Source of the DNA: an uncultured Lentisphaerales bacterium
GTDB taxonomy: Bacteria; Verrucomicrobiota; Lentisphaeria; JABSQK01; UBA12247
Length of the DNA stretch: 64,000 bases
Direction of reading: 5' to 3'
Assembly (NCBI GenBank): GCA_943788985.1
Contig: CALSSJ010000011.1
Coordinates: 96,001-160,000, forward strand
The notes beneath the pieces are model-generated. The model was given only the letters and a program-made list of their open reading frames with translations. It was not told the origin of the DNA and ran no database searches. This document shows positions 1-64,000 of this stretch, in pieces. Within the stretch, counting starts at the first letter, position 1. Every line of letters begins with the position of its first letter. A program made the position numbers and the translations under genes.

Positions 1-1196
1 ACGCCATCTGCCAGCTCATGTGAAGACACGTCACGGGTTGCAGTGCCGCCTGCGTAGTAGATCGGCGCGACGTGCAGCTCATCCTCCTGGCGTAGGCCTA
101 GGCGAAAGGCACGCACTATGCCAGCCATCAGGAACCGAGTCGGGCCAAACCCATGCGGCTGAAACCACACGCGCAACCGCGGGGCCAGCAGGTGTAGTGT
201 GGCAAGCGCGGCGGCAATCTTATCTGGATTGTGGGCAAAGTCGTCGATCACCGTGATCTCGTGCGCGGTGCCGATGATCTGCATCCGGCGCTGAATCCCA
301 CGAAACTCGCTGATAGCGCATGCTGCATCCCTCAGTGGCACGCCTATTGCGTGCACAGCAGCGATTGCCGCCAGCGCGTTGGCCACGTTGTGCCGTCCAG
401 GCACAGCCAGCATCACCGGGAATCCGTTTACCGTAAAGGTGCTGCCCTCGGCCCGGCAGTCCACGTCCAAGGCTCGCAGCTGTGCGTCTGCCCGAAACCC
501 AAACGTCCGGCAGCGTGGCGACATCGCGAGCAGTGTGTTGCAGTGCGAACAGTCGCTGTTCAACACAGCCACCCCTGCGCGAGACACGAACCGGGAAAAC
601 AGCTCAATCAACTCATCCATCGGCTTGTGATCCAGCCCAATGTTGGTCACCACACTTACCCGTGGCCAGTAGTGGGCGATCGTGCCATCGCTTTCATCGG
701 CCTCCGCCACCAGCATGTCAGGATCTCCGCAGAGCACATTGCCGATGGCACCATTGCCCAGCGCGTTCAGCATGATGCCACCATTGATCACCGTCGGCTT
801 TTTGTGGACCTGCTGCAAAATCGTCCCGATCATGCCCGTCACTGTGGTCTTGCCCGACGTACCACCGACCGCGATGCCATTGGCTGCGTTCAGCAGGTCA
901 GCCAGAATCATTGAGCGATGCCTGAGTGGCAGATCCAGCTCGCGCGCCCGCTCCAGATCCGGAATCGACGCTTCTACCGCAGTCGATGTCACCACCTCGT
1001 CGATCGCCGAGTGCAGGCCGCTTCCGTCCTGCGGTACCAGCTTTATCCCCAGGGCTTGCAGCTTTCGCGCCAGCTCCGAGTCCGGGTCGCGGTCGAAGGT
1101 GCGGTCTGACCCCTGCACGTTGTGGCCCCGATGGACCAACACTTGTGCTAAGGCACTCATGCCGCTGCCACCCACGCCACAGAAATGGTATTGCAT
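1..1196 (-). CDS. murC: UDP-N-acetylmuramate--L-alanine ligase family (MurC/Mpl-like), 3' end outside the window
   Basis: Not in the ORF track; read manually from ATG at 1196: MQYHFCGVGGSGMSALA, GTSGKTTVT P-loop, EADESDG, DDFAHNP, FQPHG motifs. Confidence 0.85.
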   Translation of the reverse strand, partial: MQYHFCGVGGSGMSALAQVLVHRGHNVQGSDRTFDRDPDSELARKLQALGIKLVPQDGSGLHSAIDEVVTSTAVEASIPDLERARELDLPLRHRSMILADLLNAANGIAVGGTSGKTTVTGMIGTILQQVHKKPTVINGGIMLNALGNGAIGNVLCGDPDMLVAEADESDGTIAHYWPRVSVVTNIGLDHKPMDELIELFSRFVSRAGVAVLNSDCSHCNTLLAMSPRCRTFGFRADAQLRALDVDCRAEGSTFTVNGFPVMLAVPGRHNVANALAAIAAVHAIGVPLRDAACAISEFRGIQRRMQIIGTAHEITVIDDFAHNPDKIAAALATLHLLAPRLRVWFQPHGFGPTRFLMAGIVRAFRLGLRQEDELHVAPIYYAGGTATRDVSSHELADG

Positions 1197-1326
1197 GACA
1201 AAAATCCGCTCGAGGTTGGTGAATTCCCGCCCTCTCGCGCGGGTACTGCAGGGTAACGCAGAGCGTGAGGTAGGCCAGTTCAGTCCGCCAGCCTTCTGCT
1301 AGTGATGTTGCGATGGCCTACAAGAG

Positions 1327-1378
1327 GATCGACTCGAGTCGACCCCATCGACAGCAGTCGACTCGAATCGGTTTTTTT
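1327..1378 (+). terminator. Hairpin followed by a T-run in the murC/tag divergent intergenic region
   Basis: tcgagtcgac...gtcgactcga inverted repeat followed by atcggtttttttt. Confidence 0.35.
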
Positions 1379-1562
1379 CGTGTTCGTGCACGATGCCTTT
1401 CGCTGGCGAACCGTCTGCTGACTTGCTGCAGCCAAACAGGCCCGTTGGGCCTGAAACCGCAAGCCGCTGGTGTATGCATAGGATCAGTCCCTTTCTGGGT
1501 TTGCGAAGTCCGCAACGAATGAGCCGCCTGGCCAATCTTTCGTCTGACGCCATACTCTGGCC

Positions 1563-2171
1563 ATGAATGAATCAGATCAAATCATCCGCTGCGAATGGTG
1601 TGGCACCAACCCTGAGTATCAGGCGTACCATGACGAAGCCTGGGGAGTGCCGGTTACGGATGACCGCACGCTCTTTGAATTCATCACTCTCGAGGGCGCG
1701 CAGGCAGGCCTGAGCTGGATCACCATCCTTCGCAAAAAGCCTCACTACTGTAAAGTTTTCGCTGGATTTGACCCGGAGGTCGTCGCCAAGTTTGGCGAAG
1801 CAGAGTTCGAGCAGCTGATGGCCGATCCGGGCATCGTGCGCAACCGGCTCAAGATTCGCTCCACGATTGCCAATGCCCAAGGCGTCCTTGAGATACAGCG
1901 AGAGTTTGGCACGTTTTCAGCTTTCATCTGGGGCTTTGTAGACGGCCAGCCTGTGCAGAACTCCTACGAGAATCTGGCCGACCTGCCTGTCAAGACCGAC
2001 ATCGCCTTGGCCATGAGCAAAGACCTCAAGAAACGGGGCTTCCGTTTCGTCGGTCCGACCATTTGCTACGCCTTCATGCAGGCTGTCGGGATGGTGAATG
2101 ACCACGTCGTTAGCTGTCACCGCTATGCGGCAATTCGGGACCTTGGGCACAGCGAGAAGCAATTCAGGTAG
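1563..2171 (+). CDS. tag: DNA-3-methyladenine glycosylase I
   Basis: RCEW, YHDEAWG, LEGAQAGLSW, IVRNRLKI, FVGPTICYAFMQAVGMVNDH motifs. Confidence 0.95.
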   Translation: MNESDQIIRCEWCGTNPEYQAYHDEAWGVPVTDDRTLFEFITLEGAQAGLSWITILRKKPHYCKVFAGFDPEVVAKFGEAEFEQLMADPGIVRNRLKIRSTIANAQGVLEIQREFGTFSAFIWGFVDGQPVQNSYENLADLPVKTDIALAMSKDLKKRGFRFVGPTICYAFMQAVGMVNDHVVSCHRYAAIRDLGHSEKQFR

Positions 2172-2267
2172 ATCGCGTCCGGTCTGCAGGTTGTCACTCG
2201 AAGGAGATCTGCCCCGGGGTCAAGGCAGCCAGGAACTCCTTGCACGGTAGACAAAAAATGAAGTCTA

Positions 2268-3150
2268 TCACCAGTTTTGCACTGCCTCGATAAAGCAGTG
2301 CGCTGTGAGCCTCCGATAGTCCGACAGAAACGCCCACAGACCTCTGAGATCCTTTCTGGAAACCGCCTCACTGTTCTTGAACTCAACGCAGCAGAATTCG
2401 CGATCTCCGTAGACAATGAAATCTACCTCTGTGCCGCTCGGGGTCCGCCAGAAGTTTGGTTCATGGCCGCCAGTGTAGCCGCACCACGCTCGCAAGTGCT
2501 GGAGAACCAGGCCCTCCAATGCGAGGCTCGCGATCTCTTAGGTGCTAGTGGACCTTTTGGGCGCACTGCAGGAAAAAAACCGGCATCGAAATAGTAGGAC
2601 TTTGCTTGTTTAATTAATCCGCGCTTTGCTCTCTTGGAGAATACCGGAAGACGAATAGACGGCAGCATGTCTTCCAAAATCGACATGTATCCTTCCATCG
2701 TTTTTCGGCTGACCTGACACTCTCGGGTGACCTCCGAGATGTTGAGAGTCGAGCCATGTGAGAGGCTAATCGTCTCGAGAAAACGGCTGAAGTGTCCAAA
2801 GTTTCGAACCAACCCTTCAGCCATTATTTGCTTGAGCTTTCTCGCGCGTGAGCCAGTTAGCACGAATCACGTGCCGTGTTTTCAATTTCTTGGTATACGA
2901 AAGACAACAAGTCAGGGACTCGTTGAATTTCATCGATGATTATGGCCTGCCCGGTCCAATTTGCCTACAGCCAATCTTACAATAGCTCCGGCCGCGCCAC
3001 AAAAAGCCGGTGAATATCCGGATCAAGGAGATCCAGCGTCAGCGCGTTGGTTCGTTTCTGTGCGAGCCAGGTTGACTTGCCGGTACCGCGAGGCCCCAGC
3101 AGGAAAAAGCTTCCGAGAAGCTCACTGAAATATCGGAATTGCAGAACAAG
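2268..3150 (-). pseudogene. Degraded AAA ATPase with DUF4143-like C-terminal nuclease-fold domain
   Basis: Fragments FFLLGPRGTGKSTW (Walker A, about 3065-3110), LTGSRARKL, YYFDAG, FWRTPSGTEVDF, VEFK; internal stop, frameshifts and an apparent internal deletion. Confidence 0.75.
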
Positions 3151-3226
3151 GGATATTTGGAATGCAAGCCGTCATATTCGGTCCAAGTATGGCGATCCAA
3201 GTAGCAGATTCGCACCTTTTTGCGAA

Positions 3227-3296
3227 GGTAGCCCAGGCGTGCACTCGTGCCTCCCTTGGTGTGGGGTACCTTGTCTCAGCCCGTTGCGTTGGGCCT
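3227..3296. repeat. Dispersed REP-like palindromic element, copy 1
   Basis: ggtagcccaggc...taccttgtc...gcccgttg...gggcct; similar to 22747-22811. Confidence 0.55.
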
Positions 3297-3337
3297 TTAA
3301 CTGCAAGCCGATAGCCCACGCTACGCGATCTGCCTGT

Positions 3338-4519
3338 CTATGATTTGCTCTGGCGCTTCGCGTCTTCGGCCTTGAGCGCGTCGTGAACGTCGCGCAGGGC
3401 CTGCTCTGCCTGTGGGCCAATCGGCAGGTCTTGTAAGGCAGCCGCTAACTCGCCAACTTCCTCGGGCTGGATTTGGTTCCCGGGAAACCAGTGGCTGGGG
3501 TTCCCCATCAGGTTATAGCGACCTTTCGCGTATTCGAGCATATCGAACGCCTTCCACATGTTATAGAGCCGTAGGACATGGTAGACATTCACCTGCCCGG
3601 GCGTCTCTTCGATGCTCGGTAGATCCTGCCACCAAGAGTCATGCCAGGTCTTTCCCAGGACTCGGCGCCCCTCGGCTGTCAGCGCCTTAAGGACCGGAAA
3701 CACGCTTTCCCAGGCGCTGTCGACAAGCGGGAGGTAATCGAGACAGGCGTCGAAGTCAGACGGCCGGGCTGCTCCGTGGCTCAAGGTATGCACATCGGGT
3801 CGTGACAGGCAGAACAGCGCGTTCATGCCCATCGGCGTAAGCGGTTTGCACAATCTGGCGAGTTTCGGTGGCGGATCGTAGAGCCGGCCACCCTTGTCGT
3901 TGGGGCTGATAATGAAGCAGCCCATATCCTGCTCGCGTGCCGCGTCGATGGCGGGTGCGTTGGCTTGGTCGAAGTAGTACCAGTGCAGATTCACATAGTC
4001 GAACTCACCGGTGTTGATCGTACTGACGATCGAGTCGGTCGGACCATGCGTGGAGAAGCCGATAAATTTGACCATCCCTTCGTCTTGCATCTTCCTGGCC
4101 TCGGCCAGTGGCCCCCCCGGCTTGAGGGAAAAGTCTAGGATCTCCTGGTTATTGATTCCGTGAAAGCCCAGCAAATCTACATGGCTTTGGTCCAGGCGCG
4201 TCAGTGACGTCTCGACCAGCTTGCGAAACTCACCGCCATCTGGAGACGGCGGCACCTTAGTCTGTAGGATGATCTTCTCACGCGGAAGTTTGGGGAGGAT
4301 ACGGCCCAGTTGTGACTCGCTGCTGCCGTAGCCGTGTGCGGTTTCGATGTGATTGATACCAATCCCGAGCGCCCGCCGGACGGTCGACTCCAGTCGCTCC
4401 TGTTCCTCATCCGTGACCTCCGTCGCGGGTAGATCCTTCCAGGATTGCTGAAAGCGCATCCCCCCGCAGGACAGCACTGACATCTCCAGGTTGGTCCGGC
4501 CAAATCGTCGATAGTGCAT
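3338..4519 (-). CDS. Aldo/keto reductase
   Basis: YRRFGRT, GGMRF, GINHIETAHGYG, IGFSTHG, ISPNDKGG. Confidence 0.9.
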   Translation of the reverse strand: MHYRRFGRTNLEMSVLSCGGMRFQQSWKDLPATEVTDEEQERLESTVRRALGIGINHIETAHGYGSSESQLGRILPKLPREKIILQTKVPPSPDGGEFRKLVETSLTRLDQSHVDLLGFHGINNQEILDFSLKPGGPLAEARKMQDEGMVKFIGFSTHGPTDSIVSTINTGEFDYVNLHWYYFDQANAPAIDAAREQDMGCFIISPNDKGGRLYDPPPKLARLCKPLTPMGMNALFCLSRPDVHTLSHGAARPSDFDACLDYLPLVDSAWESVFPVLKALTAEGRRVLGKTWHDSWWQDLPSIEETPGQVNVYHVLRLYNMWKAFDMLEYAKGRYNLMGNPSHWFPGNQIQPEEVGELAAALQDLPIGPQAEQALRDVHDALKAEDAKRQSKS

Positions 4520-4525
4520 GCGGCC

Positions 4526-5356
4526 TCAGCTCTGGGTCAGATATGCGTGCTTGATGCGAGCCAAATAGTCCACTTGATCGCTGGCCCATTGCTCTTCGGA
4601 GAAGATCTCGACCTCGTTGTAGCCGTCGAATCCAGCGGCTTCCACCCAGCCGCGAATCTCGGCAATATCGATGCAGCCATCGCCCATCAACGCTCGATCC
4701 GTGAGCAGGTCGCGGGTGGGGGTACGCCAGTCACAGATATGAAAGCCGAACAGCCAGTCGTTGGCGCCACAACGCGCAATTTCCGCCTGTGCCTGGTCAT
4801 CCCACCAGACGTGATAGACATCCACTGCCACGCCCAGCAGCGGATGCTGGAGCGCCCCACAGATGTCGTTGGCCTGCTTCATCGTGGTCACGCATGACTT
4901 ATCGCCGGCATACATCGGATGCAGCGGCTCGATCGCCAACCTTACATGTGCGGACTCCGCATGCGCTAGCACACCGGCGATGCCGTCCTGCACCTGCTGG
5001 CGGGCGTCTGCCAGCGGGATGCCGGGAACCGCCCCCACCACCAGCACCACCATCTCAGCGCCCAGTGCGGCCGCCTCGTCGATAATCTGGCGATTCTCAT
5101 CCAGCGCTGCCTGTCGTCCTGACTCGCTCGCCGCCGGAAAAAAGCCGCCGCGCACCAGCGCGGGGACTGCCAGACCGGATGACTTCACCAGGCGCGCAGC
5201 CTCACCGATCCCGATGGGCGCAATGACGTTTCGCCAGATGCTTACTGCCGTAATCCCAGCCGTCCCGTAATTCTCCAGGCACTCAGCCAGGGACCATGGC
5301 TTATTTGTCTGCGTATGAACTGCAAGACGCGAGAAGTCAGTGATGTGTTCAGACAT
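4526..5356 (-). CDS. Sugar phosphate isomerase/epimerase (xylose isomerase-like TIM barrel)
   Basis: LAIEPLHP, VDVYHVWWD, FHICDW, GDGCID, EVEIFS. Confidence 0.88.
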   Translation of the reverse strand: MSEHITDFSRLAVHTQTNKPWSLAECLENYGTAGITAVSIWRNVIAPIGIGEAARLVKSSGLAVPALVRGGFFPAASESGRQAALDENRQIIDEAAALGAEMVVLVVGAVPGIPLADARQQVQDGIAGVLAHAESAHVRLAIEPLHPMYAGDKSCVTTMKQANDICGALQHPLLGVAVDVYHVWWDDQAQAEIARCGANDWLFGFHICDWRTPTRDLLTDRALMGDGCIDIAEIRGWVEAAGFDGYNEVEIFSEEQWASDQVDYLARIKHAYLTQS

Positions 5357-5440
5357 ATTGAGCGCAAACTGGAATGGGAAATGACCGGCGTGAACGATAC
5401 AGTGACCCGCTACGATTCATAAACAGGCTACCCGAGCAAC

Positions 5441-5986
5441 ATGAAACCATCTGATTCTCTCACAGGCCCACGCGCCATGACCGTTCTGGAGCCGCTGCAG
5501 GCGCGCACCCCTGCGCCGCTCGTCCCCACCCGCCCGTTTTCTCCAGGGCTTTTGCAGGGCATCTCGCCCGAGGATCTACTGGCCCAGCCCGCAGAGCGCC
5601 CGCTCTATGGCACCGCCATCCTCAGCGGTCTGCTGCTTTGGAACGATGAGCTCGACGCTTCCCACATGATCTCCCAGGGAATCCACACGCCCACCGGCAG
5701 CTATTGGCATGGCATTATGCATCGACGCGAGCCGGACTACAGCAACGGCAAGTACTGGTTCCGCAAGACCGGTGACCATCCAGCATTTCCCGAGCTGCTC
5801 CAGGCTGCCCAAGCGCAGCTGGCGGATACCGAGAGTGCCATCGCGAGGCAGATCCGATCCTGGACCAGCTGGGATCCCTTCCAGTTTGTGGATTGGTGTG
5901 AGGCCGGCGCGGAGCGGAGTCTGCTCGAGGCCATCCAAGATCTCGAGATTCGCGTCCTCCTCTGCCATTGCGCCCAACAGGCGTAG
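5441..5986 (+). CDS. Conserved hypothetical protein
   Basis: Clean ORF with family-like motif [12 protein letters not shown]...[21 protein letters not shown]. Confidence 0.75.
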
Positions 5987-6043
5987 TTGGCTCACAGGAG
6001 GAAAAAAGATCGAGTCGATCCTTCATGCCCCCGCCACCCGCAC

Positions 6044-6077
6044 AAAAAAGGCGGCCCGAGCTTTCGCTCGGACCGCC
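6044..6077. terminator. GC-rich hairpin with flanking A-run (intrinsic terminator-like)
   Basis: aaaaaa ggcggcccgagc tttc gctcggaccgcc. Confidence 0.55.
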
Positions 6078-6218
6078 CGGGGGAGGAAAGCAATAGTAAG
6101 TACCATCTGTTTGCCTTCCCTCCGACACGCCACTGCAGAAAAAGTTCCCGGCGTCGCGAACTCCGCAACGATCCAGCGTCAGGGTGGACCAATCGGACGC
6201 CATAACTATAGTCCCGCC

Positions 6219-7523
6219 ATGGATGCCCACTTAACTCCCAAGCACGCAGTCACGATTCTGCTGCCAACCAAGCGCGAAGCAGCAAACCTCCGGTGGCTGT
6301 GCGGCGCGCTTCATGAAGAATTGGATCCGCATGTGCGGGAACTTGAGATTCTAGTCGTCGACACCCCGACAGGTGACGGTTCAGAAGAGCTGTGTGCGGA
6401 GCTTGGCGCCCGCTATGTTGGCGATCCGACCCTGGGATTTGCCGATGCGTTGCGGCGTGGGTTCCAGGAAGCCACGCACGATATTATCGTGACCATGGAC
6501 GCTGATGGCTCGCATCATCCGCTCTATATTCGCTGGATGCTGTATGAGATCGACGATGTCGACCTCGTCATCTGTTCGCGCTACGTCGGCCGTGGCGGCC
6601 AGGAAGCCACCGCCTTTCGCTATGTCACCAGCCTGATTTTGAATCAATGGGTCGGCACCGTCTGTTCCATGCCAATCCGCGATTTGTCGGGTGGCTTCAA
6701 AATGTACCGTCGGTCCGTTCTGGAGACGATTAATCTGGACAGCACCGGATTCGAGATCCAATGCGAGATTGCGATCAATACCTATGGCAACGGCTTCCGC
6801 CTGCGCGAAATTCCGTTTTGCTATCATCCTCGTCTCGAAGGCCGCAGCAAAGCCGCTGTGGTCAAATACGGACTCGCCTTTCTGTTCGGCAGCATGCGCC
6901 TGCGGCGCTATCGCAATTCCCGCGAGTTCTGCGATTACGATGAACGGGCCTACAAGAGCCGTATCCCGATGCAGCAATGGTGGCAGCGCACTCGGTATCG
7001 CAAGATGATCGAACGCATGATCCCCGAGGGCGTGACCATCGATGTGGGCTGCGGCAGTGGCCGTATCATGCTGGGCTGGCCCAAGGTCATCGGCATCGAT
7101 GTCAATAAATCCGTGCTCCGCTACCTGCGCCAGGACGAGCGTCGCGCCATCGAGGCCGATGGTTCCAAGCTGCCCGTGCTCAGCGAGTCCGTGGATCGTC
7201 TCTACTGCGCAGAGGTGGTCGAACATCTGCAGGATCCCGGGCCCATGCTCGACGAACTGGTTCGGGTGATGAAACCCGGAGCCCAGCTGATGATCACCAC
7301 GCCAAACTATGGCTCGATCATCTGGCCGTCTCTCGAATGGCTTTACGAGTTACTGCTGCCGCCTGCCACCGGGCATAAGCACCACACGCGGTACAAAGCC
7401 GCCACCTTGGTCGAGGCCCTCAGCAGCCGCGGCCTCACGCTGCTGCACAAGACCACCATGCTCAACGCGATCTTGATCATGCATTTCGAGAAGCCTGGCA
7501 GGAGTGATTCTAGCGATGGATGA
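6219..7523 (+). CDS. GT2 (polyprenol-phosphate glycosyltransferase/DPM1-like) fused to class I SAM methyltransferase
   Basis: Probable start MDAHLT at 6219; MDADGSH, SRY, DLSGGFK, R..GRSK (GT2) then DVGCGSG, EVVEHL, TTPN (methyltransferase). Confidence 0.85.
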   Translation: MDAHLTPKHAVTILLPTKREAANLRWLCGALHEELDPHVRELEILVVDTPTGDGSEELCAELGARYVGDPTLGFADALRRGFQEATHDIIVTMDADGSHHPLYIRWMLYEIDDVDLVICSRYVGRGGQEATAFRYVTSLILNQWVGTVCSMPIRDLSGGFKMYRRSVLETINLDSTGFEIQCEIAINTYGNGFRLREIPFCYHPRLEGRSKAAVVKYGLAFLFGSMRLRRYRNSREFCDYDERAYKSRIPMQQWWQRTRYRKMIERMIPEGVTIDVGCGSGRIMLGWPKVIGIDVNKSVLRYLRQDERRAIEADGSKLPVLSESVDRLYCAEVVEHLQDPGPMLDELVRVMKPGAQLMITTPNYGSIIWPSLEWLYELLLPPATGHKHHTRYKAATLVEALSSRGLTLLHKTTMLNAILIMHFEKPGRSDSSDG

Positions 7524-8310
7524 TGTCGTCAAGGTTGTGATTCTGGCCATCGTCCAGGGAATCGCAGAATTTTTGCCCATCAGTTCATCCGGTCATCTGG
7601 CTGTGCTGAGCAAGCTGTTTGGCTTCCAAGACGATGAGAATGTGCTGATGTCCATCGCACTGCATGCGGGCACCTTACTGTCGATTATCCTTTACTATCA
7701 CAAAGACCTGCTGTCGATGCTTCAGCCCAAGAACTTCAAGCTGGCGCTGCTGATTGGCCTGGGCACGATCCCCGCCGTGATCGTCGGGCTGGGCCTGAAG
7801 GATATGATGGATCAGTTTGTCAATACGCCGCTCTTTATCGCTGGCTTCTTCTGTTGCACGGCCGCCATCCTGTTCTTTTTGCATAATCGGGAGCCGATTG
7901 GCAAGCCGCTAAAAGAGATCGGGCCGCGCGATGCGTTGGCGATCGGCGTGCTGCAGGCGATCGCCATTCTGCCAGGTATCTCGCGCAGCGGCTCCACCAT
8001 CGCCATTGCCACTCGTCTGGGCTATGACCACGAGGACGCTGCACGTTTTTCCTTTCTTCTCGGCATTCCTGCGATTGGTGGTGCGGTCGTGTTGTATCTC
8101 AAGGACATTCTGGAGATGGGTGCTAATGAGTCAGGCGGCAGTGTGACGCTTCCGCTTTTGTTTCTCGGCTTTGTCGTCTCGTTTGTCACTGGCTACGGTG
8201 CGCTGCTGTGCCTGATCAAGATCCTGCGCAAGGGCAAGCTCCACCACTTCGCGATCTACCTGGTCTGCATTGCCATTATTCTGGCTGGCTTTACGTTTTT
8301 CGGGTCCTGA
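7516..8310 (+). CDS. uppP: Undecaprenyl-diphosphate phosphatase
   Basis: QGIAEFLPISSSGHL and PGISRSGST motifs; multiple TM segments. Confidence 0.95.
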   Translation: MDDVVKVVILAIVQGIAEFLPISSSGHLAVLSKLFGFQDDENVLMSIALHAGTLLSIILYYHKDLLSMLQPKNFKLALLIGLGTIPAVIVGLGLKDMMDQFVNTPLFIAGFFCCTAAILFFLHNREPIGKPLKEIGPRDALAIGVLQAIAILPGISRSGSTIAIATRLGYDHEDAARFSFLLGIPAIGGAVVLYLKDILEMGANESGGSVTLPLLFLGFVVSFVTGYGALLCLIKILRKGKLHHFAIYLVCIAIILAGFTFFGS

Positions 8311-8583
8311 ACCGGGGCTGGGAAGGAAGTTTGAAGGGGGGAAGTGTGAAGTGTGACGGGGGGGAGGATGCCACTCCGCTGCGCTACGAGGCTCACCACA
8401 AACCTACGACCGATGGCGGATCGCGAGAGAATCAAAGTCTTTGCTCCAGTGTCTCTGTGGTTTGTTCTTGTCCGTTCCCTGCTCTCTTTTTCTTCGGCCG
8501 ATCAGGCTAGCTCGAGGGCGCGAGGACGCCACGGTGCAAGGCCGTAGCTTGTTTGTTCTGTGCTGCGAACGGACTTCCCTTTG

Positions 8584-9030
8584 ATGAAACTCTCCCAACC
8601 TTTTCCCTGCCTGCTGCTCGTGGAGCGGGAGCTTGTCCACGACTCACTGTCGCGCTGGTCGCTCATCATTTGGGCTGCGGCGCCGCTGGCATTTCTGTAG
8701 GCAGTGCTGAGGATGCGCCTTGTGTCTGCTGGCGCACCCGGCTTGGTTTTGTTCGAGCGCTTGATGTGGGCAAATGGTCTGCTGTTGCCGTTTTACACGA
8801 CCTTGGCCTCGAGCGGGCCCGATCCCGTGGCAAACTGGGCTGCCGATCCACTTGGTGCTTCGCTGCCGGAGCGTGCCGCTACTGCGGACGGCTTCTCGCT
8901 TACTTTCGACACTGGCACAGACATCCTCAGCTTCCCACAGGATGGCAGCGGAAAATCTGAGATCATGCTCAATCGCGACGGTGCCGCCTTCACGGCCAAG
9001 CGCTTGCGGACCACGATCCGCTTCCGCTAG
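8584..9030 (+). pseudogene. Hypothetical ORF interrupted by an in-frame TAG
   Basis: ATG 8584 is in frame with ORF 8704-9030 across a TAG at 8698-8700; no recognisable motif. Confidence 0.25.
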
Positions 9031-9065
9031 TAGTCCAGCATTATCTTGTTGGATATTCCTGAGGG

Positions 9066-11441
9066 TCAGCCTGGCATCAGCCGGAACGTGGGTGGCGCAT
9101 CGCCGGTAAGCCAGTAGTAGATGGCACCAATCAGCACGGTGATGATGCCAGCCAAGGCTTCGCCGGCAACAAGGCCTAGTGCGAGGGGTTTGAGCTTCTG
9201 ATAGATCGTCGCTCCGCCGTAGTGTGTCACCGCAGCTTTCAGCAGACAGCCGATGAGAAAGCTGGTCGCTAGCATTCGCGATTGAAAGGTGTCCAACATC
9301 AGGAAAATAAGCGGATGGATTGGCCAACGAGCAAAGCGGTGGCGGAGGAAGGAGAAGAGCAACACAAGCAAGAAGGTGGCTGCAAAGGCTGCGACGTAGG
9401 GCTTTAGTGGCGATGCCATGCTTAAGCGCGAGAGGCCTGAGGCATTCTGCGAATCGGCAAGAACGCCTTGTGCGTCCATGGTGTTGCTGATTTGGCTGTT
9501 AACCCGATAGGGAAATTTTGGGACGCCATCTGTGGTCCAGCCGTCGCCAACCACAACCGCGCCGTGCTGGTATTGCCAACAGAGCACGATGGGAACAGTC
9601 ACCACGAAACACAGCACCAGCGCGACCATCCCCCAACGCAAGGTCTTGCTGGCCGGGGCGCCGACGCGCTCAGTCAGGCAGGTGGCCGTGGCCGCAAAAG
9701 GCATCATTGCTTCTCGTGGATCGATCAGGAGCAAGCCGGAGATCATTGAAAGGACCAGCAATTGGTCTACGCCAACCGCCTTGGCGCCGATAAATCCCCA
9801 GATCATAGCACATGGGTAGAAGTGGGGATGGATAAAGAAGGCCCCAGCCTCGGCCACGAGCCGCGACACCACGGTGAAAATCATGATCACAATCAGGGAA
9901 TATGCGAGCGCCCATTGCCATTCCACGCCCACGAAGGAAAGCTGGACAACGAACAGCACAAAGGCGCCCATCGCGACGCGCGCCCACCATACGGACGACG
10001 CTTCGATCTGGTCCGGTGCCCGCAGGCCAAAGGTACGCCGCAGCACCGAGAAGTAGTACCGTCTCCCCGCGTAGAGTAGGACCAGAAACATGGCGGAAAA
10101 AGAGCCGGAATAGAAGCCTGAGCGTATCGTCGCGTCGAGATGGCCGCTCGTCATGGCCACCCCATAGCCTGCGAGGAGGCCGGTTGCCAGCGCCCCTAGC
10201 CATGGTGCCAGGCCCAGCGCTAGACCCACGTCGGTGGCTAGGAAGAAGGCGAAGCCAACGGCGGTAAAGTAGATCTGCGGGTCTGCATAGCCCCAGACGC
10301 CGCCCGTAGCCAAGGCTGGAAACAGATTGGCCACCGGGATAAAGTCGAACTTTAGGTGCATGGGAATGACTACTTCTGGCCACCAGCTGTGGGCATAGTT
10401 GTTCATGTGAATGGCGAACACCGATAACGTTCCCAGCCAGAATCGCCGATCGTGGAAGATGGCTGGCACGCTCTTGCCCTCTGCCGGAAGCAACATGCGC
10501 GCAAACTCGACCGTCGGATATGGCAGGCATTCGAAGTCAGCCCATCTGCGGTGCAGGACGAATGCCAGCCCGGCAACAAGGATGGATAAGGTCAATATCA
10601 GCGGAACCCAGAACAGCAGGCTGCGGCGCCAGGCGCCCCACGGTAGGTCTCGCACAGAGACGCTATCTTTGCCGGTGCCAAGGCCATTGGCGAAGCCGTC
10701 CAGTGCATCGGGGTAAGCGGCAACGTCGGCAAGCATCCGGTCCGGTGCCCGATCCACGGCTCCCAGCCGAAGCGGATGCAGGGCTGTGGGCATCTGTGCG
10801 TCCAGAATGACACGATTCACCTGCTGGCGCTCCCGATCGCTCAACGACTCCACCGGTCGCGCGCGCAGCTCCACGACGTGACGCGGCAGGCGCAGGTCCT
10901 CCGGTGGGTCCAGTCGTGGCCCGTCTATCACGGCATTGATCGCAGCCAGTGTTGCTGTTCCGGTCGCTGATGATGCGAGCATCTCGGGATCCGCAGCCGT
11001 TAGCTGTTGGCGCAGCCCAGAGTTAATCTCAATCGGGGAATTTTCTCCGGACAGGTTCTCGGCGACCCTGGCCCAGTCGCGAATATCGGCGAGGGTGGTG
11101 CGGGCATCAGGCGTACCCCAGCCCGCTTCGACACGGTCAAAGCGATGCGGGAGCATCTGATAGTTGGTGAAAAAGTGCATCAGCCCACGGCCTGGCAGGC
11201 AACACACGCACAGGACAATCGCCACGGCCACCGCCAGTTCCTTTCCTGCCAGCGGCCGAAACCGCAGGGCCTTCAGCGCCGGGTTTACGATCAGGACAAA
11301 TAGTAGTAGCGAGCCGAACACGGCGATCGGGATGTAGTTCCCGATGAGGTACGTCCCTTTCATGACCATGTCATTCATGAACGTAATCGGTCCCAATGCC
11401 ATGGCACATACTAGGCCGAGAATAATACTGCGTTTGGTCAT
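9066..11441 (-). CDS. Polytopic membrane protein (DUF6785/DUF6784-like, putative transporter)
   Basis: 791 aa, many TM helices, RRW...E.LPYP and WPIHP...K...YGG...Y....P...GL..GE motifs. Confidence 0.75.
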   Translation of the reverse strand: MTKRSIILGLVCAMALGPITFMNDMVMKGTYLIGNYIPIAVFGSLLLFVLIVNPALKALRFRPLAGKELAVAVAIVLCVCCLPGRGLMHFFTNYQMLPHRFDRVEAGWGTPDARTTLADIRDWARVAENLSGENSPIEINSGLRQQLTAADPEMLASSATGTATLAAINAVIDGPRLDPPEDLRLPRHVVELRARPVESLSDRERQQVNRVILDAQMPTALHPLRLGAVDRAPDRMLADVAAYPDALDGFANGLGTGKDSVSVRDLPWGAWRRSLLFWVPLILTLSILVAGLAFVLHRRWADFECLPYPTVEFARMLLPAEGKSVPAIFHDRRFWLGTLSVFAIHMNNYAHSWWPEVVIPMHLKFDFIPVANLFPALATGGVWGYADPQIYFTAVGFAFFLATDVGLALGLAPWLGALATGLLAGYGVAMTSGHLDATIRSGFYSGSFSAMFLVLLYAGRRYYFSVLRRTFGLRAPDQIEASSVWWARVAMGAFVLFVVQLSFVGVEWQWALAYSLIVIMIFTVVSRLVAEAGAFFIHPHFYPCAMIWGFIGAKAVGVDQLLVLSMISGLLLIDPREAMMPFAATATCLTERVGAPASKTLRWGMVALVLCFVVTVPIVLCWQYQHGAVVVGDGWTTDGVPKFPYRVNSQISNTMDAQGVLADSQNASGLSRLSMASPLKPYVAAFAATFLLVLLFSFLRHRFARWPIHPLIFLMLDTFQSRMLATSFLIGCLLKAAVTHYGGATIYQKLKPLALGLVAGEALAGIITVLIGAIYYWLTGDAPPTFRLMPG

Positions 11442-11961
11442 CGGAGATCTGTTTTAGTGGTAACTGATAAGGCCGGTTAATTTAGCGCATTCTCTTCCCT
11501 ACGCTATTCGGAGATTTTACCAGGATGGTAGGGCTTACATTTGGGCGGCGTCTCGAGCTATTGGAATCTCACCCATTGGGCTTGGCTCGATCAGTTAGTA
11601 GTACGTGGACAAGCTCCCGTCGTGGAAAAGACGACGAATTTTCAGTCAATTTTTGGTCTGGCTTCGCATAGCTGTAACCATGGCTACCGGGTGCGGAACC
11701 TGGGGCCGCACGGGGTCCAAAAGGCGTATTCGTAGCCGGCGCGAGTTCATCTACGGGCTGTTAGGCTGGTAGACGTTATTAAAGCACCGGTGCCAACAGG
11801 GAATTAGGAAATAGACCCAAAGTGAGCCTTACCGGGTTGGTTCACGAGTTCTCGGCAAGCAAGACCTTGAATACGACTGCCTTCAGCGTACGTTCGAGGC
11901 GCATCGCAAAAAGACGATTGCTGGCTCCCTTTGCCTCAACGAATCAGGACAGAATGATCTC

Positions 11962-14154
11962 ATGGAAATCAACGTTAATTTTTTGGAGAACCTCAGGCTT
12001 GAAGCCAAGTTTGATGATTTCACTGTTGTCACGGATCAACCGATTCGCTACAAGGGTGATGGCTCTGCCCCAGGTCCCTTTGACTACTTCTTGGCATCAT
12101 CCGTCCTCTGTGCGGCATATTTCGTAAGGGTCTATTGCTTGGCTCGGGATATTCCGACAGAGGATATCAGGCTGTCTCAGAATAATATCATCGACCCGGA
12201 AAACAGATACAAACAGACATTCTTAATTCAGGTAGAGCTGCCAGATGACCTTTCGGACAAACACCGCGAAGGCATTCTTCGGTCTATCGATCGCTGCACC
12301 GTAAAAAAGGTCGTGCAGCAAACCCCTGAATTTAAGATCGAGACCGTATCGAGCCTGGGGAAAGACATTGGCTTGGCTTACGAAAGCGACTCTGGCCCTG
12401 ATGCGAGCACGGTGGTGCTCGGGAAAGATCTTCCTCTCGAAGACACAATCGCCAACATGACAGAGCTGCTGGCCGCTATCGGCATCAAGATCGAGATTTC
12501 CTCTTGGCGAAACATCGTGCCGAATGTCTGGTCGGTTCATATTCGGGATGCCGCTTCGCCGATGTGCTTTACCAATGGCAAAGGATCCACTCGGGATAGC
12601 GCCATTTGTTCGGCGCTGGGCGAGTACCTCGAGCGAACCAGCTGCAACTACTTCTACAACGATCATTACTTGGGCGAAGACCTAGCGACCCGTAGCTTTG
12701 TGCATTACCCCAATGAGAAGTGGTTCAAGGCCGGGCCCGATGACAGCCTGCCAGCTGGCCTATTGGATGAGACCTGTCTGGCACTCTATGATCCTGACAA
12801 CGAGCTTAAGGCCTCCAATCTGATCGATACCAATTCGGGACAGGTCGAGCGGGGGATATGCGCGCTGCCCTTCGAACGGCACTCAGACCAGGAAACGGTA
12901 TACTTCCCGACGAATCTGATCGGCAATCTCTTTGTCAGCAATGGGATGAGTGCGGGGAATACTCTTGATGAAGCGAAGGTGCAATGCCTCTCGGAGATCA
13001 TTGAACGAGCCGTGAAGAAGCAAATCATCGAAGGCGAGCTGAGTCTGCCCGACGTGCCCGCAGACGTGATCGAGCGGTATCCCACGATTGTCGCAGGAAT
13101 CGACGAGCTGGAGGCCAAGGGATTTCCGATCTTGGTCAAGGATGCTTCTCTGGGGGGGCAGTTTCCGGTGATGTGCGTGACCTTGATGAATCCCAAGACT
13201 GGCGGCGTGTTCGCCTCCTTTGGGGCGCATCCCAAGTTTGAGGTAGCGCTAGAGCGGAGCCTGACAGAGTTGCTGCAGGGGCGCAGTTTTGAGGGGTTAA
13301 ACGACATGCGGCCTCCCACCTTCAACAGCCTGGCTGTGACTGAGCCAAATAATTCCGTTGAGCACTTCATTGACTCCACGGGTCTCGTCTCGTGGAAGTT
13401 CTTCAGCGCCAAGAATGACTATGATTTCTGCGAGTGGGACTTTCCAGGCAGTACCGAAGAAGAAAGCACCTACCTCATAGGCCTTATCACTGGCTTGGGC
13501 AGGGAAGTGTATGTCTCGATCCACGAGGACCTAGGCGCCAAGGCTTGCCGGATCCTAGTTCCCGGCTATTCGGAGATCTATCCGATCGAAGACCTCATCT
13601 GGGACAATACCAACCGAGCCCTCGAGTTCCGAGAGGATATTCTCAACCTGCACGTGCTGAGTGATCAAGCGCTAACCGATCTAGTCGAAGCGCTGGAAGA
13701 AAGCCAGCTTGATAACTACACGCTCATCTCGACGCTCATCGGCATTGAATTCGATGAGAACACCGTCTGGGGTAAACTCGACGTTGGAGAATTGAAGCTT
13801 CTTAGCTATTTAGCGCTGAAGCAATTTGAAAACGCGAACGAGCTGGTCTTCGATTTCGTCAACTTCAACGATAATACAGTCGCACGGAGATTGTTTTATC
13901 AAGCCCTTAATGCCGCGCTTGACATCACCATCGACAAGGAATTAGAGATTGCGGATTACCTGGCCACAATGACGAGAATGTTCGGTGCCGAGACCATGGA
14001 CAGCGTCGTCGGCTCGATCTCCGGTGAGGTCAGATTCTACGGCTTGACCAAGACAAGCGTGAAGCTTGAGGGCCTTGACAAGCACCTGAGACTGATCGAG
14101 AGCTACAAGAAGCTCCACAAGGCCAGAGAAGAGAGAGCCGGCCAGGCTTGCTAG
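11962..14154 (+). CDS. OsmC domain-YcaO domain fusion protein
   Basis: N-terminal DQP...GDGSAPGPFDYFLAS..LC...RCTV (OsmC); TNGKG...SALGEYLER, SNGMSAGN, SEIIER, LERSLTELLQGR (YcaO ATP-binding motifs). Confidence 0.92.
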   Translation: MEINVNFLENLRLEAKFDDFTVVTDQPIRYKGDGSAPGPFDYFLASSVLCAAYFVRVYCLARDIPTEDIRLSQNNIIDPENRYKQTFLIQVELPDDLSDKHREGILRSIDRCTVKKVVQQTPEFKIETVSSLGKDIGLAYESDSGPDASTVVLGKDLPLEDTIANMTELLAAIGIKIEISSWRNIVPNVWSVHIRDAASPMCFTNGKGSTRDSAICSALGEYLERTSCNYFYNDHYLGEDLATRSFVHYPNEKWFKAGPDDSLPAGLLDETCLALYDPDNELKASNLIDTNSGQVERGICALPFERHSDQETVYFPTNLIGNLFVSNGMSAGNTLDEAKVQCLSEIIERAVKKQIIEGELSLPDVPADVIERYPTIVAGIDELEAKGFPILVKDASLGGQFPVMCVTLMNPKTGGVFASFGAHPKFEVALERSLTELLQGRSFEGLNDMRPPTFNSLAVTEPNNSVEHFIDSTGLVSWKFFSAKNDYDFCEWDFPGSTEEESTYLIGLITGLGREVYVSIHEDLGAKACRILVPGYSEIYPIEDLIWDNTNRALEFREDILNLHVLSDQALTDLVEALEESQLDNYTLISTLIGIEFDENTVWGKLDVGELKLLSYLALKQFENANELVFDFVNFNDNTVARRLFYQALNAALDITIDKELEIADYLATMTRMFGAETMDSVVGSISGEVRFYGLTKTSVKLEGLDKHLRLIESYKKLHKAREERAGQAC

Positions 14155-14305
14155 CGGCGGGGGGCGCGCTGAAGGTCAGCCAATTGGCATGGCGGCGTCT
14201 AGTGGTTCAGTAGCAAAACGAGATGTGCGAAGTACGCAGCCATGAACATGAAGATCGGCCCACCGAGGAGGTCCGGCACTTGGACAGTGCCGCAAACAGC
14301 GATAC

Positions 14306-14924
14306 TCAACGCATAACCGACGAGTGCGATCGCCGCAAAGACACGCAGGCAGCGACGGAACAAAGGCAGATCGAAGACAAGTAGGGATTCTTGGTGGCCA
14401 GGCCTTGCCGCCTCTTGCGGCGAATGTAGAGCAGGGCTGAGCTAGCCATGAGCAAGTAGGTAATGAGTATACCCCACTCTGATAGGGTCGGGACCGTGGG
14501 CAGTGTCGTGACGGCGCCAAAGGTAAGGGCGTAGGAATTACTGAGGCTGGTGATTCCGACTGTCGTGGCGTCCCCAGTTGTGGTATTGATGGTGTCGAGA
14601 GCCATCGTCTGGAAACCGTAAAGCGTATTGGTATTGGCATCAAAGCCGAGGCCGACAATTCTGCTGATGCCGTTAGGCCCTACCAAGGTTTCGGCGCCGC
14701 TCGTGGTATCGACTGTGTACAACTCAGTAAACCCGCCATTGAAAGCGCACATGTAGAGGGTGTTGCTGTTGATGTCATAGGCGTAGCTGTTCGGATTGGT
14801 GGTACCGTTAGGGCCGATTCGTCTCGACGGCGCTGCTATCGCTGACGATTAGGGTATTCGCAGCAAGCGTTTGGAAGCTGGCCGCCAAGAAGAGGATGGC
14901 GATGGGCAGATTAAGTCGATTCAT
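14306..14924 (-). CDS. Secreted repeat protein with IPTL-CTERM sorting signal, frameshifted near 14820
   Basis: Signal peptide MNRLNLPIAILFLAASFQTLA; two GPNG...D.N.NTLY repeats; VPTLSEWG + TM + RRKRR. Confidence 0.65.
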
Positions 14925-15266
14925 TTGAGTACCTCTAGGGATTGTGCAACTCGACAGCAAAAGTTTGCGCTTGCGAAAATATTGAAGCAGGATAAAAAGG
15001 GTAATGTGGGAAAGCGCCTTAAAAAGCACTCTCTTTGCGGGAGGCAATTCACAGTTGGGCGAGCAAGGGGTCAGTTTCAGTGGCCTGCCAGGCGGGGGCA
15101 AGCTAAAAACACAACCGGAGGCAAAGCTCAACATGCCGACGTGCCTTGACCGATGCCGAAATCACATTGCGCAACTGGAGTCAGACGACGAACCCCTAAG
15201 CTGGCCCGAGTCTCAGGCCTACCGGAAAGCGGGACCGAAAAATAGAAAGCTGGCCCGCTAAACACG

Positions 15267-15490
15267 GTAGAGTAGCACTGGGGCTTTAAACCCGGGCCCC
15301 TCGTCGAAGCTTAGACAGAGATTGCCACTATACGGCTCTCCCGCTATTCTCGTCGGAAGGCATGCACCAGGAAATCCAACACTTCTGTGGTTAGAGAAGT
15401 TCATAAACCATCCTACGCAATCTCTTGTAGAGGATTTCACCATCTCGTAGAGGTCGGCAGCGTCGTTGGCTTTGGTGCCTTGATGAAGGA
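15267..15490 (-). mobile_element. Group II intron 3' remnant (RT C-terminal relic, degenerate domain V, domain VI, 3' end)
   Basis: Minus strand gagccgtatagtggcaatctctgtctaagcttcgacgagggg, then hairpin gggtttaaagcccc and ctactctac; upstream relic RHQSQRRCRP..GEILYKRLRRM. Confidence 0.65.
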
Positions 15491-15639
15491 GTGCGCCCTG
15501 CGGCTTGGGTCCGGTGGATTTTCATCAGTGGAATTTTGCTGTCTCTGAGGGCGCGGCGGGCGCGGCTAGTAGGGTGAGGTTGTACAGCAGGGGCAAGGCC
15601 GAAAAGAGATATCAGGCACCTTTGGAGCGCAGCGGCCTC

Positions 15640-15856
15640 TTCTTCTCTTAGAACCATTGCCGAGCGCGGTGTCCGGCCCAAGCTGAACGAATACGGAAGG
15701 ACCGGCCACCGCCGCAGCCAGACCCGAAGGGAACGGCTGCGCCGGGACGACGCGTGAGTGGCAGCCGAGCAACACGAGACGGCCCGCTATTGCGGGAGTG
15801 ACTGCAAGGAATGGCGACTACTCATATCTTGCGGAGGTGTTGCCTTGAACTACATA
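15640..15856 (+). mobile_element. Possible IS110-family downstream noncoding end, no transposase present
   Basis: Structured noncoding stretch; motif string gaatacggaag...cgcgtgagtg..gccgag..acacg...gactgcaagga...ttgaactacata recognised from memory only. Confidence 0.35.
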
Positions 15857-16184
15857 ATCAAGCCCTGACCCCGCCCGACGGGCTCACCTTGCAGATTCAT
15901 TCGTTTCAGAGAAAACGCCGGCATCTCCCACTGCACGGAGTGCATTCGGAGCATGTCATCGTTACACTTCCGGTTGAGCTGTTCGAGTACTTGATGACAC
16001 AGATAGCCGGGGGAGCTCCAGTTCCAGGCTTAGACTTAGACATCTCGAATTCAGCTGTCATGTCTTTCCCTTCATGGACTTCGACGCGCCAGCAGCGCCG
16101 AACTAATTGGCAGCACAAGGAGCCACCGACTAGATGAGCGTCGAACTGGCCCACGCACTTAGGAGTACACGTTCCATTCCCATT

Positions 16185-19140
16185 TTATTCTCCATCGATG
16201 CGTTGGATAAAGTCTACGAGGGCGGCCCGCTGTTCGTCGCTAAGGCCGAGTGGGGGCATAGCGGGGACAAGGCCCTTGGGATACTCGGAGAGCGGGTCCT
16301 TGATGGCGTTGTCGACGTAGGCACGATCGACGGTGACCTCGACTTCTTTGCCGTCGCGGATGACGATTTGAGTTTTGCCGAGGAGCCCTTTTAAGGAGGG
16401 GCCAGCGAGGAGGGTGCCGTCGGTGCTGTGGCAACTGGCGCACATCGCGGCGTAGATGTCTTTGGCATCGAGCATTCGGTCAACTTCGACGGTCGCGGCG
16501 TTCAGGTCGGCAGCGGATTTTTGATTGAGGTTCTTGATCATAGTATACCAAAGCTCGCCGGCCCAGAGAAGCGATTTGCTGTTGAGTTGGGGGTTGTAGG
16601 TGAGGTGCAGCACCCAGCCCATATTCTCGTTAGTGTAACCGTTGTTCTTCAGCAGTGGCCTGGAATCAGCGTCTCTGAGACCATCAATCTGCAAGTGCAC
16701 ACGCTTGCCGCCGTCGAGTGCCTTCAGGGACTTGACCAGCAGCGGTGTGCGCCCGACGGGGGAGCCTCCGTAGCTACTCGTGGGAATGTAGGTCCATTGC
16801 TCCAACTTGAAGAGTTGTCGCTTAAGTACGGCCTTGGGCAACGGCTTGAGGAACGCGATCTCGATGCCGCCGGGGATCATTCTGGCTGAGAGAAAGTCAT
16901 TGAAGTCGCTGGGAGCCTCGGACTTGGCCTGGAGGCGTTGCAGGCCGTGATTCTTATTGAACTGCCAGAGGCGCTCGGCGCCGATTTGGCCGATATAGAA
17001 GGTATTGTCGGGCCCCAACGACATCCGGTTGGGGCCGCCGGTGAGGCCGCCGGTACCGTCGGCTTTGGCTGCGCCGGCTGAGAAGCGAAAGAGCGCGCCC
17101 TGCCAGACTCCCTTGACCTGTTCCAGATTGGCTCGGTGAATGGAACCAGAAGTGAAATCGGGGACGAAGAGCTGACCGTTGAAGGATGCCGCCGCGCCCG
17201 TTTGATTGCGAATGAGCACGGGCTGACCGGGAGACCGGGCAATGTGCATCGATTGGGGCAGATAAAGCGTGACGGGCGAACGCTTTCCCGAAATGCCAGT
17301 ACCCGCATCGACGTCTGCTGGTTGGAAGGCCGCAGGCTTTCCTTCCGCCAATAGGTAATGCCCATAGAAGCCACCCTGTTCGAGACGAATCAACTTGTTG
17401 GCCGGGTTGAAGACGCCCTGATTGTCGGTGACGTAAACTTCGTTCTCGGGGCCGACCATGATGCCATTGGGGGTGCGGTAGCCGCCCGCGATATAATCGA
17501 GCCGGACGGAGTCAGCCGTTTTCCTTGCCAGTGATGGGGCCCAGAGTGAATGTCGAACCACGGCGCACGTTGGAATTGACCTGGGTATTGGCGATCCGGG
17601 CACCGCCCATCTTAATATGGGTGCTAAAATTGCCACAGAGATAGACGGCGCCATCTTTCTGGAGCTGCTCAAAGCCGATGGTCCAGACGTGAAAGTTATC
17701 GCTGGCGAGACCTTCGAGGAGCGGGGTGCGTTCGTGCTTGGCGTAGCTCCCGTCGCCGTCTTTGTCATCGAGACGGATGATGCGCGTCTTCTCGCCGACG
17801 TAGATTTTTTCCTTGACAACGGCTAAGGCAGCTGGCTCATAGAGAGCGTCTGCCAAGAGTTCTGTCCGGACTTCGGCCTTGGATTTGGCACCAATCAGGC
17901 CACTGATCTTGTAGAGTTTTCCGTCGCGGTCGGGTTGCTTGTCGGTGCGATTAGGACTGAAGCTCAAGGCGTAGAGATCATCGCCAACGAAACACATGGC
18001 GGAGATCTTTAGCTCAGGGTCACCGGCGGGATGCAGGTCTTCAATCTCGAAGAATGGATGAATCCCCCTTACGTGCAGACCGGTGCCCGGTTCGGAACCG
18101 GTTGGGGGCTGGTCCTTCGGCTTGCTGGGCGCTTTCCGCTTGGGCTTGCGCTGTTTCTTTACTTTGGGTTTGGGCTTGGCGGCTGCGGCTACTTTTGTTT
18201 CCCCGCTAAGTTTAAGGCGTCCAAACTTGGGTTTGCGCTTGTCCAGGTTCTCGTTGAGCACGTCCTCTGTGACCCTAGGGCTATCGACGCCACCCTTTGG
18301 AACTGGAATATTTGCGCACCAAACAATGGCGTTTAGGACCTGTTTGCGAAACGCATCATCGGCCCAATTCTTGTGAAAATGGGCGCCGGTGCAGCCAGCA
18401 CCACGGCCGCCGTCGGCGCGTTCCTTCGCCCAAAATACGGTCAGGTCTGAAGGCTTCTTATTCTTCGCCAACGCCTTGGTGAGCTTGCCGTTTCCTTTGG
18501 CTGCATCTGGTCGGCCGCGCATGATCGCGTGGACTCTGTCTTGATTCAGACTGCCGCCATGGTCCAGCGCACAGTCGTGCTCATACTCCATTTTTACGTA
18601 CCACTCGTCGCGCAGATTCAGTTGAGCCACGCCTGAGTTGATCGGGTGCTTCTCGAGAACCGCCTTCAGGTCCCAATGTGGGTTGGACGAGAGCCCCGTC
18701 TTGTAGACCCCGCCAGTCCATTTCTTAATGAAGGGTTCCGCGACCTCCTCGGGGTCAACCGCGTAGTGGAGCAACAACTGCCCCACACCTTTTTGGGCAA
18801 GTTCGTCAACCAATGCATGATTGTCATTCATGAAATGGGCTTGGTTGCCTTTGTAAAAGTGGACGATGCGGTCGGCATTCATGAAGACGCCAGTATCGTC
18901 CGGCCAGTTGTTGACGACCGTGCAGCTCAGCTTATCCTTGATTTGGCTGGTGGCGAGCGACTTTTTCAGAAGCATGGCGCCGGCATAGAACTCGTGTGTG
19001 CCAGACGCATGCCTGAGGTCATCTCCAACGAGAAAGACCACATGTCTTTTATCCGCCGCGGCGGCGGCCTTCAGTACGGCAGATAGACTGAACACAGCCA
19101 GACAAAGCCCAGCCAGATGGTGAAACTTCACTACATTCAT
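16185..19140 (-). CDS. Secreted ThuA-like + beta-propeller + cytochrome c (CxxCH) multidomain protein, split by a +1 frameshift at about 17520
   Basis: Signal peptide; GTHEFYAG/RDEWY/GAHFH (ThuA-like); GYRTPNG, TDNQG (propeller); CASCH, GPSLKG, MPP; removing one A joins GPITGKE-TADSV. Confidence 0.8.
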
Positions 19141-19228
19141 TCGTTCCTCGTGTTAGACGTCAAGGCTCTATTTCGATAAACATCTTGTACAGCGATAAGG
19201 CTGGACGAAATTCGCGGAACTTCAAGGC

Positions 19229-19775
19229 TTATTTCGCTGTCTTCGTTTTGGGCTTAAGCTTCTTGATGACTTTGGCGAGGGCTGCTTCGGTGCCGCTCAG
19301 GGATTTCCAGGTAGGCGCATCGGCGGTAGGCTGAAGCTCGACAATGGTGACGTTCTTGACCTAGACTGTGACGTGACCGTCTTTGTGAATCTGCGGCGCA
19401 CCGATCATCAGCGGGTTCTCTGCAAAGCGGGAGTCTAGGCGAGCATCTTCTATTTCAAAGATACCGTCCTGTTTAATCGCGCGTATGCGAAAAGCCTACT
19501 CTATCGGTCTCTCGCTGGTTTGTATCCCGTGCCGCGACTTTAACCATTGCCGTTTCTTATCGAGCAGCGAGATCAACGATATGGGAGTGCCGCAGATGAA
19601 ACTGGCCAAGCAGGCTAAATCGTCGTACGTCTGCGGTGGCGTATCCACGATCACGAAGTCGCGTCAGCCATCATGGAGCGCGAGCCCCCGCAGAGAAATC
19701 CGTGGCGGCGGTGAGGCTAGGCTATTGATGCGCTGGCAAAATAGGTTGCATTCGATTGCGATGTTTTTTGAGCAT
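19229..19775 (-). pseudogene. Chimeric relic: GAF domain fused in frame to a DUF1080-like C-terminus
   Basis: DTPP..YDDLACLASFICGTPISLISLLD..RQWLKS...DARLDSRFAENPL then QIHKDGHVTV*VKNVTIVEL; two in-frame TAG stops. Confidence 0.6.
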
Positions 19776-20307
19776 CGGCTCAGGAGGTAAACAGATTCCG
19801 TCCAGTCTGCTAATTGCGGGCTTTGTGGCCCGTTACTGAGGGTGCCTCAGAGAGGGCAAGGGAGTATTGATGGCAGACTTTGCCCCGAGGCTCCTACTAA
19901 TAGCCCTAGGATAAACTTGCGTCTTCTGCGAACGCGCCTTTCGGGCACCTTGCAGCCAGGCTCCACACACGATAGGCATGGCTAACCGTTTTGCGAAACC
20001 ATACGACAAATTTCCTCGAAATTCGTCGTTCTCGCGACGCTCGGAGTTTATCCACGGACTGCTAAAACGCCTATGTTTTCTTCCTCACCAGCCTGAGTAC
20101 AGGCAGCGAACCGCGCCCTTGCGTTTTCGCAACCATCGGTCTTTATAAGCGATTCGGTGCCCGTACCGCAAGGTGCCCATCGTTGGCACAAACGATGGCC
20201 TGACGGATCGCGAAAATTTCTGTACTATTCGGTTTTCCGCTCTCCGTCGTTGGCCGCTCGCGGCCCAGCGGCCATACCCTAACAGTACCACCTCAGTCGG
20301 TGGTAAA

Positions 20308-20838
20308 ATGAACGCCAATCTGTACGCCCCACCAGTTTCGAAGACGCGCGACCCGCGGACCCTACCCTTGCTGCCGCTAGAGGAACGGGAGGCGCTAGAA
20401 ATCTCGATCAAATTCGTTTCGCGGACTTGGTTCACGCATATCGTGATGTTGTCCGGTCCGGTCTCGGGGGCCATCCGCCATTACGCTGTCGGGCTCCGGA
20501 AATCGGTGTATTTCTATGGACCGCTGGCTGGCAAAAGTCCAACGTCCTGGGCCGTGAGCCCAGCAGGCTGCTTAGTAGCGTATCGGCTCGCATTGAATTT
20601 CGTGTGCGACTCGACGACCAGGCACTTCCTGGCCACATTGATGTGTATACCCCCGATGTACCGGCTCGCCCAAATCACAGAATTTCGCCTTATTCTGTGC
20701 CATCGCCTACTCTACGAGAAAAATAAGCGATTGCCGCTTCGGAGGGGGATATGCCTGCCGGTCCAGTCGCCAGCTGGCGGTAACCTCACGATTACGCACA
20801 GCTTGCGTGCGCAAGATGAGGGAGAGTTGGCCCACTAA
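20308..20838 (+). CDS. Hypothetical protein or decayed gene
   Basis: Begins MNANLYAPP, resembling NPYxxP N-terminal motifs; otherwise unrecognised. Confidence 0.2.
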   Translation: MNANLYAPPVSKTRDPRTLPLLPLEEREALEISIKFVSRTWFTHIVMLSGPVSGAIRHYAVGLRKSVYFYGPLAGKSPTSWAVSPAGCLVAYRLALNFVCDSTTRHFLATLMCIPPMYRLAQITEFRLILCHRLLYEKNKRLPLRRGICLPVQSPAGGNLTITHSLRAQDEGELAH

Positions 20839-20856
20839 GGCGTTCACTTGTGCAAG

Positions 20857-20893
20857 CTCGGTTGTGAATCAGACAATCTAATTCACAACCGAG
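20857..20893. terminator. 13-bp perfect inverted repeat downstream of the methyltransferase
   Basis: ctcggttgtgaat ... attcacaaccgag. Confidence 0.5.
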
Positions 20894-20920
20894 GCGAGAC
20901 CTCGACCAAGCGGGTGTGTG

Positions 20921-21902
20921 CTACTTCCCGTGACTCAGAATGAAGAGCCCTGTGTCGCCTTTTCCACTGGCATTCAACTCGACCGCTTGCGTCTCGAACG
21001 CGGCCAACTCCTCAGTCGTGAATAGGGAGCGAGCGCGAGCTTTCGAGTTATTCTCCCCGGTCTCAGGGTCGATTAGGGGGATGTCGCGTGCATAAATCTC
21101 ACTGCCTAGAAACTGAAAGGTAGTGGAGATGCATTCGTTGTGCACGAGCTTAAGCCCAGTTTGTTCCGCCAGCAGTTCGACACTCTTTGTGGTATGAATC
21201 ACAAGATGGCGTGGGGCGTCAAGTTGCACCCAGCTGACTCCATAGTGTTCCCACGCATAACAGTGGGCTACGGGCATTGCCAGCACCACGTGTCCGCCTT
21301 CAGCCAACAACGGGGTCACATCTCTCAAGACCTCAGGAGAATTGTTCATGTGTTCGAAAGAGTGATTTGAACAAGATTAAGTCAAACTTTCCTTGCATCT
21401 CACTCAGCGTCTTCTTGTAGATGGTAACGCCCTGATCGAAGACAATATCCTGTTCTACAAACGGATCGACGCCGGTCAAGTTGCCAAAGCCTTCGTGATA
21501 CAGGTGGTGCAGCAGTTCGCCTCCCCCACCGCCAACATCCAGAATTCTCGAGTCTTGGTGCAATGGAACGTGCGCAAAGCTGTCGGGTAAGTCGGGGCGG
21601 CCGTTCAATCCCACCAAAGCAGATCCCAGCAGGCTGGTGTGTCCCAGGGCGTGCTGAAGACGAACTCGCTTGAGTGCTCTCTTTAGCCCGCCGGACTTTG
21701 GGAGTTCCATGCTCGCAAAAGAATAATAGTTGTCTGGATAATAGTCCCCGAGGTTGTCGGGAACTACGGCAATCTGAAGGGCATGGCACCGGGCACATTC
21801 GAAGTACTCGAAGGAATCGTGCGTGCCGAACATCATCTCATGCGCGGAAAAGGTACGATTGTCCTGAGTGTTCGCACAGGCGTCGCAAGCATATTGTGTC
21901 AT
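20921..21902 (-). CDS. Class I SAM-dependent methyltransferase with N-terminal Cys pairs, +1 frameshift at about 21365
   Basis: CDAC...CARC, ILDVGGGGG, restored NHSFEHM, WVQLDAPRHL. Confidence 0.8.
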
Positions 21903-22746
21903 GTCGGGGGATTCCCATTGTAGCGTTCTTTACATTCGATACTGATTTGACCGCATCAGCCTTGGCTTATGCACAGAAGATTTAGAATCCTTGTGCGTCA
22001 AACCCCTGCAGTCCTACAGCCCAACTCCATATCCGAATAAGCTACCGTCAATCTCTTCATTGGCGAGCGCAATCGCCCAAAACGTAGCGAGGGTCCGCCG
22101 GCATGGGCCCCCGCTGTAGTATGCGCAGTAAGATTCCTGTGGTCTGGTCTTGGACCGATGCAAGACAGGAGGAAGAGATGTCTGTCAAGCTAGATACGCG
22201 AAAACTGCGAGAAGGAGGAGGGGAGTTCGGATTGCAGATCTTGGACTAGCGACTTGCCACCAGCGGGGCTGACACTTTGACTTGGCTTACCTGTTGGCTG
22301 GCTCCGCGGTTGGAATGCCCGAAGATTGCGTATCGGCACGTAGAAGCGTCTGCCAATCCCGTTGGTCACGAAGCGCTGGTCCGAAATGCCGGGCAAAACA
22401 ACCATCCACTGGAGAGATAAAGAATCTCCCGTAACACACGCAAAAAGGTTATGGGACCAGACTCCGTCTGCTTTAATTCCCATGTCCCGAACGAGGTCGG
22501 CGCCTTTGCCATAGGCAGCCATCCCCTCATGGCGACTCTGTACGCAAAAACGAGCAGAATTTCTATAACTTTCCGGGCATTATTGCCAAAGAGAAGGCCC
22601 AAGGCAATTGTGGCAACAAGTGGACCTGTACCCCTCCAATGATCAGGCGGCGTTTCAATGTCCGGCTGTAAGCTGAATGGCGCATTCTGGTAGGATAGGA
22701 CGGCCAGGAGAAATGTCAAGAGGGGGAGGATGTTGGGCCGAAACAG

Positions 22747-22811
22747 GGTAGCCCAGGCCCGCGCTCGTATCGTGTTTGGCTTGGGCTACCTTGTCGGGGC
22801 CCGTTGGGCCT
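22747..22811. repeat. Dispersed REP-like palindromic element, copy 2
   Basis: ggtagcccaggcc...ggcttgggctacc hairpin followed by ggcccgttgggcc. Confidence 0.6.
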
Positions 22812-22920
22812 GGCTGGATTCCCGTAAATCACCGGTAAGTATGCGCAAAGTTGCGAGTGCTATTTCCTTCTGCAGCATGAAATGTTGAGCCGCGGGCAGG
22901 CGGAGTTCCGAAGGTGGGGC

Positions 22921-24327
22921 TTAGATTTCTTCGAACTCGTCGAGGCGGCGCAGCCAGCGGGCGCGGGCCAGGCACTGGTGGTACATGCAGGGGCGGTCGC
23001 CGATTTCACAGGTGCCGTCGGGGCGGGTGCCGCCGCACGGGCCTTCCTCGAGCCCTTTGGGGCACTGGGAGGCAGGCACGTAAAAGGTTTTGGCGAGCTG
23101 CCACTGGTCGCTGGCGTCGAGGCAGAGGGTTTTGCGAAGGATGCGGCCAAGGGAACCGGTGCGTTTTTCGACGGAGAGTGCATCGGCGATCAGGTAACGG
23201 ACTCGGTCGCCTGTGGTGGCTTGAGGCAGGCGATTGTGGGCCTGGAGTGTGTGCTGGGCGTTGTAGGTGCAGAGGCTCTCATCGAGCAGATTTTTATAGG
23301 CGTAGTAGTGACGCGGGTAGGGGGCCATTTCGACACGGTCATGGTAGTCATTCCAAGCACGGAGCCAATCTTTGTAGGTGGTCAGGCTCTGAGAGTAGGT
23401 GTCGATCTCATTGAGCAAATTCTGAAGGCGCGCAGGGTCTTCGATGCCGGCGATCTGGACGCCGCTGCAACCGAGGAGTCGGCAGCCGGTGGCTTGGAGG
23501 GCCAGACGGCGGAGTTGGGCGGCTTCGGCTTGTTGATCGCCGACGTTAGCTTCGCGCTGGAGTTGGGCGGCAAACTCGCGGGACATGACTTGCCCAGGAC
23601 AGAGCCCGTCAAGGATGGGGACGACTTCCTGGGGGCGGACAAAACGAAGACGGGCAATGACGGGAATGGCATAGTTGCGCTGCTGGCTGTACCAGAGCAG
23701 CTCTTGGATCTTCTTCATGTCCCAGCCTGCTTCGGTGACGAAGAAGTGGGCACCGGCTTTGATCTTGCGGGCCATTTTGTAGTACTGCAGAAAGGTGTCT
23801 GCAATGTTGTACTTGAAGGGGTTTACGGTGGCCGCAAGGGTCAAGCCCTGCACGTGCAGTTGCTGGAGCATGAGGGTGCTGTCGAGGTGGGCTCCGGGAT
23901 GGCCAGCGAAGTCGCCTTTGAGCGGCGAGGGCTTGGCGAAACCGGAGACGAGCAGCAGATCGGAGACTTTGGCCGACTTAAGCCTGGCGACGAGCTCGCT
24001 GAGATTCTCGGCACTGAGCCCCGTTCCGGAGACGGCGGCCATGACCGGGAGCTTTTTACGCTCCCGCTTGAGACCGGCGAGGGTATCGACGAGGCTGTGG
24101 CGCTCGGCTTCGGCCTGGAAGCCGCCGGTGAGGACGAGGCCGTGGATGCGCTTGTCGGTGGCGACACTGCGGACGACCTCGGTAACGGGGAGCATACCGA
24201 GCTGGAAGGGCTGGTCGGCATTAGGGCGCACGATCTCTAGTAGGACGGTAAAGTCGTCTTGGTAGAGGCGCTCCCGGAGGCGGGTATCGGCCTCGAAGGT
24301 CATCTCAAGCTGGCGTTCGTTTTTCAA
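22921..24327 (-). CDS. MTHFR-like (MetF) domain fused to C-terminal Cys-rich MetV/MTHFR_C domain
   Basis: VNPFKY, KMARKIKAGAHFFVT; C-terminal CPKGLEEGPCGG...GTCE...PC. Confidence 0.8.
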   Translation of the reverse strand: MKNERQLEMTFEADTRLRERLYQDDFTVLLEIVRPNADQPFQLGMLPVTEVVRSVATDKRIHGLVLTGGFQAEAERHSLVDTLAGLKRERKKLPVMAAVSGTGLSAENLSELVARLKSAKVSDLLLVSGFAKPSPLKGDFAGHPGAHLDSTLMLQQLHVQGLTLAATVNPFKYNIADTFLQYYKMARKIKAGAHFFVTEAGWDMKKIQELLWYSQQRNYAIPVIARLRFVRPQEVVPILDGLCPGQVMSREFAAQLQREANVGDQQAEAAQLRRLALQATGCRLLGCSGVQIAGIEDPARLQNLLNEIDTYSQSLTTYKDWLRAWNDYHDRVEMAPYPRHYYAYKNLLDESLCTYNAQHTLQAHNRLPQATTGDRVRYLIADALSVEKRTGSLGRILRKTLCLDASDQWQLAKTFYVPASQCPKGLEEGPCGGTRPDGTCEIGDRPCMYHQCLARARWLRRLDEFEEI

Positions 24328-24342
24328 GAGGGCCTGCTTCGG

Positions 24343-25623
24343 TTATTCGATGACAACGCGTCGCAGGTTTTTCTTGCCGGCTCGCAAGACGAGCTCACCG
24401 TCTTGAAAGTCCTGGAGCGTGACTTGGCGCTGGACATCGGTCAGGCGCTCTTCGTTGAGGTAGGCACCGCCGCCCTGGATGAGGCGTCTGGCAGCGCCGT
24501 TGCCGGTCTGGAGGCCTGATTCGGTGAAGAGGGCGCAGATCCAGATGCCTGCTTCGGCTGCGGCCTTACCCAGCGCGTAGGTGGGTAGATCTTTGGTGCT
24601 GGACTCGGGCCGGAACTGGGCAATGCGGCTGCTGGTCTGGATCTTGCCTTCGGGGTCGGCAAAGCCGAATCTGCCGGCGATGGCGTGGAAGACCCGCTCG
24701 GCTTCTTGGAAACCATGGGCGAGGGCGGTGGCTTCGAAGGCGAGGATCTCTTTGGCGCGGTTGATGGCCGGGGCTTCGAGAGCGCCGAGGCGCTGGATTT
24801 CTGCAACGGGCAGGTCGGTAAAGAAGCACAGGAGCTTTGTGACTTCGGTGTCTTCGACGTTGCGCCAGAATTGGTAGTAATCGGTGGTGCTGGTGCGCTT
24901 GGGGTCGAGCCAGACAGCGCCGGCCACTGTCTTGCCAAACTTCTGGCCCTGGCTGTTGGTGAGCAGCGGAAAGGTGGCGCCGTAGACTTCTTGGCTGAGC
25001 ATGCGGCGGGTGAGGTCGATGCCGGCAACGATGTTGCCCCATTGGTCTTGGCCACCGAATTGAAAGCGGCAGTTGCGATCGCGGCGCAGGACGTAGAAGT
25101 CGTAGGCCTGGAGGAGCGTGTAGTTGAACTCGAGGAAGCTGAGGCCGGTCTCTAGACGCTGCTTGACAGATTCGGCGGTGAGCATGCGATTGACGCTGAA
25201 GTGCTTGCCGACATCGCGCAGGAATTCGATGTAGCCGAGGCCATCGAGCCAGTCGGAGTTATTGACGAGGATTCCCTTGTCGTCATCGGAGAAATCGAGA
25301 AAGCGCCCGACTTGCTGACGCAGCGCGGTTGCGTTGTCCGCAATGTCTTGCTCGCTGAGCATCTTGCGCATCTCGGTTTTACCGGAAGGGTCGCCGACGC
25401 GGGCGGTGCCGCCGCCGATCAGGATGACGGGACGATGGCCGTGGCGCTGGAGGTGACGAGCAGCCATGATCGGCAGCAGATGGCCAACATGCATGCTGTC
25501 TGCGGTGGGATCGATACCTATGTAAAAGGCTTCGCCTTCGGCATTCAGTAGTTTTTTAGTCGCTTCTTCGTCGGTGTGCTGGTAGAAGAAGCCGCGTTGC
25601 TCAAGGATATCAAATGCGTTCAT
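24343..25623 (-). CDS. tyrS: Tyrosine--tRNA ligase
   Basis: YIGIDPTADSMHVGH, GDPSGK, QAYDF, GGQDQWGNI, KFGKT, C-terminal S4 domain. Confidence 0.97.
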   Translation of the reverse strand: MNAFDILEQRGFFYQHTDEEATKKLLNAEGEAFYIGIDPTADSMHVGHLLPIMAARHLQRHGHRPVILIGGGTARVGDPSGKTEMRKMLSEQDIADNATALRQQVGRFLDFSDDDKGILVNNSDWLDGLGYIEFLRDVGKHFSVNRMLTAESVKQRLETGLSFLEFNYTLLQAYDFYVLRRDRNCRFQFGGQDQWGNIVAGIDLTRRMLSQEVYGATFPLLTNSQGQKFGKTVAGAVWLDPKRTSTTDYYQFWRNVEDTEVTKLLCFFTDLPVAEIQRLGALEAPAINRAKEILAFEATALAHGFQEAERVFHAIAGRFGFADPEGKIQTSSRIAQFRPESSTKDLPTYALGKAAAEAGIWICALFTESGLQTGNGAARRLIQGGGAYLNEERLTDVQRQVTLQDFQDGELVLRAGKKNLRRVVIE

Positions 25624-26723
25624 GATTCGGCGAGTAGGTCTCTTAAGGCGTTAAGGCAGCGCAAGTTTTCGGTGCGCGTGCCAAAAGTAATTCGGATGTG
25701 GTTGGGCAAGTCATAGACTTCCATCGGGCGGACGATGATGCCGTTCTCGCGCAGGCGGCGCGCTGGCTCCAGGCTGGCGTCTACTTGGATCAAAATGAAA
25801 TTGGCCGCGGTTGGCAGGAAGCTGACGCCCATGGCGGTAAGCTGTTGCTCGAAGAAGTTTTTCTCGCTGCGGTAGAGTTCGCGGCTGCTGGTGACAAAGG
25901 CTTGGTCGGACAGTGCGGCGACTGCTGCTTGTTGGGCAAGGCGGTTGGTGTTGAACGGTTGCCTGACTTTGCCAAGGGCGGTGGCGAGTTCCTGGCAGGC
26001 GACGCCATAGCCGATGCGCAGTCCCGCGAGCCCATAGGCCTTGGAAAAGCTGCGGCAAACGAGCAGGTTAGGGAAGCGTTCGACCCAGTCCATGGAGGGG
26101 GGCATGAGCGTGAGTGCGATCTCCGCATAGGCCTCGTCGAGGACGATCAGGACGTCTTCGGGGACGCACTCGCAGAAGCGCTCAAGTTCATCGGCGGCGA
26201 CTGCTGTACCGGTGGGATTATTGGGATTGCAGACGAAGACTACGGAGGTGTCGTCCTGGATGGCAGTGGCCATGGCGTCCAGATCGTGCCGTAGGTCTGC
26301 GCCCATCGGAACTTGGGTGGACTTGCAGCCGAACATCCGCGCGAGCAGCCGGTAGACGACGAAGGCGTGCGCGCTGAAGACGACGTGGGTGTCGCCGCGC
26401 ATGAAACAATGGCCGACAAACTCGAGAATCTCGTTCGAGCCATTGCCCAAGATCAGTTGCTCGGGAGCCACGCCGTGCTCTTCAGACAGAGCCTGGCGTA
26501 GTTCCCAAGCCCCGCCATCGGGGTAGAGGTGGCATTCCCCGATCGCTTCCTCAAGGGCTTGCATGGCCTTTGGAGATGGGCCTAGTGCTGACTCGTTGCT
26601 CGCAAGCTTCACGATACTGTCCGGGTCTAGACCCAACTCCCGTGCCACTTCCTCGATCGGTCGGCCCGGCTCATAGGGGCGCAGCGCTGACAGGTTGGGG
26701 CCGAGCTTCTGCAGCAGGTTCAT
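25620..26723 (-). CDS. hisC: Histidinol-phosphate aminotransferase
   Basis: YEPGRP, KLASNE, NPNNPTG, DEAY, RSFSKAYGLAGLRIGY. Confidence 0.95.
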   Translation of the reverse strand: MNLLQKLGPNLSALRPYEPGRPIEEVARELGLDPDSIVKLASNESALGPSPKAMQALEEAIGECHLYPDGGAWELRQALSEEHGVAPEQLILGNGSNEILEFVGHCFMRGDTHVVFSAHAFVVYRLLARMFGCKSTQVPMGADLRHDLDAMATAIQDDTSVVFVCNPNNPTGTAVAADELERFCECVPEDVLIVLDEAYAEIALTLMPPSMDWVERFPNLLVCRSFSKAYGLAGLRIGYGVACQELATALGKVRQPFNTNRLAQQAAVAALSDQAFVTSSRELYRSEKNFFEQQLTAMGVSFLPTAANFILIQVDASLEPARRLRENGIIVRPMEVYDLPNHIRITFGTRTENLRCLNALRDLLAES

Positions 26724-26725
26724 CG

Positions 26726-29398
26726 TTAGAGAACCTTGCCGCTTTCGACGTCCATGAGGCGGAATTCTTCACGATGAAGACGCGCATCGGCACGAAACAC
26801 GAGGCTGCCGCCAAATTTTCCTTCCATGTCTTCGAGGATATGGGCGTCGGAATTCTTGAGCCGCTCCAGGACGCTCGGATGCACGGTGATCCGGACTTTA
26901 GTTAGGCCCTGCTTACGGCGCAGGATTTCCTGGAGGCGGCGCTGAATCTCAACGCTGATGCTGACAGTGGACTTGACGAGTCCTTTGCCTTCGCAGTAGG
27001 GGCAGTTCTCGAACAGGGCGTCCTGTAGGCTTTCGTACTCGCGCTGGCGGGTCATCTCCATGAGCCCAAGCTTCGAGATGCGCAGGAGCTTGGTTCTGGC
27101 GCGATCACGATCGGTGGCGTCGCGCATGGCGGTGTAGACCTTCTCGCGATCGGTACCGGAGCGCATGTCGATGAAGTCGACAACGACGAGGCCACCGACG
27201 TTACGCAGGCGCAGCTGGCGACCAATCTCACCGGCAGCTTCCATGTTCGTGGTCAGGATGGTCTCGGGGTGGTCTTTGCCGCCACGGGATTTGCCTGAGT
27301 TGATGTCGATAGCAATGAGCGCTTCGGTTTCATCGATGACCAGTTCGCCGCCGCTCGGCAGGCCGACTTTACGGCCAAAGATCTGCTCGATCTGCTTGGA
27401 GAGCTTGTAGAACTGGAAGATGGGCCGGGCTTTCTCGTAGAGCTTGAGCTCGACTTTCTCTGTGGCACCGATGCGCTCGATGTAGGATGCGGCGATGTCA
27501 TAGGACTTTTGCGAGTCGACGACGATCTGCTTGACGTCGTTGTCGTAGTAGTCGCGCAAGGTACGCTCGAGGACGCCAGGCTCCTGAAAAACACAACATG
27601 GGGCAGGGCGGTCGCAGTTGGCCTGAGTGGCCTCCCACTTGCCGAGCACGTAGGAGACGTCGTTGCGAATCTCTTCATCCGTGAGCGTCTCGCCTGCAGT
27701 ACGGCAGATGGCGCCCATGCCTGCGGGGAGTTCTAGACTCTTCATGATCTTGCGCAGACGCTCGCGCTCTTTGCGGCTCTCGATTTTGCGGGAGACGCCG
27801 CGATGGCTGGAGTTCGGAAGCAAGACAACACAACGGCCAGCGAGGCTCAGGTTTGTGGTAACTCGCGGCCCCTTGGTGCCGATTGGCCCCTTGGTGACCT
27901 GGACGATGACTTCGGTGCCTGGAGGAAACTGCTTTGGAATCGCGTCCAGGTCGAGCGGGGCATCGCGCCGGTCATTCCTATTCCCGTCCGGTTTCTGCTG
28001 CTGTTGTTTTTCCTGGCTGGGAGCCGGGGCGTCGCCGGAGGTTTTCTCTTCCTGCGGCCGGGCGGATTGGGCCTTCTCGCCGGATTCTTTTTGGTCTCTG
28101 CGGCGATTGCGATTCCGTCCGCCGCGGCGGTTGTTGTCACGCTCCGGCGTGGGGGGTGGCGTAGCCGGCGGTGCCTCGAAGCGCTTTTCTTCGGCTTCGC
28201 GCTCTTCCTTCAGCTTGGGAAAGAACAGTTCTTTGAGACGGCGGAGAAAGCCGGCCAAACCGCTGACTGGGGCTTCGACTTTGGGGGTGGGGATGTTCCG
28301 CGGCGGACCAGAGTCCTTCTTCTCTGGTTTATCCTGACGCTGGTCGCGATTCTGGTCGCGATCCCGGTTGCGATTGCGGTTGCGATTTCTCCGTCGATTC
28401 TTCGTCCCCTCGCCGCCTCCTTCATTGTCGGCGTCTTTGCCGTCCTGGCGAATCTTGTCTGGGCGATTGCGATTCTCATTCTGACGACTGTCGTTCTGGT
28501 CGCGACCTTCGCCGTGGCCCTCACCTTGGGCCTGCTCGCCACGGTCACCGCGGTTGCGATTGCGGTTGCGTCCGCCACGGCGTCGGCGGTTTCTGCCACC
28601 GCCACCACCTTCGCCACGCTGATTGTCACCGCCGCCGTTACCGCCACGGCCTCCGTCGCCTCCAGCGGCGCTTTCTGGGGCGTCAGCCATGGCCATCGGA
28701 GGGCGCTCTTCCGGCGGGAGGTCCACGCTTCCTGCGGCGGGATGGTCGGTGTCAAGTTCAGCCTCGGCCAAGGCCTCTTCGTCTATTGCTTCAGGCCCTT
28801 CGTCGCCGTCTGGCTCACAGGGAACTTCGACGACTTCCGGCTCCTGTTCAGGCGCCTTCTGTTCAGCAGCGGGCTCCTGTTCAGGCGCCTTCTGTTCAGC
28901 AGCGGGCTCCTGTTCAGGCGCCTTCTGTTCAGCAGCGGGCTCCTGTTCAGGCGCCTTCTGTTCAGCAGCGGGCTCCTGTTCAGGCGCATTCTGTGCAGCA
29001 GCAGGTTCCTGTTCAGGTGCTTTCGTTTCAGCAGCAGGCTCAGCGTTGGGCTGGTCGCTGCTGTCCTCGGCGGCCGGGTTTTCTGGATCGTCCTCGTTTG
29101 GCTTACGCTTGGAGCGCAAGGGCTTGTCTTCGACGGTACTCAGCGCTTTTTCTTCTTCCCACATTTCTTCTGTGGCGGGAACCATGTCCCAGTAATGAAG
29201 AAAGGCGTTTTTTGGGGTGCCTAGATCCACGAACGCAGCTTGGAGGGACGGTTCGAGGTTTGAAATTCTACTTTTGAAGATGGAGCCCACGAGGTTTCGC
29301 TGGCCTTCCCGTTCTACGTAGTACTCTTGCAGCGTGCCTTCTTCGACAACGGCGACGCGTGTTTCCAGTTGTTCCTGGTTAACTATTATCTGTTTCAT
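26726..29398 (-). CDS. rne: Ribonuclease E/G family with a large low-complexity insertion in the S1 domain
   Basis: LQAAFVD, VQVTKGPIGTKGPR, IDINSG, LRNVGGLVVVDFIDM, CPYC; start at 29398 or 29407. Confidence 0.92.
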   Translation of the reverse strand: MKQIIVNQEQLETRVAVVEEGTLQEYYVEREGQRNLVGSIFKSRISNLEPSLQAAFVDLGTPKNAFLHYWDMVPATEEMWEEEKALSTVEDKPLRSKRKPNEDDPENPAAEDSSDQPNAEPAAETKAPEQEPAAAQNAPEQEPAAEQKAPEQEPAAEQKAPEQEPAAEQKAPEQEPAAEQKAPEQEPEVVEVPCEPDGDEGPEAIDEEALAEAELDTDHPAAGSVDLPPEERPPMAMADAPESAAGGDGGRGGNGGGDNQRGEGGGGGRNRRRRGGRNRNRNRGDRGEQAQGEGHGEGRDQNDSRQNENRNRPDKIRQDGKDADNEGGGEGTKNRRRNRNRNRNRDRDQNRDQRQDKPEKKDSGPPRNIPTPKVEAPVSGLAGFLRRLKELFFPKLKEEREAEEKRFEAPPATPPPTPERDNNRRGGRNRNRRRDQKESGEKAQSARPQEEKTSGDAPAPSQEKQQQQKPDGNRNDRRDAPLDLDAIPKQFPPGTEVIVQVTKGPIGTKGPRVTTNLSLAGRCVVLLPNSSHRGVSRKIESRKERERLRKIMKSLELPAGMGAICRTAGETLTDEEIRNDVSYVLGKWEATQANCDRPAPCCVFQEPGVLERTLRDYYDNDVKQIVVDSQKSYDIAASYIERIGATEKVELKLYEKARPIFQFYKLSKQIEQIFGRKVGLPSGGELVIDETEALIAIDINSGKSRGGKDHPETILTTNMEAAGEIGRQLRLRNVGGLVVVDFIDMRSGTDREKVYTAMRDATDRDRARTKLLRISKLGLMEMTRQREYESLQDALFENCPYCEGKGLVKSTVSISVEIQRRLQEILRRKQGLTKVRITVHPSVLERLKNSDAHILEDMEGKFGGSLVFRADARLHREEFRLMDVESGKVL
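28839..29036. repeat. 33-bp tandem repeat (4 identical + 2 degenerate copies) encoding AAEQKAPEQEP
   Basis: Unit ggctcctgttcaggcgccttctgttcagcagcg. Confidence 0.95.
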
Positions 29399-30347
29399 GA
29401 TTGACATTCTGTCCTGTTTGCAGCGGTGTGCCGCGTAGGAATTCAATGCCGGTCATTTCTCGTTTGCCCTGTGGGACAATCGTTTCAATAGACAGGGCTT
29501 CATTCCCACAAGCGACTTTCCACTCGTGTTTGTCTGCCGCCAGTATCGTACCTGGGAGGGCATCGTGTTGGCCCTCGGCGATGCTGGCAGCGGTGATGAT
29601 AATCCGTTTGCTTCCGCCTCTGGCGGGAAGCTGAAACCACGCACCTGGCCAAGGGGTATAGGCTCGAATCTGTCGTTCGATGAGGTTGGCGGGTCGAGAA
29701 AAGTCGACGCGCCCGTCATCTCGCGAGAGTTTTGAGACATGGCTGGCCTGTTCGTGATTCTGCGGCACGGGCCGCAGTTGATGGGTAGCGATCTTCTGCA
29801 GTTGGGGCACGACTATCCGGGCTGCCTCTTGGGACAGTCGATCTTCGAGCTCTGCTGCATTCTCGCCTTGGCGGATGGTGACGTTGTGACGGGAGTAGAC
29901 GGGTCCTGAGTCCAGGCCCCGCTCCATTTGCGTAACGCTAATGCCCGTCACGCTGTCACCGTTGAGGATTGCGGCATTGATTGGGGCGGCTCCCCGATAT
30001 GCCGGGAGAAGGGAGGCGTGCAAATTAACACACGCCTTGGTGGGGAGTTCGAGCAGCTGGCTCCGAAGTAGCTGCCCAAATGCGAATACCAGCACGATGT
30101 CTGGCGCACATGCGGCGATCCGATCAATGACCGCAGGGTCATTAACGTTCTCTATCTTTGCGATGGGTTGTTGGTGTTGTTCGCACCAGGCGCCGATTGG
30201 CGTAGGGGCAAAACCACGTCGTCCTTGCCGGCGGTCCGGCTGTGTTCCGACTCCCATGAGTCGCACTGAGGCCGCAGCCATCAACGCAGCGAGGGTGCGT
30301 ACAGCGATGGCGCCAGAGGCTAACAGGAAGACCTTGATTTGGGGCAT
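29379..30347 (-). CDS. fmt: Methionyl-tRNA formyltransferase
   Basis: TQPDR, NLHASLLPAYRGAAPI, LDSGP, RAYTPWPG. Confidence 0.95.
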   Translation of the reverse strand: MPQIKVFLLASGAIAVRTLAALMAAASVRLMGVGTQPDRRQGRRGFAPTPIGAWCEQHQQPIAKIENVNDPAVIDRIAACAPDIVLVFAFGQLLRSQLLELPTKACVNLHASLLPAYRGAAPINAAILNGDSVTGISVTQMERGLDSGPVYSRHNVTIRQGENAAELEDRLSQEAARIVVPQLQKIATHQLRPVPQNHEQASHVSKLSRDDGRVDFSRPANLIERQIRAYTPWPGAWFQLPARGGSKRIIITAASIAEGQHDALPGTILAADKHEWKVACGNEALSIETIVPQGKREMTGIEFLRGTPLQTGQNVNHETDNS

Positions 30348-30497
30348 GGAAACCGAAGAAGTGTGGCTTTTGGGATGGGTTGCCGGGGTGTATCGATCTA
30401 GAGATCACACCGACAGGCGGGGCTGCGGATTTCGCAAGCCGCTGTCACAGTCAGGTTGAGCATTAGTCAGACTGGGACAAGCGGGTAAGTTACCACC

Positions 30498-33400
30498 ATG
30501 AAGTGGATTCGGAAACTTAAAGTTCTCATAATGACGCTGGGGGCCCTAGCGGTGTTGCTGCTGGGGCTGGTCTGGTGGGCAACCGTTTGGGGCGTTCCAG
30601 GCGCCCTGCTCGTCATGATCACGGACCGGATTCAGGACGAAACAGGCGTGGCTGTGAAAGTGGACCGCGCGGTGTTTCGCAATGACCGGCTGGTGGAACT
30701 CCGCGGCTTGACGGTCCATGACGGCGAAGAGGTGCTGATGCTGCACGGGGATCGCGTGATCGCGGAGTTCCCCAAGTCTGGCTGGCGCGGACTGCCGGAG
30801 TTGACGTTGCTGGACGGGGCCGTCGTTTATGGCGCGGGAACGCCAGATGAGATCGACGCGCCGCTTTCGCATGCTCGGATCACGCCGCTAAAAAAGTCGA
30901 TCCGCGTGGCCGCGGCTGGTCGCTGTGGCGCGCTCCAGCTGGATTTACGGGTTGGGTTGATTGGGACCCTGCCGAAACAAGCGAAAAAGCGCAAGAGATT
31001 CCGTCTGAAACGGCTACAGGCGGACGGAGCGTCTGGCGAGTTGATTCGCGAAATTCATGACGCGATCAAGTGCGCGGACCGCGGGTCCTTGCGCTGCCGG
31101 ATCGATGTCTTTCTGCCGAAACCCTCGCAATCGCGGGGGACGGTGGATCTGCAAATCTCCGACTGTCTGGTGCGCGGGATTGCGCTGCAGAACCTGCAAT
31201 TTGGGGCTTCGAGCCTAGGCGGGCACGTGCAGGGCGACTACGCGGTGACGGCGGACGGCGGGCAGCAGGTGTCGGGATCATTCGAGCTTGGAAAGGACAT
31301 GGTCCTTTCGACGCGCTTGGCCGGGGCGGTGTGGCCGACTCGGTGGCTGACTGCGGTGGGACAGAAGTTGCCGCTGGCGGAGCTAGAGTTTCACGATCTG
31401 GTGGACGTGCGGGGGAATTGCAGCTGGCCAATTCGGGGGAAGTGGGGTGAGATTAGCGCTGACGCCTCGGTGCGAACGTCGGTCACGGTACGCGACGCGC
31501 GGTTTTCCAATTTTGGCGCGCGGCTGATGCTGGAGGATGGCGTGCTTCGTTTCGCGGATGCCCGCGGCTTTGTGAACGGTGATGGCCTGATCAAGGCCCA
31601 CGGTCAGTTCGACCTCGACACCCGACGGATCTACGTGGGCTTCGAAGCCACGGCTGACCCCTTGTTTGTCCGTGACATCAGCGGCAACAAGCCGTTTCGC
31701 CGTGATTTTGCCCAGTTGATGTCGATGTTTGAGTTTGCGCCTGGCCAGTACCCGTCTGCAGAAGGGGAGTTGTACGCGTGCCCGGAATGGCCCCGCGGCG
31801 GGCTGATCATGAATCTGAAGGCGTCCGGGCAGAATGTGCGCTATATGGGGACGCGACTCGACCGGGCCAGTGCTGAGTTGCTGGTGGATGTTCCCGATGC
31901 GTTAGTCTTGATCGACAATCTTTCGCTCTCGATTGGGCGCAAGGAGTTCTCGGGGCGGCTGGCGCGGGAGTTCCGGGCACCGCACATCGATCGACCGCGG
32001 GCCATGGAGTTTCGGGCGCAGTCAAACCTGCCGAGTGATGAGCTGTTTCGGGTGATTACGCTGGGCTGGGGAAAGCGCCAGACGGCAAAGGGCAGACTGG
32101 CAGTGGAGGCTGAGGCGGTTGGTCGTGGCCGGGTCTACATGGACTCGCAGGATCACGATGTGGATGTGCGCTACCGGACGCCGCGGTTTCAGCTGGAGAA
32201 TGGGGAGAGCCGAAATTTGACAGGCGAGCTGAGAGTGCGCGGGCGAGAAGTAACGACTCAAAACCACGCCGAGTCAATCCGCTTGAGTCAGTGGGAGTTG
32301 GGCGAGGCTGATCTTGATTTCTGCTTCAAGCCCGGGGCGCCATCGTTATCGGTGAAGGCTAAGGAGGCCGTCCGTGGTGACCTCGCGGTGGAGGAACTGG
32401 TGCTGGATGGAGTGTATGATCCGGAAGATGACGGCAGGCTGCTTGGGATCGATGTGCGCTCAAAGGCGCTGAAGGTGGCCGAGATCCGCGTGGCAAACGC
32501 GGAATGTGCCGTTCGCTTCCAGGAAGAGGGATTTACGGCCAAGGTGCACGGCGAGAGCGCGGCGATTGATCGTCTGCAGGCGGGTGAGGTAGAGGTCGAG
32601 TTGACGCAGAAGGGGAACGCGCTCGTGGGAGCGCTTAAGCTGGCTAGCATTCAATGCGATGAAGTCACTGCCGAAGCGATCAGTGGGACACTGGAGCGAA
32701 AAAAAACAGAGGACGGTGAAGTCTTTCACTTTGCTGGCACCTCGGGAGCGTGGGCGCTGACAGCTCCCGAAACCACGGGATCGGAGGCGACGCTGAAGGG
32801 TGCCTTTGCTGCGGATGGCTGGGCGTTGGATGCCGGCTTCGATCATGCCGTGTTTATGGCAGAGGGGAAGATGCAGGGCGCGGTCGTGCGACTCGATCAG
32901 CGGGGGAAGCAACCGCTGGCGCTGGCGCTGACGAGTGACGCCTTTACCTGGGGGGACTGGACGCTTACCGGGACAACGGCTCAAGGGACGGTTTCGCGAG
33001 ATGCCACCCGCCTGCACGTGACGGCAGAGTCGGTGGCGAAGGGCGCGACGACGGCCACGGGCTTCAGCGGAGTTGGGGCCTGGAGCGACGGAGACTTATC
33101 GCTGGTCAATGCAACCGCAGGCTTCTATGGCGGTGAGCTGCGTGGGGACTTCTTTATGAATGTGCCCGCAGAGCGCGGCACTACGTTCTGGGTGATGCGC
33201 GATGTGGACGTGAATCAGTTGAATAAGGCACTCAAGCCCGACAAGGCCACGAAGGTCAAGGAAGGGGAGAAGACGCCCACTCTCACGGCGCGTGCGAATG
33301 TTTCGATGAACGGCTGGGGAGAGACCCTGACGCTGAGTGGGAGTGGCCAGTTGAACGTGGTCGACGGCAACTTCGTGCGCTATCGGATCCCGATCCTGTC

Positions 33401-33776
33401 GGACTTTCTCGTGGCCGTGAGCAAGGCGCGAATCCTGGGTTTGATCACCACGCCTATTTCACATATGACTCGCATCAGCACGCTGAGCACGGATGTGGAA
33501 TTCGCGGGTACGAAAATGAAGTTCCAGTCTTTGCGGACCAATGGTGAGGTGATCGCGGTCGCAGGCAGAGGCTACTATGATTGGAAGGAGCCGTGGTTGG
33601 ACGTCCGGCTGCACGCGGAGTCTTTACCCGGGCTATGGAAACGACTGCCGCTGGTCGATGACCCATTTAAAATTGTGCTGGCGCGGCGCGCCACGGGCAC
33701 TTTCTCTGACCCGAAGTGGGAAGAGATCAGCGGGCTGCGGGACTTTTTCCGCGACACGGAAAAGGACATGAATTGA
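30498..33776 (+). CDS. Large AsmA-like (beta-groove) envelope protein
   Basis: N-terminal TM anchor, beta-rich body, FYGGELRG and C-terminal GTFSDPKW. Confidence 0.7.
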   Translation: MKWIRKLKVLIMTLGALAVLLLGLVWWATVWGVPGALLVMITDRIQDETGVAVKVDRAVFRNDRLVELRGLTVHDGEEVLMLHGDRVIAEFPKSGWRGLPELTLLDGAVVYGAGTPDEIDAPLSHARITPLKKSIRVAAAGRCGALQLDLRVGLIGTLPKQAKKRKRFRLKRLQADGASGELIREIHDAIKCADRGSLRCRIDVFLPKPSQSRGTVDLQISDCLVRGIALQNLQFGASSLGGHVQGDYAVTADGGQQVSGSFELGKDMVLSTRLAGAVWPTRWLTAVGQKLPLAELEFHDLVDVRGNCSWPIRGKWGEISADASVRTSVTVRDARFSNFGARLMLEDGVLRFADARGFVNGDGLIKAHGQFDLDTRRIYVGFEATADPLFVRDISGNKPFRRDFAQLMSMFEFAPGQYPSAEGELYACPEWPRGGLIMNLKASGQNVRYMGTRLDRASAELLVDVPDALVLIDNLSLSIGRKEFSGRLAREFRAPHIDRPRAMEFRAQSNLPSDELFRVITLGWGKRQTAKGRLAVEAEAVGRGRVYMDSQDHDVDVRYRTPRFQLENGESRNLTGELRVRGREVTTQNHAESIRLSQWELGEADLDFCFKPGAPSLSVKAKEAVRGDLAVEELVLDGVYDPEDDGRLLGIDVRSKALKVAEIRVANAECAVRFQEEGFTAKVHGESAAIDRLQAGEVEVELTQKGNALVGALKLASIQCDEVTAEAISGTLERKKTEDGEVFHFAGTSGAWALTAPETTGSEATLKGAFAADGWALDAGFDHAVFMAEGKMQGAVVRLDQRGKQPLALALTSDAFTWGDWTLTGTTAQGTVSRDATRLHVTAESVAKGATTATGFSGVGAWSDGDLSLVNATAGFYGGELRGDFFMNVPAERGTTFWVMRDVDVNQLNKALKPDKATKVKEGEKTPTLTARANVSMNGWGETLTLSGSGQLNVVDGNFVRYRIPILSDFLVAVSKARILGLITTPISHMTRISTLSTDVEFAGTKMKFQSLRTNGEVIAVAGRGYYDWKEPWLDVRLHAESLPGLWKRLPLVDDPFKIVLARRATGTFSDPKWEEISGLRDFFRDTEKDMN

Positions 33777-33874
33777 TTGGTTTCAATATCCAACAGCCAA
33801 CAGGGAATATCTAATCATCAAAACGAGTCTGTTGGGCACTGAATTCGAAGCCTCAGCCTGTGTGTACTCGGTTT

Positions 33875-34139
33875 TCATTTGGCAATTAGAAATTCCGGGA
33901 GATCCTGGAAGGTCGGGGTGTCTGCCAAGAAGCGAACGGCGGTAGCAATGACTTGAATCGCTTCTTCGACGCAGTGTTCGACCGTGCCGCCTTCGTAGGT
34001 TAGTTGAAGCGTAGCCTGAGTCAGCTCACCGGACTCTTCGCCGACGATTGCGGCACCGTGAATAACGTCTGCGGGCCAATAGGGGTGCTTGGTGCGGGCT
34101 GCGTCGATTTCCTGCTTCGCGAGGGCGAAGATTTGTACT

Positions 34140-34147
<8 letters not shown>
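33875..34147 (-). CDS. Small all-alpha MazG-like NTP pyrophosphohydrolase-fold protein
   Basis: EESGEL...EEAIQVIA (ExxE...EExQ) pattern; overlaps the stop of the upstream gene. Confidence 0.6.
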
Positions 34148-35965
<1,818 letters not shown>

Positions 35966-35969
<4 letters not shown>

Positions 35970-36223
35970 GCCTCTCCGGCTTGAATGCGTAAGGCGTGAA
36001 TCTCCGTGCCCATCATCTCTCCGAGCGCAGCATAGATCTTGCGATGTTGCGTCACGCGGGACATCCCGTTGAGCGCTTCGGCGGTGATGGTGACAGAAAA
36101 ATGGCCGCCTCCGCTGCGGGCACCGGGGTGGCCGATGTGGAGGTGGCTTTCATCTTCTATTTCTAAGCTGACAGGCGCAAAAGCGGCAATCAGCCTCTCA
36201 CGAATGGTGGCAACACGATCCAT
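35966..36223 (-). CDS. bolA: BolA family protein
   Basis: DESHLH.GH, GGHF, R..QHR..Y, IHAL. Confidence 0.92.
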
Positions 36224-36394
36224 AGATCCGGTCCTGACTTTGGGAACTTACGAGGCAAACCGCTCGACGGTACTCCATGCCGCCGGGATGCTCCAGTTCT
36301 GCAGATGGCCGAATGCTGTTGGCAGGTCAGGCTCGGGCGATATATTGCGAGTTTACTTTTGCACTGGTTTCTCACGTAACTAAGGAATTTCATC

Positions 36395-36490
36395 ATGGGT
36401 CAGCAGAATAAGAAGATCGTCAAGCGCGCACGTCGTAAGCGGTACATGGCACGGGTAAAGGCACGCAAGATCGAAGCCGCACAGCGGTAG
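36395..36490 (+). CDS. 31-aa highly basic small protein
   Basis: MGQQNKKIVKRARRKRYMARVKARKIEAAQR with upstream taagga; below the ORF-track cutoff. Confidence 0.7.
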   Translation: MGQQNKKIVKRARRKRYMARVKARKIEAAQR

Positions 36491-36522
36491 AGCAACGTTC
36501 AGGGAACTTGGGCGAGGAAACT

Positions 36523-37395
36523 ATGGTCCTTCAGGGCTGTTATACAGCGTTGACGACACCGTTCGTCGACGGTGCCGTCTGTTATGACACGTTAGCATCT
36601 CTGGTAGAACGCCAGATTGCTGCGGGCGTCGATGGGGTGGTGCCGGTCGGGACAACCGGTGAGTCACCGACTCTGAGCGTGGCGGAGCATGAGCGTGTGA
36701 TTTCCGCGGTAGTCGAGACCGTGGGCGGCCGTTGCCAGGTGTTTGCCGGCACTGGAGGAAACTCTACTGCCGAGGCCTTGGAGTTGACACAGCATGCCAA
36801 GGACGTCGGAGCCGACGGGACGCTACAAGTCACGCCCTATTACAACAAGCCGACGCAAGAAGGGCTTTATCGTCACTTCATGAAGATCGCAGATGTTGGT
36901 TTGCCGGTCATGCTATACAGCATTCCCGGGCGCTGCAACGTGGAGATCGAACTTGAAACGGTGGCGCGTCTTGCGAAGCATGAAAGCATCGTGGCGATCA
37001 AGGAAGCCGGGGGGAAGGTGGACCGGATCAGTGGGCTTAAGCAGTGCTGCGATCTGAGCCTGCTCAGTGGCGATGATGCCCTTGCCTTGCCGATGATGTT
37101 AATGGGGGCCACTGGACTTGTCAGTGTGACCTCAAACCTGCTGCCTGCCGAGATGACTGCGCTGACGCATTACGCGTTGGCGGGGGATTATCGGGCGGCA
37201 CTGGAGATACATTTTAACTATTACCGGTTATTCGGGGCCCTATTTGCCGAGACCAATCCGGTGCCGGTAAAAGCAGCAATGCACGCGCTGGACCTGCATG
37301 GCTCGGACTGTCGCTTGCCGCTGGCCCCAATGGCTGAGGATAACACCAAAAAGCTGTACCAGCAGTTGGCCGCCGTTGGCTTGATCGGTCGCTGA
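36523..37395 (+). CDS. dapA: 4-hydroxy-tetrahydrodipicolinate synthase
   Basis: GTTGES, PYYNKPTQ, Y.IPGR, IKEA, SGDD, ETNPVPVK. Confidence 0.96.
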   Translation: MVLQGCYTALTTPFVDGAVCYDTLASLVERQIAAGVDGVVPVGTTGESPTLSVAEHERVISAVVETVGGRCQVFAGTGGNSTAEALELTQHAKDVGADGTLQVTPYYNKPTQEGLYRHFMKIADVGLPVMLYSIPGRCNVEIELETVARLAKHESIVAIKEAGGKVDRISGLKQCCDLSLLSGDDALALPMMLMGATGLVSVTSNLLPAEMTALTHYALAGDYRAALEIHFNYYRLFGALFAETNPVPVKAAMHALDLHGSDCRLPLAPMAEDNTKKLYQQLAAVGLIGR

Positions 37396-37399
37396 TAGG

Positions 37400-38212
37400 A
37401 TGGCAGTACGCGTAGCAATTGTCGGCGCGGCAGGTCGCATGGGCCAGAGGCTGATTGCGTTGGCTGCAGACGACGCAGATCTGGTCGTCTGCGGCGCCGT
37501 TGAACATGCTGAATCACCGTTTCTTGGGCAAGATGCTGGCATGCTTGCCATAGGCGATGAGCTTGGCGTTGCGATCTCCGCAGACCTGGCCGCAAGTGTG
37601 GCCGGCGCGGATGCCGTCATCGATTTTTCTGCGCCGAGTCAGGCCGTGCACGTGGCGGAGTCCGCAATCGCTGCTGGGGCCGGATATGTCCTCGGAACGA
37701 CCGGGTTGACCAGCGAGCAGTATGATGGGCTGCGGGCGCTCTCCCGTAGGGGCCGGCTGGTGGTGGCGTCGAACATGAGCGTGGGGGTAAATTTGTTGTT
37801 TCAGTTGGCCGGGCAGGTTGCCCGCACCCTCGGGATCGACTACGACATCGAGATCATAGAGATGCATCACAACCAAAAGAAAGATGCTCCTAGCGGGACG
37901 GCTGTGCGCCTGGGCGAAGTGGTTGCCGAAGCGCGCGGGTTGAACTATGAGACCGATACCGAGCACGGCCGTGTCGGGATGGTCGGGGCGCGTGAGGAGG
38001 GGAAGATCGGCATGCACGCCTTGCGTGGTGGCGATGTGGTGGGCGATCACACGGTGATGTTTGCCACCGCCGGGGAGCGGATCGAGCTCACCCACAGAGC
38101 GTCGACACGCGACACCTTCGCAGTCGGAGCCCTGCGAGCCGCAAAATTTTTGCGCGATGCAGAGCCGGGGCAGTACGATATGGCCGCAGTTCTCGGATTG
38201 ACAACAGCATGA
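37400..38212 (+). CDS. dapB: 4-hydroxy-tetrahydrodipicolinate reductase
   Basis: GAAGRMG, GTTG, EMHHNQKKDAPSGTA. Confidence 0.96.
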   Translation: MAVRVAIVGAAGRMGQRLIALAADDADLVVCGAVEHAESPFLGQDAGMLAIGDELGVAISADLAASVAGADAVIDFSAPSQAVHVAESAIAAGAGYVLGTTGLTSEQYDGLRALSRRGRLVVASNMSVGVNLLFQLAGQVARTLGIDYDIEIIEMHHNQKKDAPSGTAVRLGEVVAEARGLNYETDTEHGRVGMVGAREEGKIGMHALRGGDVVGDHTVMFATAGERIELTHRASTRDTFAVGALRAAKFLRDAEPGQYDMAAVLGLTTA

Positions 38213-38778
38213 CTTTCACAATGCAGGAATTTGAGCGCTTCTTGCGCAACGACTGGCAAGTTCTTACTGCGTGCACGGGCGGGCTGCTGCTGTGGCTACT
38301 GTCCGGCGCAATGGCTTCATCCATTGCCGAGACGCGCGTACGCAGCCCATGGGTGCACCTGATTCTAGGACTTTTGCTTCCGGTCGTGTATCCGATTCTG
38401 GCTCTGTTTTTTGGCGTCAGTACGGTGAAGCAACCGAAGATTAAGGAAGCCAAAGAGCGAGATGTCTCGCATCCCGACGGGCCCCCTCCAGTGGAGCTAC
38501 CTGCGGCCGATGTGCCAATCGTGGCACGTGAGATTCACGCCGAGTCGATCGACGAGGTGAGTATATTTACCCCCGAGTACTTCAAGGATATGGCCTTGGA
38601 TGAATACGGGAACTATCGCGGCCCGTTCCTCTTTAAGGTGCACGGCATCGAGCAGCGCGCAGATCGAATTGTAGAGTGCATGCCGGGCGTCGTGGTCACC
38701 GAATCAATCACGCCGGACGGCAAGAGCCAGCGCCTACGCATCCCATACGACAAGGTCGAGGGCTTCGAAGAGCTCTGA
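38209..38778 (+). CDS. Hypothetical membrane protein
   Basis: Two N-terminal TM segments; ATGA overlap with dapB. Confidence 0.7.
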   Translation: MTFTMQEFERFLRNDWQVLTACTGGLLLWLLSGAMASSIAETRVRSPWVHLILGLLLPVVYPILALFFGVSTVKQPKIKEAKERDVSHPDGPPPVELPAADVPIVAREIHAESIDEVSIFTPEYFKDMALDEYGNYRGPFLFKVHGIEQRADRIVECMPGVVVTESITPDGKSQRLRIPYDKVEGFEEL

Positions 38779-38826
38779 TTCTCATCCTCGCTTTTCCAGT
38801 TCATCTCTCAAAAAAGCCTACCAATC

Positions 38827-41800
38827 ATGCATTTCGAACCAGTACGTAAAGCCGACTTCCCCACTGAGGAGCAGCGTGTTCTCGCCTTCTGGCGGGAGCA
38901 GGACATCTTTGCGAAAACAATGGCCGCGAGGTCTGGCGGGCCAGAGTTTGTGTTCTATGATGGGCCGCCATTCGCGACCGGGCTGCCACATTACGGGCAC
39001 TTGCTGGCTGGCGCGATCAAGGACGTTATCCCGCGCTATCAGACGATGCAGGGTAAGTTCGTCGACCGTGTGTTTGGCTGGGACTGTCATGGCCTGCCGG
39101 TCGAAAACGAGATGGAGAAAGAGCTCCAGATCAACAGCAAGCATGAGATTGAGTCCTACGGCGTGGATCGTTTTAACGAGGCCTGCCGTGGTATCGTGTT
39201 GAAGTACACCAGCGAGTGGGAGCAGGTCGTCGAGCGCATGGGACGTTGGGTGGACTTTGACCGCGGCTATCGGACGATGGATCTGAGCTATATGGAATCC
39301 ATCTGGTGGGTTTTTAAACAGCTTTGGGATAAGGACCTGATCTACGAAGGCGACAAGATCATGTGGTACTGTCCGCGTTGCGCCACGCCGCTGTCCAACT
39401 TCGAGGTCAATCAGGGCTATCGCGACACCAAGGATCCGGCCATTACCGTGCGGTTTAAGCTGAACGGGTCTGGAAATCGCTACATCATCGCCTGGACCAC
39501 GACGCCCTGGACGCTGCCGGCGAACTTTGCACTTGCCGTGGGGGAGGACATTGACTATGTCGAGGTCGAGGATGGCGACGATACGCTGATTTTGGCCGAG
39601 GCGCGCATGGGCGCCTACTACCCCAAAGAGCAGCCGACCGTTATCCGCACCTTTAAGGGCGCGGAATTGGTGGGGACCAGCTATGCGCCGATCCTGCCGT
39701 TCTTTCCCCAGCATCGTGAGGACGCGTACCGGGTGATCGCGGCTGACTTCGTCACGACAGGGGACGGTGCTGGCGTGGTGCATATTGCACCAGGATTTGG
39801 TGAGGACGATAATCGTGTGGGCAAAGAGAACGGTCTGCCGGTGCATTGCCCGCTTGATGATGAGGGGCGCTACACCGCTGTCGTGCATGACTTCGCAGGC
39901 CGCTTTGTGAAGGACTGTGACGCGGACATTATCCAGCGCCTCCGCGAGGAAGGTTCGCTGGTGCGCAAGACCACGGTCAGCCATAGCTATCCGCATTGCT
40001 GGCGGTGTGAAGCGCCGCTGCTCAATCGCTCCATTCCTACTTGGTTTGTACGCGTCGAGAAGATCAAGGACCGCATGGTCGCGGCCAATCAACAGATTCA
40101 GTGGGTGCCGGGCCATTTGAAGGACGGTCGCTTCGGGAAGTGGCTGGAGAACGCCCGCGACTGGGCCATCTCGCGCAATCGATATTGGGGCTGTCCGCTG
40201 CCGATCTGGCATGATCGCGAGAGTGGGCAGATCGAGGTGTTTGGCTCTGTGGCCGAGCTCGAGGCGCGCAGTGGCCAGACGATCACGGACATTCACAAGC
40301 ACTTTGTCGACCCTATTGAGCTGCCCGGGACTGACGGTGTGACCCTGCGACGGGTACCACAGGTGCTGGACTGCTGGTTTGAGAGTGGCTCAATGCCATA
40401 CGCGCAGAAGCATTATCCGTTCGAGAACGAAGGCTGGGTAGAGGATCACTTACCAGCTGATTTTATCGCCGAGGGTCTGGATCAGACCCGCGGCTGGTTT
40501 TATACGCTCGTGGTGCTAGGAGCGGCGCTGTTCGATCGGCCCCCGTTTCGGAACGTGATCGTGAATGGTCTGATTCTCGCTGAGGATGGGGCAAAGATGT
40601 CCAAACGTCTGCGAAACTATCCAGACCCGATGGAGATCATGAACAAGTATGGTGCAGATGCTATGCGGCTGTACTTGCTGAGTTCGCAAGTTGTGCGAGG
40701 CGAGAACCTGCGCTTCTCCGAGAAGCGTCATATGGTCACGGACCAAGCCACCGGCAAGGAGATTCAGACGCCCGATGGCGTGCAGGAGACGATGCGTGCG
40801 GTGTTGCTGCCATTGTGGAATTCTTATAGCTTTTTCATCACCTATGCGAATGTGGATGGCTGGGACCCGCGGTCTGCGCTGGACGTTGCGAACTCCGCAC
40901 CGAAGGCGGATTTGGATCGCTGGATTCTTGCCCGCTTGAACTCGATGGTGACGCAGGTCACGGACCGTTTGGACGCGTATGACCTGCAAGGCGCCGGGCT
41001 GAGTTTCAGCGGCTTTGTCGGTGATTTGACCAACTGGTACATCCGTCGCAGTCGCCGCCGTTTCTGGAAAAGTCAGGATGATTCCGATAAACATGAGGCG
41101 TACTCTACGCTGTATCACGTGCTCGTGACATTTTGTCAGGCTGCAGCCCCGCTGACCCCGTTCATGACCGAGACCATTTACCGCAATCTGCGTCGGCCAT
41201 TTATGACCGCGGGCGAGAGCGACGCGGAATCCGTGCATCTGTGCGATTTTCCCAAGCCCAATCCCGCGCTAGCAGACGAGACTCTGGAACGGCGCATGGG
41301 GCGCGCAATCACGGCGGTTTCGCTAGGGCGCTTTCTGCGGACACAGGCGACGATCAAGGTACGGCAACCGCTGGCGGAGTCGGTGTTGCTGTCCTTGGAC
41401 CCTGAGACGCGTGCTGACTTGGAGGCGATTCGCCCGCTGGTCGCCGAAGAGCTAAACGTAAAATCCGTACGGGTAGATGCGAACGAGGCGACTCTGGTCG
41501 ACCTCTCCGCGAAGGCCAACTTTAAGCGATTGGGCAAGCGTCTGCAGAAGCGCATGAAGCATGCTGCAGGCGCGATCGCTGGGTTGGATGACACGGCCCT
41601 TACGCAGTTGCAGTTAGGCGAGACTCTCACCATAGAGCTTGCCGATGGCGGAGACGCAGTGGAGATCACGATTGAAGATGTGGAGATTCGCCGCACGGAG
41701 CGCGAAGGGATTGCCGTGGCGAATGAAGGAGACATCACTGTGGCCTTGGACCTGCAACTGGATGACGGTCTAGTGAGGGAAGGCCTAGCTCGTGAGATTG

Positions 41801-42030
41801 TGAACCGTCTGCAAGGCATGCGTAAGGACGCAGGTCTTCAGGTAGACGACCGCATTGTCGTGTGTTATGAGGCGCCCGCCGCGATTTCCACCGCCATCGA
41901 GCAGTACGGCACGTATATTTCTGATGAAGTCCTCGCCACATCGTTGCGCTCCGAGCCGACGTCCGGCGTGGACATCGTGGATATCAACGGCCATGCCTGC
42001 ACGTTTGCGATAGTCAAGGAGGCTGGCTGA
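38827..42030 (+). CDS. ileS: Isoleucine--tRNA ligase (type 2, IleRS2)
   Basis: DGPPFATGLPHYGH, GWDCHGLP, DWAISRNRYWG, KMSKR; IleRS2-type C-terminus. Confidence 0.97.
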   Translation: MHFEPVRKADFPTEEQRVLAFWREQDIFAKTMAARSGGPEFVFYDGPPFATGLPHYGHLLAGAIKDVIPRYQTMQGKFVDRVFGWDCHGLPVENEMEKELQINSKHEIESYGVDRFNEACRGIVLKYTSEWEQVVERMGRWVDFDRGYRTMDLSYMESIWWVFKQLWDKDLIYEGDKIMWYCPRCATPLSNFEVNQGYRDTKDPAITVRFKLNGSGNRYIIAWTTTPWTLPANFALAVGEDIDYVEVEDGDDTLILAEARMGAYYPKEQPTVIRTFKGAELVGTSYAPILPFFPQHREDAYRVIAADFVTTGDGAGVVHIAPGFGEDDNRVGKENGLPVHCPLDDEGRYTAVVHDFAGRFVKDCDADIIQRLREEGSLVRKTTVSHSYPHCWRCEAPLLNRSIPTWFVRVEKIKDRMVAANQQIQWVPGHLKDGRFGKWLENARDWAISRNRYWGCPLPIWHDRESGQIEVFGSVAELEARSGQTITDIHKHFVDPIELPGTDGVTLRRVPQVLDCWFESGSMPYAQKHYPFENEGWVEDHLPADFIAEGLDQTRGWFYTLVVLGAALFDRPPFRNVIVNGLILAEDGAKMSKRLRNYPDPMEIMNKYGADAMRLYLLSSQVVRGENLRFSEKRHMVTDQATGKEIQTPDGVQETMRAVLLPLWNSYSFFITYANVDGWDPRSALDVANSAPKADLDRWILARLNSMVTQVTDRLDAYDLQGAGLSFSGFVGDLTNWYIRRSRRRFWKSQDDSDKHEAYSTLYHVLVTFCQAAAPLTPFMTETIYRNLRRPFMTAGESDAESVHLCDFPKPNPALADETLERRMGRAITAVSLGRFLRTQATIKVRQPLAESVLLSLDPETRADLEAIRPLVAEELNVKSVRVDANEATLVDLSAKANFKRLGKRLQKRMKHAAGAIAGLDDTALTQLQLGETLTIELADGGDAVEITIEDVEIRRTEREGIAVANEGDITVALDLQLDDGLVREGLAREIVNRLQGMRKDAGLQVDDRIVVCYEAPAAISTAIEQYGTYISDEVLATSLRSEPTSGVDIVDINGHACTFAIVKEAG

Positions 42031-42035
42031 TACCC

Positions 42036-43292
42036 GTGACTGAACCTTGTCCAAAGTGTAACGCTCCTCTCACCATCGAGGCAGGCGCCTTGGAGCTGAC
42101 CTGCGAGGCATGTGGTACTGTGATTGAGCTCGACTTCGGAACAGGCGACGAAGAGTGCGAAGATGCGGAAACACAGGTGGATCACGAGCCAAACCCGAAG
42201 AATGACACCTCCTCGCGAGACTTGCACGCCTTTGCAGAAGCATCCGAGTTCGAATTCGAAGTAAACTCGTTTGCAGACCTTGTCCGCTCGAAAAAGGAAG
42301 GGCCAGCCGCAGACGTCAGCTTTCGCAGTATGACCGGTGGCCGTGTTGTGGCTGGTCAGCCCATTCGTGATATCAAAATTGCCAAACCCGTGAAAGCGGG
42401 AGTGATGGGCACGGGTTCTCACCGGGTGAACCGTGAGGACTTCCCGACTCAGGATTCGGTCACGACAGATATGCTCGATCGCTCACGGCTGGAAGCAGAC
42501 GAACTGGCCAAAGAACGTGCGGCGCTTGGGGCGGCGCGCGAGGAAGCAGGGAAATTGCGAGAGGCGATTGAAGCAGAGAAGGCTGACCTGGAGCGGCAGC
42601 GAGAAGAGCACAGTCTGCAGATCAAGCGCATCCAAAACGAGGCGCTTTCGGCGGTCGAGAAGGAAAGACATTTCGCCGAAGAATTTGAGCGTAAAGCCGA
42701 AGCTTTGGCAGAGAATGGAGACCAGAAGCTCAGGGCTGCGCAGGAGCGGGCAGAGCAATTGGCGAAGCGTGAGGCTGAGGAAAAAGCGCGGCATGATGCT
42801 CTGGTGAAAGAAAAGAGGCATGCGATTAAGGCCATCAAAAAGAAGATCATTGAGGTGGCCGAGCACGAAAAGAAGGTTGCTGACGAGGCGAGTCGCAAAG
42901 CTGCCGAAGAAGATCGCAAGCAAGGTGAATATGAGGCGATGCTGGAACGAGCCGCCGACAAGACTCGGGCTGAGGTGGACGCTGCGGCAGAGGAAAAGAA
43001 GAAAGCGTTGAAGGCGGCGAAGATTGACGCCGCGAAGAAAGAGGCTCGCGCCAGGCTCTTGGAGAAGAAGAAAGACCAAGCGCGCAAGGTGATAGCGAAG
43101 CAGAAGGAAGAGGAAGTTAAACGGCGTGAAGACGCGATCACCAGGGCGAAAGGGGAAGCTTTGATTAGGCAGAAAGAAGAGGCAGAGAAGAAACGCAACA
43201 AGGCCATTTCCGTAGGCGTGAATCAGGATGTAGACGACGAAATCCGCCGCATGGAGCAAGAGGCAATGGATGAGATTGGTGGTGACCGGTGA
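42036..43292 (+). CDS. Zn-ribbon plus long coiled-coil protein
   Basis: CPKC...CEAC at N-terminus; E/K/A-rich heptad region. Confidence 0.75.
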   Translation: MTEPCPKCNAPLTIEAGALELTCEACGTVIELDFGTGDEECEDAETQVDHEPNPKNDTSSRDLHAFAEASEFEFEVNSFADLVRSKKEGPAADVSFRSMTGGRVVAGQPIRDIKIAKPVKAGVMGTGSHRVNREDFPTQDSVTTDMLDRSRLEADELAKERAALGAAREEAGKLREAIEAEKADLERQREEHSLQIKRIQNEALSAVEKERHFAEEFERKAEALAENGDQKLRAAQERAEQLAKREAEEKARHDALVKEKRHAIKAIKKKIIEVAEHEKKVADEASRKAAEEDRKQGEYEAMLERAADKTRAEVDAAAEEKKKALKAAKIDAAKKEARARLLEKKKDQARKVIAKQKEEEVKRREDAITRAKGEALIRQKEEAEKKRNKAISVGVNQDVDDEIRRMEQEAMDEIGGDR

Positions 43293-44797
43293 GTGGCGAA
43301 GCGAAGCCAGACAACGGTGAGGACAAGCCCACAAGCGGCGCTTCTTTACATCCTTCTGGTGGAGAAACTAAGGCCACTGAAGGCAAGCAGCCTGCTGACA
43401 CGTCTGCGAATCCCGCAGAGAAGGCAGCGGAAAATCCCGTAGCGGATAAGAAGGCCGCTGAGGACGAGAAGCCTGCTGACACGTCTGCGAATCCCGCGGA
43501 GAAGGCAGCGGAAAATCCCGTAGCGGATAAGAAGGCCGCTGAGGACGAGAAGCCTGCTGACACGTCTGCGAATCCCGCGGAGAAGGCAGCGGAAAATCCC
43601 GTAGCGGATGCCAAGGAAATCGCGGGCGAGAAGGCTGGCGAGAATGCCGAGATAAAGACAGCGGAGAAGTCGAAGCATCCCGAAAAACTGGATCCGCTGG
43701 CCGAAATTGAGCGGCAGGTAGAGGCAGAGCTGGCGGCGAAGAAAGCCAAGGATTCCGGTGTCGAGGTGCCACCCAGCGCAGAGGACGTACACAAGTCAAT
43801 TGAAGCAGAGCTAAACGCTGAGCTTGAGGCCGCGGCCGCCGCTCGGCGCACGCCCAAAGAGACTGAGAAGAAGACAGTCGAAGCTGGAACTGACTCGAAG
43901 GCCACCGCCAGCAAGGGGGCCGAGAAAGATGGCAAGCCGGCCGTTGGAAAGAACAAGCCAGCCGCTGGAAAAGGAAAGCCCGGTGCCGCTAAGAGCAAGC
44001 CAGGCACTGGAAAGGGCAAGCCAAAAGGTGCCAAGGACAAAGCCGAAGGCGGCAAGGCAGTGTCGCGCAAGAGCGGAGGTGCGCTAGCGAAGCGCAGGCC
44101 CGCGAGTGCTAAGACTCCTGAACAGGAAGCTGAGGAAGCTCGCAACAAGCAGATCGCCAGCAAGCAGGCCGAGATTACCCAGCAGATGAAGAGGAAGCAG
44201 CTAATCGTTTACGGTGTAATTACGCTGCTGACCGCTGTGATTGGCTACGTAATTCTGGGCGGGGACTCCAAGCCCGCCGCCGTCTCGTCACCGCCCCCGC
44301 AGCAGAGGCCTGCGGCGGCTCCGAAGGCCACGCAGAACGCGAGTAAAGATGCTCCCACACCGGCAGCCCAAGAGGCGGATTCGCTCCCTAAGCCAGCTGC
44401 TGCAACCAATTACAAGGTTAAACGCGTACTTCGAGCACTTGAAAAGAAGGCCGGGACGAAATTGCGATCGCAGGACTATATCGGGGCAATTAGCGTCTAT
44501 CGAGATGCCACGACCGCGACGCCAGAGTTGAAGGCGGACTGCGATAAAAGGATCGCCTTCATTGTCGAGAATAATCTTGAAGGCAGCGATCCGCTGCCAC
44601 TTATGGCAAAATGGGATGCCCTCAAGGACCAGGCCCGGGTGCATATCGCCTCAGAGAAGCCGGAGGATCTGCTCGTCGCAATCGGCTTGTTCAAAGCATT
44701 TGGCGAAGAGCATCCGTTGTTTGCCATGAAGGCGACAGAAAACGCGGGCAAGCTCGGGCAGCATTACTTCAAGGTCACCGGCGAGTTTCCGAAGTGA
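43289..44797 (+). CDS. Single-TM protein with disordered repeat-rich N-terminus
   Basis: GTGA overlap with upstream gene; TM LIVYGVITLLTAVIGYVIL; helical C-terminal domain. Confidence 0.75.
   Translation: MSGEAKPDNGEDKPTSGASLHPSGGETKATEGKQPADTSANPAEKAAENPVADKKAAEDEKPADTSANPAEKAAENPVADKKAAEDEKPADTSANPAEKAAENPVADAKEIAGEKAGENAEIKTAEKSKHPEKLDPLAEIERQVEAELAAKKAKDSGVEVPPSAEDVHKSIEAELNAELEAAAAARRTPKETEKKTVEAGTDSKATASKGAEKDGKPAVGKNKPAAGKGKPGAAKSKPGTGKGKPKGAKDKAEGGKAVSRKSGGALAKRRPASAKTPEQEAEEARNKQIASKQAEITQQMKRKQLIVYGVITLLTAVIGYVILGGDSKPAAVSSPPPQQRPAAAPKATQNASKDAPTPAAQEADSLPKPAAATNYKVKRVLRALEKKAGTKLRSQDYIGAISVYRDATTATPELKADCDKRIAFIVENNLEGSDPLPLMAKWDALKDQARVHIASEKPEDLLVAIGLFKAFGEEHPLFAMKATENAGKLGQHYFKVTGEFPK
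43389..43609. repeat. 81-bp tandem repeat (about 2.7 copies) encoding PADTSANPAEKAAENPVADKKAAEDEK
   Basis: Units start at 43389, 43470 and 43551. Confidence 0.95.
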
Positions 44798-44800
44798 CCC

Positions 44801-45220
44801 ATGTCTGAACCGTCTCCAAAGCGCCCACTGCTGCCATTAATCGTGGGCCTACTCATTGCGATGTTCGCACTTTTGATCTGGCAGGGCAACTACTGGTTGC
44901 AGGAAACTATCGATGTAGATCCGTCTGTAGGGCGCGATATGGACACGATCGACACGTCTTCCTACGAGGAAATGCGCGATAAAGCGAATGAAGATTTGGC
45001 TGCTATTCTGGATGGTTTGAAGGAACTGCTGCAGACTCAACTGGTCTCGGAGGCAGAGTTTGAGCAAGAGATTCTATGCTTCATGACTCGCGCTCAGGAG
45101 CTACCTGGGCCTTTTCGCGTGCAGGCGGAAGCCCTGATTATCAATACGTGGAATCTGAGCAGCTTGCAGTGGCTGATTCCTGAACTGCCGACTCTTCACG
45201 GAGTCCCAACAGGTGAGTGA
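44801..45220 (+). CDS. Hypothetical protein with N-terminal TM anchor
   Basis: LLPLIVGLLIAMFALLIW; tight spacing with both neighbours. Confidence 0.65.
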   Translation: MSEPSPKRPLLPLIVGLLIAMFALLIWQGNYWLQETIDVDPSVGRDMDTIDTSSYEEMRDKANEDLAAILDGLKELLQTQLVSEAEFEQEILCFMTRAQELPGPFRVQAEALIINTWNLSSLQWLIPELPTLHGVPTGE

Positions 45221-46001
45221 CGATCACAGCGACTGGGTTGTCGAGCTGTGCAAGGTTATGGCGCAGTTGCGGAATCCGCAGGGCGGCTGTCCGTGGGACT
45301 TGGAGCAGACGCATGAGACTCTGCTCGAATATCTGGTCGAGGAAACGCACGAGTTTATGGACGCCGTGCTTTCCGGAAATGATGCTGAGATGGCGGATGA
45401 ACTCGGCGATGTGCTGCTGCAGGTCGTGTTTCATTGCCAGCTGGCGCAGGAGACGGACCGCTTCGATTTGCAGCAAGTGGCACGGACGATCACGGAGAAG
45501 TTGATTCGCCGCCATCCGCATGTTTTTGGCGATGTCGATGCCAAGGATGCCGAGGTCGTGCTGGCGAATTGGGAGCAGATTAAGAATGAAGAACGGGGAT
45601 TTGTGCGGTCTTCATCACTGGATGGTGTCCCTGCCACTCTGCCTCCAATCCAGAGGGCGGTGAAACTGCAGAAGCGCGCGGCTAAAGTGGGTTTTGATTG
45701 GCCGGATTCTGCCGGCGTCTTCGCCAAGCTTCGCGAGGAGATTGCCGAGATTGAAGAGGCTGTAGCTGAGGATGATGCAGCGGGAGCGCGCGAAGAAGTA
45801 GGCGACCTCATGTTCACACTGATCAATCTCAGCCGCAAGCTGAAGGTGGACCCCACAGTCGCGCTGGCGGATGCGAATCGCAAGTTTGAGTCCCGGTTCC
45901 GCAGCATGGAAACCATGGCTGCGGAGCAGGAGACATCGCTGACAGAGATCACAGACGATGCGCGCGAGACACTCTGGGGCCGGGCGAAGTCTGCAGAATA
46001 G
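45213..46001 (+). CDS. mazG: Nucleoside triphosphate pyrophosphohydrolase
   Basis: GCPWD.EQT, EE..E, DELGD.LLQ, RRHPHVF, KVGFDW. Confidence 0.95.
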   Translation: MSDDHSDWVVELCKVMAQLRNPQGGCPWDLEQTHETLLEYLVEETHEFMDAVLSGNDAEMADELGDVLLQVVFHCQLAQETDRFDLQQVARTITEKLIRRHPHVFGDVDAKDAEVVLANWEQIKNEERGFVRSSSLDGVPATLPPIQRAVKLQKRAAKVGFDWPDSAGVFAKLREEIAEIEEAVAEDDAAGAREEVGDLMFTLINLSRKLKVDPTVALADANRKFESRFRSMETMAAEQETSLTEITDDARETLWGRAKSAE

Positions 46002-46266
46002 GCCCCCGCTTTTGCGAACAAGTGGCACCCCTCTTCCTGCCGAGCTTTGCTCGGTTCGCCGTTAATCCATCAATTGTCCCAAAAGGATTAACCTAAGCCA
46101 GTCCATTCAGGGTGGTTCCAGCTCTCCTGCTGTGGCACTTTCTAATCGTCGCTGGACACATATACGGCCAGATGTGAGTTTTTTGTGGGTCACTCATGTT
46201 GCGCGCTTTGCCTCAGACACTACCGTGTATCCTCCATTTTTCTATACGAGCTTGCCAGAGGTTCTT

Positions 46267-47886
46267 ATGTATCGTTCAGCCGTACTGGTAGCGCTTGCTC
46301 TATGCTTGCCGCTGCCATCACTCTTCGCCAAGTCCGTGGCCGCATTCAAACGTCAGGGGCGGGGAATTCATGAAATCGTAGCGCTTGTCATCATTGGCGA
46401 TCGCTCCGTCGTCCAGGATCTGATGATCTGGGAAGACCTGCAAGCTGACGTGCTCAGCGCTCCGGTCTCAAAGCCAGACATTGAGACGATCGGCAAGACG
46501 ATCCATGGCTGGGTGACCGCACAAGGTTATATCTTCGCGACGGTACAGCATCGGGAAAAAGGGCTGGAGGATGGCTATCTCGCCTATACCGTCAGAGTTG
46601 GCAACCCCGGTGAGATCAGTGTGGTGGGGAACAAGTACTACTCTGCCGACCAGGTCATCAAGAATGTGGGCTTGACGTCCAACAGCAAGTTCGACTTCCG
46701 GTCGTTGCATGAAGATCTGTTTGCGCTGAATACCGAGCCATCTGCCACGGTCGATACCTCGATCGCGCCCAAAGACGAGGTGAAGCTAGCGGTCACAGAC
46801 GAGCTGCTGGTTCATGGCTCGCTGACGCTCAGCAATACGGGCTCACCTTTCGTCGGGGACTGGCGCCTCTGCAGTACGCTGGAACACCTTAATCTTACAA
46901 AACACGATGACATCCTCACTGCGGAGTGGCTCACCAATCCCGAGAACCTGGACGAAGTAAACGCTTTCACCGGCAGATACTATCGGCCTCTCGGCCCGAA
47001 GAACAACGTCACGTTCCACGCTGGCTGGAGCGAAACCGGGTTTAATGTGCTCGAGTTTGATATCCGCGGTCACGGGCGCTTCCTTGGGGCGCACTTCAAC
47101 CGCGTGGTTTACAGTAGCCCAAGGCACACGCTCGACGTGTCCGCAGGCTGGACCTACAAGCAGAGCGAGACGCAGATCGGCTTTGCCAACTCTAACCTCT
47201 ACGCGTCCGTGCTGCGTTTGAGCATGCCCAACGTGACGATTGGTTTCTCAGACAAGGTCTTTGATAGCCTAGGCGGCCGCACTTTCGCCTCCCTTGGTAT
47301 GCTCCGGAACTTCGCCGGCCACTTCGGTGCCTCAGGCATGGATGCTATCCGTCGGAGGTCCGCCAACGCAGACGGTAATCTGACCATCACTAAGTTTCGC
47401 CTGGCACGCTTTCAACGACTCTGCAAGGGGGTGACCTTGGTCGGGAAGATTGACTCTCAGTACACCAATGACTCGCTGGATCCTGTTTTGCAGAAACGCC
47501 TTGGCGGTGCGGACAGCGTGCGTGGATATAGCGAAAGTGAATTCAGCGGCGATAGTGGTTTCAACGGTACCTTGGAGTTGCGCAGCCCGTTGTTCAGCAA
47601 CTTCATCCCGCAACTTTCGCGCACTGAAGAGAAAATCGGAAGTGACCCGGATCATTGGAGCGTGCACCGCCTGCAAGCGATTGGCTTCTATGACTTCGGG
47701 CATATCCACCGGAATTATCGCTTTGCGGGATTAGGCGAGGACGACTCAGCATCTAGTCTGGGGCTGGGGGTTCGCTTCAGGATCTCTCCATACTCACAGC
47801 TGAAGTGCGACTACGGAGTGCCGCTGATTTCCACCGAGAGCAGCCGCGATGGTCGCGGTCATTTGTCCCTCAGTCTGCAGTTCTAA
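46267..47886 (+). CDS. ShlB/FhaC/HecB (TpsB) outer-membrane transporter
   Basis: Signal peptide from ATG 46267, POTRA-like region, GGADSVRGY motif, C-terminal Phe. Confidence 0.85.
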   Translation: MYRSAVLVALALCLPLPSLFAKSVAAFKRQGRGIHEIVALVIIGDRSVVQDLMIWEDLQADVLSAPVSKPDIETIGKTIHGWVTAQGYIFATVQHREKGLEDGYLAYTVRVGNPGEISVVGNKYYSADQVIKNVGLTSNSKFDFRSLHEDLFALNTEPSATVDTSIAPKDEVKLAVTDELLVHGSLTLSNTGSPFVGDWRLCSTLEHLNLTKHDDILTAEWLTNPENLDEVNAFTGRYYRPLGPKNNVTFHAGWSETGFNVLEFDIRGHGRFLGAHFNRVVYSSPRHTLDVSAGWTYKQSETQIGFANSNLYASVLRLSMPNVTIGFSDKVFDSLGGRTFASLGMLRNFAGHFGASGMDAIRRRSANADGNLTITKFRLARFQRLCKGVTLVGKIDSQYTNDSLDPVLQKRLGGADSVRGYSESEFSGDSGFNGTLELRSPLFSNFIPQLSRTEEKIGSDPDHWSVHRLQAIGFYDFGHIHRNYRFAGLGEDDSASSLGLGVRFRISPYSQLKCDYGVPLISTESSRDGRGHLSLSLQF

Positions 47887-48236
47887 AGAGAGAGCGCCGC
47901 TGCGCTCGCTTTAGGGAAAGTGCAAAGCTATGTCACTGCCATCCCATCGGCTACTTAGATCGTGACTTTACGGTGGTGATTTGATGAGTACTGTCGCCTG
48001 CAGCCTCGACGCTGGCGAAAATAGCCATTGGGGATTCTTTGTGCACTGTACCCCGGGCTAAAGCCCGTCAGTCACTTCCGGCTCAGCCGAGCTTGCGAGA
48101 TAGCCGAGGCAACCCCGCCGGCAACTGCCGCCTTAAGGCGGGACTCCGACAAGCGCCTCGAGGAGGCAGTAGTTTGGGCGCTTGTTTCAGGGGAGAAATG
48201 GCCGAATAACCAATAACCAATAGCTGTAGACCAGCG

Positions 48237-48271
48237 AGAAGCCAACGAACATTAGAAGCTCGTTGGCTCTC
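48237..48271. terminator. Hairpin just downstream of the carboxylase gene
   Basis: agccaacga...tcgttggct. Confidence 0.45.
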
Positions 48272-48277
48272 ACACCG

Positions 48278-51200
48278 CTAGACGGGACGCACGACGAAGA
48301 GCAGGTCTCCTGAGCTCACGGCCTGACCCGAAGGAGCAGCAATGCGGACTACCTGGAATTTTTTATCCGGATCATAGATCACTTCATCGGAGCGATTATA
48401 GTCGTTGAGCGTGATGGGACGAAAGACCTTCATGGCTTCGAGCAGGCACACGGTCTGGTCCGTCGTGACGACGTCTCCCGGTTCTACAAACTGAGGATCG
48501 CTGGGAGAAGCTTGGGTGTAGAATATGCCGGTACCAGAGGCCACGACTTTCAATTCATCCGTACCATCGATGCGCAGGGATTCGGCATCAAAGCCACCCT
48601 TGATGTCGCCGGCTGCTGCTTCGATCTCCGCACAGAGTTCGTTGCAGTCAATGCGCTTGAAGAATGCCGGCAGATAGCGCGTGTCGTAATCGCCAGCTAG
48701 GAAGACCTCGTCCTGAAGGACCCGGCAGACCAGTGGGATGTTGGTGCAGATCCCGCAGATTTTTACGGATTGGAGATAGCTGAGCAGTTTTGCGACGGCA
48801 TCGTCGCGGTCTTTTCCTTTGGCGATGATCTGGGCGATCATGCTGTCGTAATATGGCGGAATCTGCTTTCCCGTGGCGGCCATGGTAATGATGTCGACGC
48901 GGTCGTCTTCGGGAAACACGCACTCGGTGATTTCACCGGGGTGTGGTTCGAAGCTGACGTCACCATTGGCATCTACGACAGCTTTTTCGGCATTGACGCG
49001 AGCTTCGATCGCATAGCCAATTTCCTTGGGCTCAATCGCAGAGATCGAACGTCTTGCGGCGATATCAAATTGGCTGGTGACAATGTCCACATCGGAGACA
49101 ATTTCAGTCACGGGATGTTCGACCTGCAGGCGGGTATTCATCTCCATGAAGTAGGCTTCGCCAGACTCCAGGTCGAAGATGTACTCGACAGTGCCGGCAC
49201 CGATATAGTCGATGTCGTCTGCGATCGCGGCAGCGTTCTTGAACATCTGCTGCTTGAGTTTCTCGGGCAGCATCGTGGAGCTAGACTCTTCAAGAATTTT
49301 CTGGTTATTGCGCTGTACGGAGCAATCACGCAGCCCCAATACCTTGGTGGTGCCGTGGCCGTCACGCAGGATTTGGATCTCTACATGACGCAGGGAGACG
49401 ATGCATTTCTCGATATAGACATCGCTGTTGCCGAAGGCGCTTCGGGCTTCGGCTGAGATCTTGAGAAAAGACTCTTCAAGGAGGGCAGGGTCCTCGACGA
49501 TCTGAATCCCCTTTCCGCCACCGCCGTGGACGGCTTTCAGGATGATGGGGTAGTCAATGTTGTCGCAGATGTCTTTGGCCGCGGTCGCCTTGGTCACGAT
49601 ACCGTGGCTCCCGGGGACCACAGGAATTTTGAGCCGCAGGGCAGTGTTGATGGCGTTGGACTTGTTGCCCATCAACTGCATGCTGCGAGCGCTTGGCCCG
49701 AGGAAGTTGATGCCGTGGGCATGGCACATGGCGGAGAAATGCGGGTTCTCAGAGAGAAAGCCAATGCCGGGGTGAAGCGAATCGCACTGCTCGCGCTCGG
49801 CAATACGGACAACGCTGCCGGCGTTGAGATAGCTCTCATCCGAGGTGTTGCCACCGAGGCAGACTAGGGTGTCGTTGTCGCCGAGCATTTCTGCGGGCAC
49901 GGAATCCATATCCGCATCTGATTGGACGAGGACCACCTGAATGTCATTCTTCTGTGCGACGCGCACAAGCTTGACTGCGGTACACCCTCGGGCGTGTATC
50001 AAGACGCGCTTGACCGGCCGGAGCAGGTCCATCGAGTGGGTCATGGTGGCCATTTCCTGCTCTTCGGGCTCACTGCCGATATCGTCAAGGACTCCTTCCT
50101 TCAGGATGCGCATCAGGACGTTGGTCACAGACTCTTCGGCAATCGGGATCGCGCGATCGATTTCGCGGAGCTTGTCGTCCAAGTCGTCGACGAAGGGATG
50201 CCGGACGAGGCCTTGCATAGCACCCGGTGTCTCGGACAGATAGTTCGAGAGCGTAGAGGTGCTGGGCAGGTAGGCCGGAACCACGATTTGGCCGGCAAAT
50301 GGCATATTTGTGCCGGAAAAATAGTAGGTCTGTGCCAGTGGGTGGGTGACAAAGCTCGCCTGCGCGCCACCGGTACAGTCGCCAAACCCGAAGATGATGA
50401 TCGGCAGGTTATTATCCCGCACGAACCGCGTGATTCGGTCGTTTAGGATGGCCATCGAAAAGAGTGACCCTGCTCCTTCCTTGGTCTGCATACCACCGGA
50501 TGAGACGAAAGCGACCACGGCGTGTCGTTTGCGTGCGCAGGTGACGAGCAAGCGACAAAATTTCTCGCAGCTGGCCATATCGAAGGCACCAGCTTGAAAG
50601 TCGAGATTGGAAATGGCGACGCCAACTTTGCGCCGGAGTGGGCCCTTTAGCTGGGCGATTCCAGTGACTAGACCGCATGGCTTGATGTCACGGGACAGCG
50701 CTTGCTCGATAGACAGGCGAAAACCGGGGAACTTAACCGGATCGGCGGTCATTAGGCTGGCGTCGGTTTCTGCGAATGTGGAGAAGAAGGTTTCCTGGAT
50801 GGAGCTGACATTGCTGACGCGCTTCTTTTTGACCCGCTGCAGAAGATCATGAATGAGGATATCTTGGTAGGCTATGGCCAAGCGATTCCAAAAATCCTTC
50901 ATACCCAGATCACGAGGGGTGATGCGCCCCAAATATTCGCGACCGGCAATTTCGCATTCGTAGTACTCAGGCAGCAGGTGCTCGAAGGTAAAGGTGATGA
51001 TCGCAAACAGTGGTTCGGGTATGCGCGGGAATACGACTTTCTTCCAATCTTCTACGGACTTCAAGATACGCCCGCGCTGAGAATGGTGGATGAAATGATT
51101 CAGCCACAGATAGAATTGGTCTTTGAGCTGGTTCTCAATGCGCCGGCTGCCCTCGGTCGCAGGTTGCTTGGCAGCGAGTTCCTTGGCTGCTTTCTCGAGC

Positions 51201-52825
51201 GGCTCTTCGATCAGGCGGCTGATGGAGTCGCGCGAGATCACGTTCTCGTCCTTCACTTCACGCGCAATGGCGATCTGATTGTGGATGATGTTGTCGTAGA
51301 TAAGGTCGAAGATCAGCACATTCTGACACTCTTCGATGAAGCCGTCGCGAAGCTCATCGTGCAGCAGGAGGTCTAGGACCGTGGCGTTGTCGCCGGTGCG
51401 TGCCTTGCGTCCTGGGTTAGAGCGCAGATGATCAATCAGCAGCAACAGGCTGCTGTGGGCACCGGACTTCCAGAGACTGTAGAGGTAAAAGATGACTTGC
51501 AGATAGAGATCGTTCCGCGCCTGCATGAACTTGGTGGACGGATTGCCGCGAAGCAGCTTCATCAGCCGGCCGCGCTCGGCACCCAGCGCATGCCGACGAT
51601 CCATGAATACTTTCCAAGCCTTACTCAGGTGATCATCGTAGCGAATCTCGAGAGGGTTCTCGACCCACTGCTGGAAGGCGTTAGCGTGCTCCATGCGGCG
51701 TCTTTCTGAGAGTTCGCCCTGGGGCACTTCTACGGTTGTGAGCCGGCCGTAGCTCTCGATTGTTGTTGATTGAATGCGCTGGCGCAGGCCGAGGTAGCGC
51801 AGGTAGCGGTAGGTGGATCCAAAGACGCCGAACTGGCTCGGGTTGCGCGGGCGCAACATGCCGGACTGTCGCTCAAACTGTGAGAGTGCGTCGCCGGGCT
51901 CGAGGAAGCGATAGACGCTGCGCGAGTAATGGTCAAAGATCTCCGGACGCTCGCTGACGAATAGGCCAGCGGTCTCTTCGAGGGAGGCGATGCCGCTAGC
52001 GATCGCATCTGTGAGATTTCCTTCGTTCTCTTTCTCGCCGGGGACGTAATCGATAATGCCGTCTACGTAGCCCTGCTTATACAGCTCGTAGGATGAGACG
52101 CCGACGTACTTGGCGCATTCCTGCCATGACAAGTCGTACTTGCGGGCGATGCTTGCCATTCCCGGTGGCTGAATCGTGTTAAACACGCCGTCGCGGACTG
52201 TCAGTAGCAGATTTGTGGTGGCAAGTGGGATTGCGCCGCCAGAATATCCGGCGCCAATCACGATCCCGATTGTTGGGACGTGTAAGAGCGCCATTTCGGC
52301 GATCAGCCGTGAAATCGCGTGTGCTTGATTATCGCGATTGGCCTGGTCACCTGCGTCTGCCCCGGGGGTGTCAATGAGCGTGATCACTGGAAGCGAGAAC
52401 TCGGCAAACTTCTGCACCAGTTCCACGGCTTGGAGGTGGTGAGAGGGGAGCCAGACGCCGTTGTTGGCGGTTCGCTCCTGCCCCAGCACGCCAACTCGCC
52501 GCGGGCTGCCATTGAATAAAATTTCGACCTCGGCTGCGTAAAGCGGGCCATCAATGGTCTCGCGCAGGATCGTGCCAAGGCGCTTTACTGTGGCTTTGGC
52601 CCCTGGTCTGTTCTTCTGTTCAGAAGGCGTGACTGAGCGTGCAATGTAGGCGTCTACAGGCAGCGCTTGTAGCGACTTCACTTGGGCGTGAATGGTTCTC
52701 GCTGGGAGCACGCCCCGCAAGCGTCTCGAGGCTGTCGTGTGGAGGCGGGGGAAAAATGCAGAATCGTTGGATTCCTGCTCCGCCATCTGGAAAAGTTGAT
52801 CAAGCCCGCTCGTTCTCTTGGCCAT
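48278..52825 (-). CDS. Single-chain biotin-dependent acyl-CoA carboxylase (AccA-AccD-AccC-AccB-like fusion)
   Basis: IDTPGA/GYSGGA (CTalpha), SSGGMQTKEG/TGG (CTbeta), HPGIGFLSEN/GGGGKG/RDCSVQR/EMNTRLQVEH (BC), EAMKV (biotin carrier). Confidence 0.92.
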   Translation of the reverse strand: MAKRTSGLDQLFQMAEQESNDSAFFPRLHTTASRRLRGVLPARTIHAQVKSLQALPVDAYIARSVTPSEQKNRPGAKATVKRLGTILRETIDGPLYAAEVEILFNGSPRRVGVLGQERTANNGVWLPSHHLQAVELVQKFAEFSLPVITLIDTPGADAGDQANRDNQAHAISRLIAEMALLHVPTIGIVIGAGYSGGAIPLATTNLLLTVRDGVFNTIQPPGMASIARKYDLSWQECAKYVGVSSYELYKQGYVDGIIDYVPGEKENEGNLTDAIASGIASLEETAGLFVSERPEIFDHYSRSVYRFLEPGDALSQFERQSGMLRPRNPSQFGVFGSTYRYLRYLGLRQRIQSTTIESYGRLTTVEVPQGELSERRRMEHANAFQQWVENPLEIRYDDHLSKAWKVFMDRRHALGAERGRLMKLLRGNPSTKFMQARNDLYLQVIFYLYSLWKSGAHSSLLLLIDHLRSNPGRKARTGDNATVLDLLLHDELRDGFIEECQNVLIFDLIYDNIIHNQIAIAREVKDENVISRDSISRLIEEPLEKAAKELAAKQPATEGSRRIENQLKDQFYLWLNHFIHHSQRGRILKSVEDWKKVVFPRIPEPLFAIITFTFEHLLPEYYECEIAGREYLGRITPRDLGMKDFWNRLAIAYQDILIHDLLQRVKKKRVSNVSSIQETFFSTFAETDASLMTADPVKFPGFRLSIEQALSRDIKPCGLVTGIAQLKGPLRRKVGVAISNLDFQAGAFDMASCEKFCRLLVTCARKRHAVVAFVSSGGMQTKEGAGSLFSMAILNDRITRFVRDNNLPIIIFGFGDCTGGAQASFVTHPLAQTYYFSGTNMPFAGQIVVPAYLPSTSTLSNYLSETPGAMQGLVRHPFVDDLDDKLREIDRAIPIAEESVTNVLMRILKEGVLDDIGSEPEEQEMATMTHSMDLLRPVKRVLIHARGCTAVKLVRVAQKNDIQVVLVQSDADMDSVPAEMLGDNDTLVCLGGNTSDESYLNAGSVVRIAEREQCDSLHPGIGFLSENPHFSAMCHAHGINFLGPSARSMQLMGNKSNAINTALRLKIPVVPGSHGIVTKATAAKDICDNIDYPIILKAVHGGGGKGIQIVEDPALLEESFLKISAEARSAFGNSDVYIEKCIVSLRHVEIQILRDGHGTTKVLGLRDCSVQRNNQKILEESSSTMLPEKLKQQMFKNAAAIADDIDYIGAGTVEYIFDLESGEAYFMEMNTRLQVEHPVTEIVSDVDIVTSQFDIAARRSISAIEPKEIGYAIEARVNAEKAVVDANGDVSFEPHPGEITECVFPEDDRVDIITMAATGKQIPPYYDSMIAQIIAKGKDRDDAVAKLLSYLQSVKICGICTNIPLVCRVLQDEVFLAGDYDTRYLPAFFKRIDCNELCAEIEAAAGDIKGGFDAESLRIDGTDELKVVASGTGIFYTQASPSDPQFVEPGDVVTTDQTVCLLEAMKVFRPITLNDYNRSDEVIYDPDKKFQVVRIAAPSGQAVSSGDLLFVVRPV

Positions 52826-53001
52826 TGTCTTCCCGCATCAAATTAAAGGTCTGGTGGGCGGGGTCGTCCCGCACCGAAAGGGTACCGCGCAGCAACGGCT
52901 TTGCAAACCTGAACGGAGGCTTCTGGGGCTCGTCTTGGTCATTGACTGGGCTAAGTTTCCATCCCTTACACTAGAGAGCCGCATTTGCACAGCAGAGCAA
53001 G

Positions 53002-53466
53002 ATGTAGGACGACTTCGACCTACAAAAGGGCCCATCAGTGGTTCGGTGCGGCCGCGAATGGGGAAGCGTGGAGCCTGCTTGAGAAGGCGGAGTTGGCCGC
53101 TGAGGAGGCTGATCTGCTGCTGCGGGCGGCTTTCGCTTCCCCTACCATTGGTATCAGGTGCGCCCTGACTTGAATCGCTCACGCGCCGATTGCCAGGTCG
53201 CATTTGCCTGTGCGCGGGTTGGACTTGGGGGCGAGGCGCTGCACTTCGCGGCGCGTGGTTTCTTCCGTACTTGCGAGCACGAGGTGGCGAAATGGGAACA
53301 GGCCTTTGCCCATCTGGCGGTCTCCGCCGCTGCGCATGCTGCAGACGTATCGGGGGTGCATCGCGACCATTACGATCGCGCTGTTGAGGTGTGGGCACAG
53401 CTGAGCAGCGAGAATAAGACGCTGTTTGACGTCTCGCTCGCAGTGGTTTCCAAGCCACATGCCTGA
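53002..53466 (+). CDS. Conserved helical hypothetical protein, frameshifted
   Basis: AHQWFGAAANGEAWSLLE...AFAS / YHWYQV...NRSRA fragments join across indels at about 53030 and 53140; start uncertain. Confidence 0.5.
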
Positions 53467-53542
53467 ATGTCAGTCTACGTGGCAACTGGTGCGGGCAGGC
53501 GGCATAGTCTGAGCTTCGTTCTGTCAATTTCAGGAGTAAGCT

Positions 53543-54925
53543 ATGCCAGGCCAGCCCAACATTGTCGTGTTCTTTACCGATCAGCAGCGCTGGGATTGTA
53601 GTGGGTTGCACGGCAATCCTCTGGATCTGATGCCCAACTTCGACCGTCTGGCACAGGCAGGGACGCACGTCGCAAACTTCTTCACGTGTCAGCCGGTCTG
53701 TGGGCCAGCGCGGGCCTGCATTCAAACCGGGCAGTATGCCACGGTGAACGGATCGTATCGTAATGGCATTCCGCTGACCAAGTCGGTAAAGCCTTTGGCG
53801 GAGCATTTCAAAGACGCTGGCTATCGCACCGGATATATTGGCAAGTGGCACCTGGCGCAAACTGGCCACGGTGCGGTCAATGAGGAGGATCGTGGCGGAT
53901 ATCGTGACTGGCTCGCCGCGAACGTTCTCGAATTCACCTCGCACGACTACCACACCGCCCTCTATAATGAGGACAATGCTGAGGTAGAGCTGCCTGGCTA
54001 TCGCTCCGATGCCATGGTGGATGCCGGAATTCGGTACATCAATGAGCACAAAGAGGAACCATTTTTTCTGTTCATGAGCTTTATTGAGCCGCACCACCAG
54101 AATCATGTGGACGACTACCCTGCACCAGATGGATACCGCGAGCGCTACGCAAATCGCTGGGTGCCGCCAGATCTCGCGGCGCTCGGGGGCAGCACCCAAC
54201 GCCACCTGGGCGGATACTATGGCATGGTCAAGCGTCTTGATGAAGGGCTGGGGCGGATTACGGACGCGCTTAAGTCCCTGCAGCTGGATGAAAACACCAT
54301 CGTCGTATTCTTTAGTGATCACGGGTGTCACTTCAAGACCCGAAATGCCGAGTATAAGCGCTCCTGTCATGAAAGCTCGCTCCGAGTGCCCTGTATGTTT
54401 CACGGCGGTCCATTCGCCGGTGGCGGTCGTCGTGACGAGTTGGTCAGCCTGATTGACCTCCCGCCAACACTGCTGGACGTTGCTGGAATAGACGTGCCTG
54501 ATTCGATGCACGGGCAATCACTGCTTTCGCGGGTAGAGCGCACCGGGGCGGACTGGCCGGACCACGTCTACTTTGAGACCAGTGAGGCAGAGACTGGGCG
54601 CGGAGTTCGCACAGAACGCTGGAAGTATCACGTGCGCGCTCCAGAGGATGCCGCCGTCGTCGATGGCAAGTCGGACGTGTATGAGGAGTCGTTTCTCTAC
54701 GACCTGCAGGCCGATCCGTATGAGTTGGCAAACTTGGTCGGAATCGAGTCCTACGGTGGGATTAGGTCTGGCTTGCGCGAAAAGTTGATGGAGCGACTCG
54801 CGTTCGTGGGTGAAACGCCGGAGATTGCGCCGCCGCCGGGCACTCGCGGGGGGCAACGAATGGTTGCCGATAGTGAAGTTGCTTCGCTTGGGTTTTCACA
54901 CAATATTCCCGGGAGGTCGCGATGA
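53543..54925 (+). CDS. Sulfatase (Cys-type, formylglycine-dependent)
   Basis: PNIV.FFTDQ, CGPARA (CxPxR), GKWHL, SDHG, YDLQADPYE. Confidence 0.93.
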   Translation: MPGQPNIVVFFTDQQRWDCSGLHGNPLDLMPNFDRLAQAGTHVANFFTCQPVCGPARACIQTGQYATVNGSYRNGIPLTKSVKPLAEHFKDAGYRTGYIGKWHLAQTGHGAVNEEDRGGYRDWLAANVLEFTSHDYHTALYNEDNAEVELPGYRSDAMVDAGIRYINEHKEEPFFLFMSFIEPHHQNHVDDYPAPDGYRERYANRWVPPDLAALGGSTQRHLGGYYGMVKRLDEGLGRITDALKSLQLDENTIVVFFSDHGCHFKTRNAEYKRSCHESSLRVPCMFHGGPFAGGGRRDELVSLIDLPPTLLDVAGIDVPDSMHGQSLLSRVERTGADWPDHVYFETSEAETGRGVRTERWKYHVRAPEDAAVVDGKSDVYEESFLYDLQADPYELANLVGIESYGGIRSGLREKLMERLAFVGETPEIAPPPGTRGGQRMVADSEVASLGFSHNIPGRSR

Positions 54926-55602
54926 AATTTCGGGGATTTGCGGACTCCGCAACACTGGAACAGGAGATGTGCGACTTGTTGACCGAGACGTTTGGACAAG
55001 AGCAGCCCCGTCCGCATGCGGTAATGCTTGCTGGTGGCGGGACGCCTCTGGCTATCTACGAGGCGCTGGGGCGTCAGAACCTCCGGGCAGGCCGCTCGCT
55101 TCATGTCATGTACAGCGACGATCGCTTGGTGCCAGTAACGGATCCCGGGAGCAATTACGGCAACTCACAGGCCATGCTCGCGGCGTTGCGGCTTCCAGCG
55201 GAGCGGGTGATTCGTGTGCGTGGGGAACTGGCACCAGGCCCGGCGGCCCAGGCCTACGGGGACCAACTTGCGGACTTCGCAGGACGCGGCGGGACTTTTG
55301 CGCTGGGGGTGCTCGGGATCGGCAGTGATGGCCATACGGCTTCGCTGTTCTCGCTGGCAGCGGCCCAACGCACCGATCGCCTGACTCTGGCTGTGGAACG
55401 GCCGGACTTTCTACGCGTCTCGGTGACCCGTAGTGTCCTTTCCCGGTTTCACCACCTGGTGATTCTGGCCACGGGGGAGGGCAAGCGTGAGATCCTTGAA
55501 ACGCTTCGTGACGCGCCCGAATCCATTCCTAGTGGCGTGGCACTGGCGGGGCTCAATGTCGAAGTTTGGACGGATCTGGTGATCGGTGACCGTGATGCTT
55601 GA
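54922..55602 (+). CDS. pgl: 6-phosphogluconolactonase
   Basis: LAGGGTP, DDRLVP, SNY, LGIGSDGHTASLF. Confidence 0.9.
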   Translation: MKFRGFADSATLEQEMCDLLTETFGQEQPRPHAVMLAGGGTPLAIYEALGRQNLRAGRSLHVMYSDDRLVPVTDPGSNYGNSQAMLAALRLPAERVIRVRGELAPGPAAQAYGDQLADFAGRGGTFALGVLGIGSDGHTASLFSLAAAQRTDRLTLAVERPDFLRVSVTRSVLSRFHHLVILATGEGKREILETLRDAPESIPSGVALAGLNVEVWTDLVIGDRDA

Positions 55603-56389
55603 TTTTATCCAGCAGATTGCCCAAGAAGCGGGCGCTATGGCGCTTGCTTACCGCGCACGCCTCCATGCCGTGGCTGTGGATTATAAGTCAGTCCGCGATC
55701 TGGTGACTGAAGCCGATCGAGAGATTGAGCTCTATCTGCGCAAGCGCATTGCCGACCGCTATCCAGGTCACGGCATTCTCGGGGAGGAATTTGGGGCGAA
55801 GCAGGGCGATGCCTACCGCTGGGTGATTGACCCCATTGATGGGACAGGTTCGTTCGTGCACGGGCAGCCTACCTTCTCCGTCTCGATTGGCGTACAGCAT
55901 CACGGCGTGGGCGTTCTCGGCGCTGTCGCCGCCCCAGCGCTTGGGGAATTGTTCTTGGCCGAACAGGGAGCTGGTGCCTGGTGCAATGGCGCGAAAATCT
56001 CCTGCAGTACCGCTACAGAGCTGAATCGGTGCATTCTGGCTACGGGCTTTGCCTGTCTGCGCGATGGCGCGGCGCACAATAACCTCCCGTACTTGCATGC
56101 AATTCTGCCGCAGCTACAAGATATGCGCCGCTATGGCTCCGCGGCGATGGACTTGGCCTTTGTGGCTGCCGGGCGCGTGGACGGCTTCTGGGAGCTAAAC
56201 CTGCACGAGTATGACATCGCCGCTGGCGTGGTTCTGGTGCGAGAGGCTGGTGGAGTCGTTAGCGACTTCCATGGGCGGACAGACGACCTGCCTCATCGCG
56301 TCCTGGCGTGCAACGCTGAACTGCACGCCAAGATCGTTAGTCAGTTCGCAAAATTGGAGGATGCGCAGGATGCCGCGCTCGCAGAGTAG
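55595..56389 (+). CDS. suhB: Inositol monophosphatase family
   Basis: DLVTEAD, GEE, WVIDPIDGT, GSAAMD, YDIAAG. Confidence 0.88.
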   Translation: MLDFIQQIAQEAGAMALAYRARLHAVAVDYKSVRDLVTEADREIELYLRKRIADRYPGHGILGEEFGAKQGDAYRWVIDPIDGTGSFVHGQPTFSVSIGVQHHGVGVLGAVAAPALGELFLAEQGAGAWCNGAKISCSTATELNRCILATGFACLRDGAAHNNLPYLHAILPQLQDMRRYGSAAMDLAFVAAGRVDGFWELNLHEYDIAAGVVLVREAGGVVSDFHGRTDDLPHRVLACNAELHAKIVSQFAKLEDAQDAALAE

Positions 56390-57236
56390 TCCGCCTGGCA
56401 GGGGCAGAATCCGGCTGGCAAGGAAAAGATTTTTCTTTTTCTCACAATGTGGGTGGACAAGTTCAAGCTTCCTGCGTAGTTTACGCGCTTTCTCGTTTGG
56501 GCTGTGGGCACTTTTTGCCTGCTCGGATGAGGAATGCAACGCTAAGTTGCGTGAGGTCGAACTGGCTCGCGAACTGGCAGAGGAGGGAGCGCTAGCAGCA
56601 ACCGCAGCGCTGATTCGGACCGAGCAAACGCTCGACACAATCCGGAGCCGACTCGCCACCGCACAGGCCGAACTCACGGAGCTCCGCGATCAGCTTGATG
56701 TCATTCGTGTGCAAATGGCAAGCCTGCTCGTGAACGAAGAAGTAGTGTCTGAAGCGCAGGCGCTGGTTCGCTTTGTCAAAGAAGCTGATCAGGCGAAAGC
56801 GGCGTTTCATCAGGCCTACGAGGACTTACTGGCCTGTAGGCGGCACTGGGAAGCCCTCCTAGATTCGCTCGCGGGCCCGGATCGGAAAATTTATCAAGAA
56901 CAGCTTGATGCAAAACTGGACCTAGTTTTTGTCAGTTTGCAGCGGGCTGAACAGTATTTCAATAGTAAGGAGAGCGGCAGACACGGAGCAGCAACGGACG
57001 ACGGATTGCGCGTCTTGAACGTAAATGATGATCTTGAGGTGGTGGCGGTGAATGCCGGCCACAAACAAGGGCTTCGCATTGGACAGGTTCTATCTGTCGC
57101 GGAGGGCAGGGCCAAGGGCGCTGTACTTCGTGTGATTGAGATCAGACCTTCAGTCAGTGCGGCCATCATACAATCAGGACGGCTTAGGCATCTCGCACCC
57201 GGAACCCCATTGATTCGCGTCGTAGTGCCGGACTAG
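56211..57236 (+). CDS. Coiled-coil protein with C-terminal beta domain; true start uncertain (probably near 56450)
   Basis: Possible lipobox LFAC; coiled coil; VAVNAG...GLRIG motif. Confidence 0.55.
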   Translation: MTSPLAWFWCERLVESLATSMGGQTTCLIASWRATLNCTPRSLVSSQNWRMRRMPRSQSSPPGRGRIRLARKRFFFFSQCGWTSSSFLRSLRAFSFGLWALFACSDEECNAKLREVELARELAEEGALAATAALIRTEQTLDTIRSRLATAQAELTELRDQLDVIRVQMASLLVNEEVVSEAQALVRFVKEADQAKAAFHQAYEDLLACRRHWEALLDSLAGPDRKIYQEQLDAKLDLVFVSLQRAEQYFNSKESGRHGAATDDGLRVLNVNDDLEVVAVNAGHKQGLRIGQVLSVAEGRAKGAVLRVIEIRPSVSAAIIQSGRLRHLAPGTPLIRVVVPD

Positions 57237-57252
57237 TTAGGAGAAGGATAGA

Positions 57253-57711
57253 ATGGAAAAACGCGCTATTTCAAAATACCGTCGAATCTCGGCGTTTAAA
57301 GCACGTGATATTACTCGCCTTATTCAAGGCAAGTCTATCGACGAAGCGCTACGCATGCTTGCGTTTGCTCCGCAGAAGGCTGCCCGGCTGGTGGAGAAAA
57401 CACTACGCTCTGCAATAGCAAATTATGAGCAAGCGGTGGACGGCGATGTAGACCGCTCGACACTGCTTGTCAAGGAAGCACTGATCGGCGAAGGCCCGTC
57501 AATGAAGCGTATTCGCCCTAAGGCTCGGGGGATGGCTGGCCGCATTATTAAGCGATCCAGTCACATCCGGATTACAGTCTGGGACGGAGAGCAAGCGAAA
57601 GACCTGGTTGCGGACTACTTCGACGATGACGAAGAAGAGACCCTCGCCGGCGATGAAAATGCGGAGACGGAAGCTTCCGTCGCCGATGACGATCAAGAAA
57701 ACGAAGGATAG
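57253..57711 (+). CDS. rplV: 50S ribosomal protein L22 with acidic C-terminal extension
   Basis: ISAFKAR, SAIAN, GPSMKR..PKARG, KRSSHI. Confidence 0.96.
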   Translation: MEKRAISKYRRISAFKARDITRLIQGKSIDEALRMLAFAPQKAARLVEKTLRSAIANYEQAVDGDVDRSTLLVKEALIGEGPSMKRIRPKARGMAGRIIKRSSHIRITVWDGEQAKDLVADYFDDDEEETLAGDENAETEASVADDDQENEG

Positions 57712-57725
57712 GGAGGTAGCAGCCC

Positions 57726-58448
57726 GTGGGCCAAAAAGTAAATCCTATCGGTTTCCGCGTATCGGTAACCAAAGATTGGCGCAGTCGCTGGTTCGCTCGT
57801 AAGCGCGAGTTCGGTGACATGCTGCACGAGGACCTGAAGATGCGTCAGTTCGTGCAGACGCAGCTGTCTCAGGCAGCGGTGTCGCGGATCCAAATTGAAC
57901 GTTTCGCCAGCCGGATTCGTCTCACCATTCACACGGCTCGTCCGGGAATGGTGTTTGGACGGAAGCGCGCTGAATATGACGCGTTGAAGAATTCCCTGTT
58001 CAAGCTATTAGGCACGAAAGACAAGGACGTCTATGTCGACGTTGTCGAAGTGCGTTATCCTGAGCTTGAAGCACAACTCGTGGCCCAGAATGTGGCCATG
58101 CAGCTCGAACGTCGTGTCGGTTTTCGCCGGGCGATGAAGAAGGCGCTACAGACGAGCATGGATATGGGAGCAGTCGGAATCAAGATTCGTTGCGCAGGTC
58201 GCTTGGGCGGCGCGGAACTAGCTCGCACAGAAGAGTATCGCGATGGCAAAGTGCCATTGCATACCTTGCGTGCGGACGTGCAGTATGGCTTTTGTGAAAG
58301 CGTGACTACTGCCGGTTTGATTGGTGTAAAAGTATGGCTATGTCGGCCGGATAATATGGAGGAAAAGAACAATGCCTTTGATGCCAAAAAGGGTAAAGCA
58401 TCGCAAGGTTCAAAGAGGAAAAATTCGAGGCAACGCGACCAGCGGTAA
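57726..58448 (+). CDS. rpsC: 30S ribosomal protein S3
   Basis: [29 protein letters not shown]. Confidence 0.97.
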
Positions 58449-58785
58449 CGTCCTCAATTTTGGAGACTTTGGGTTGCAGGTTCTGGAGCGCGGCTTTATC
58501 ACAAACCGCCAGATTGAAGCTGCACGTATTGCGATTACGCGCCACATGCGCCGACGTGGTCAGGTCTGGATCCGGATGTTCCCGGACAAGCCGATTTCGA
58601 AAAAGCCACTTGAGACGCGTATGGGTAAGGGAAAGGGTAACACAGAGGCCTGGGTGGCTTGTGTGAAACCTGGCCGTGTTATCTTTGAAATTCGCGGTTG
58701 TTCCGAGACTGTGGCACGTGAAGCGCTCGCTTTGGGTGCTGCCAAACTGGGGCATCGTTGCAAAATGTTGTCGCGTGAGGGTTGA
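58372..58785 (+). CDS. rplP: 50S ribosomal protein L16
   Basis: [26 protein letters not shown]. Confidence 0.97.
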
Positions 58786-58788
58786 TCG

Positions 58789-58989
58789 ATGAAAGGTAGC
58801 GAAGTTGCAGAACTGACGGAGTTGGAACTGACGGCGCGTCTGGAGGAGACGCAGCGTGAGTTATTCAACCTTCGCGTCCAAGCCGCCATTGGTGCTTTGG
58901 AGAATACTGCTCGGGTACGAGCCCTTCGTCGTGATGTTGCGCGTCTGAGATCGGAAGAGACCAAGCGCAATAAGACGGCTGCGAACTAG
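58789..58989 (+). CDS. rpmC: 50S ribosomal protein L29
   Basis: ELFNLR, RRDVAR; synteny. Confidence 0.93.
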   Translation: MKGSEVAELTELELTARLEETQRELFNLRVQAAIGALENTARVRALRRDVARLRSEETKRNKTAAN

Positions 58990-59002
58990 GAGAAATGCTG
59001 AG

Positions 59003-59283
59003 ATGAGTGAAGCTACTGAAAAAAAGCGCGGCCTGCGTAAGCAGCGTACCGGCGTGGTCGTCAGTAATAAAGGGGATAAGACAATCGTCGTGCAAGTGAC
59101 ACGCCGTGCCGCGCATTCCGCTCTATAAAAAGGTGATCAGTCTGACCAAGAAATTTCATGCCCATGATGAAACCAATGACGCCAATATCGGCGACACGGT
59201 GACCATCGTGGAGGACACGTCCACTGAGCAAGCTTAAACGCTGGCGGATGACTGCAGTTGTTCGTCGCGCAGTGGAGGACTGA
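59003..59283 (+). CDS. rpsQ: 30S ribosomal protein S17 (two apparent +1 indels)
   Basis: [14 protein letters not shown] / HPLYKK...AHDE / RPLSKLKRW in three successive frames. Confidence 0.9.
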
Positions 59284-59286
59284 GCC

Positions 59287-59652
59287 ATGATTCAAATGCA
59301 GACCATAATGGACATCGCTGACAACTCTGGCGCACGCCGGGTGATGGCGATTACAGTCTTGGGGCAACAGCGCAAAGTCGCTCGCGTTGGTGATGTCGTG
59401 ACTGCGGCTGTCAAAGAAGCCTCTCCGAATGGAGCTGTCAAGAAGGGCGATGTCGTCCGTGTTGTAGTGGTTCGTACGCGCTCGGCAATTCGTCGCGAGG
59501 ACGGCTCGTACTTACGCTTCGACCGTAACGCGGGCGTTGTCATCGATGACGGTGGCAACCCACGCGGAACCCGTATTTTCGGGCCTGTGGCTCGTGAACT
59601 TCGGGATTCCAACTATATGCGTATCGTCTCGCTGGCGCCGGAGGTGCTGTGA
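59287..59652 (+). CDS. rplN: 50S ribosomal protein L14
   Basis: MIQ..T...[25 protein letters not shown]. Confidence 0.98.
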
Positions 59653-59916
59653 TGCGGCGGATATGGAAGGGTGACACCGTCGAGGTAATCAGCGGCCGTG
59701 CTGTTGGACAGACCGGCCATGTCCTCGTAGTGGATTACAAGAAGGAGCAAGTGATCGTGGAGGGAGTAAATACCCGCATGGTTGCTACTCGTCCTGGGTC
59801 CCAGTTCCCCCGGTGGGCTGATCGAGCGTGAGTGCCCGATCCACTTGTCGAACGTACTGGTGACGGTCGAATCCCCCGAGCACAAAAAAGAGTTGGAACG
59901 CAAGGGCTTGCTCTAA
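59652..59916 (+). CDS. rplX: 50S ribosomal protein L24 (apparent +1 indel)
   Basis: KGDTVEVISG, VIVEGVN / GGLIERECPIHLSNV. Confidence 0.9.
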
Positions 59917-59938
59917 GCCTGCTTGAGGAGACAAAACG

Positions 59939-60477
59939 ATGAGTGTATTACTTGAACAATATCGTTCGGAGATGATTCCGAAGCTGCAGGCCTCGCGCTC
60001 CTACGGGAACGTGATGCAGGTGCCGAAGCTTGAGAAAATCGTCCTGAACTGCGGAATCTCGTCACAGCGTGACCGCGACATGTTTGCGAATGCCCAGCTC
60101 GCGCTGAGTGACATTACTGGCCAGCGGCCGGTGATTACAAAGACACGCATGAACATCGCCAACTTTAAGCTCCGTGAGGGCATGAATGTCGGTGTGTGTG
60201 TCACGTTGCGTAAAGAACGCATGTACGACTTTTACTACCGGCTGACGCGCGTGGCTCTGCCGCGAGGTGCGTGACTTTCGCGGTGTGGGCAGCCAAGGCC
60301 TTTGACGGCCGCGGCAACTACAGCATGGGCTTGGAAGACGTGACCATTTTTACTGAAGTTAACCCCGATAAATTAAAGTACACGATCGGCATGAGCATCG
60401 CTATTGTGACAACTGCTGCGACCAACGAAGAAGGTCTGGAGTTGTTGACAATGCTTGGCATGCCGTTCGAGAAATAA
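59939..60477 (+). CDS. rplE: 50S ribosomal protein L5 (apparent +1 indels at about 60265 and 60288)
   Basis: [22 protein letters not shown] / FDGRGNY. Confidence 0.92.
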
Positions 60478-60490
60478 GGAGACCGGACCT

Positions 60491-60676
60491 GTGGCACGGA
60501 AAGCACTTGTCGCCAAAGCGAAGCGTAAGCCAAAATTCTCTACCCGTCAGTACAACCGCTGCCGCACCTGTGGTCGTGCCCGGGCGTATATCCGAAAGTT
60601 TCAAGTCTGCCGTATCTGCTTCCGCGAACTTGCCTCCCGTGGCGAGATTCCGGGTGTAGTCAAGGCGAGCTGGTAG
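60491..60676 (+). CDS. rpsN: 30S ribosomal protein S14 (Zn-binding type Z)
   Basis: GTG start; [24 protein letters not shown]. Confidence 0.95.
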
Positions 60677-60687
60677 GAGGAATAATT

Positions 60688-61080
60688 ATGATTAGCGATC
60701 CTATTGCAGACATGCTGACGCGAGTTCGCAACGCCTCTCGCGCCGCGCATTCCGTGGTCGAGATGCCGTCTTCCATCCTCAAAGTAGCGATTGCCGACAC
60801 GCTCAAGCGTGAAGGCTACATTCGTGGCTATGAAGTTTCGGAAGATGGTGCGAAGCGGACCTTGAAGGTAAGCCTGAAGTATTTTAAGGAAGAATCGGTC
60901 ATCGCTGGCATCGAGCGCGTCAGTCGCTCTTCTCAGCGTGTGTATGTGGGCCATGAATCTGTTCCTCGGACGCTTGGCGGTCTTGGAATTGTGATTCTCT
61001 CGACGGCTCAGGGCGTGATTACCGGCAAAGATGCCAGGAATCGCGGCGTGGGCGGCGAAGTCCTCTGCCGAGTCTGGTAG
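60688..61080 (+). CDS. rpsH: 30S ribosomal protein S8
   Basis: DPIADMLTRVRN, GLGIVILST, GGEVLC. Confidence 0.97.
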   Translation: MISDPIADMLTRVRNASRAAHSVVEMPSSILKVAIADTLKREGYIRGYEVSEDGAKRTLKVSLKYFKEESVIAGIERVSRSSQRVYVGHESVPRTLGGLGIVILSTAQGVITGKDARNRGVGGEVLCRVW

Positions 61081-61096
61081 AATAGGGGGATAAAAT

Positions 61097-61628
61097 ATGT
61101 CACGTATTGGAAATCAACCTATCGCGCTCAACGGTGCGACTGCCTCGTTCAAGGACGGCGTCATCTCCGTAAAGGGAGCGAAAGGTGAACTGCAGCACAT
61201 CGTGCCAGAGGCCATTGTGGTGGAGATCACTGACGCGGAAATTCGGGTAAAACGCCCAAATGACCACCGGGGAAACGAAAGCCCAACACGGTTTGTATCG
61301 GTCCTTGATCAATAATATGGTCATTGGCGTGAGCACCGGCTTCAAGAAGACGTTACTGATCGAAGGCGTGGGCTATCGTGCCGCGCTGAAAGGGAAGAAC
61401 CTCGGATTGACTTTGGGGCATTCGCACCCGATCGATTACCAAGTGCCTGAAGGGATCACCTTTACTGTGCCGAACAATACAACGATCGAGATCGATGGTA
61501 TTGACAAGCAGCAAGTGGGTCAGGTTGCAGCGATTATTCGTGAGTTCCGTCCCCCCGAGCCTTATAAGGGCAAGGGGATTCGGTATTCTGACGAACATAT
61601 TCGCCGCAAAGAAGGCAAGACGGTCTGA
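61097..61628 (+). CDS. rplF: 50S ribosomal protein L6 (apparent +1 indel at about 61270)
   Basis: MSRIG / [28 protein letters not shown]. Confidence 0.93.
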
Positions 61629-61646
61629 TAAGAGTAGGAGCAAGAT

Positions 61647-62010
61647 ATGCCTAAGATTGATCGCAAAGCGAAGCGCCTCGGGCGCCGCACTCGCCTTCCG
61701 CCGCCGAATTTCAGGAACCAGCGAGATCCCTCGTATGGCTGTGTTCGTCAGCGACCGGCACGTATATGTGCAGTTTATTGATGATGTGTCCGGTGTCACT
61801 GTGGCATCATGTTCCACGCGTGTGAAGGAAGTCCGTGAGGGCAACCAGAGCGGAGACGTCGCAGGTGCTGCCACAGTAGGCAAACTTGGTGCTGAGCGGC
61901 TGCAAGCCGCTGGAATCAGCAAGGTCGTTTTCGACCGCGGCGGATTTCGGTTTCACGGTCGCGTGAAGGCAGTGGCCGAGGCAGCTCGTGAAGCTGGCCT
62001 GCAGTTCTAA
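61647..62010 (+). CDS. rplR: 50S ribosomal protein L18 (apparent +1 indel at about 61698)
   Basis: ISGTSEIPRM, VVFDRGG..FHGRVKA.AEAAREAGLQF. Confidence 0.92.
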
Positions 62011-62029
62011 GGATTAAACGTAGCAAACT

Positions 62030-62055
62030 GCCTGTGATGTGCGAGCATCACAGGC
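62030..62055 (+). promoter_or_regulatory. Perfect 10-bp hairpin between rplR and rpsE
   Basis: gcctgtgatg tgcgag catcacaggc, no T-run. Confidence 0.4.
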
Positions 62056-62073
62056 GCTCAGTGGAGAGAAAGA

Positions 62074-62566
62074 ATGGCTGACAGACACCCGTAGGGATGA
62101 CAAGGACGACCTGGAAGATCGCGTCGTCGCGATCAACCGCTGTAGTAAGGTGGTGAAGGGCGGACGTAACTTCAGTTTTAGCGCGTTGGTCGTAGTAGGA
62201 GATCGTGCTGGCAAAGTCGGTTTCGCACTTGGCCGGGCCAATGAAGTCGCTGATGCGATCCGCAAGGGAACGGAGTCGGCGCGTCGTGCGCTGGTCCAGA
62301 TCCCGTTGCGAGGCAACACTCTGCCGCACGCACAAAAGGCTAAGTTCAGTGGCGCTCATGTTATGCTTCGCCCAGCATCACCAGGTACCGGCATGATTGC
62401 TGGTGGTGGTATGCGCGCAGTACTTGATTTGGCAGGCGTCCATGATGTTCTGGCTAAGTCACTGGGCTCTAATAACCAGATAAATGTCGTGAAGGCGACG
62501 ATGGCTGCGCTGCAGAATATGCAGAGCTATAAGCACGTCGTCGAGAAGCGCGGCGTAAAGATCTGA
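62074..62566 (+). CDS. rpsE: 30S ribosomal protein S5 (apparent +1 indel near start)
   Basis: KVVKGGRNFSFSALVVVGD, PASPGTG..AGG, KSLGSNN. Confidence 0.95.
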
Positions 62567-62591
62567 GTAACGGCGAGACGAGAGGAAAGAG

Positions 62592-63032
62592 ATGAAACTG
62601 CATTCGCTTAAGAATACGGTCACCCGGAAGCCGCGTAAGCGCGTCGGGCGGGGCCATGGTAATAATTGGGGGCGTTGTGCCGGTCGCGGGGATAAGGGCC
62701 AAATGGCGCGTTCCGGTGCGGTTCGTCGTCCTCACTTTGAGGGTGGACAGATTCCATTGTTTCGGCGGTTGCCGAAGCGCGGGTTCAATAGCCCCAATCA
62801 CAAGTACTACGCGTTGGTTAACCTTCACGCCCTTGACGAGCATTTTGCTGCTGGAGAGATTGTGGATCCGGAGATTCTCGCAGCGAAGGGGATGATCGGG
62901 AAACTGCAAAGTGGCGTCAAGGTCCTTGCTGATGGCGAGTTGTCCAAGGCGCTGACGGTGCGTGCCCACAAGTTTTCCGCAGCAGCGCAGGCTCAGATTG
63001 AGGCCGCTGGCGGGACTTGCGAGTCTCTGTAA
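62592..63032 (+). CDS. rplO: 50S ribosomal protein L15
   Basis: [33 protein letters not shown]. Confidence 0.97.
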
Positions 63033-63053
63033 CCCCCCGGGAATCATCTTTCC

Positions 63054-64000
63054 ATGTGGAACGCATTACAAAACTGCTTTAAGATCCCGGAACTGCGCAA
63101 ACGTATTCTGATCACGATCGGAATCATTGCGCTGTGCCGGCTTGCGCAGAATATCCCGTGCCCAGGGCTCGATCCCACCAACCTGAACAAGCTGTTTGAA
63201 CAGCTTAAGTCTCAGGGTGGAGCGGGCGATGTCGTCGGTTTGATTGACGTGTTCAGTGGCGGCGCGCTGCGGCGTTTTGCTGTGGCTGCTCTGGGCATCA
63301 TGCCCTACATCACGATGTCCATCATCATTCAGGTCCTTTCGCCTGTGCTTCCCGCATTGGAGAAACTCAAGCGTGAGGGTGAGTCTGGCCATCAGAAGAT
63401 TACGCAGATGACCCGTATCGGGACACTCGTAATCTGTGTGATTCAGGGTGGAATGCTGGCGATGTCGATGGAAAATCCCAACGCTTTGTTTGGGACGAGT
63501 GTCGAGGGCATCGTCATTAACCCCGGCTGGGGCTTTAGGATTATGACGGTGCTAATCCTCACGGCTGGTACGGTCATCTTGATGTGGCTCGGTGAGCGCA
63601 TCTCGGATGCAGGAGTTGGCAACGGTGCTTCATTGATCATTACGATCGGTATCATCGAAGGCCTTCCGACTGCGTTTGAGACGATCAAGCAGATGTACTT
63701 GGGGGACAGCACGTTCACGATTCTGCATTTGCTGTTGTTGGTCGCGTTCTTCTTATTGGTGACTGCGGCAGTGGTGAACCTAACCCTTGGGCAGCGGCGT
63801 GTGGCGCTGCAGTTCGCCAGGACGACCGCCGGTCGTCGTGGTAACGGACCTGCACAGCGTGAGAACTCTTTCATCCCGTTGCGTGTGAACTATGCAAACG
63901 TGATGCCGATTATCTTCGGCCAGGCGCTGCTGATGTTCCCACCGATCCTAATCGGTGCAATTGCCAAGAAGTGGTCGGGGATCAGTGTGATTGCCCCGCT
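63054..64000 (+). CDS. secY: Preprotein translocase SecY, partial (runs off window)
   Basis: IPELRKRIL.T, FSGGAL, LGIMPYIT, WLGE.I...GVGNG.SL, IPLRVN. Confidence 0.96.
   Translation, partial: MWNALQNCFKIPELRKRILITIGIIALCRLAQNIPCPGLDPTNLNKLFEQLKSQGGAGDVVGLIDVFSGGALRRFAVAALGIMPYITMSIIIQVLSPVLPALEKLKREGESGHQKITQMTRIGTLVICVIQGGMLAMSMENPNALFGTSVEGIVINPGWGFRIMTVLILTAGTVILMWLGERISDAGVGNGASLIITIGIIEGLPTAFETIKQMYLGDSTFTILHLLLLVAFFLLVTAAVVNLTLGQRRVALQFARTTAGRRGNGPAQRENSFIPLRVNYANVMPIIFGQALLMFPPILIGAIAKKWSGISVIAP

Follow-up and report, generated by a model that had tools for sequence, protein, structure and literature searches.

A probable AccS-type single-chain acetyl-CoA carboxylase in an uncultured Lentisphaerales bacterium

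The window, a 64,000-nucleotide stretch of DNA from an uncultured Lentisphaerales bacterium, encodes on its minus strand a protein of 1515 amino acids (48278..52825, stop codon included) that, with a probability of about 90%, is an AccS-type single-chain acetyl-CoA carboxylase (ACC). The frame starts with ATG and is uninterrupted, and M1 is invariant in an alignment of 12 family sequences (mean column identity 62%), which supports the choice of the start codon. The protein aligns from end to end with the chain 9kkm_A of the Shewanella oneidensis enzyme (phmmer search of the PDB, 1721.6 bits, query residues 8-1515, chain residues 16-1515). The architecture is known, and the window gene is an ordinary new copy of it in another bacterial lineage.

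Domain order of the single chain

Pfam and NCBIfam matches and the comparison with PDB chains all yield the same order within the single chain: carboxyltransferase (CT) alpha, middle domain, CT beta, biotin carboxylase (BC) and biotin carboxyl carrier (BCCP). A previous reading of the sequence alone had placed the four ACC components in one 1515-aa ORF and had taken the product for a one-polypeptide biotin-dependent acyl-CoA carboxylase. The domain matches agree with both statements, and the order and content of the domains that it gave stand, with boundaries slightly off.

The CT alpha-like half (residues 116-280; 51986..52480, minus strand) is matched over its whole length by NCBIfam AccA_sub (1.6e-34), by Pfam ACCA at residues 120-268 (2.8e-29), and by the AccA chains 2f9i_A and 2f9y_A of the PDB. 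The CT beta-like half (residues 682-895; 50141..50782, minus strand) is delineated by the accD model TIGR00515 together with AccD and PCC-beta chains. TIGR00515 matches residues 682-827 (5.4e-11) with its positions 70-214, the first ~70 positions of the model finding no counterpart in this half, and the AccD chain 2f9i_B is matched at 4.7e-13. Of the PCC-beta chains, 1vrg_A aligns through its C-terminal half (328-478) with the AccA-like part (107-253), and 9wkr_G through its N-terminal half (76-248) with the AccD-like part (720-895), in line with the previous observation that the CT halves are reversed compared with fused CTs.

Between the two CT halves lies an all-helical middle domain that appears specific to AccS (residues about 300-680; 50786..51928, minus strand), for which no Pfam or NCBIfam model was matched. 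AlphaFold2 predicts nothing but helices for residues 289-700 (mean pLDDT 73.2, about 75-95 over model residues ~85-385), in agreement with the earlier description of a helical region lacking a family assignment. In a fold search of the PDB, 9kkm_A was the sole hit to this model with E <= 0.001 (E 3.8e-18, TMq 0.63, 406 columns), the next one having an E of 0.07.

The BC (ATP-grasp) domain occupies residues 938-1388 (48662..50014, minus strand), being matched by NF006367 (4e-142), by Pfam Biotin_carb_N, CPSase_L_D2 and Biotin_carb_C, and by BC chains of known structure (best 2e-102). The BCCP domain follows at residues 1425-1512 (48290..48553, minus strand), with matches to TIGR00531 (5.5e-9 at 1426-1512) and Pfam Biotin_lipoyl (5.1e-6 at 1444-1472). 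The motifs EAMKV (1463-1467) and ARGCTA (945-950), both reported before, are present in the translation.

Conservation of key residues extends over all catalytic parts of the chain. In the 12-sequence alignment, both CT Gly-Gly pairs (G196-G197 in the AccA-like and G819-G820 in the AccD-like half) are invariant, as are the glycine-rich loop G1101-G1106 of BC, the BC residues K1055, K1097, H1147, K1176, E1214, E1228, N1230, R1232, E1236 and R1276, and E1463, A1464, M1465 and K1466 of BCCP. By comparison with the E. coli BC and CT, we take the invariant BC and CT residues to be catalytic, and K1466 (codon 48428..48430, minus strand) to be the site of biotin attachment, as is established for BCCP domains; its biotinylation is predicted from the conserved E-A-M-K.

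The same four catalytic modules make up the four-subunit ACC (E. coli; S. aureus CT, 2F9I/2F9Y), to whose AccA and AccD the CT halves correspond and with which the two-step chemistry is presumably shared. In contrast to that system, the window enzyme is one polypeptide, has a helical domain of ~380 amino acids between the CT halves, and shows no match to the N-terminal part of AccD. The protein falls outside the canonical multi-subunit ACC, with all four matches in a single ORF and all four NCBIfam equivalog cut-offs missed (accA 87.8 vs 319.3, accD 42.4 vs 317.45, accC 439.7 vs 626.5, BCCP 36.7 vs 115.2), and because every score is under its cut-off, these models do not specify the substrate. 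Eukaryotic ACC and LCC are likewise single-chain, multi-domain biotin carboxylases. In eukaryotic-type ACC and LCC, BC and BCCP come first and CT last, and within CT the AccD-like half precedes the AccA-like one, an order that is consistent with the PCC-beta alignments, whereas in the window protein the order is reversed. This difference had been pointed out before, and the Pfam and NCBIfam coordinates and the PDB chain matches bear it out; the LCC chain 4rcn_A matches the window protein weakly (E 3.2e-4).

Genomic context and probable substrate

In the assembly, which is 83.6% complete, the models for accA, accD, accC, BCCP and PF01039 match only the ORF 48278..52825, the remaining accC-model hits being weak and located in frames of 1088, 364 and 463 amino acids. 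The search for separate accABCD genes that the sequence-only reading had proposed found none in this assembly, although such genes may lie on DNA that was not assembled. The genome does encode fabD (329.9 bits) and birA (148.8 bits), both above cut-off. The product of 48278..52825 is most likely the housekeeping ACC of its host.

The alternative that survives best is a carboxylase of the AccS fold that would act mainly on propionyl-CoA or on longer or branched acyl-CoA, rather than on acetyl-CoA. The AccA and AccD equivalog scores far under the cut-off and the identity of just 52% to Shewanella AccS are compatible with such a preference. However, this is the sole carboxyltransferase gene found, with fabD and birA present, so that malonyl-CoA would lack a source; the CT halves fit AccA and AccD chains (5.6e-18 and 4.7e-13) much better than the beta chains of PCC, MCC and LCC (3e-6 or worse); and, within the order, the gene alternates cleanly with canonical accD and accC (see below). 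A substrate other than acetyl-CoA is therefore improbable.

As an AccS-type ACC, the protein would be biotinylated by BirA at K1466 in the C-terminal BCCP domain, and this biotin would be carboxylated in the BC domain at the expense of ATP and bicarbonate. [quoted passage not shown] The enzyme is most likely a homodimer, as in the solved Shewanella holoenzyme.

The gene is flanked by genes for a sulfatase (53543-54925, plus strand) and a ShlB-like protein (46132-47886, plus strand). The upstream gap of 717 bp contains small ORFs, none of which matched a family, and a scan of the region upstream of the gene found no sigma-70-like promoter sites, a result that is uninformative for this organism.

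Relation to the Shewanella enzyme

The PDB entries 9KKM and 9W4A, from S. oneidensis, contain the protein designated 'Acetyl-CoA carboxylase multifunctional enzyme AccADCB'; 9KKM, a cryo-EM structure titled 'holoenzyme dimer from Shewanella oneidensis', was released on 2025-11-19. Searches of the literature for the AccS cryo-EM work and for 'AccADCB' retrieved no paper on these two entries, the string 'accADCB' being encountered only as a gene list in PMC9803151. The enzyme itself, SO_0840, was named AccS in 2016, and PMC4793157 states that S. oneidensis has no AccABCD homologues and uses AccS instead. A genetic study followed in 2024, in which AccS was detected as a biotinylated band of ~170 kDa, and low expression of accS caused a growth defect that was rescued by E. 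coli accA/accD/accBC (PMC11602165). The passages covered of PMC4793157 and PMC11602165 report no activity assay with the purified enzyme.

The two proteins are of nearly the same length (1515 vs 1517 amino acids) and share the order of CT alpha, helical insert, CT beta, BC and BCCP, as well as ARGCTA, the A-M-K biotin site and the fold of the insert. In either organism, AccS stands in place of AccABCD (for Shewanella, PMC4793157). The differences lie in the sequence, with 52% identity (789/1526, 2% gaps) measured with the Shewanella algicola copy; in the phylum, the nearest labelled relatives of the window protein bearing the labels Planctomycetes, Verrucomicrobia or Lentisphaerae; in the stand-alone extra AccB, which PMC4793157 records for S. 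oneidensis and which was not found in the genome of the window; and in the neighbourhood. Shewanella accS is flanked by a divergent LysR-type accR, whereas none of the 22 flanking ORFs scanned here contains a LysR domain, and the gene has no AccR neighbour. Such a divergent AccR has been reported for Shewanella and some gammaproteobacteria and does not define the enzyme.

These comparisons leave very little room for the inference, drawn from the sequence alone, of a 'probably uncharacterised carboxylase class'. The domain order unlike that of eukaryotic ACC, LCC and PCC-beta type fusions and the insert without a Pfam or NCBIfam family did suggest novelty. The match to S. oneidensis AccS (9KKM, 9W4A) nevertheless runs from end to end, insert included, and that inference is wrong: S. 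oneidensis AccS is characterised and has this very domain order, a finding that by the inference's own account would speak against a new class. As the architecture has already been named, genetically studied and solved, the gene adds no further class of enzyme.

It is equally implausible that the fusion has decayed or lost its function, for example through inactivation of BC by ARGCTA in the place of NRGEIA. The N-terminal BC motif is indeed unlike that of classical BC, but the Shewanella enzyme (9kkm_A) has ARGCTA as well, the H-A-R-G-C..A positions are invariant in the 12 family sequences, the frame of 1515 codons is intact, all 120 relatives among the matches listed reach at least 1799 bits, and the 83.6% complete assembly yielded no further ACC. 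Since the motif is common to the Shewanella enzyme and invariant in the family, ARGCTA is, judging by the alignment, a trait of AccS that indicates neither an inactive enzyme nor an exceptional copy.

Distribution of AccS

The text of PMC11602165 confines AccS to Shewanella plus a small number of genera of gammaproteobacteria. It seems somewhat likelier than not that AccS is not so confined and represents a patchy, multi-phylum alternative ACC that displaced accABCD in whole lineages. In the order to which the window belongs, 9 of the 15 genomes carry a full-length AccS and none of these nine has accD or accC over the cut-off, whereas the other 6 lack AccS and have accD over the cut-off, 5 of them with accC over the cut-off as well. 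By family, three are AccS-only (9 genomes) and two canonical-only (6 genomes). In the sample of the phylum, AccS was found in only 2 of 151 genomes. This either-or pattern of families, combined with the rarity in the phylum, suggests that AccS was acquired horizontally, once or more, and that the four-gene system was lost thereafter. Relatives comprise at least 120 proteins, all of those listed at 1799 bits or more; with many full-length relatives outside the gammaproteobacteria, and with the either-or pattern, the distribution is wider and patchier than in the text of PMC11602165. It offers a natural case in which a fused enzyme has taken the place of an essential multi-subunit one.

A search of contigs for related loci returned 77, most of them of the AccC type because one of the patterns used, YFMEMNT, also fits ordinary BC genes; about ten (L012-L021) are of the AccS type, either full-length or cut by a contig end. 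An unrooted FastTree phylogeny, built from the N-terminal parts only and without an AU test, comprised 49 rows: the window protein, 35 of the 120 listed proteins (13 labelled and 22 hand-picked), 8 same-order loci and 5 labelled loci, with L016-L019 and L021 omitted as partial or mis-framed. Without a root and an AU test, the tree is not used to claim the number or the direction of transfers. The window protein clusters with two of the listed proteins, P0003 and P0004 (support 100), and the Shewanella and gammaproteobacterial rows form a separate group of 16 (support 99). Two same-order clades, f2 and f42, are placed apart from the clade of the window, the joining forks being weak or open. In public databases, ORFs of this kind go under 'ATP-grasp domain-containing protein' or 'carbamoyl-phosphate synthase large subunit', and they could be named AccS-type ACC.

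Domain architecture and the match to AccS

The gene at 48278..52825 (minus strand) is a single open frame of 1515 codons with an ATG start. Family scans place in its product, from the N-terminus, an AccA-like carboxyltransferase (CT) half (residues 116-280; NCBIfam AccA_sub, 1.6e-34; Pfam ACCA, 2.8e-29), a middle region without a Pfam or NCBIfam model match (residues about 300-680), an AccD-like CT half (residues 682-827; TIGR00515, 5.4e-11, model positions 70-214), a biotin carboxylase (BC; residues 938-1388; NF006367, 4e-142) and a biotin carboxyl carrier domain (BCCP; residues 1425-1512; TIGR00531, 5.5e-9; Biotin_lipoyl, 5.1e-6), with EAMKV at residues 1463-1467 of the translation. When PCC-beta chains from the PDB are aligned with the protein, their C-terminal half pairs with the AccA-like part and their N-terminal half with the AccD-like part, so that the CT halves are reversed relative to the usual fused form. 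Because frame, family scans and PCC-beta alignments agree, the description in the sequence-only reading, four acetyl-CoA carboxylase (ACC) components in one ORF with reversed CT halves, holds with slightly shifted limits.

The further proposal of an uncharacterised carboxylase class is not borne out, because the same domain order is found in AccS/AccADCB, the single-chain ACC of Shewanella oneidensis (SO_0840), which aligns over the full length. By far the top PDB match (phmmer, 1721.6 bits) is 9kkm_A (also 9w4a), a chain of 1517 aa labeled "Acetyl-CoA carboxylase multifunctional enzyme AccADCB" (9kkm release date in the Foldseek listing, 2025-11-19), with query residues 8-1515 aligned to 16-1515. 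The copy of Shewanella algicola (locus L015) is collinear end to end, with 52% identity (789/1526) and 2% gaps. According to PMC4793157, SO_0840 (1517 aa) was given the name AccS in 2016, and S. oneidensis lacks AccABCD homologs and uses AccS in their place. PMC11602165 (2024) describes accS as "a multiple-domain ACCase" with a domain order unlike that of eukaryotic ACC and assigns to AccS a biotinylated band near 170 kDa; Shewanella single-chain ACCs are mentioned also in PMC12362589. The gene in the window is, then, a fused, permuted ACC, a new copy of the known AccS/AccADCB kind and not a new class.

The BC motif ARGCTA (residues 945-950 of the translation) is a family trait, because it is also present in the Shewanella chain 9kkm_A, and H944, A945, R946, G947, C948 and A950 are invariant across 12 diverse family members. 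The mean column identity in this 12-sequence alignment is 62%. Its invariant columns also take in the EAMK site, the glycine loop and a number of other residues of BC, and the Gly-Gly pair of each CT half; we take the invariant BC and CT residues to be the catalytic ones from work on E. coli BC and CT.

The helical insert and relatives of the protein

A structure model of residues 289-700, built from a 12-sequence alignment (A2), consists of helices throughout. Its mean pLDDT is 73.2, with the confident part spanning roughly model residues 85-385 and low values towards each terminus. The model's sole significant PDB match in Foldseek is 9kkm_A (E 3.8e-18, TMq 0.63, 406 columns), the second-best having an E-value of 0.07, and because 9kkm_A alone is matched, the modeled insert is a family-specific domain already contained in the solved 9kkm structure.

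The protein search scored 7998 candidates, 2030 of them with E <= 0.001. The 120 matches listed are 1406-1664 aa long, score at least 1799 bits and are 54-80% identical to the query, except for its own cluster (P0002, 100%); source labels among them include Planctomycetes, Verrucomicrobia, Lentisphaerae, Desulfuromonadales, Moraxellaceae, Oceanospirillaceae, Motilimonas cestriensis and Oceanobacter kriegii. On titled genome contigs, AccS-type loci come from Shewanella abyssi, S. algicola, Pseudomonadales, Desulfuromonadales and an Acidobacteria MAG. In a FastTree tree of N-terminal parts (49 rows), the neighbors of the window's protein are two unlabeled database proteins (80% and 69% identical) and the Shewanella-type copies form a separate, well-supported group; the tree gives no resolved relations among the three AccS clades of the order to which the window's genome belongs.

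AccS and canonical ACC in the order, the phylum and the genome

The distribution was assessed with residues 1-700, the AccS-specific stretch, in 151 genomes of the phylum and 15 of the order, both samples including the window's own assembly (G000). Full-length AccS was matched in 2 of the 151 phylum genomes (G000 and G070, both of the same order) and an AccA-like part alone in 134 (around residues 46-361, the frame usually being ~330 aa long); 15 had no match at E <= 1e-10, 14 of these belonging to one genus. This genus (g31 of family f18), with neither an AccS nor an AccA-like match at that threshold, is represented by 14 genomes of 1.9-3.2 Mb that are 99-100% complete.

Within the order, 9 of the 15 genomes carry full-length AccS, although in one of them the contig stops inside the gene. 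The AccA-like match alone is seen in five, and one (G153, 92% complete) has no match to residues 1-700. In gene content, AccS and the four-subunit AccABCD replace each other within this one order, because accD is over the cut-off in exactly those six genomes that lack AccS. Five of these six also have accC over the cut-off; in the nine AccS genomes, the canonical accD and accC model matches are all below it, inside ~1520-aa frames, and an extra BC-bearing frame (1161 or 559 aa) is present in two.

In the G000 assembly (4.58 Mb, 48 contigs), the accA, accD, BCCP and Carboxyl_trans models have no match outside the accS ORF, and accC, which scores 443.6 bits on this ORF, has other matches of at most 63.4 bits (frames of 1088, 364 and 463 aa); hence the separate accABCD genes that the sequence-only reading had suggested looking for were not found in this 83.6% complete assembly, apart from these weak accC matches. 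Both fabD (329.9 bits) and birA (148.8 bits) are over the cut-off. On the simplest reading of these matches in an incomplete assembly, the gene would be the sole ACC and the source of malonyl-CoA for type II fatty-acid synthesis.

Gene neighborhood and other features of the window

The accS gene stands alone, convergent with a ShlB-like gene (46132-47886, plus strand) and separated by a 717-bp gap (52826-53542) from an upstream sulfatase gene on the opposite strand (53543-54925, plus). It differs from Shewanella accS in that no LysR-type AccR adjoins it in the scan of flanking ORFs. The small ORFs of the gap (53179-53460, minus; 52818-53168 and 53158-53466, plus) have no Pfam match, and a 559-aa ORF with a TTG start that overlaps the sulfatase gene (52838-54517, minus) matches no family and is probably not a real gene.

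Elsewhere, a 906-aa ORF (26726-29446, minus), coinciding with an AT-skew anomaly at 28001-30000 (-0.362), has a conserved-looking C-terminal part, preceded by tandem repeats of the 'KAPEQEPAAEQ' type and by long stretches of low complexity rich in Arg, Asn, Gly and Asp. A second anomaly (42001-44000, +0.359) holds two consecutive ORFs within 42036-44797 (plus), the first (418 aa) with a zinc ribbon at its N-terminus (a match to Zn_Ribbon_TF of 1.9e-5 that falls below the cut-off) followed by a long, helical-looking Lys/Glu/Ala-rich tail, and the next (502 aa) without a family match. Part of a ribosomal-protein cluster at 56211-63998 (plus; L22, S3, L16, S8, L18, S5, L15 and SecY) and dapA, dapB and ileS at 36.5-42 kb are ordinary housekeeping context.
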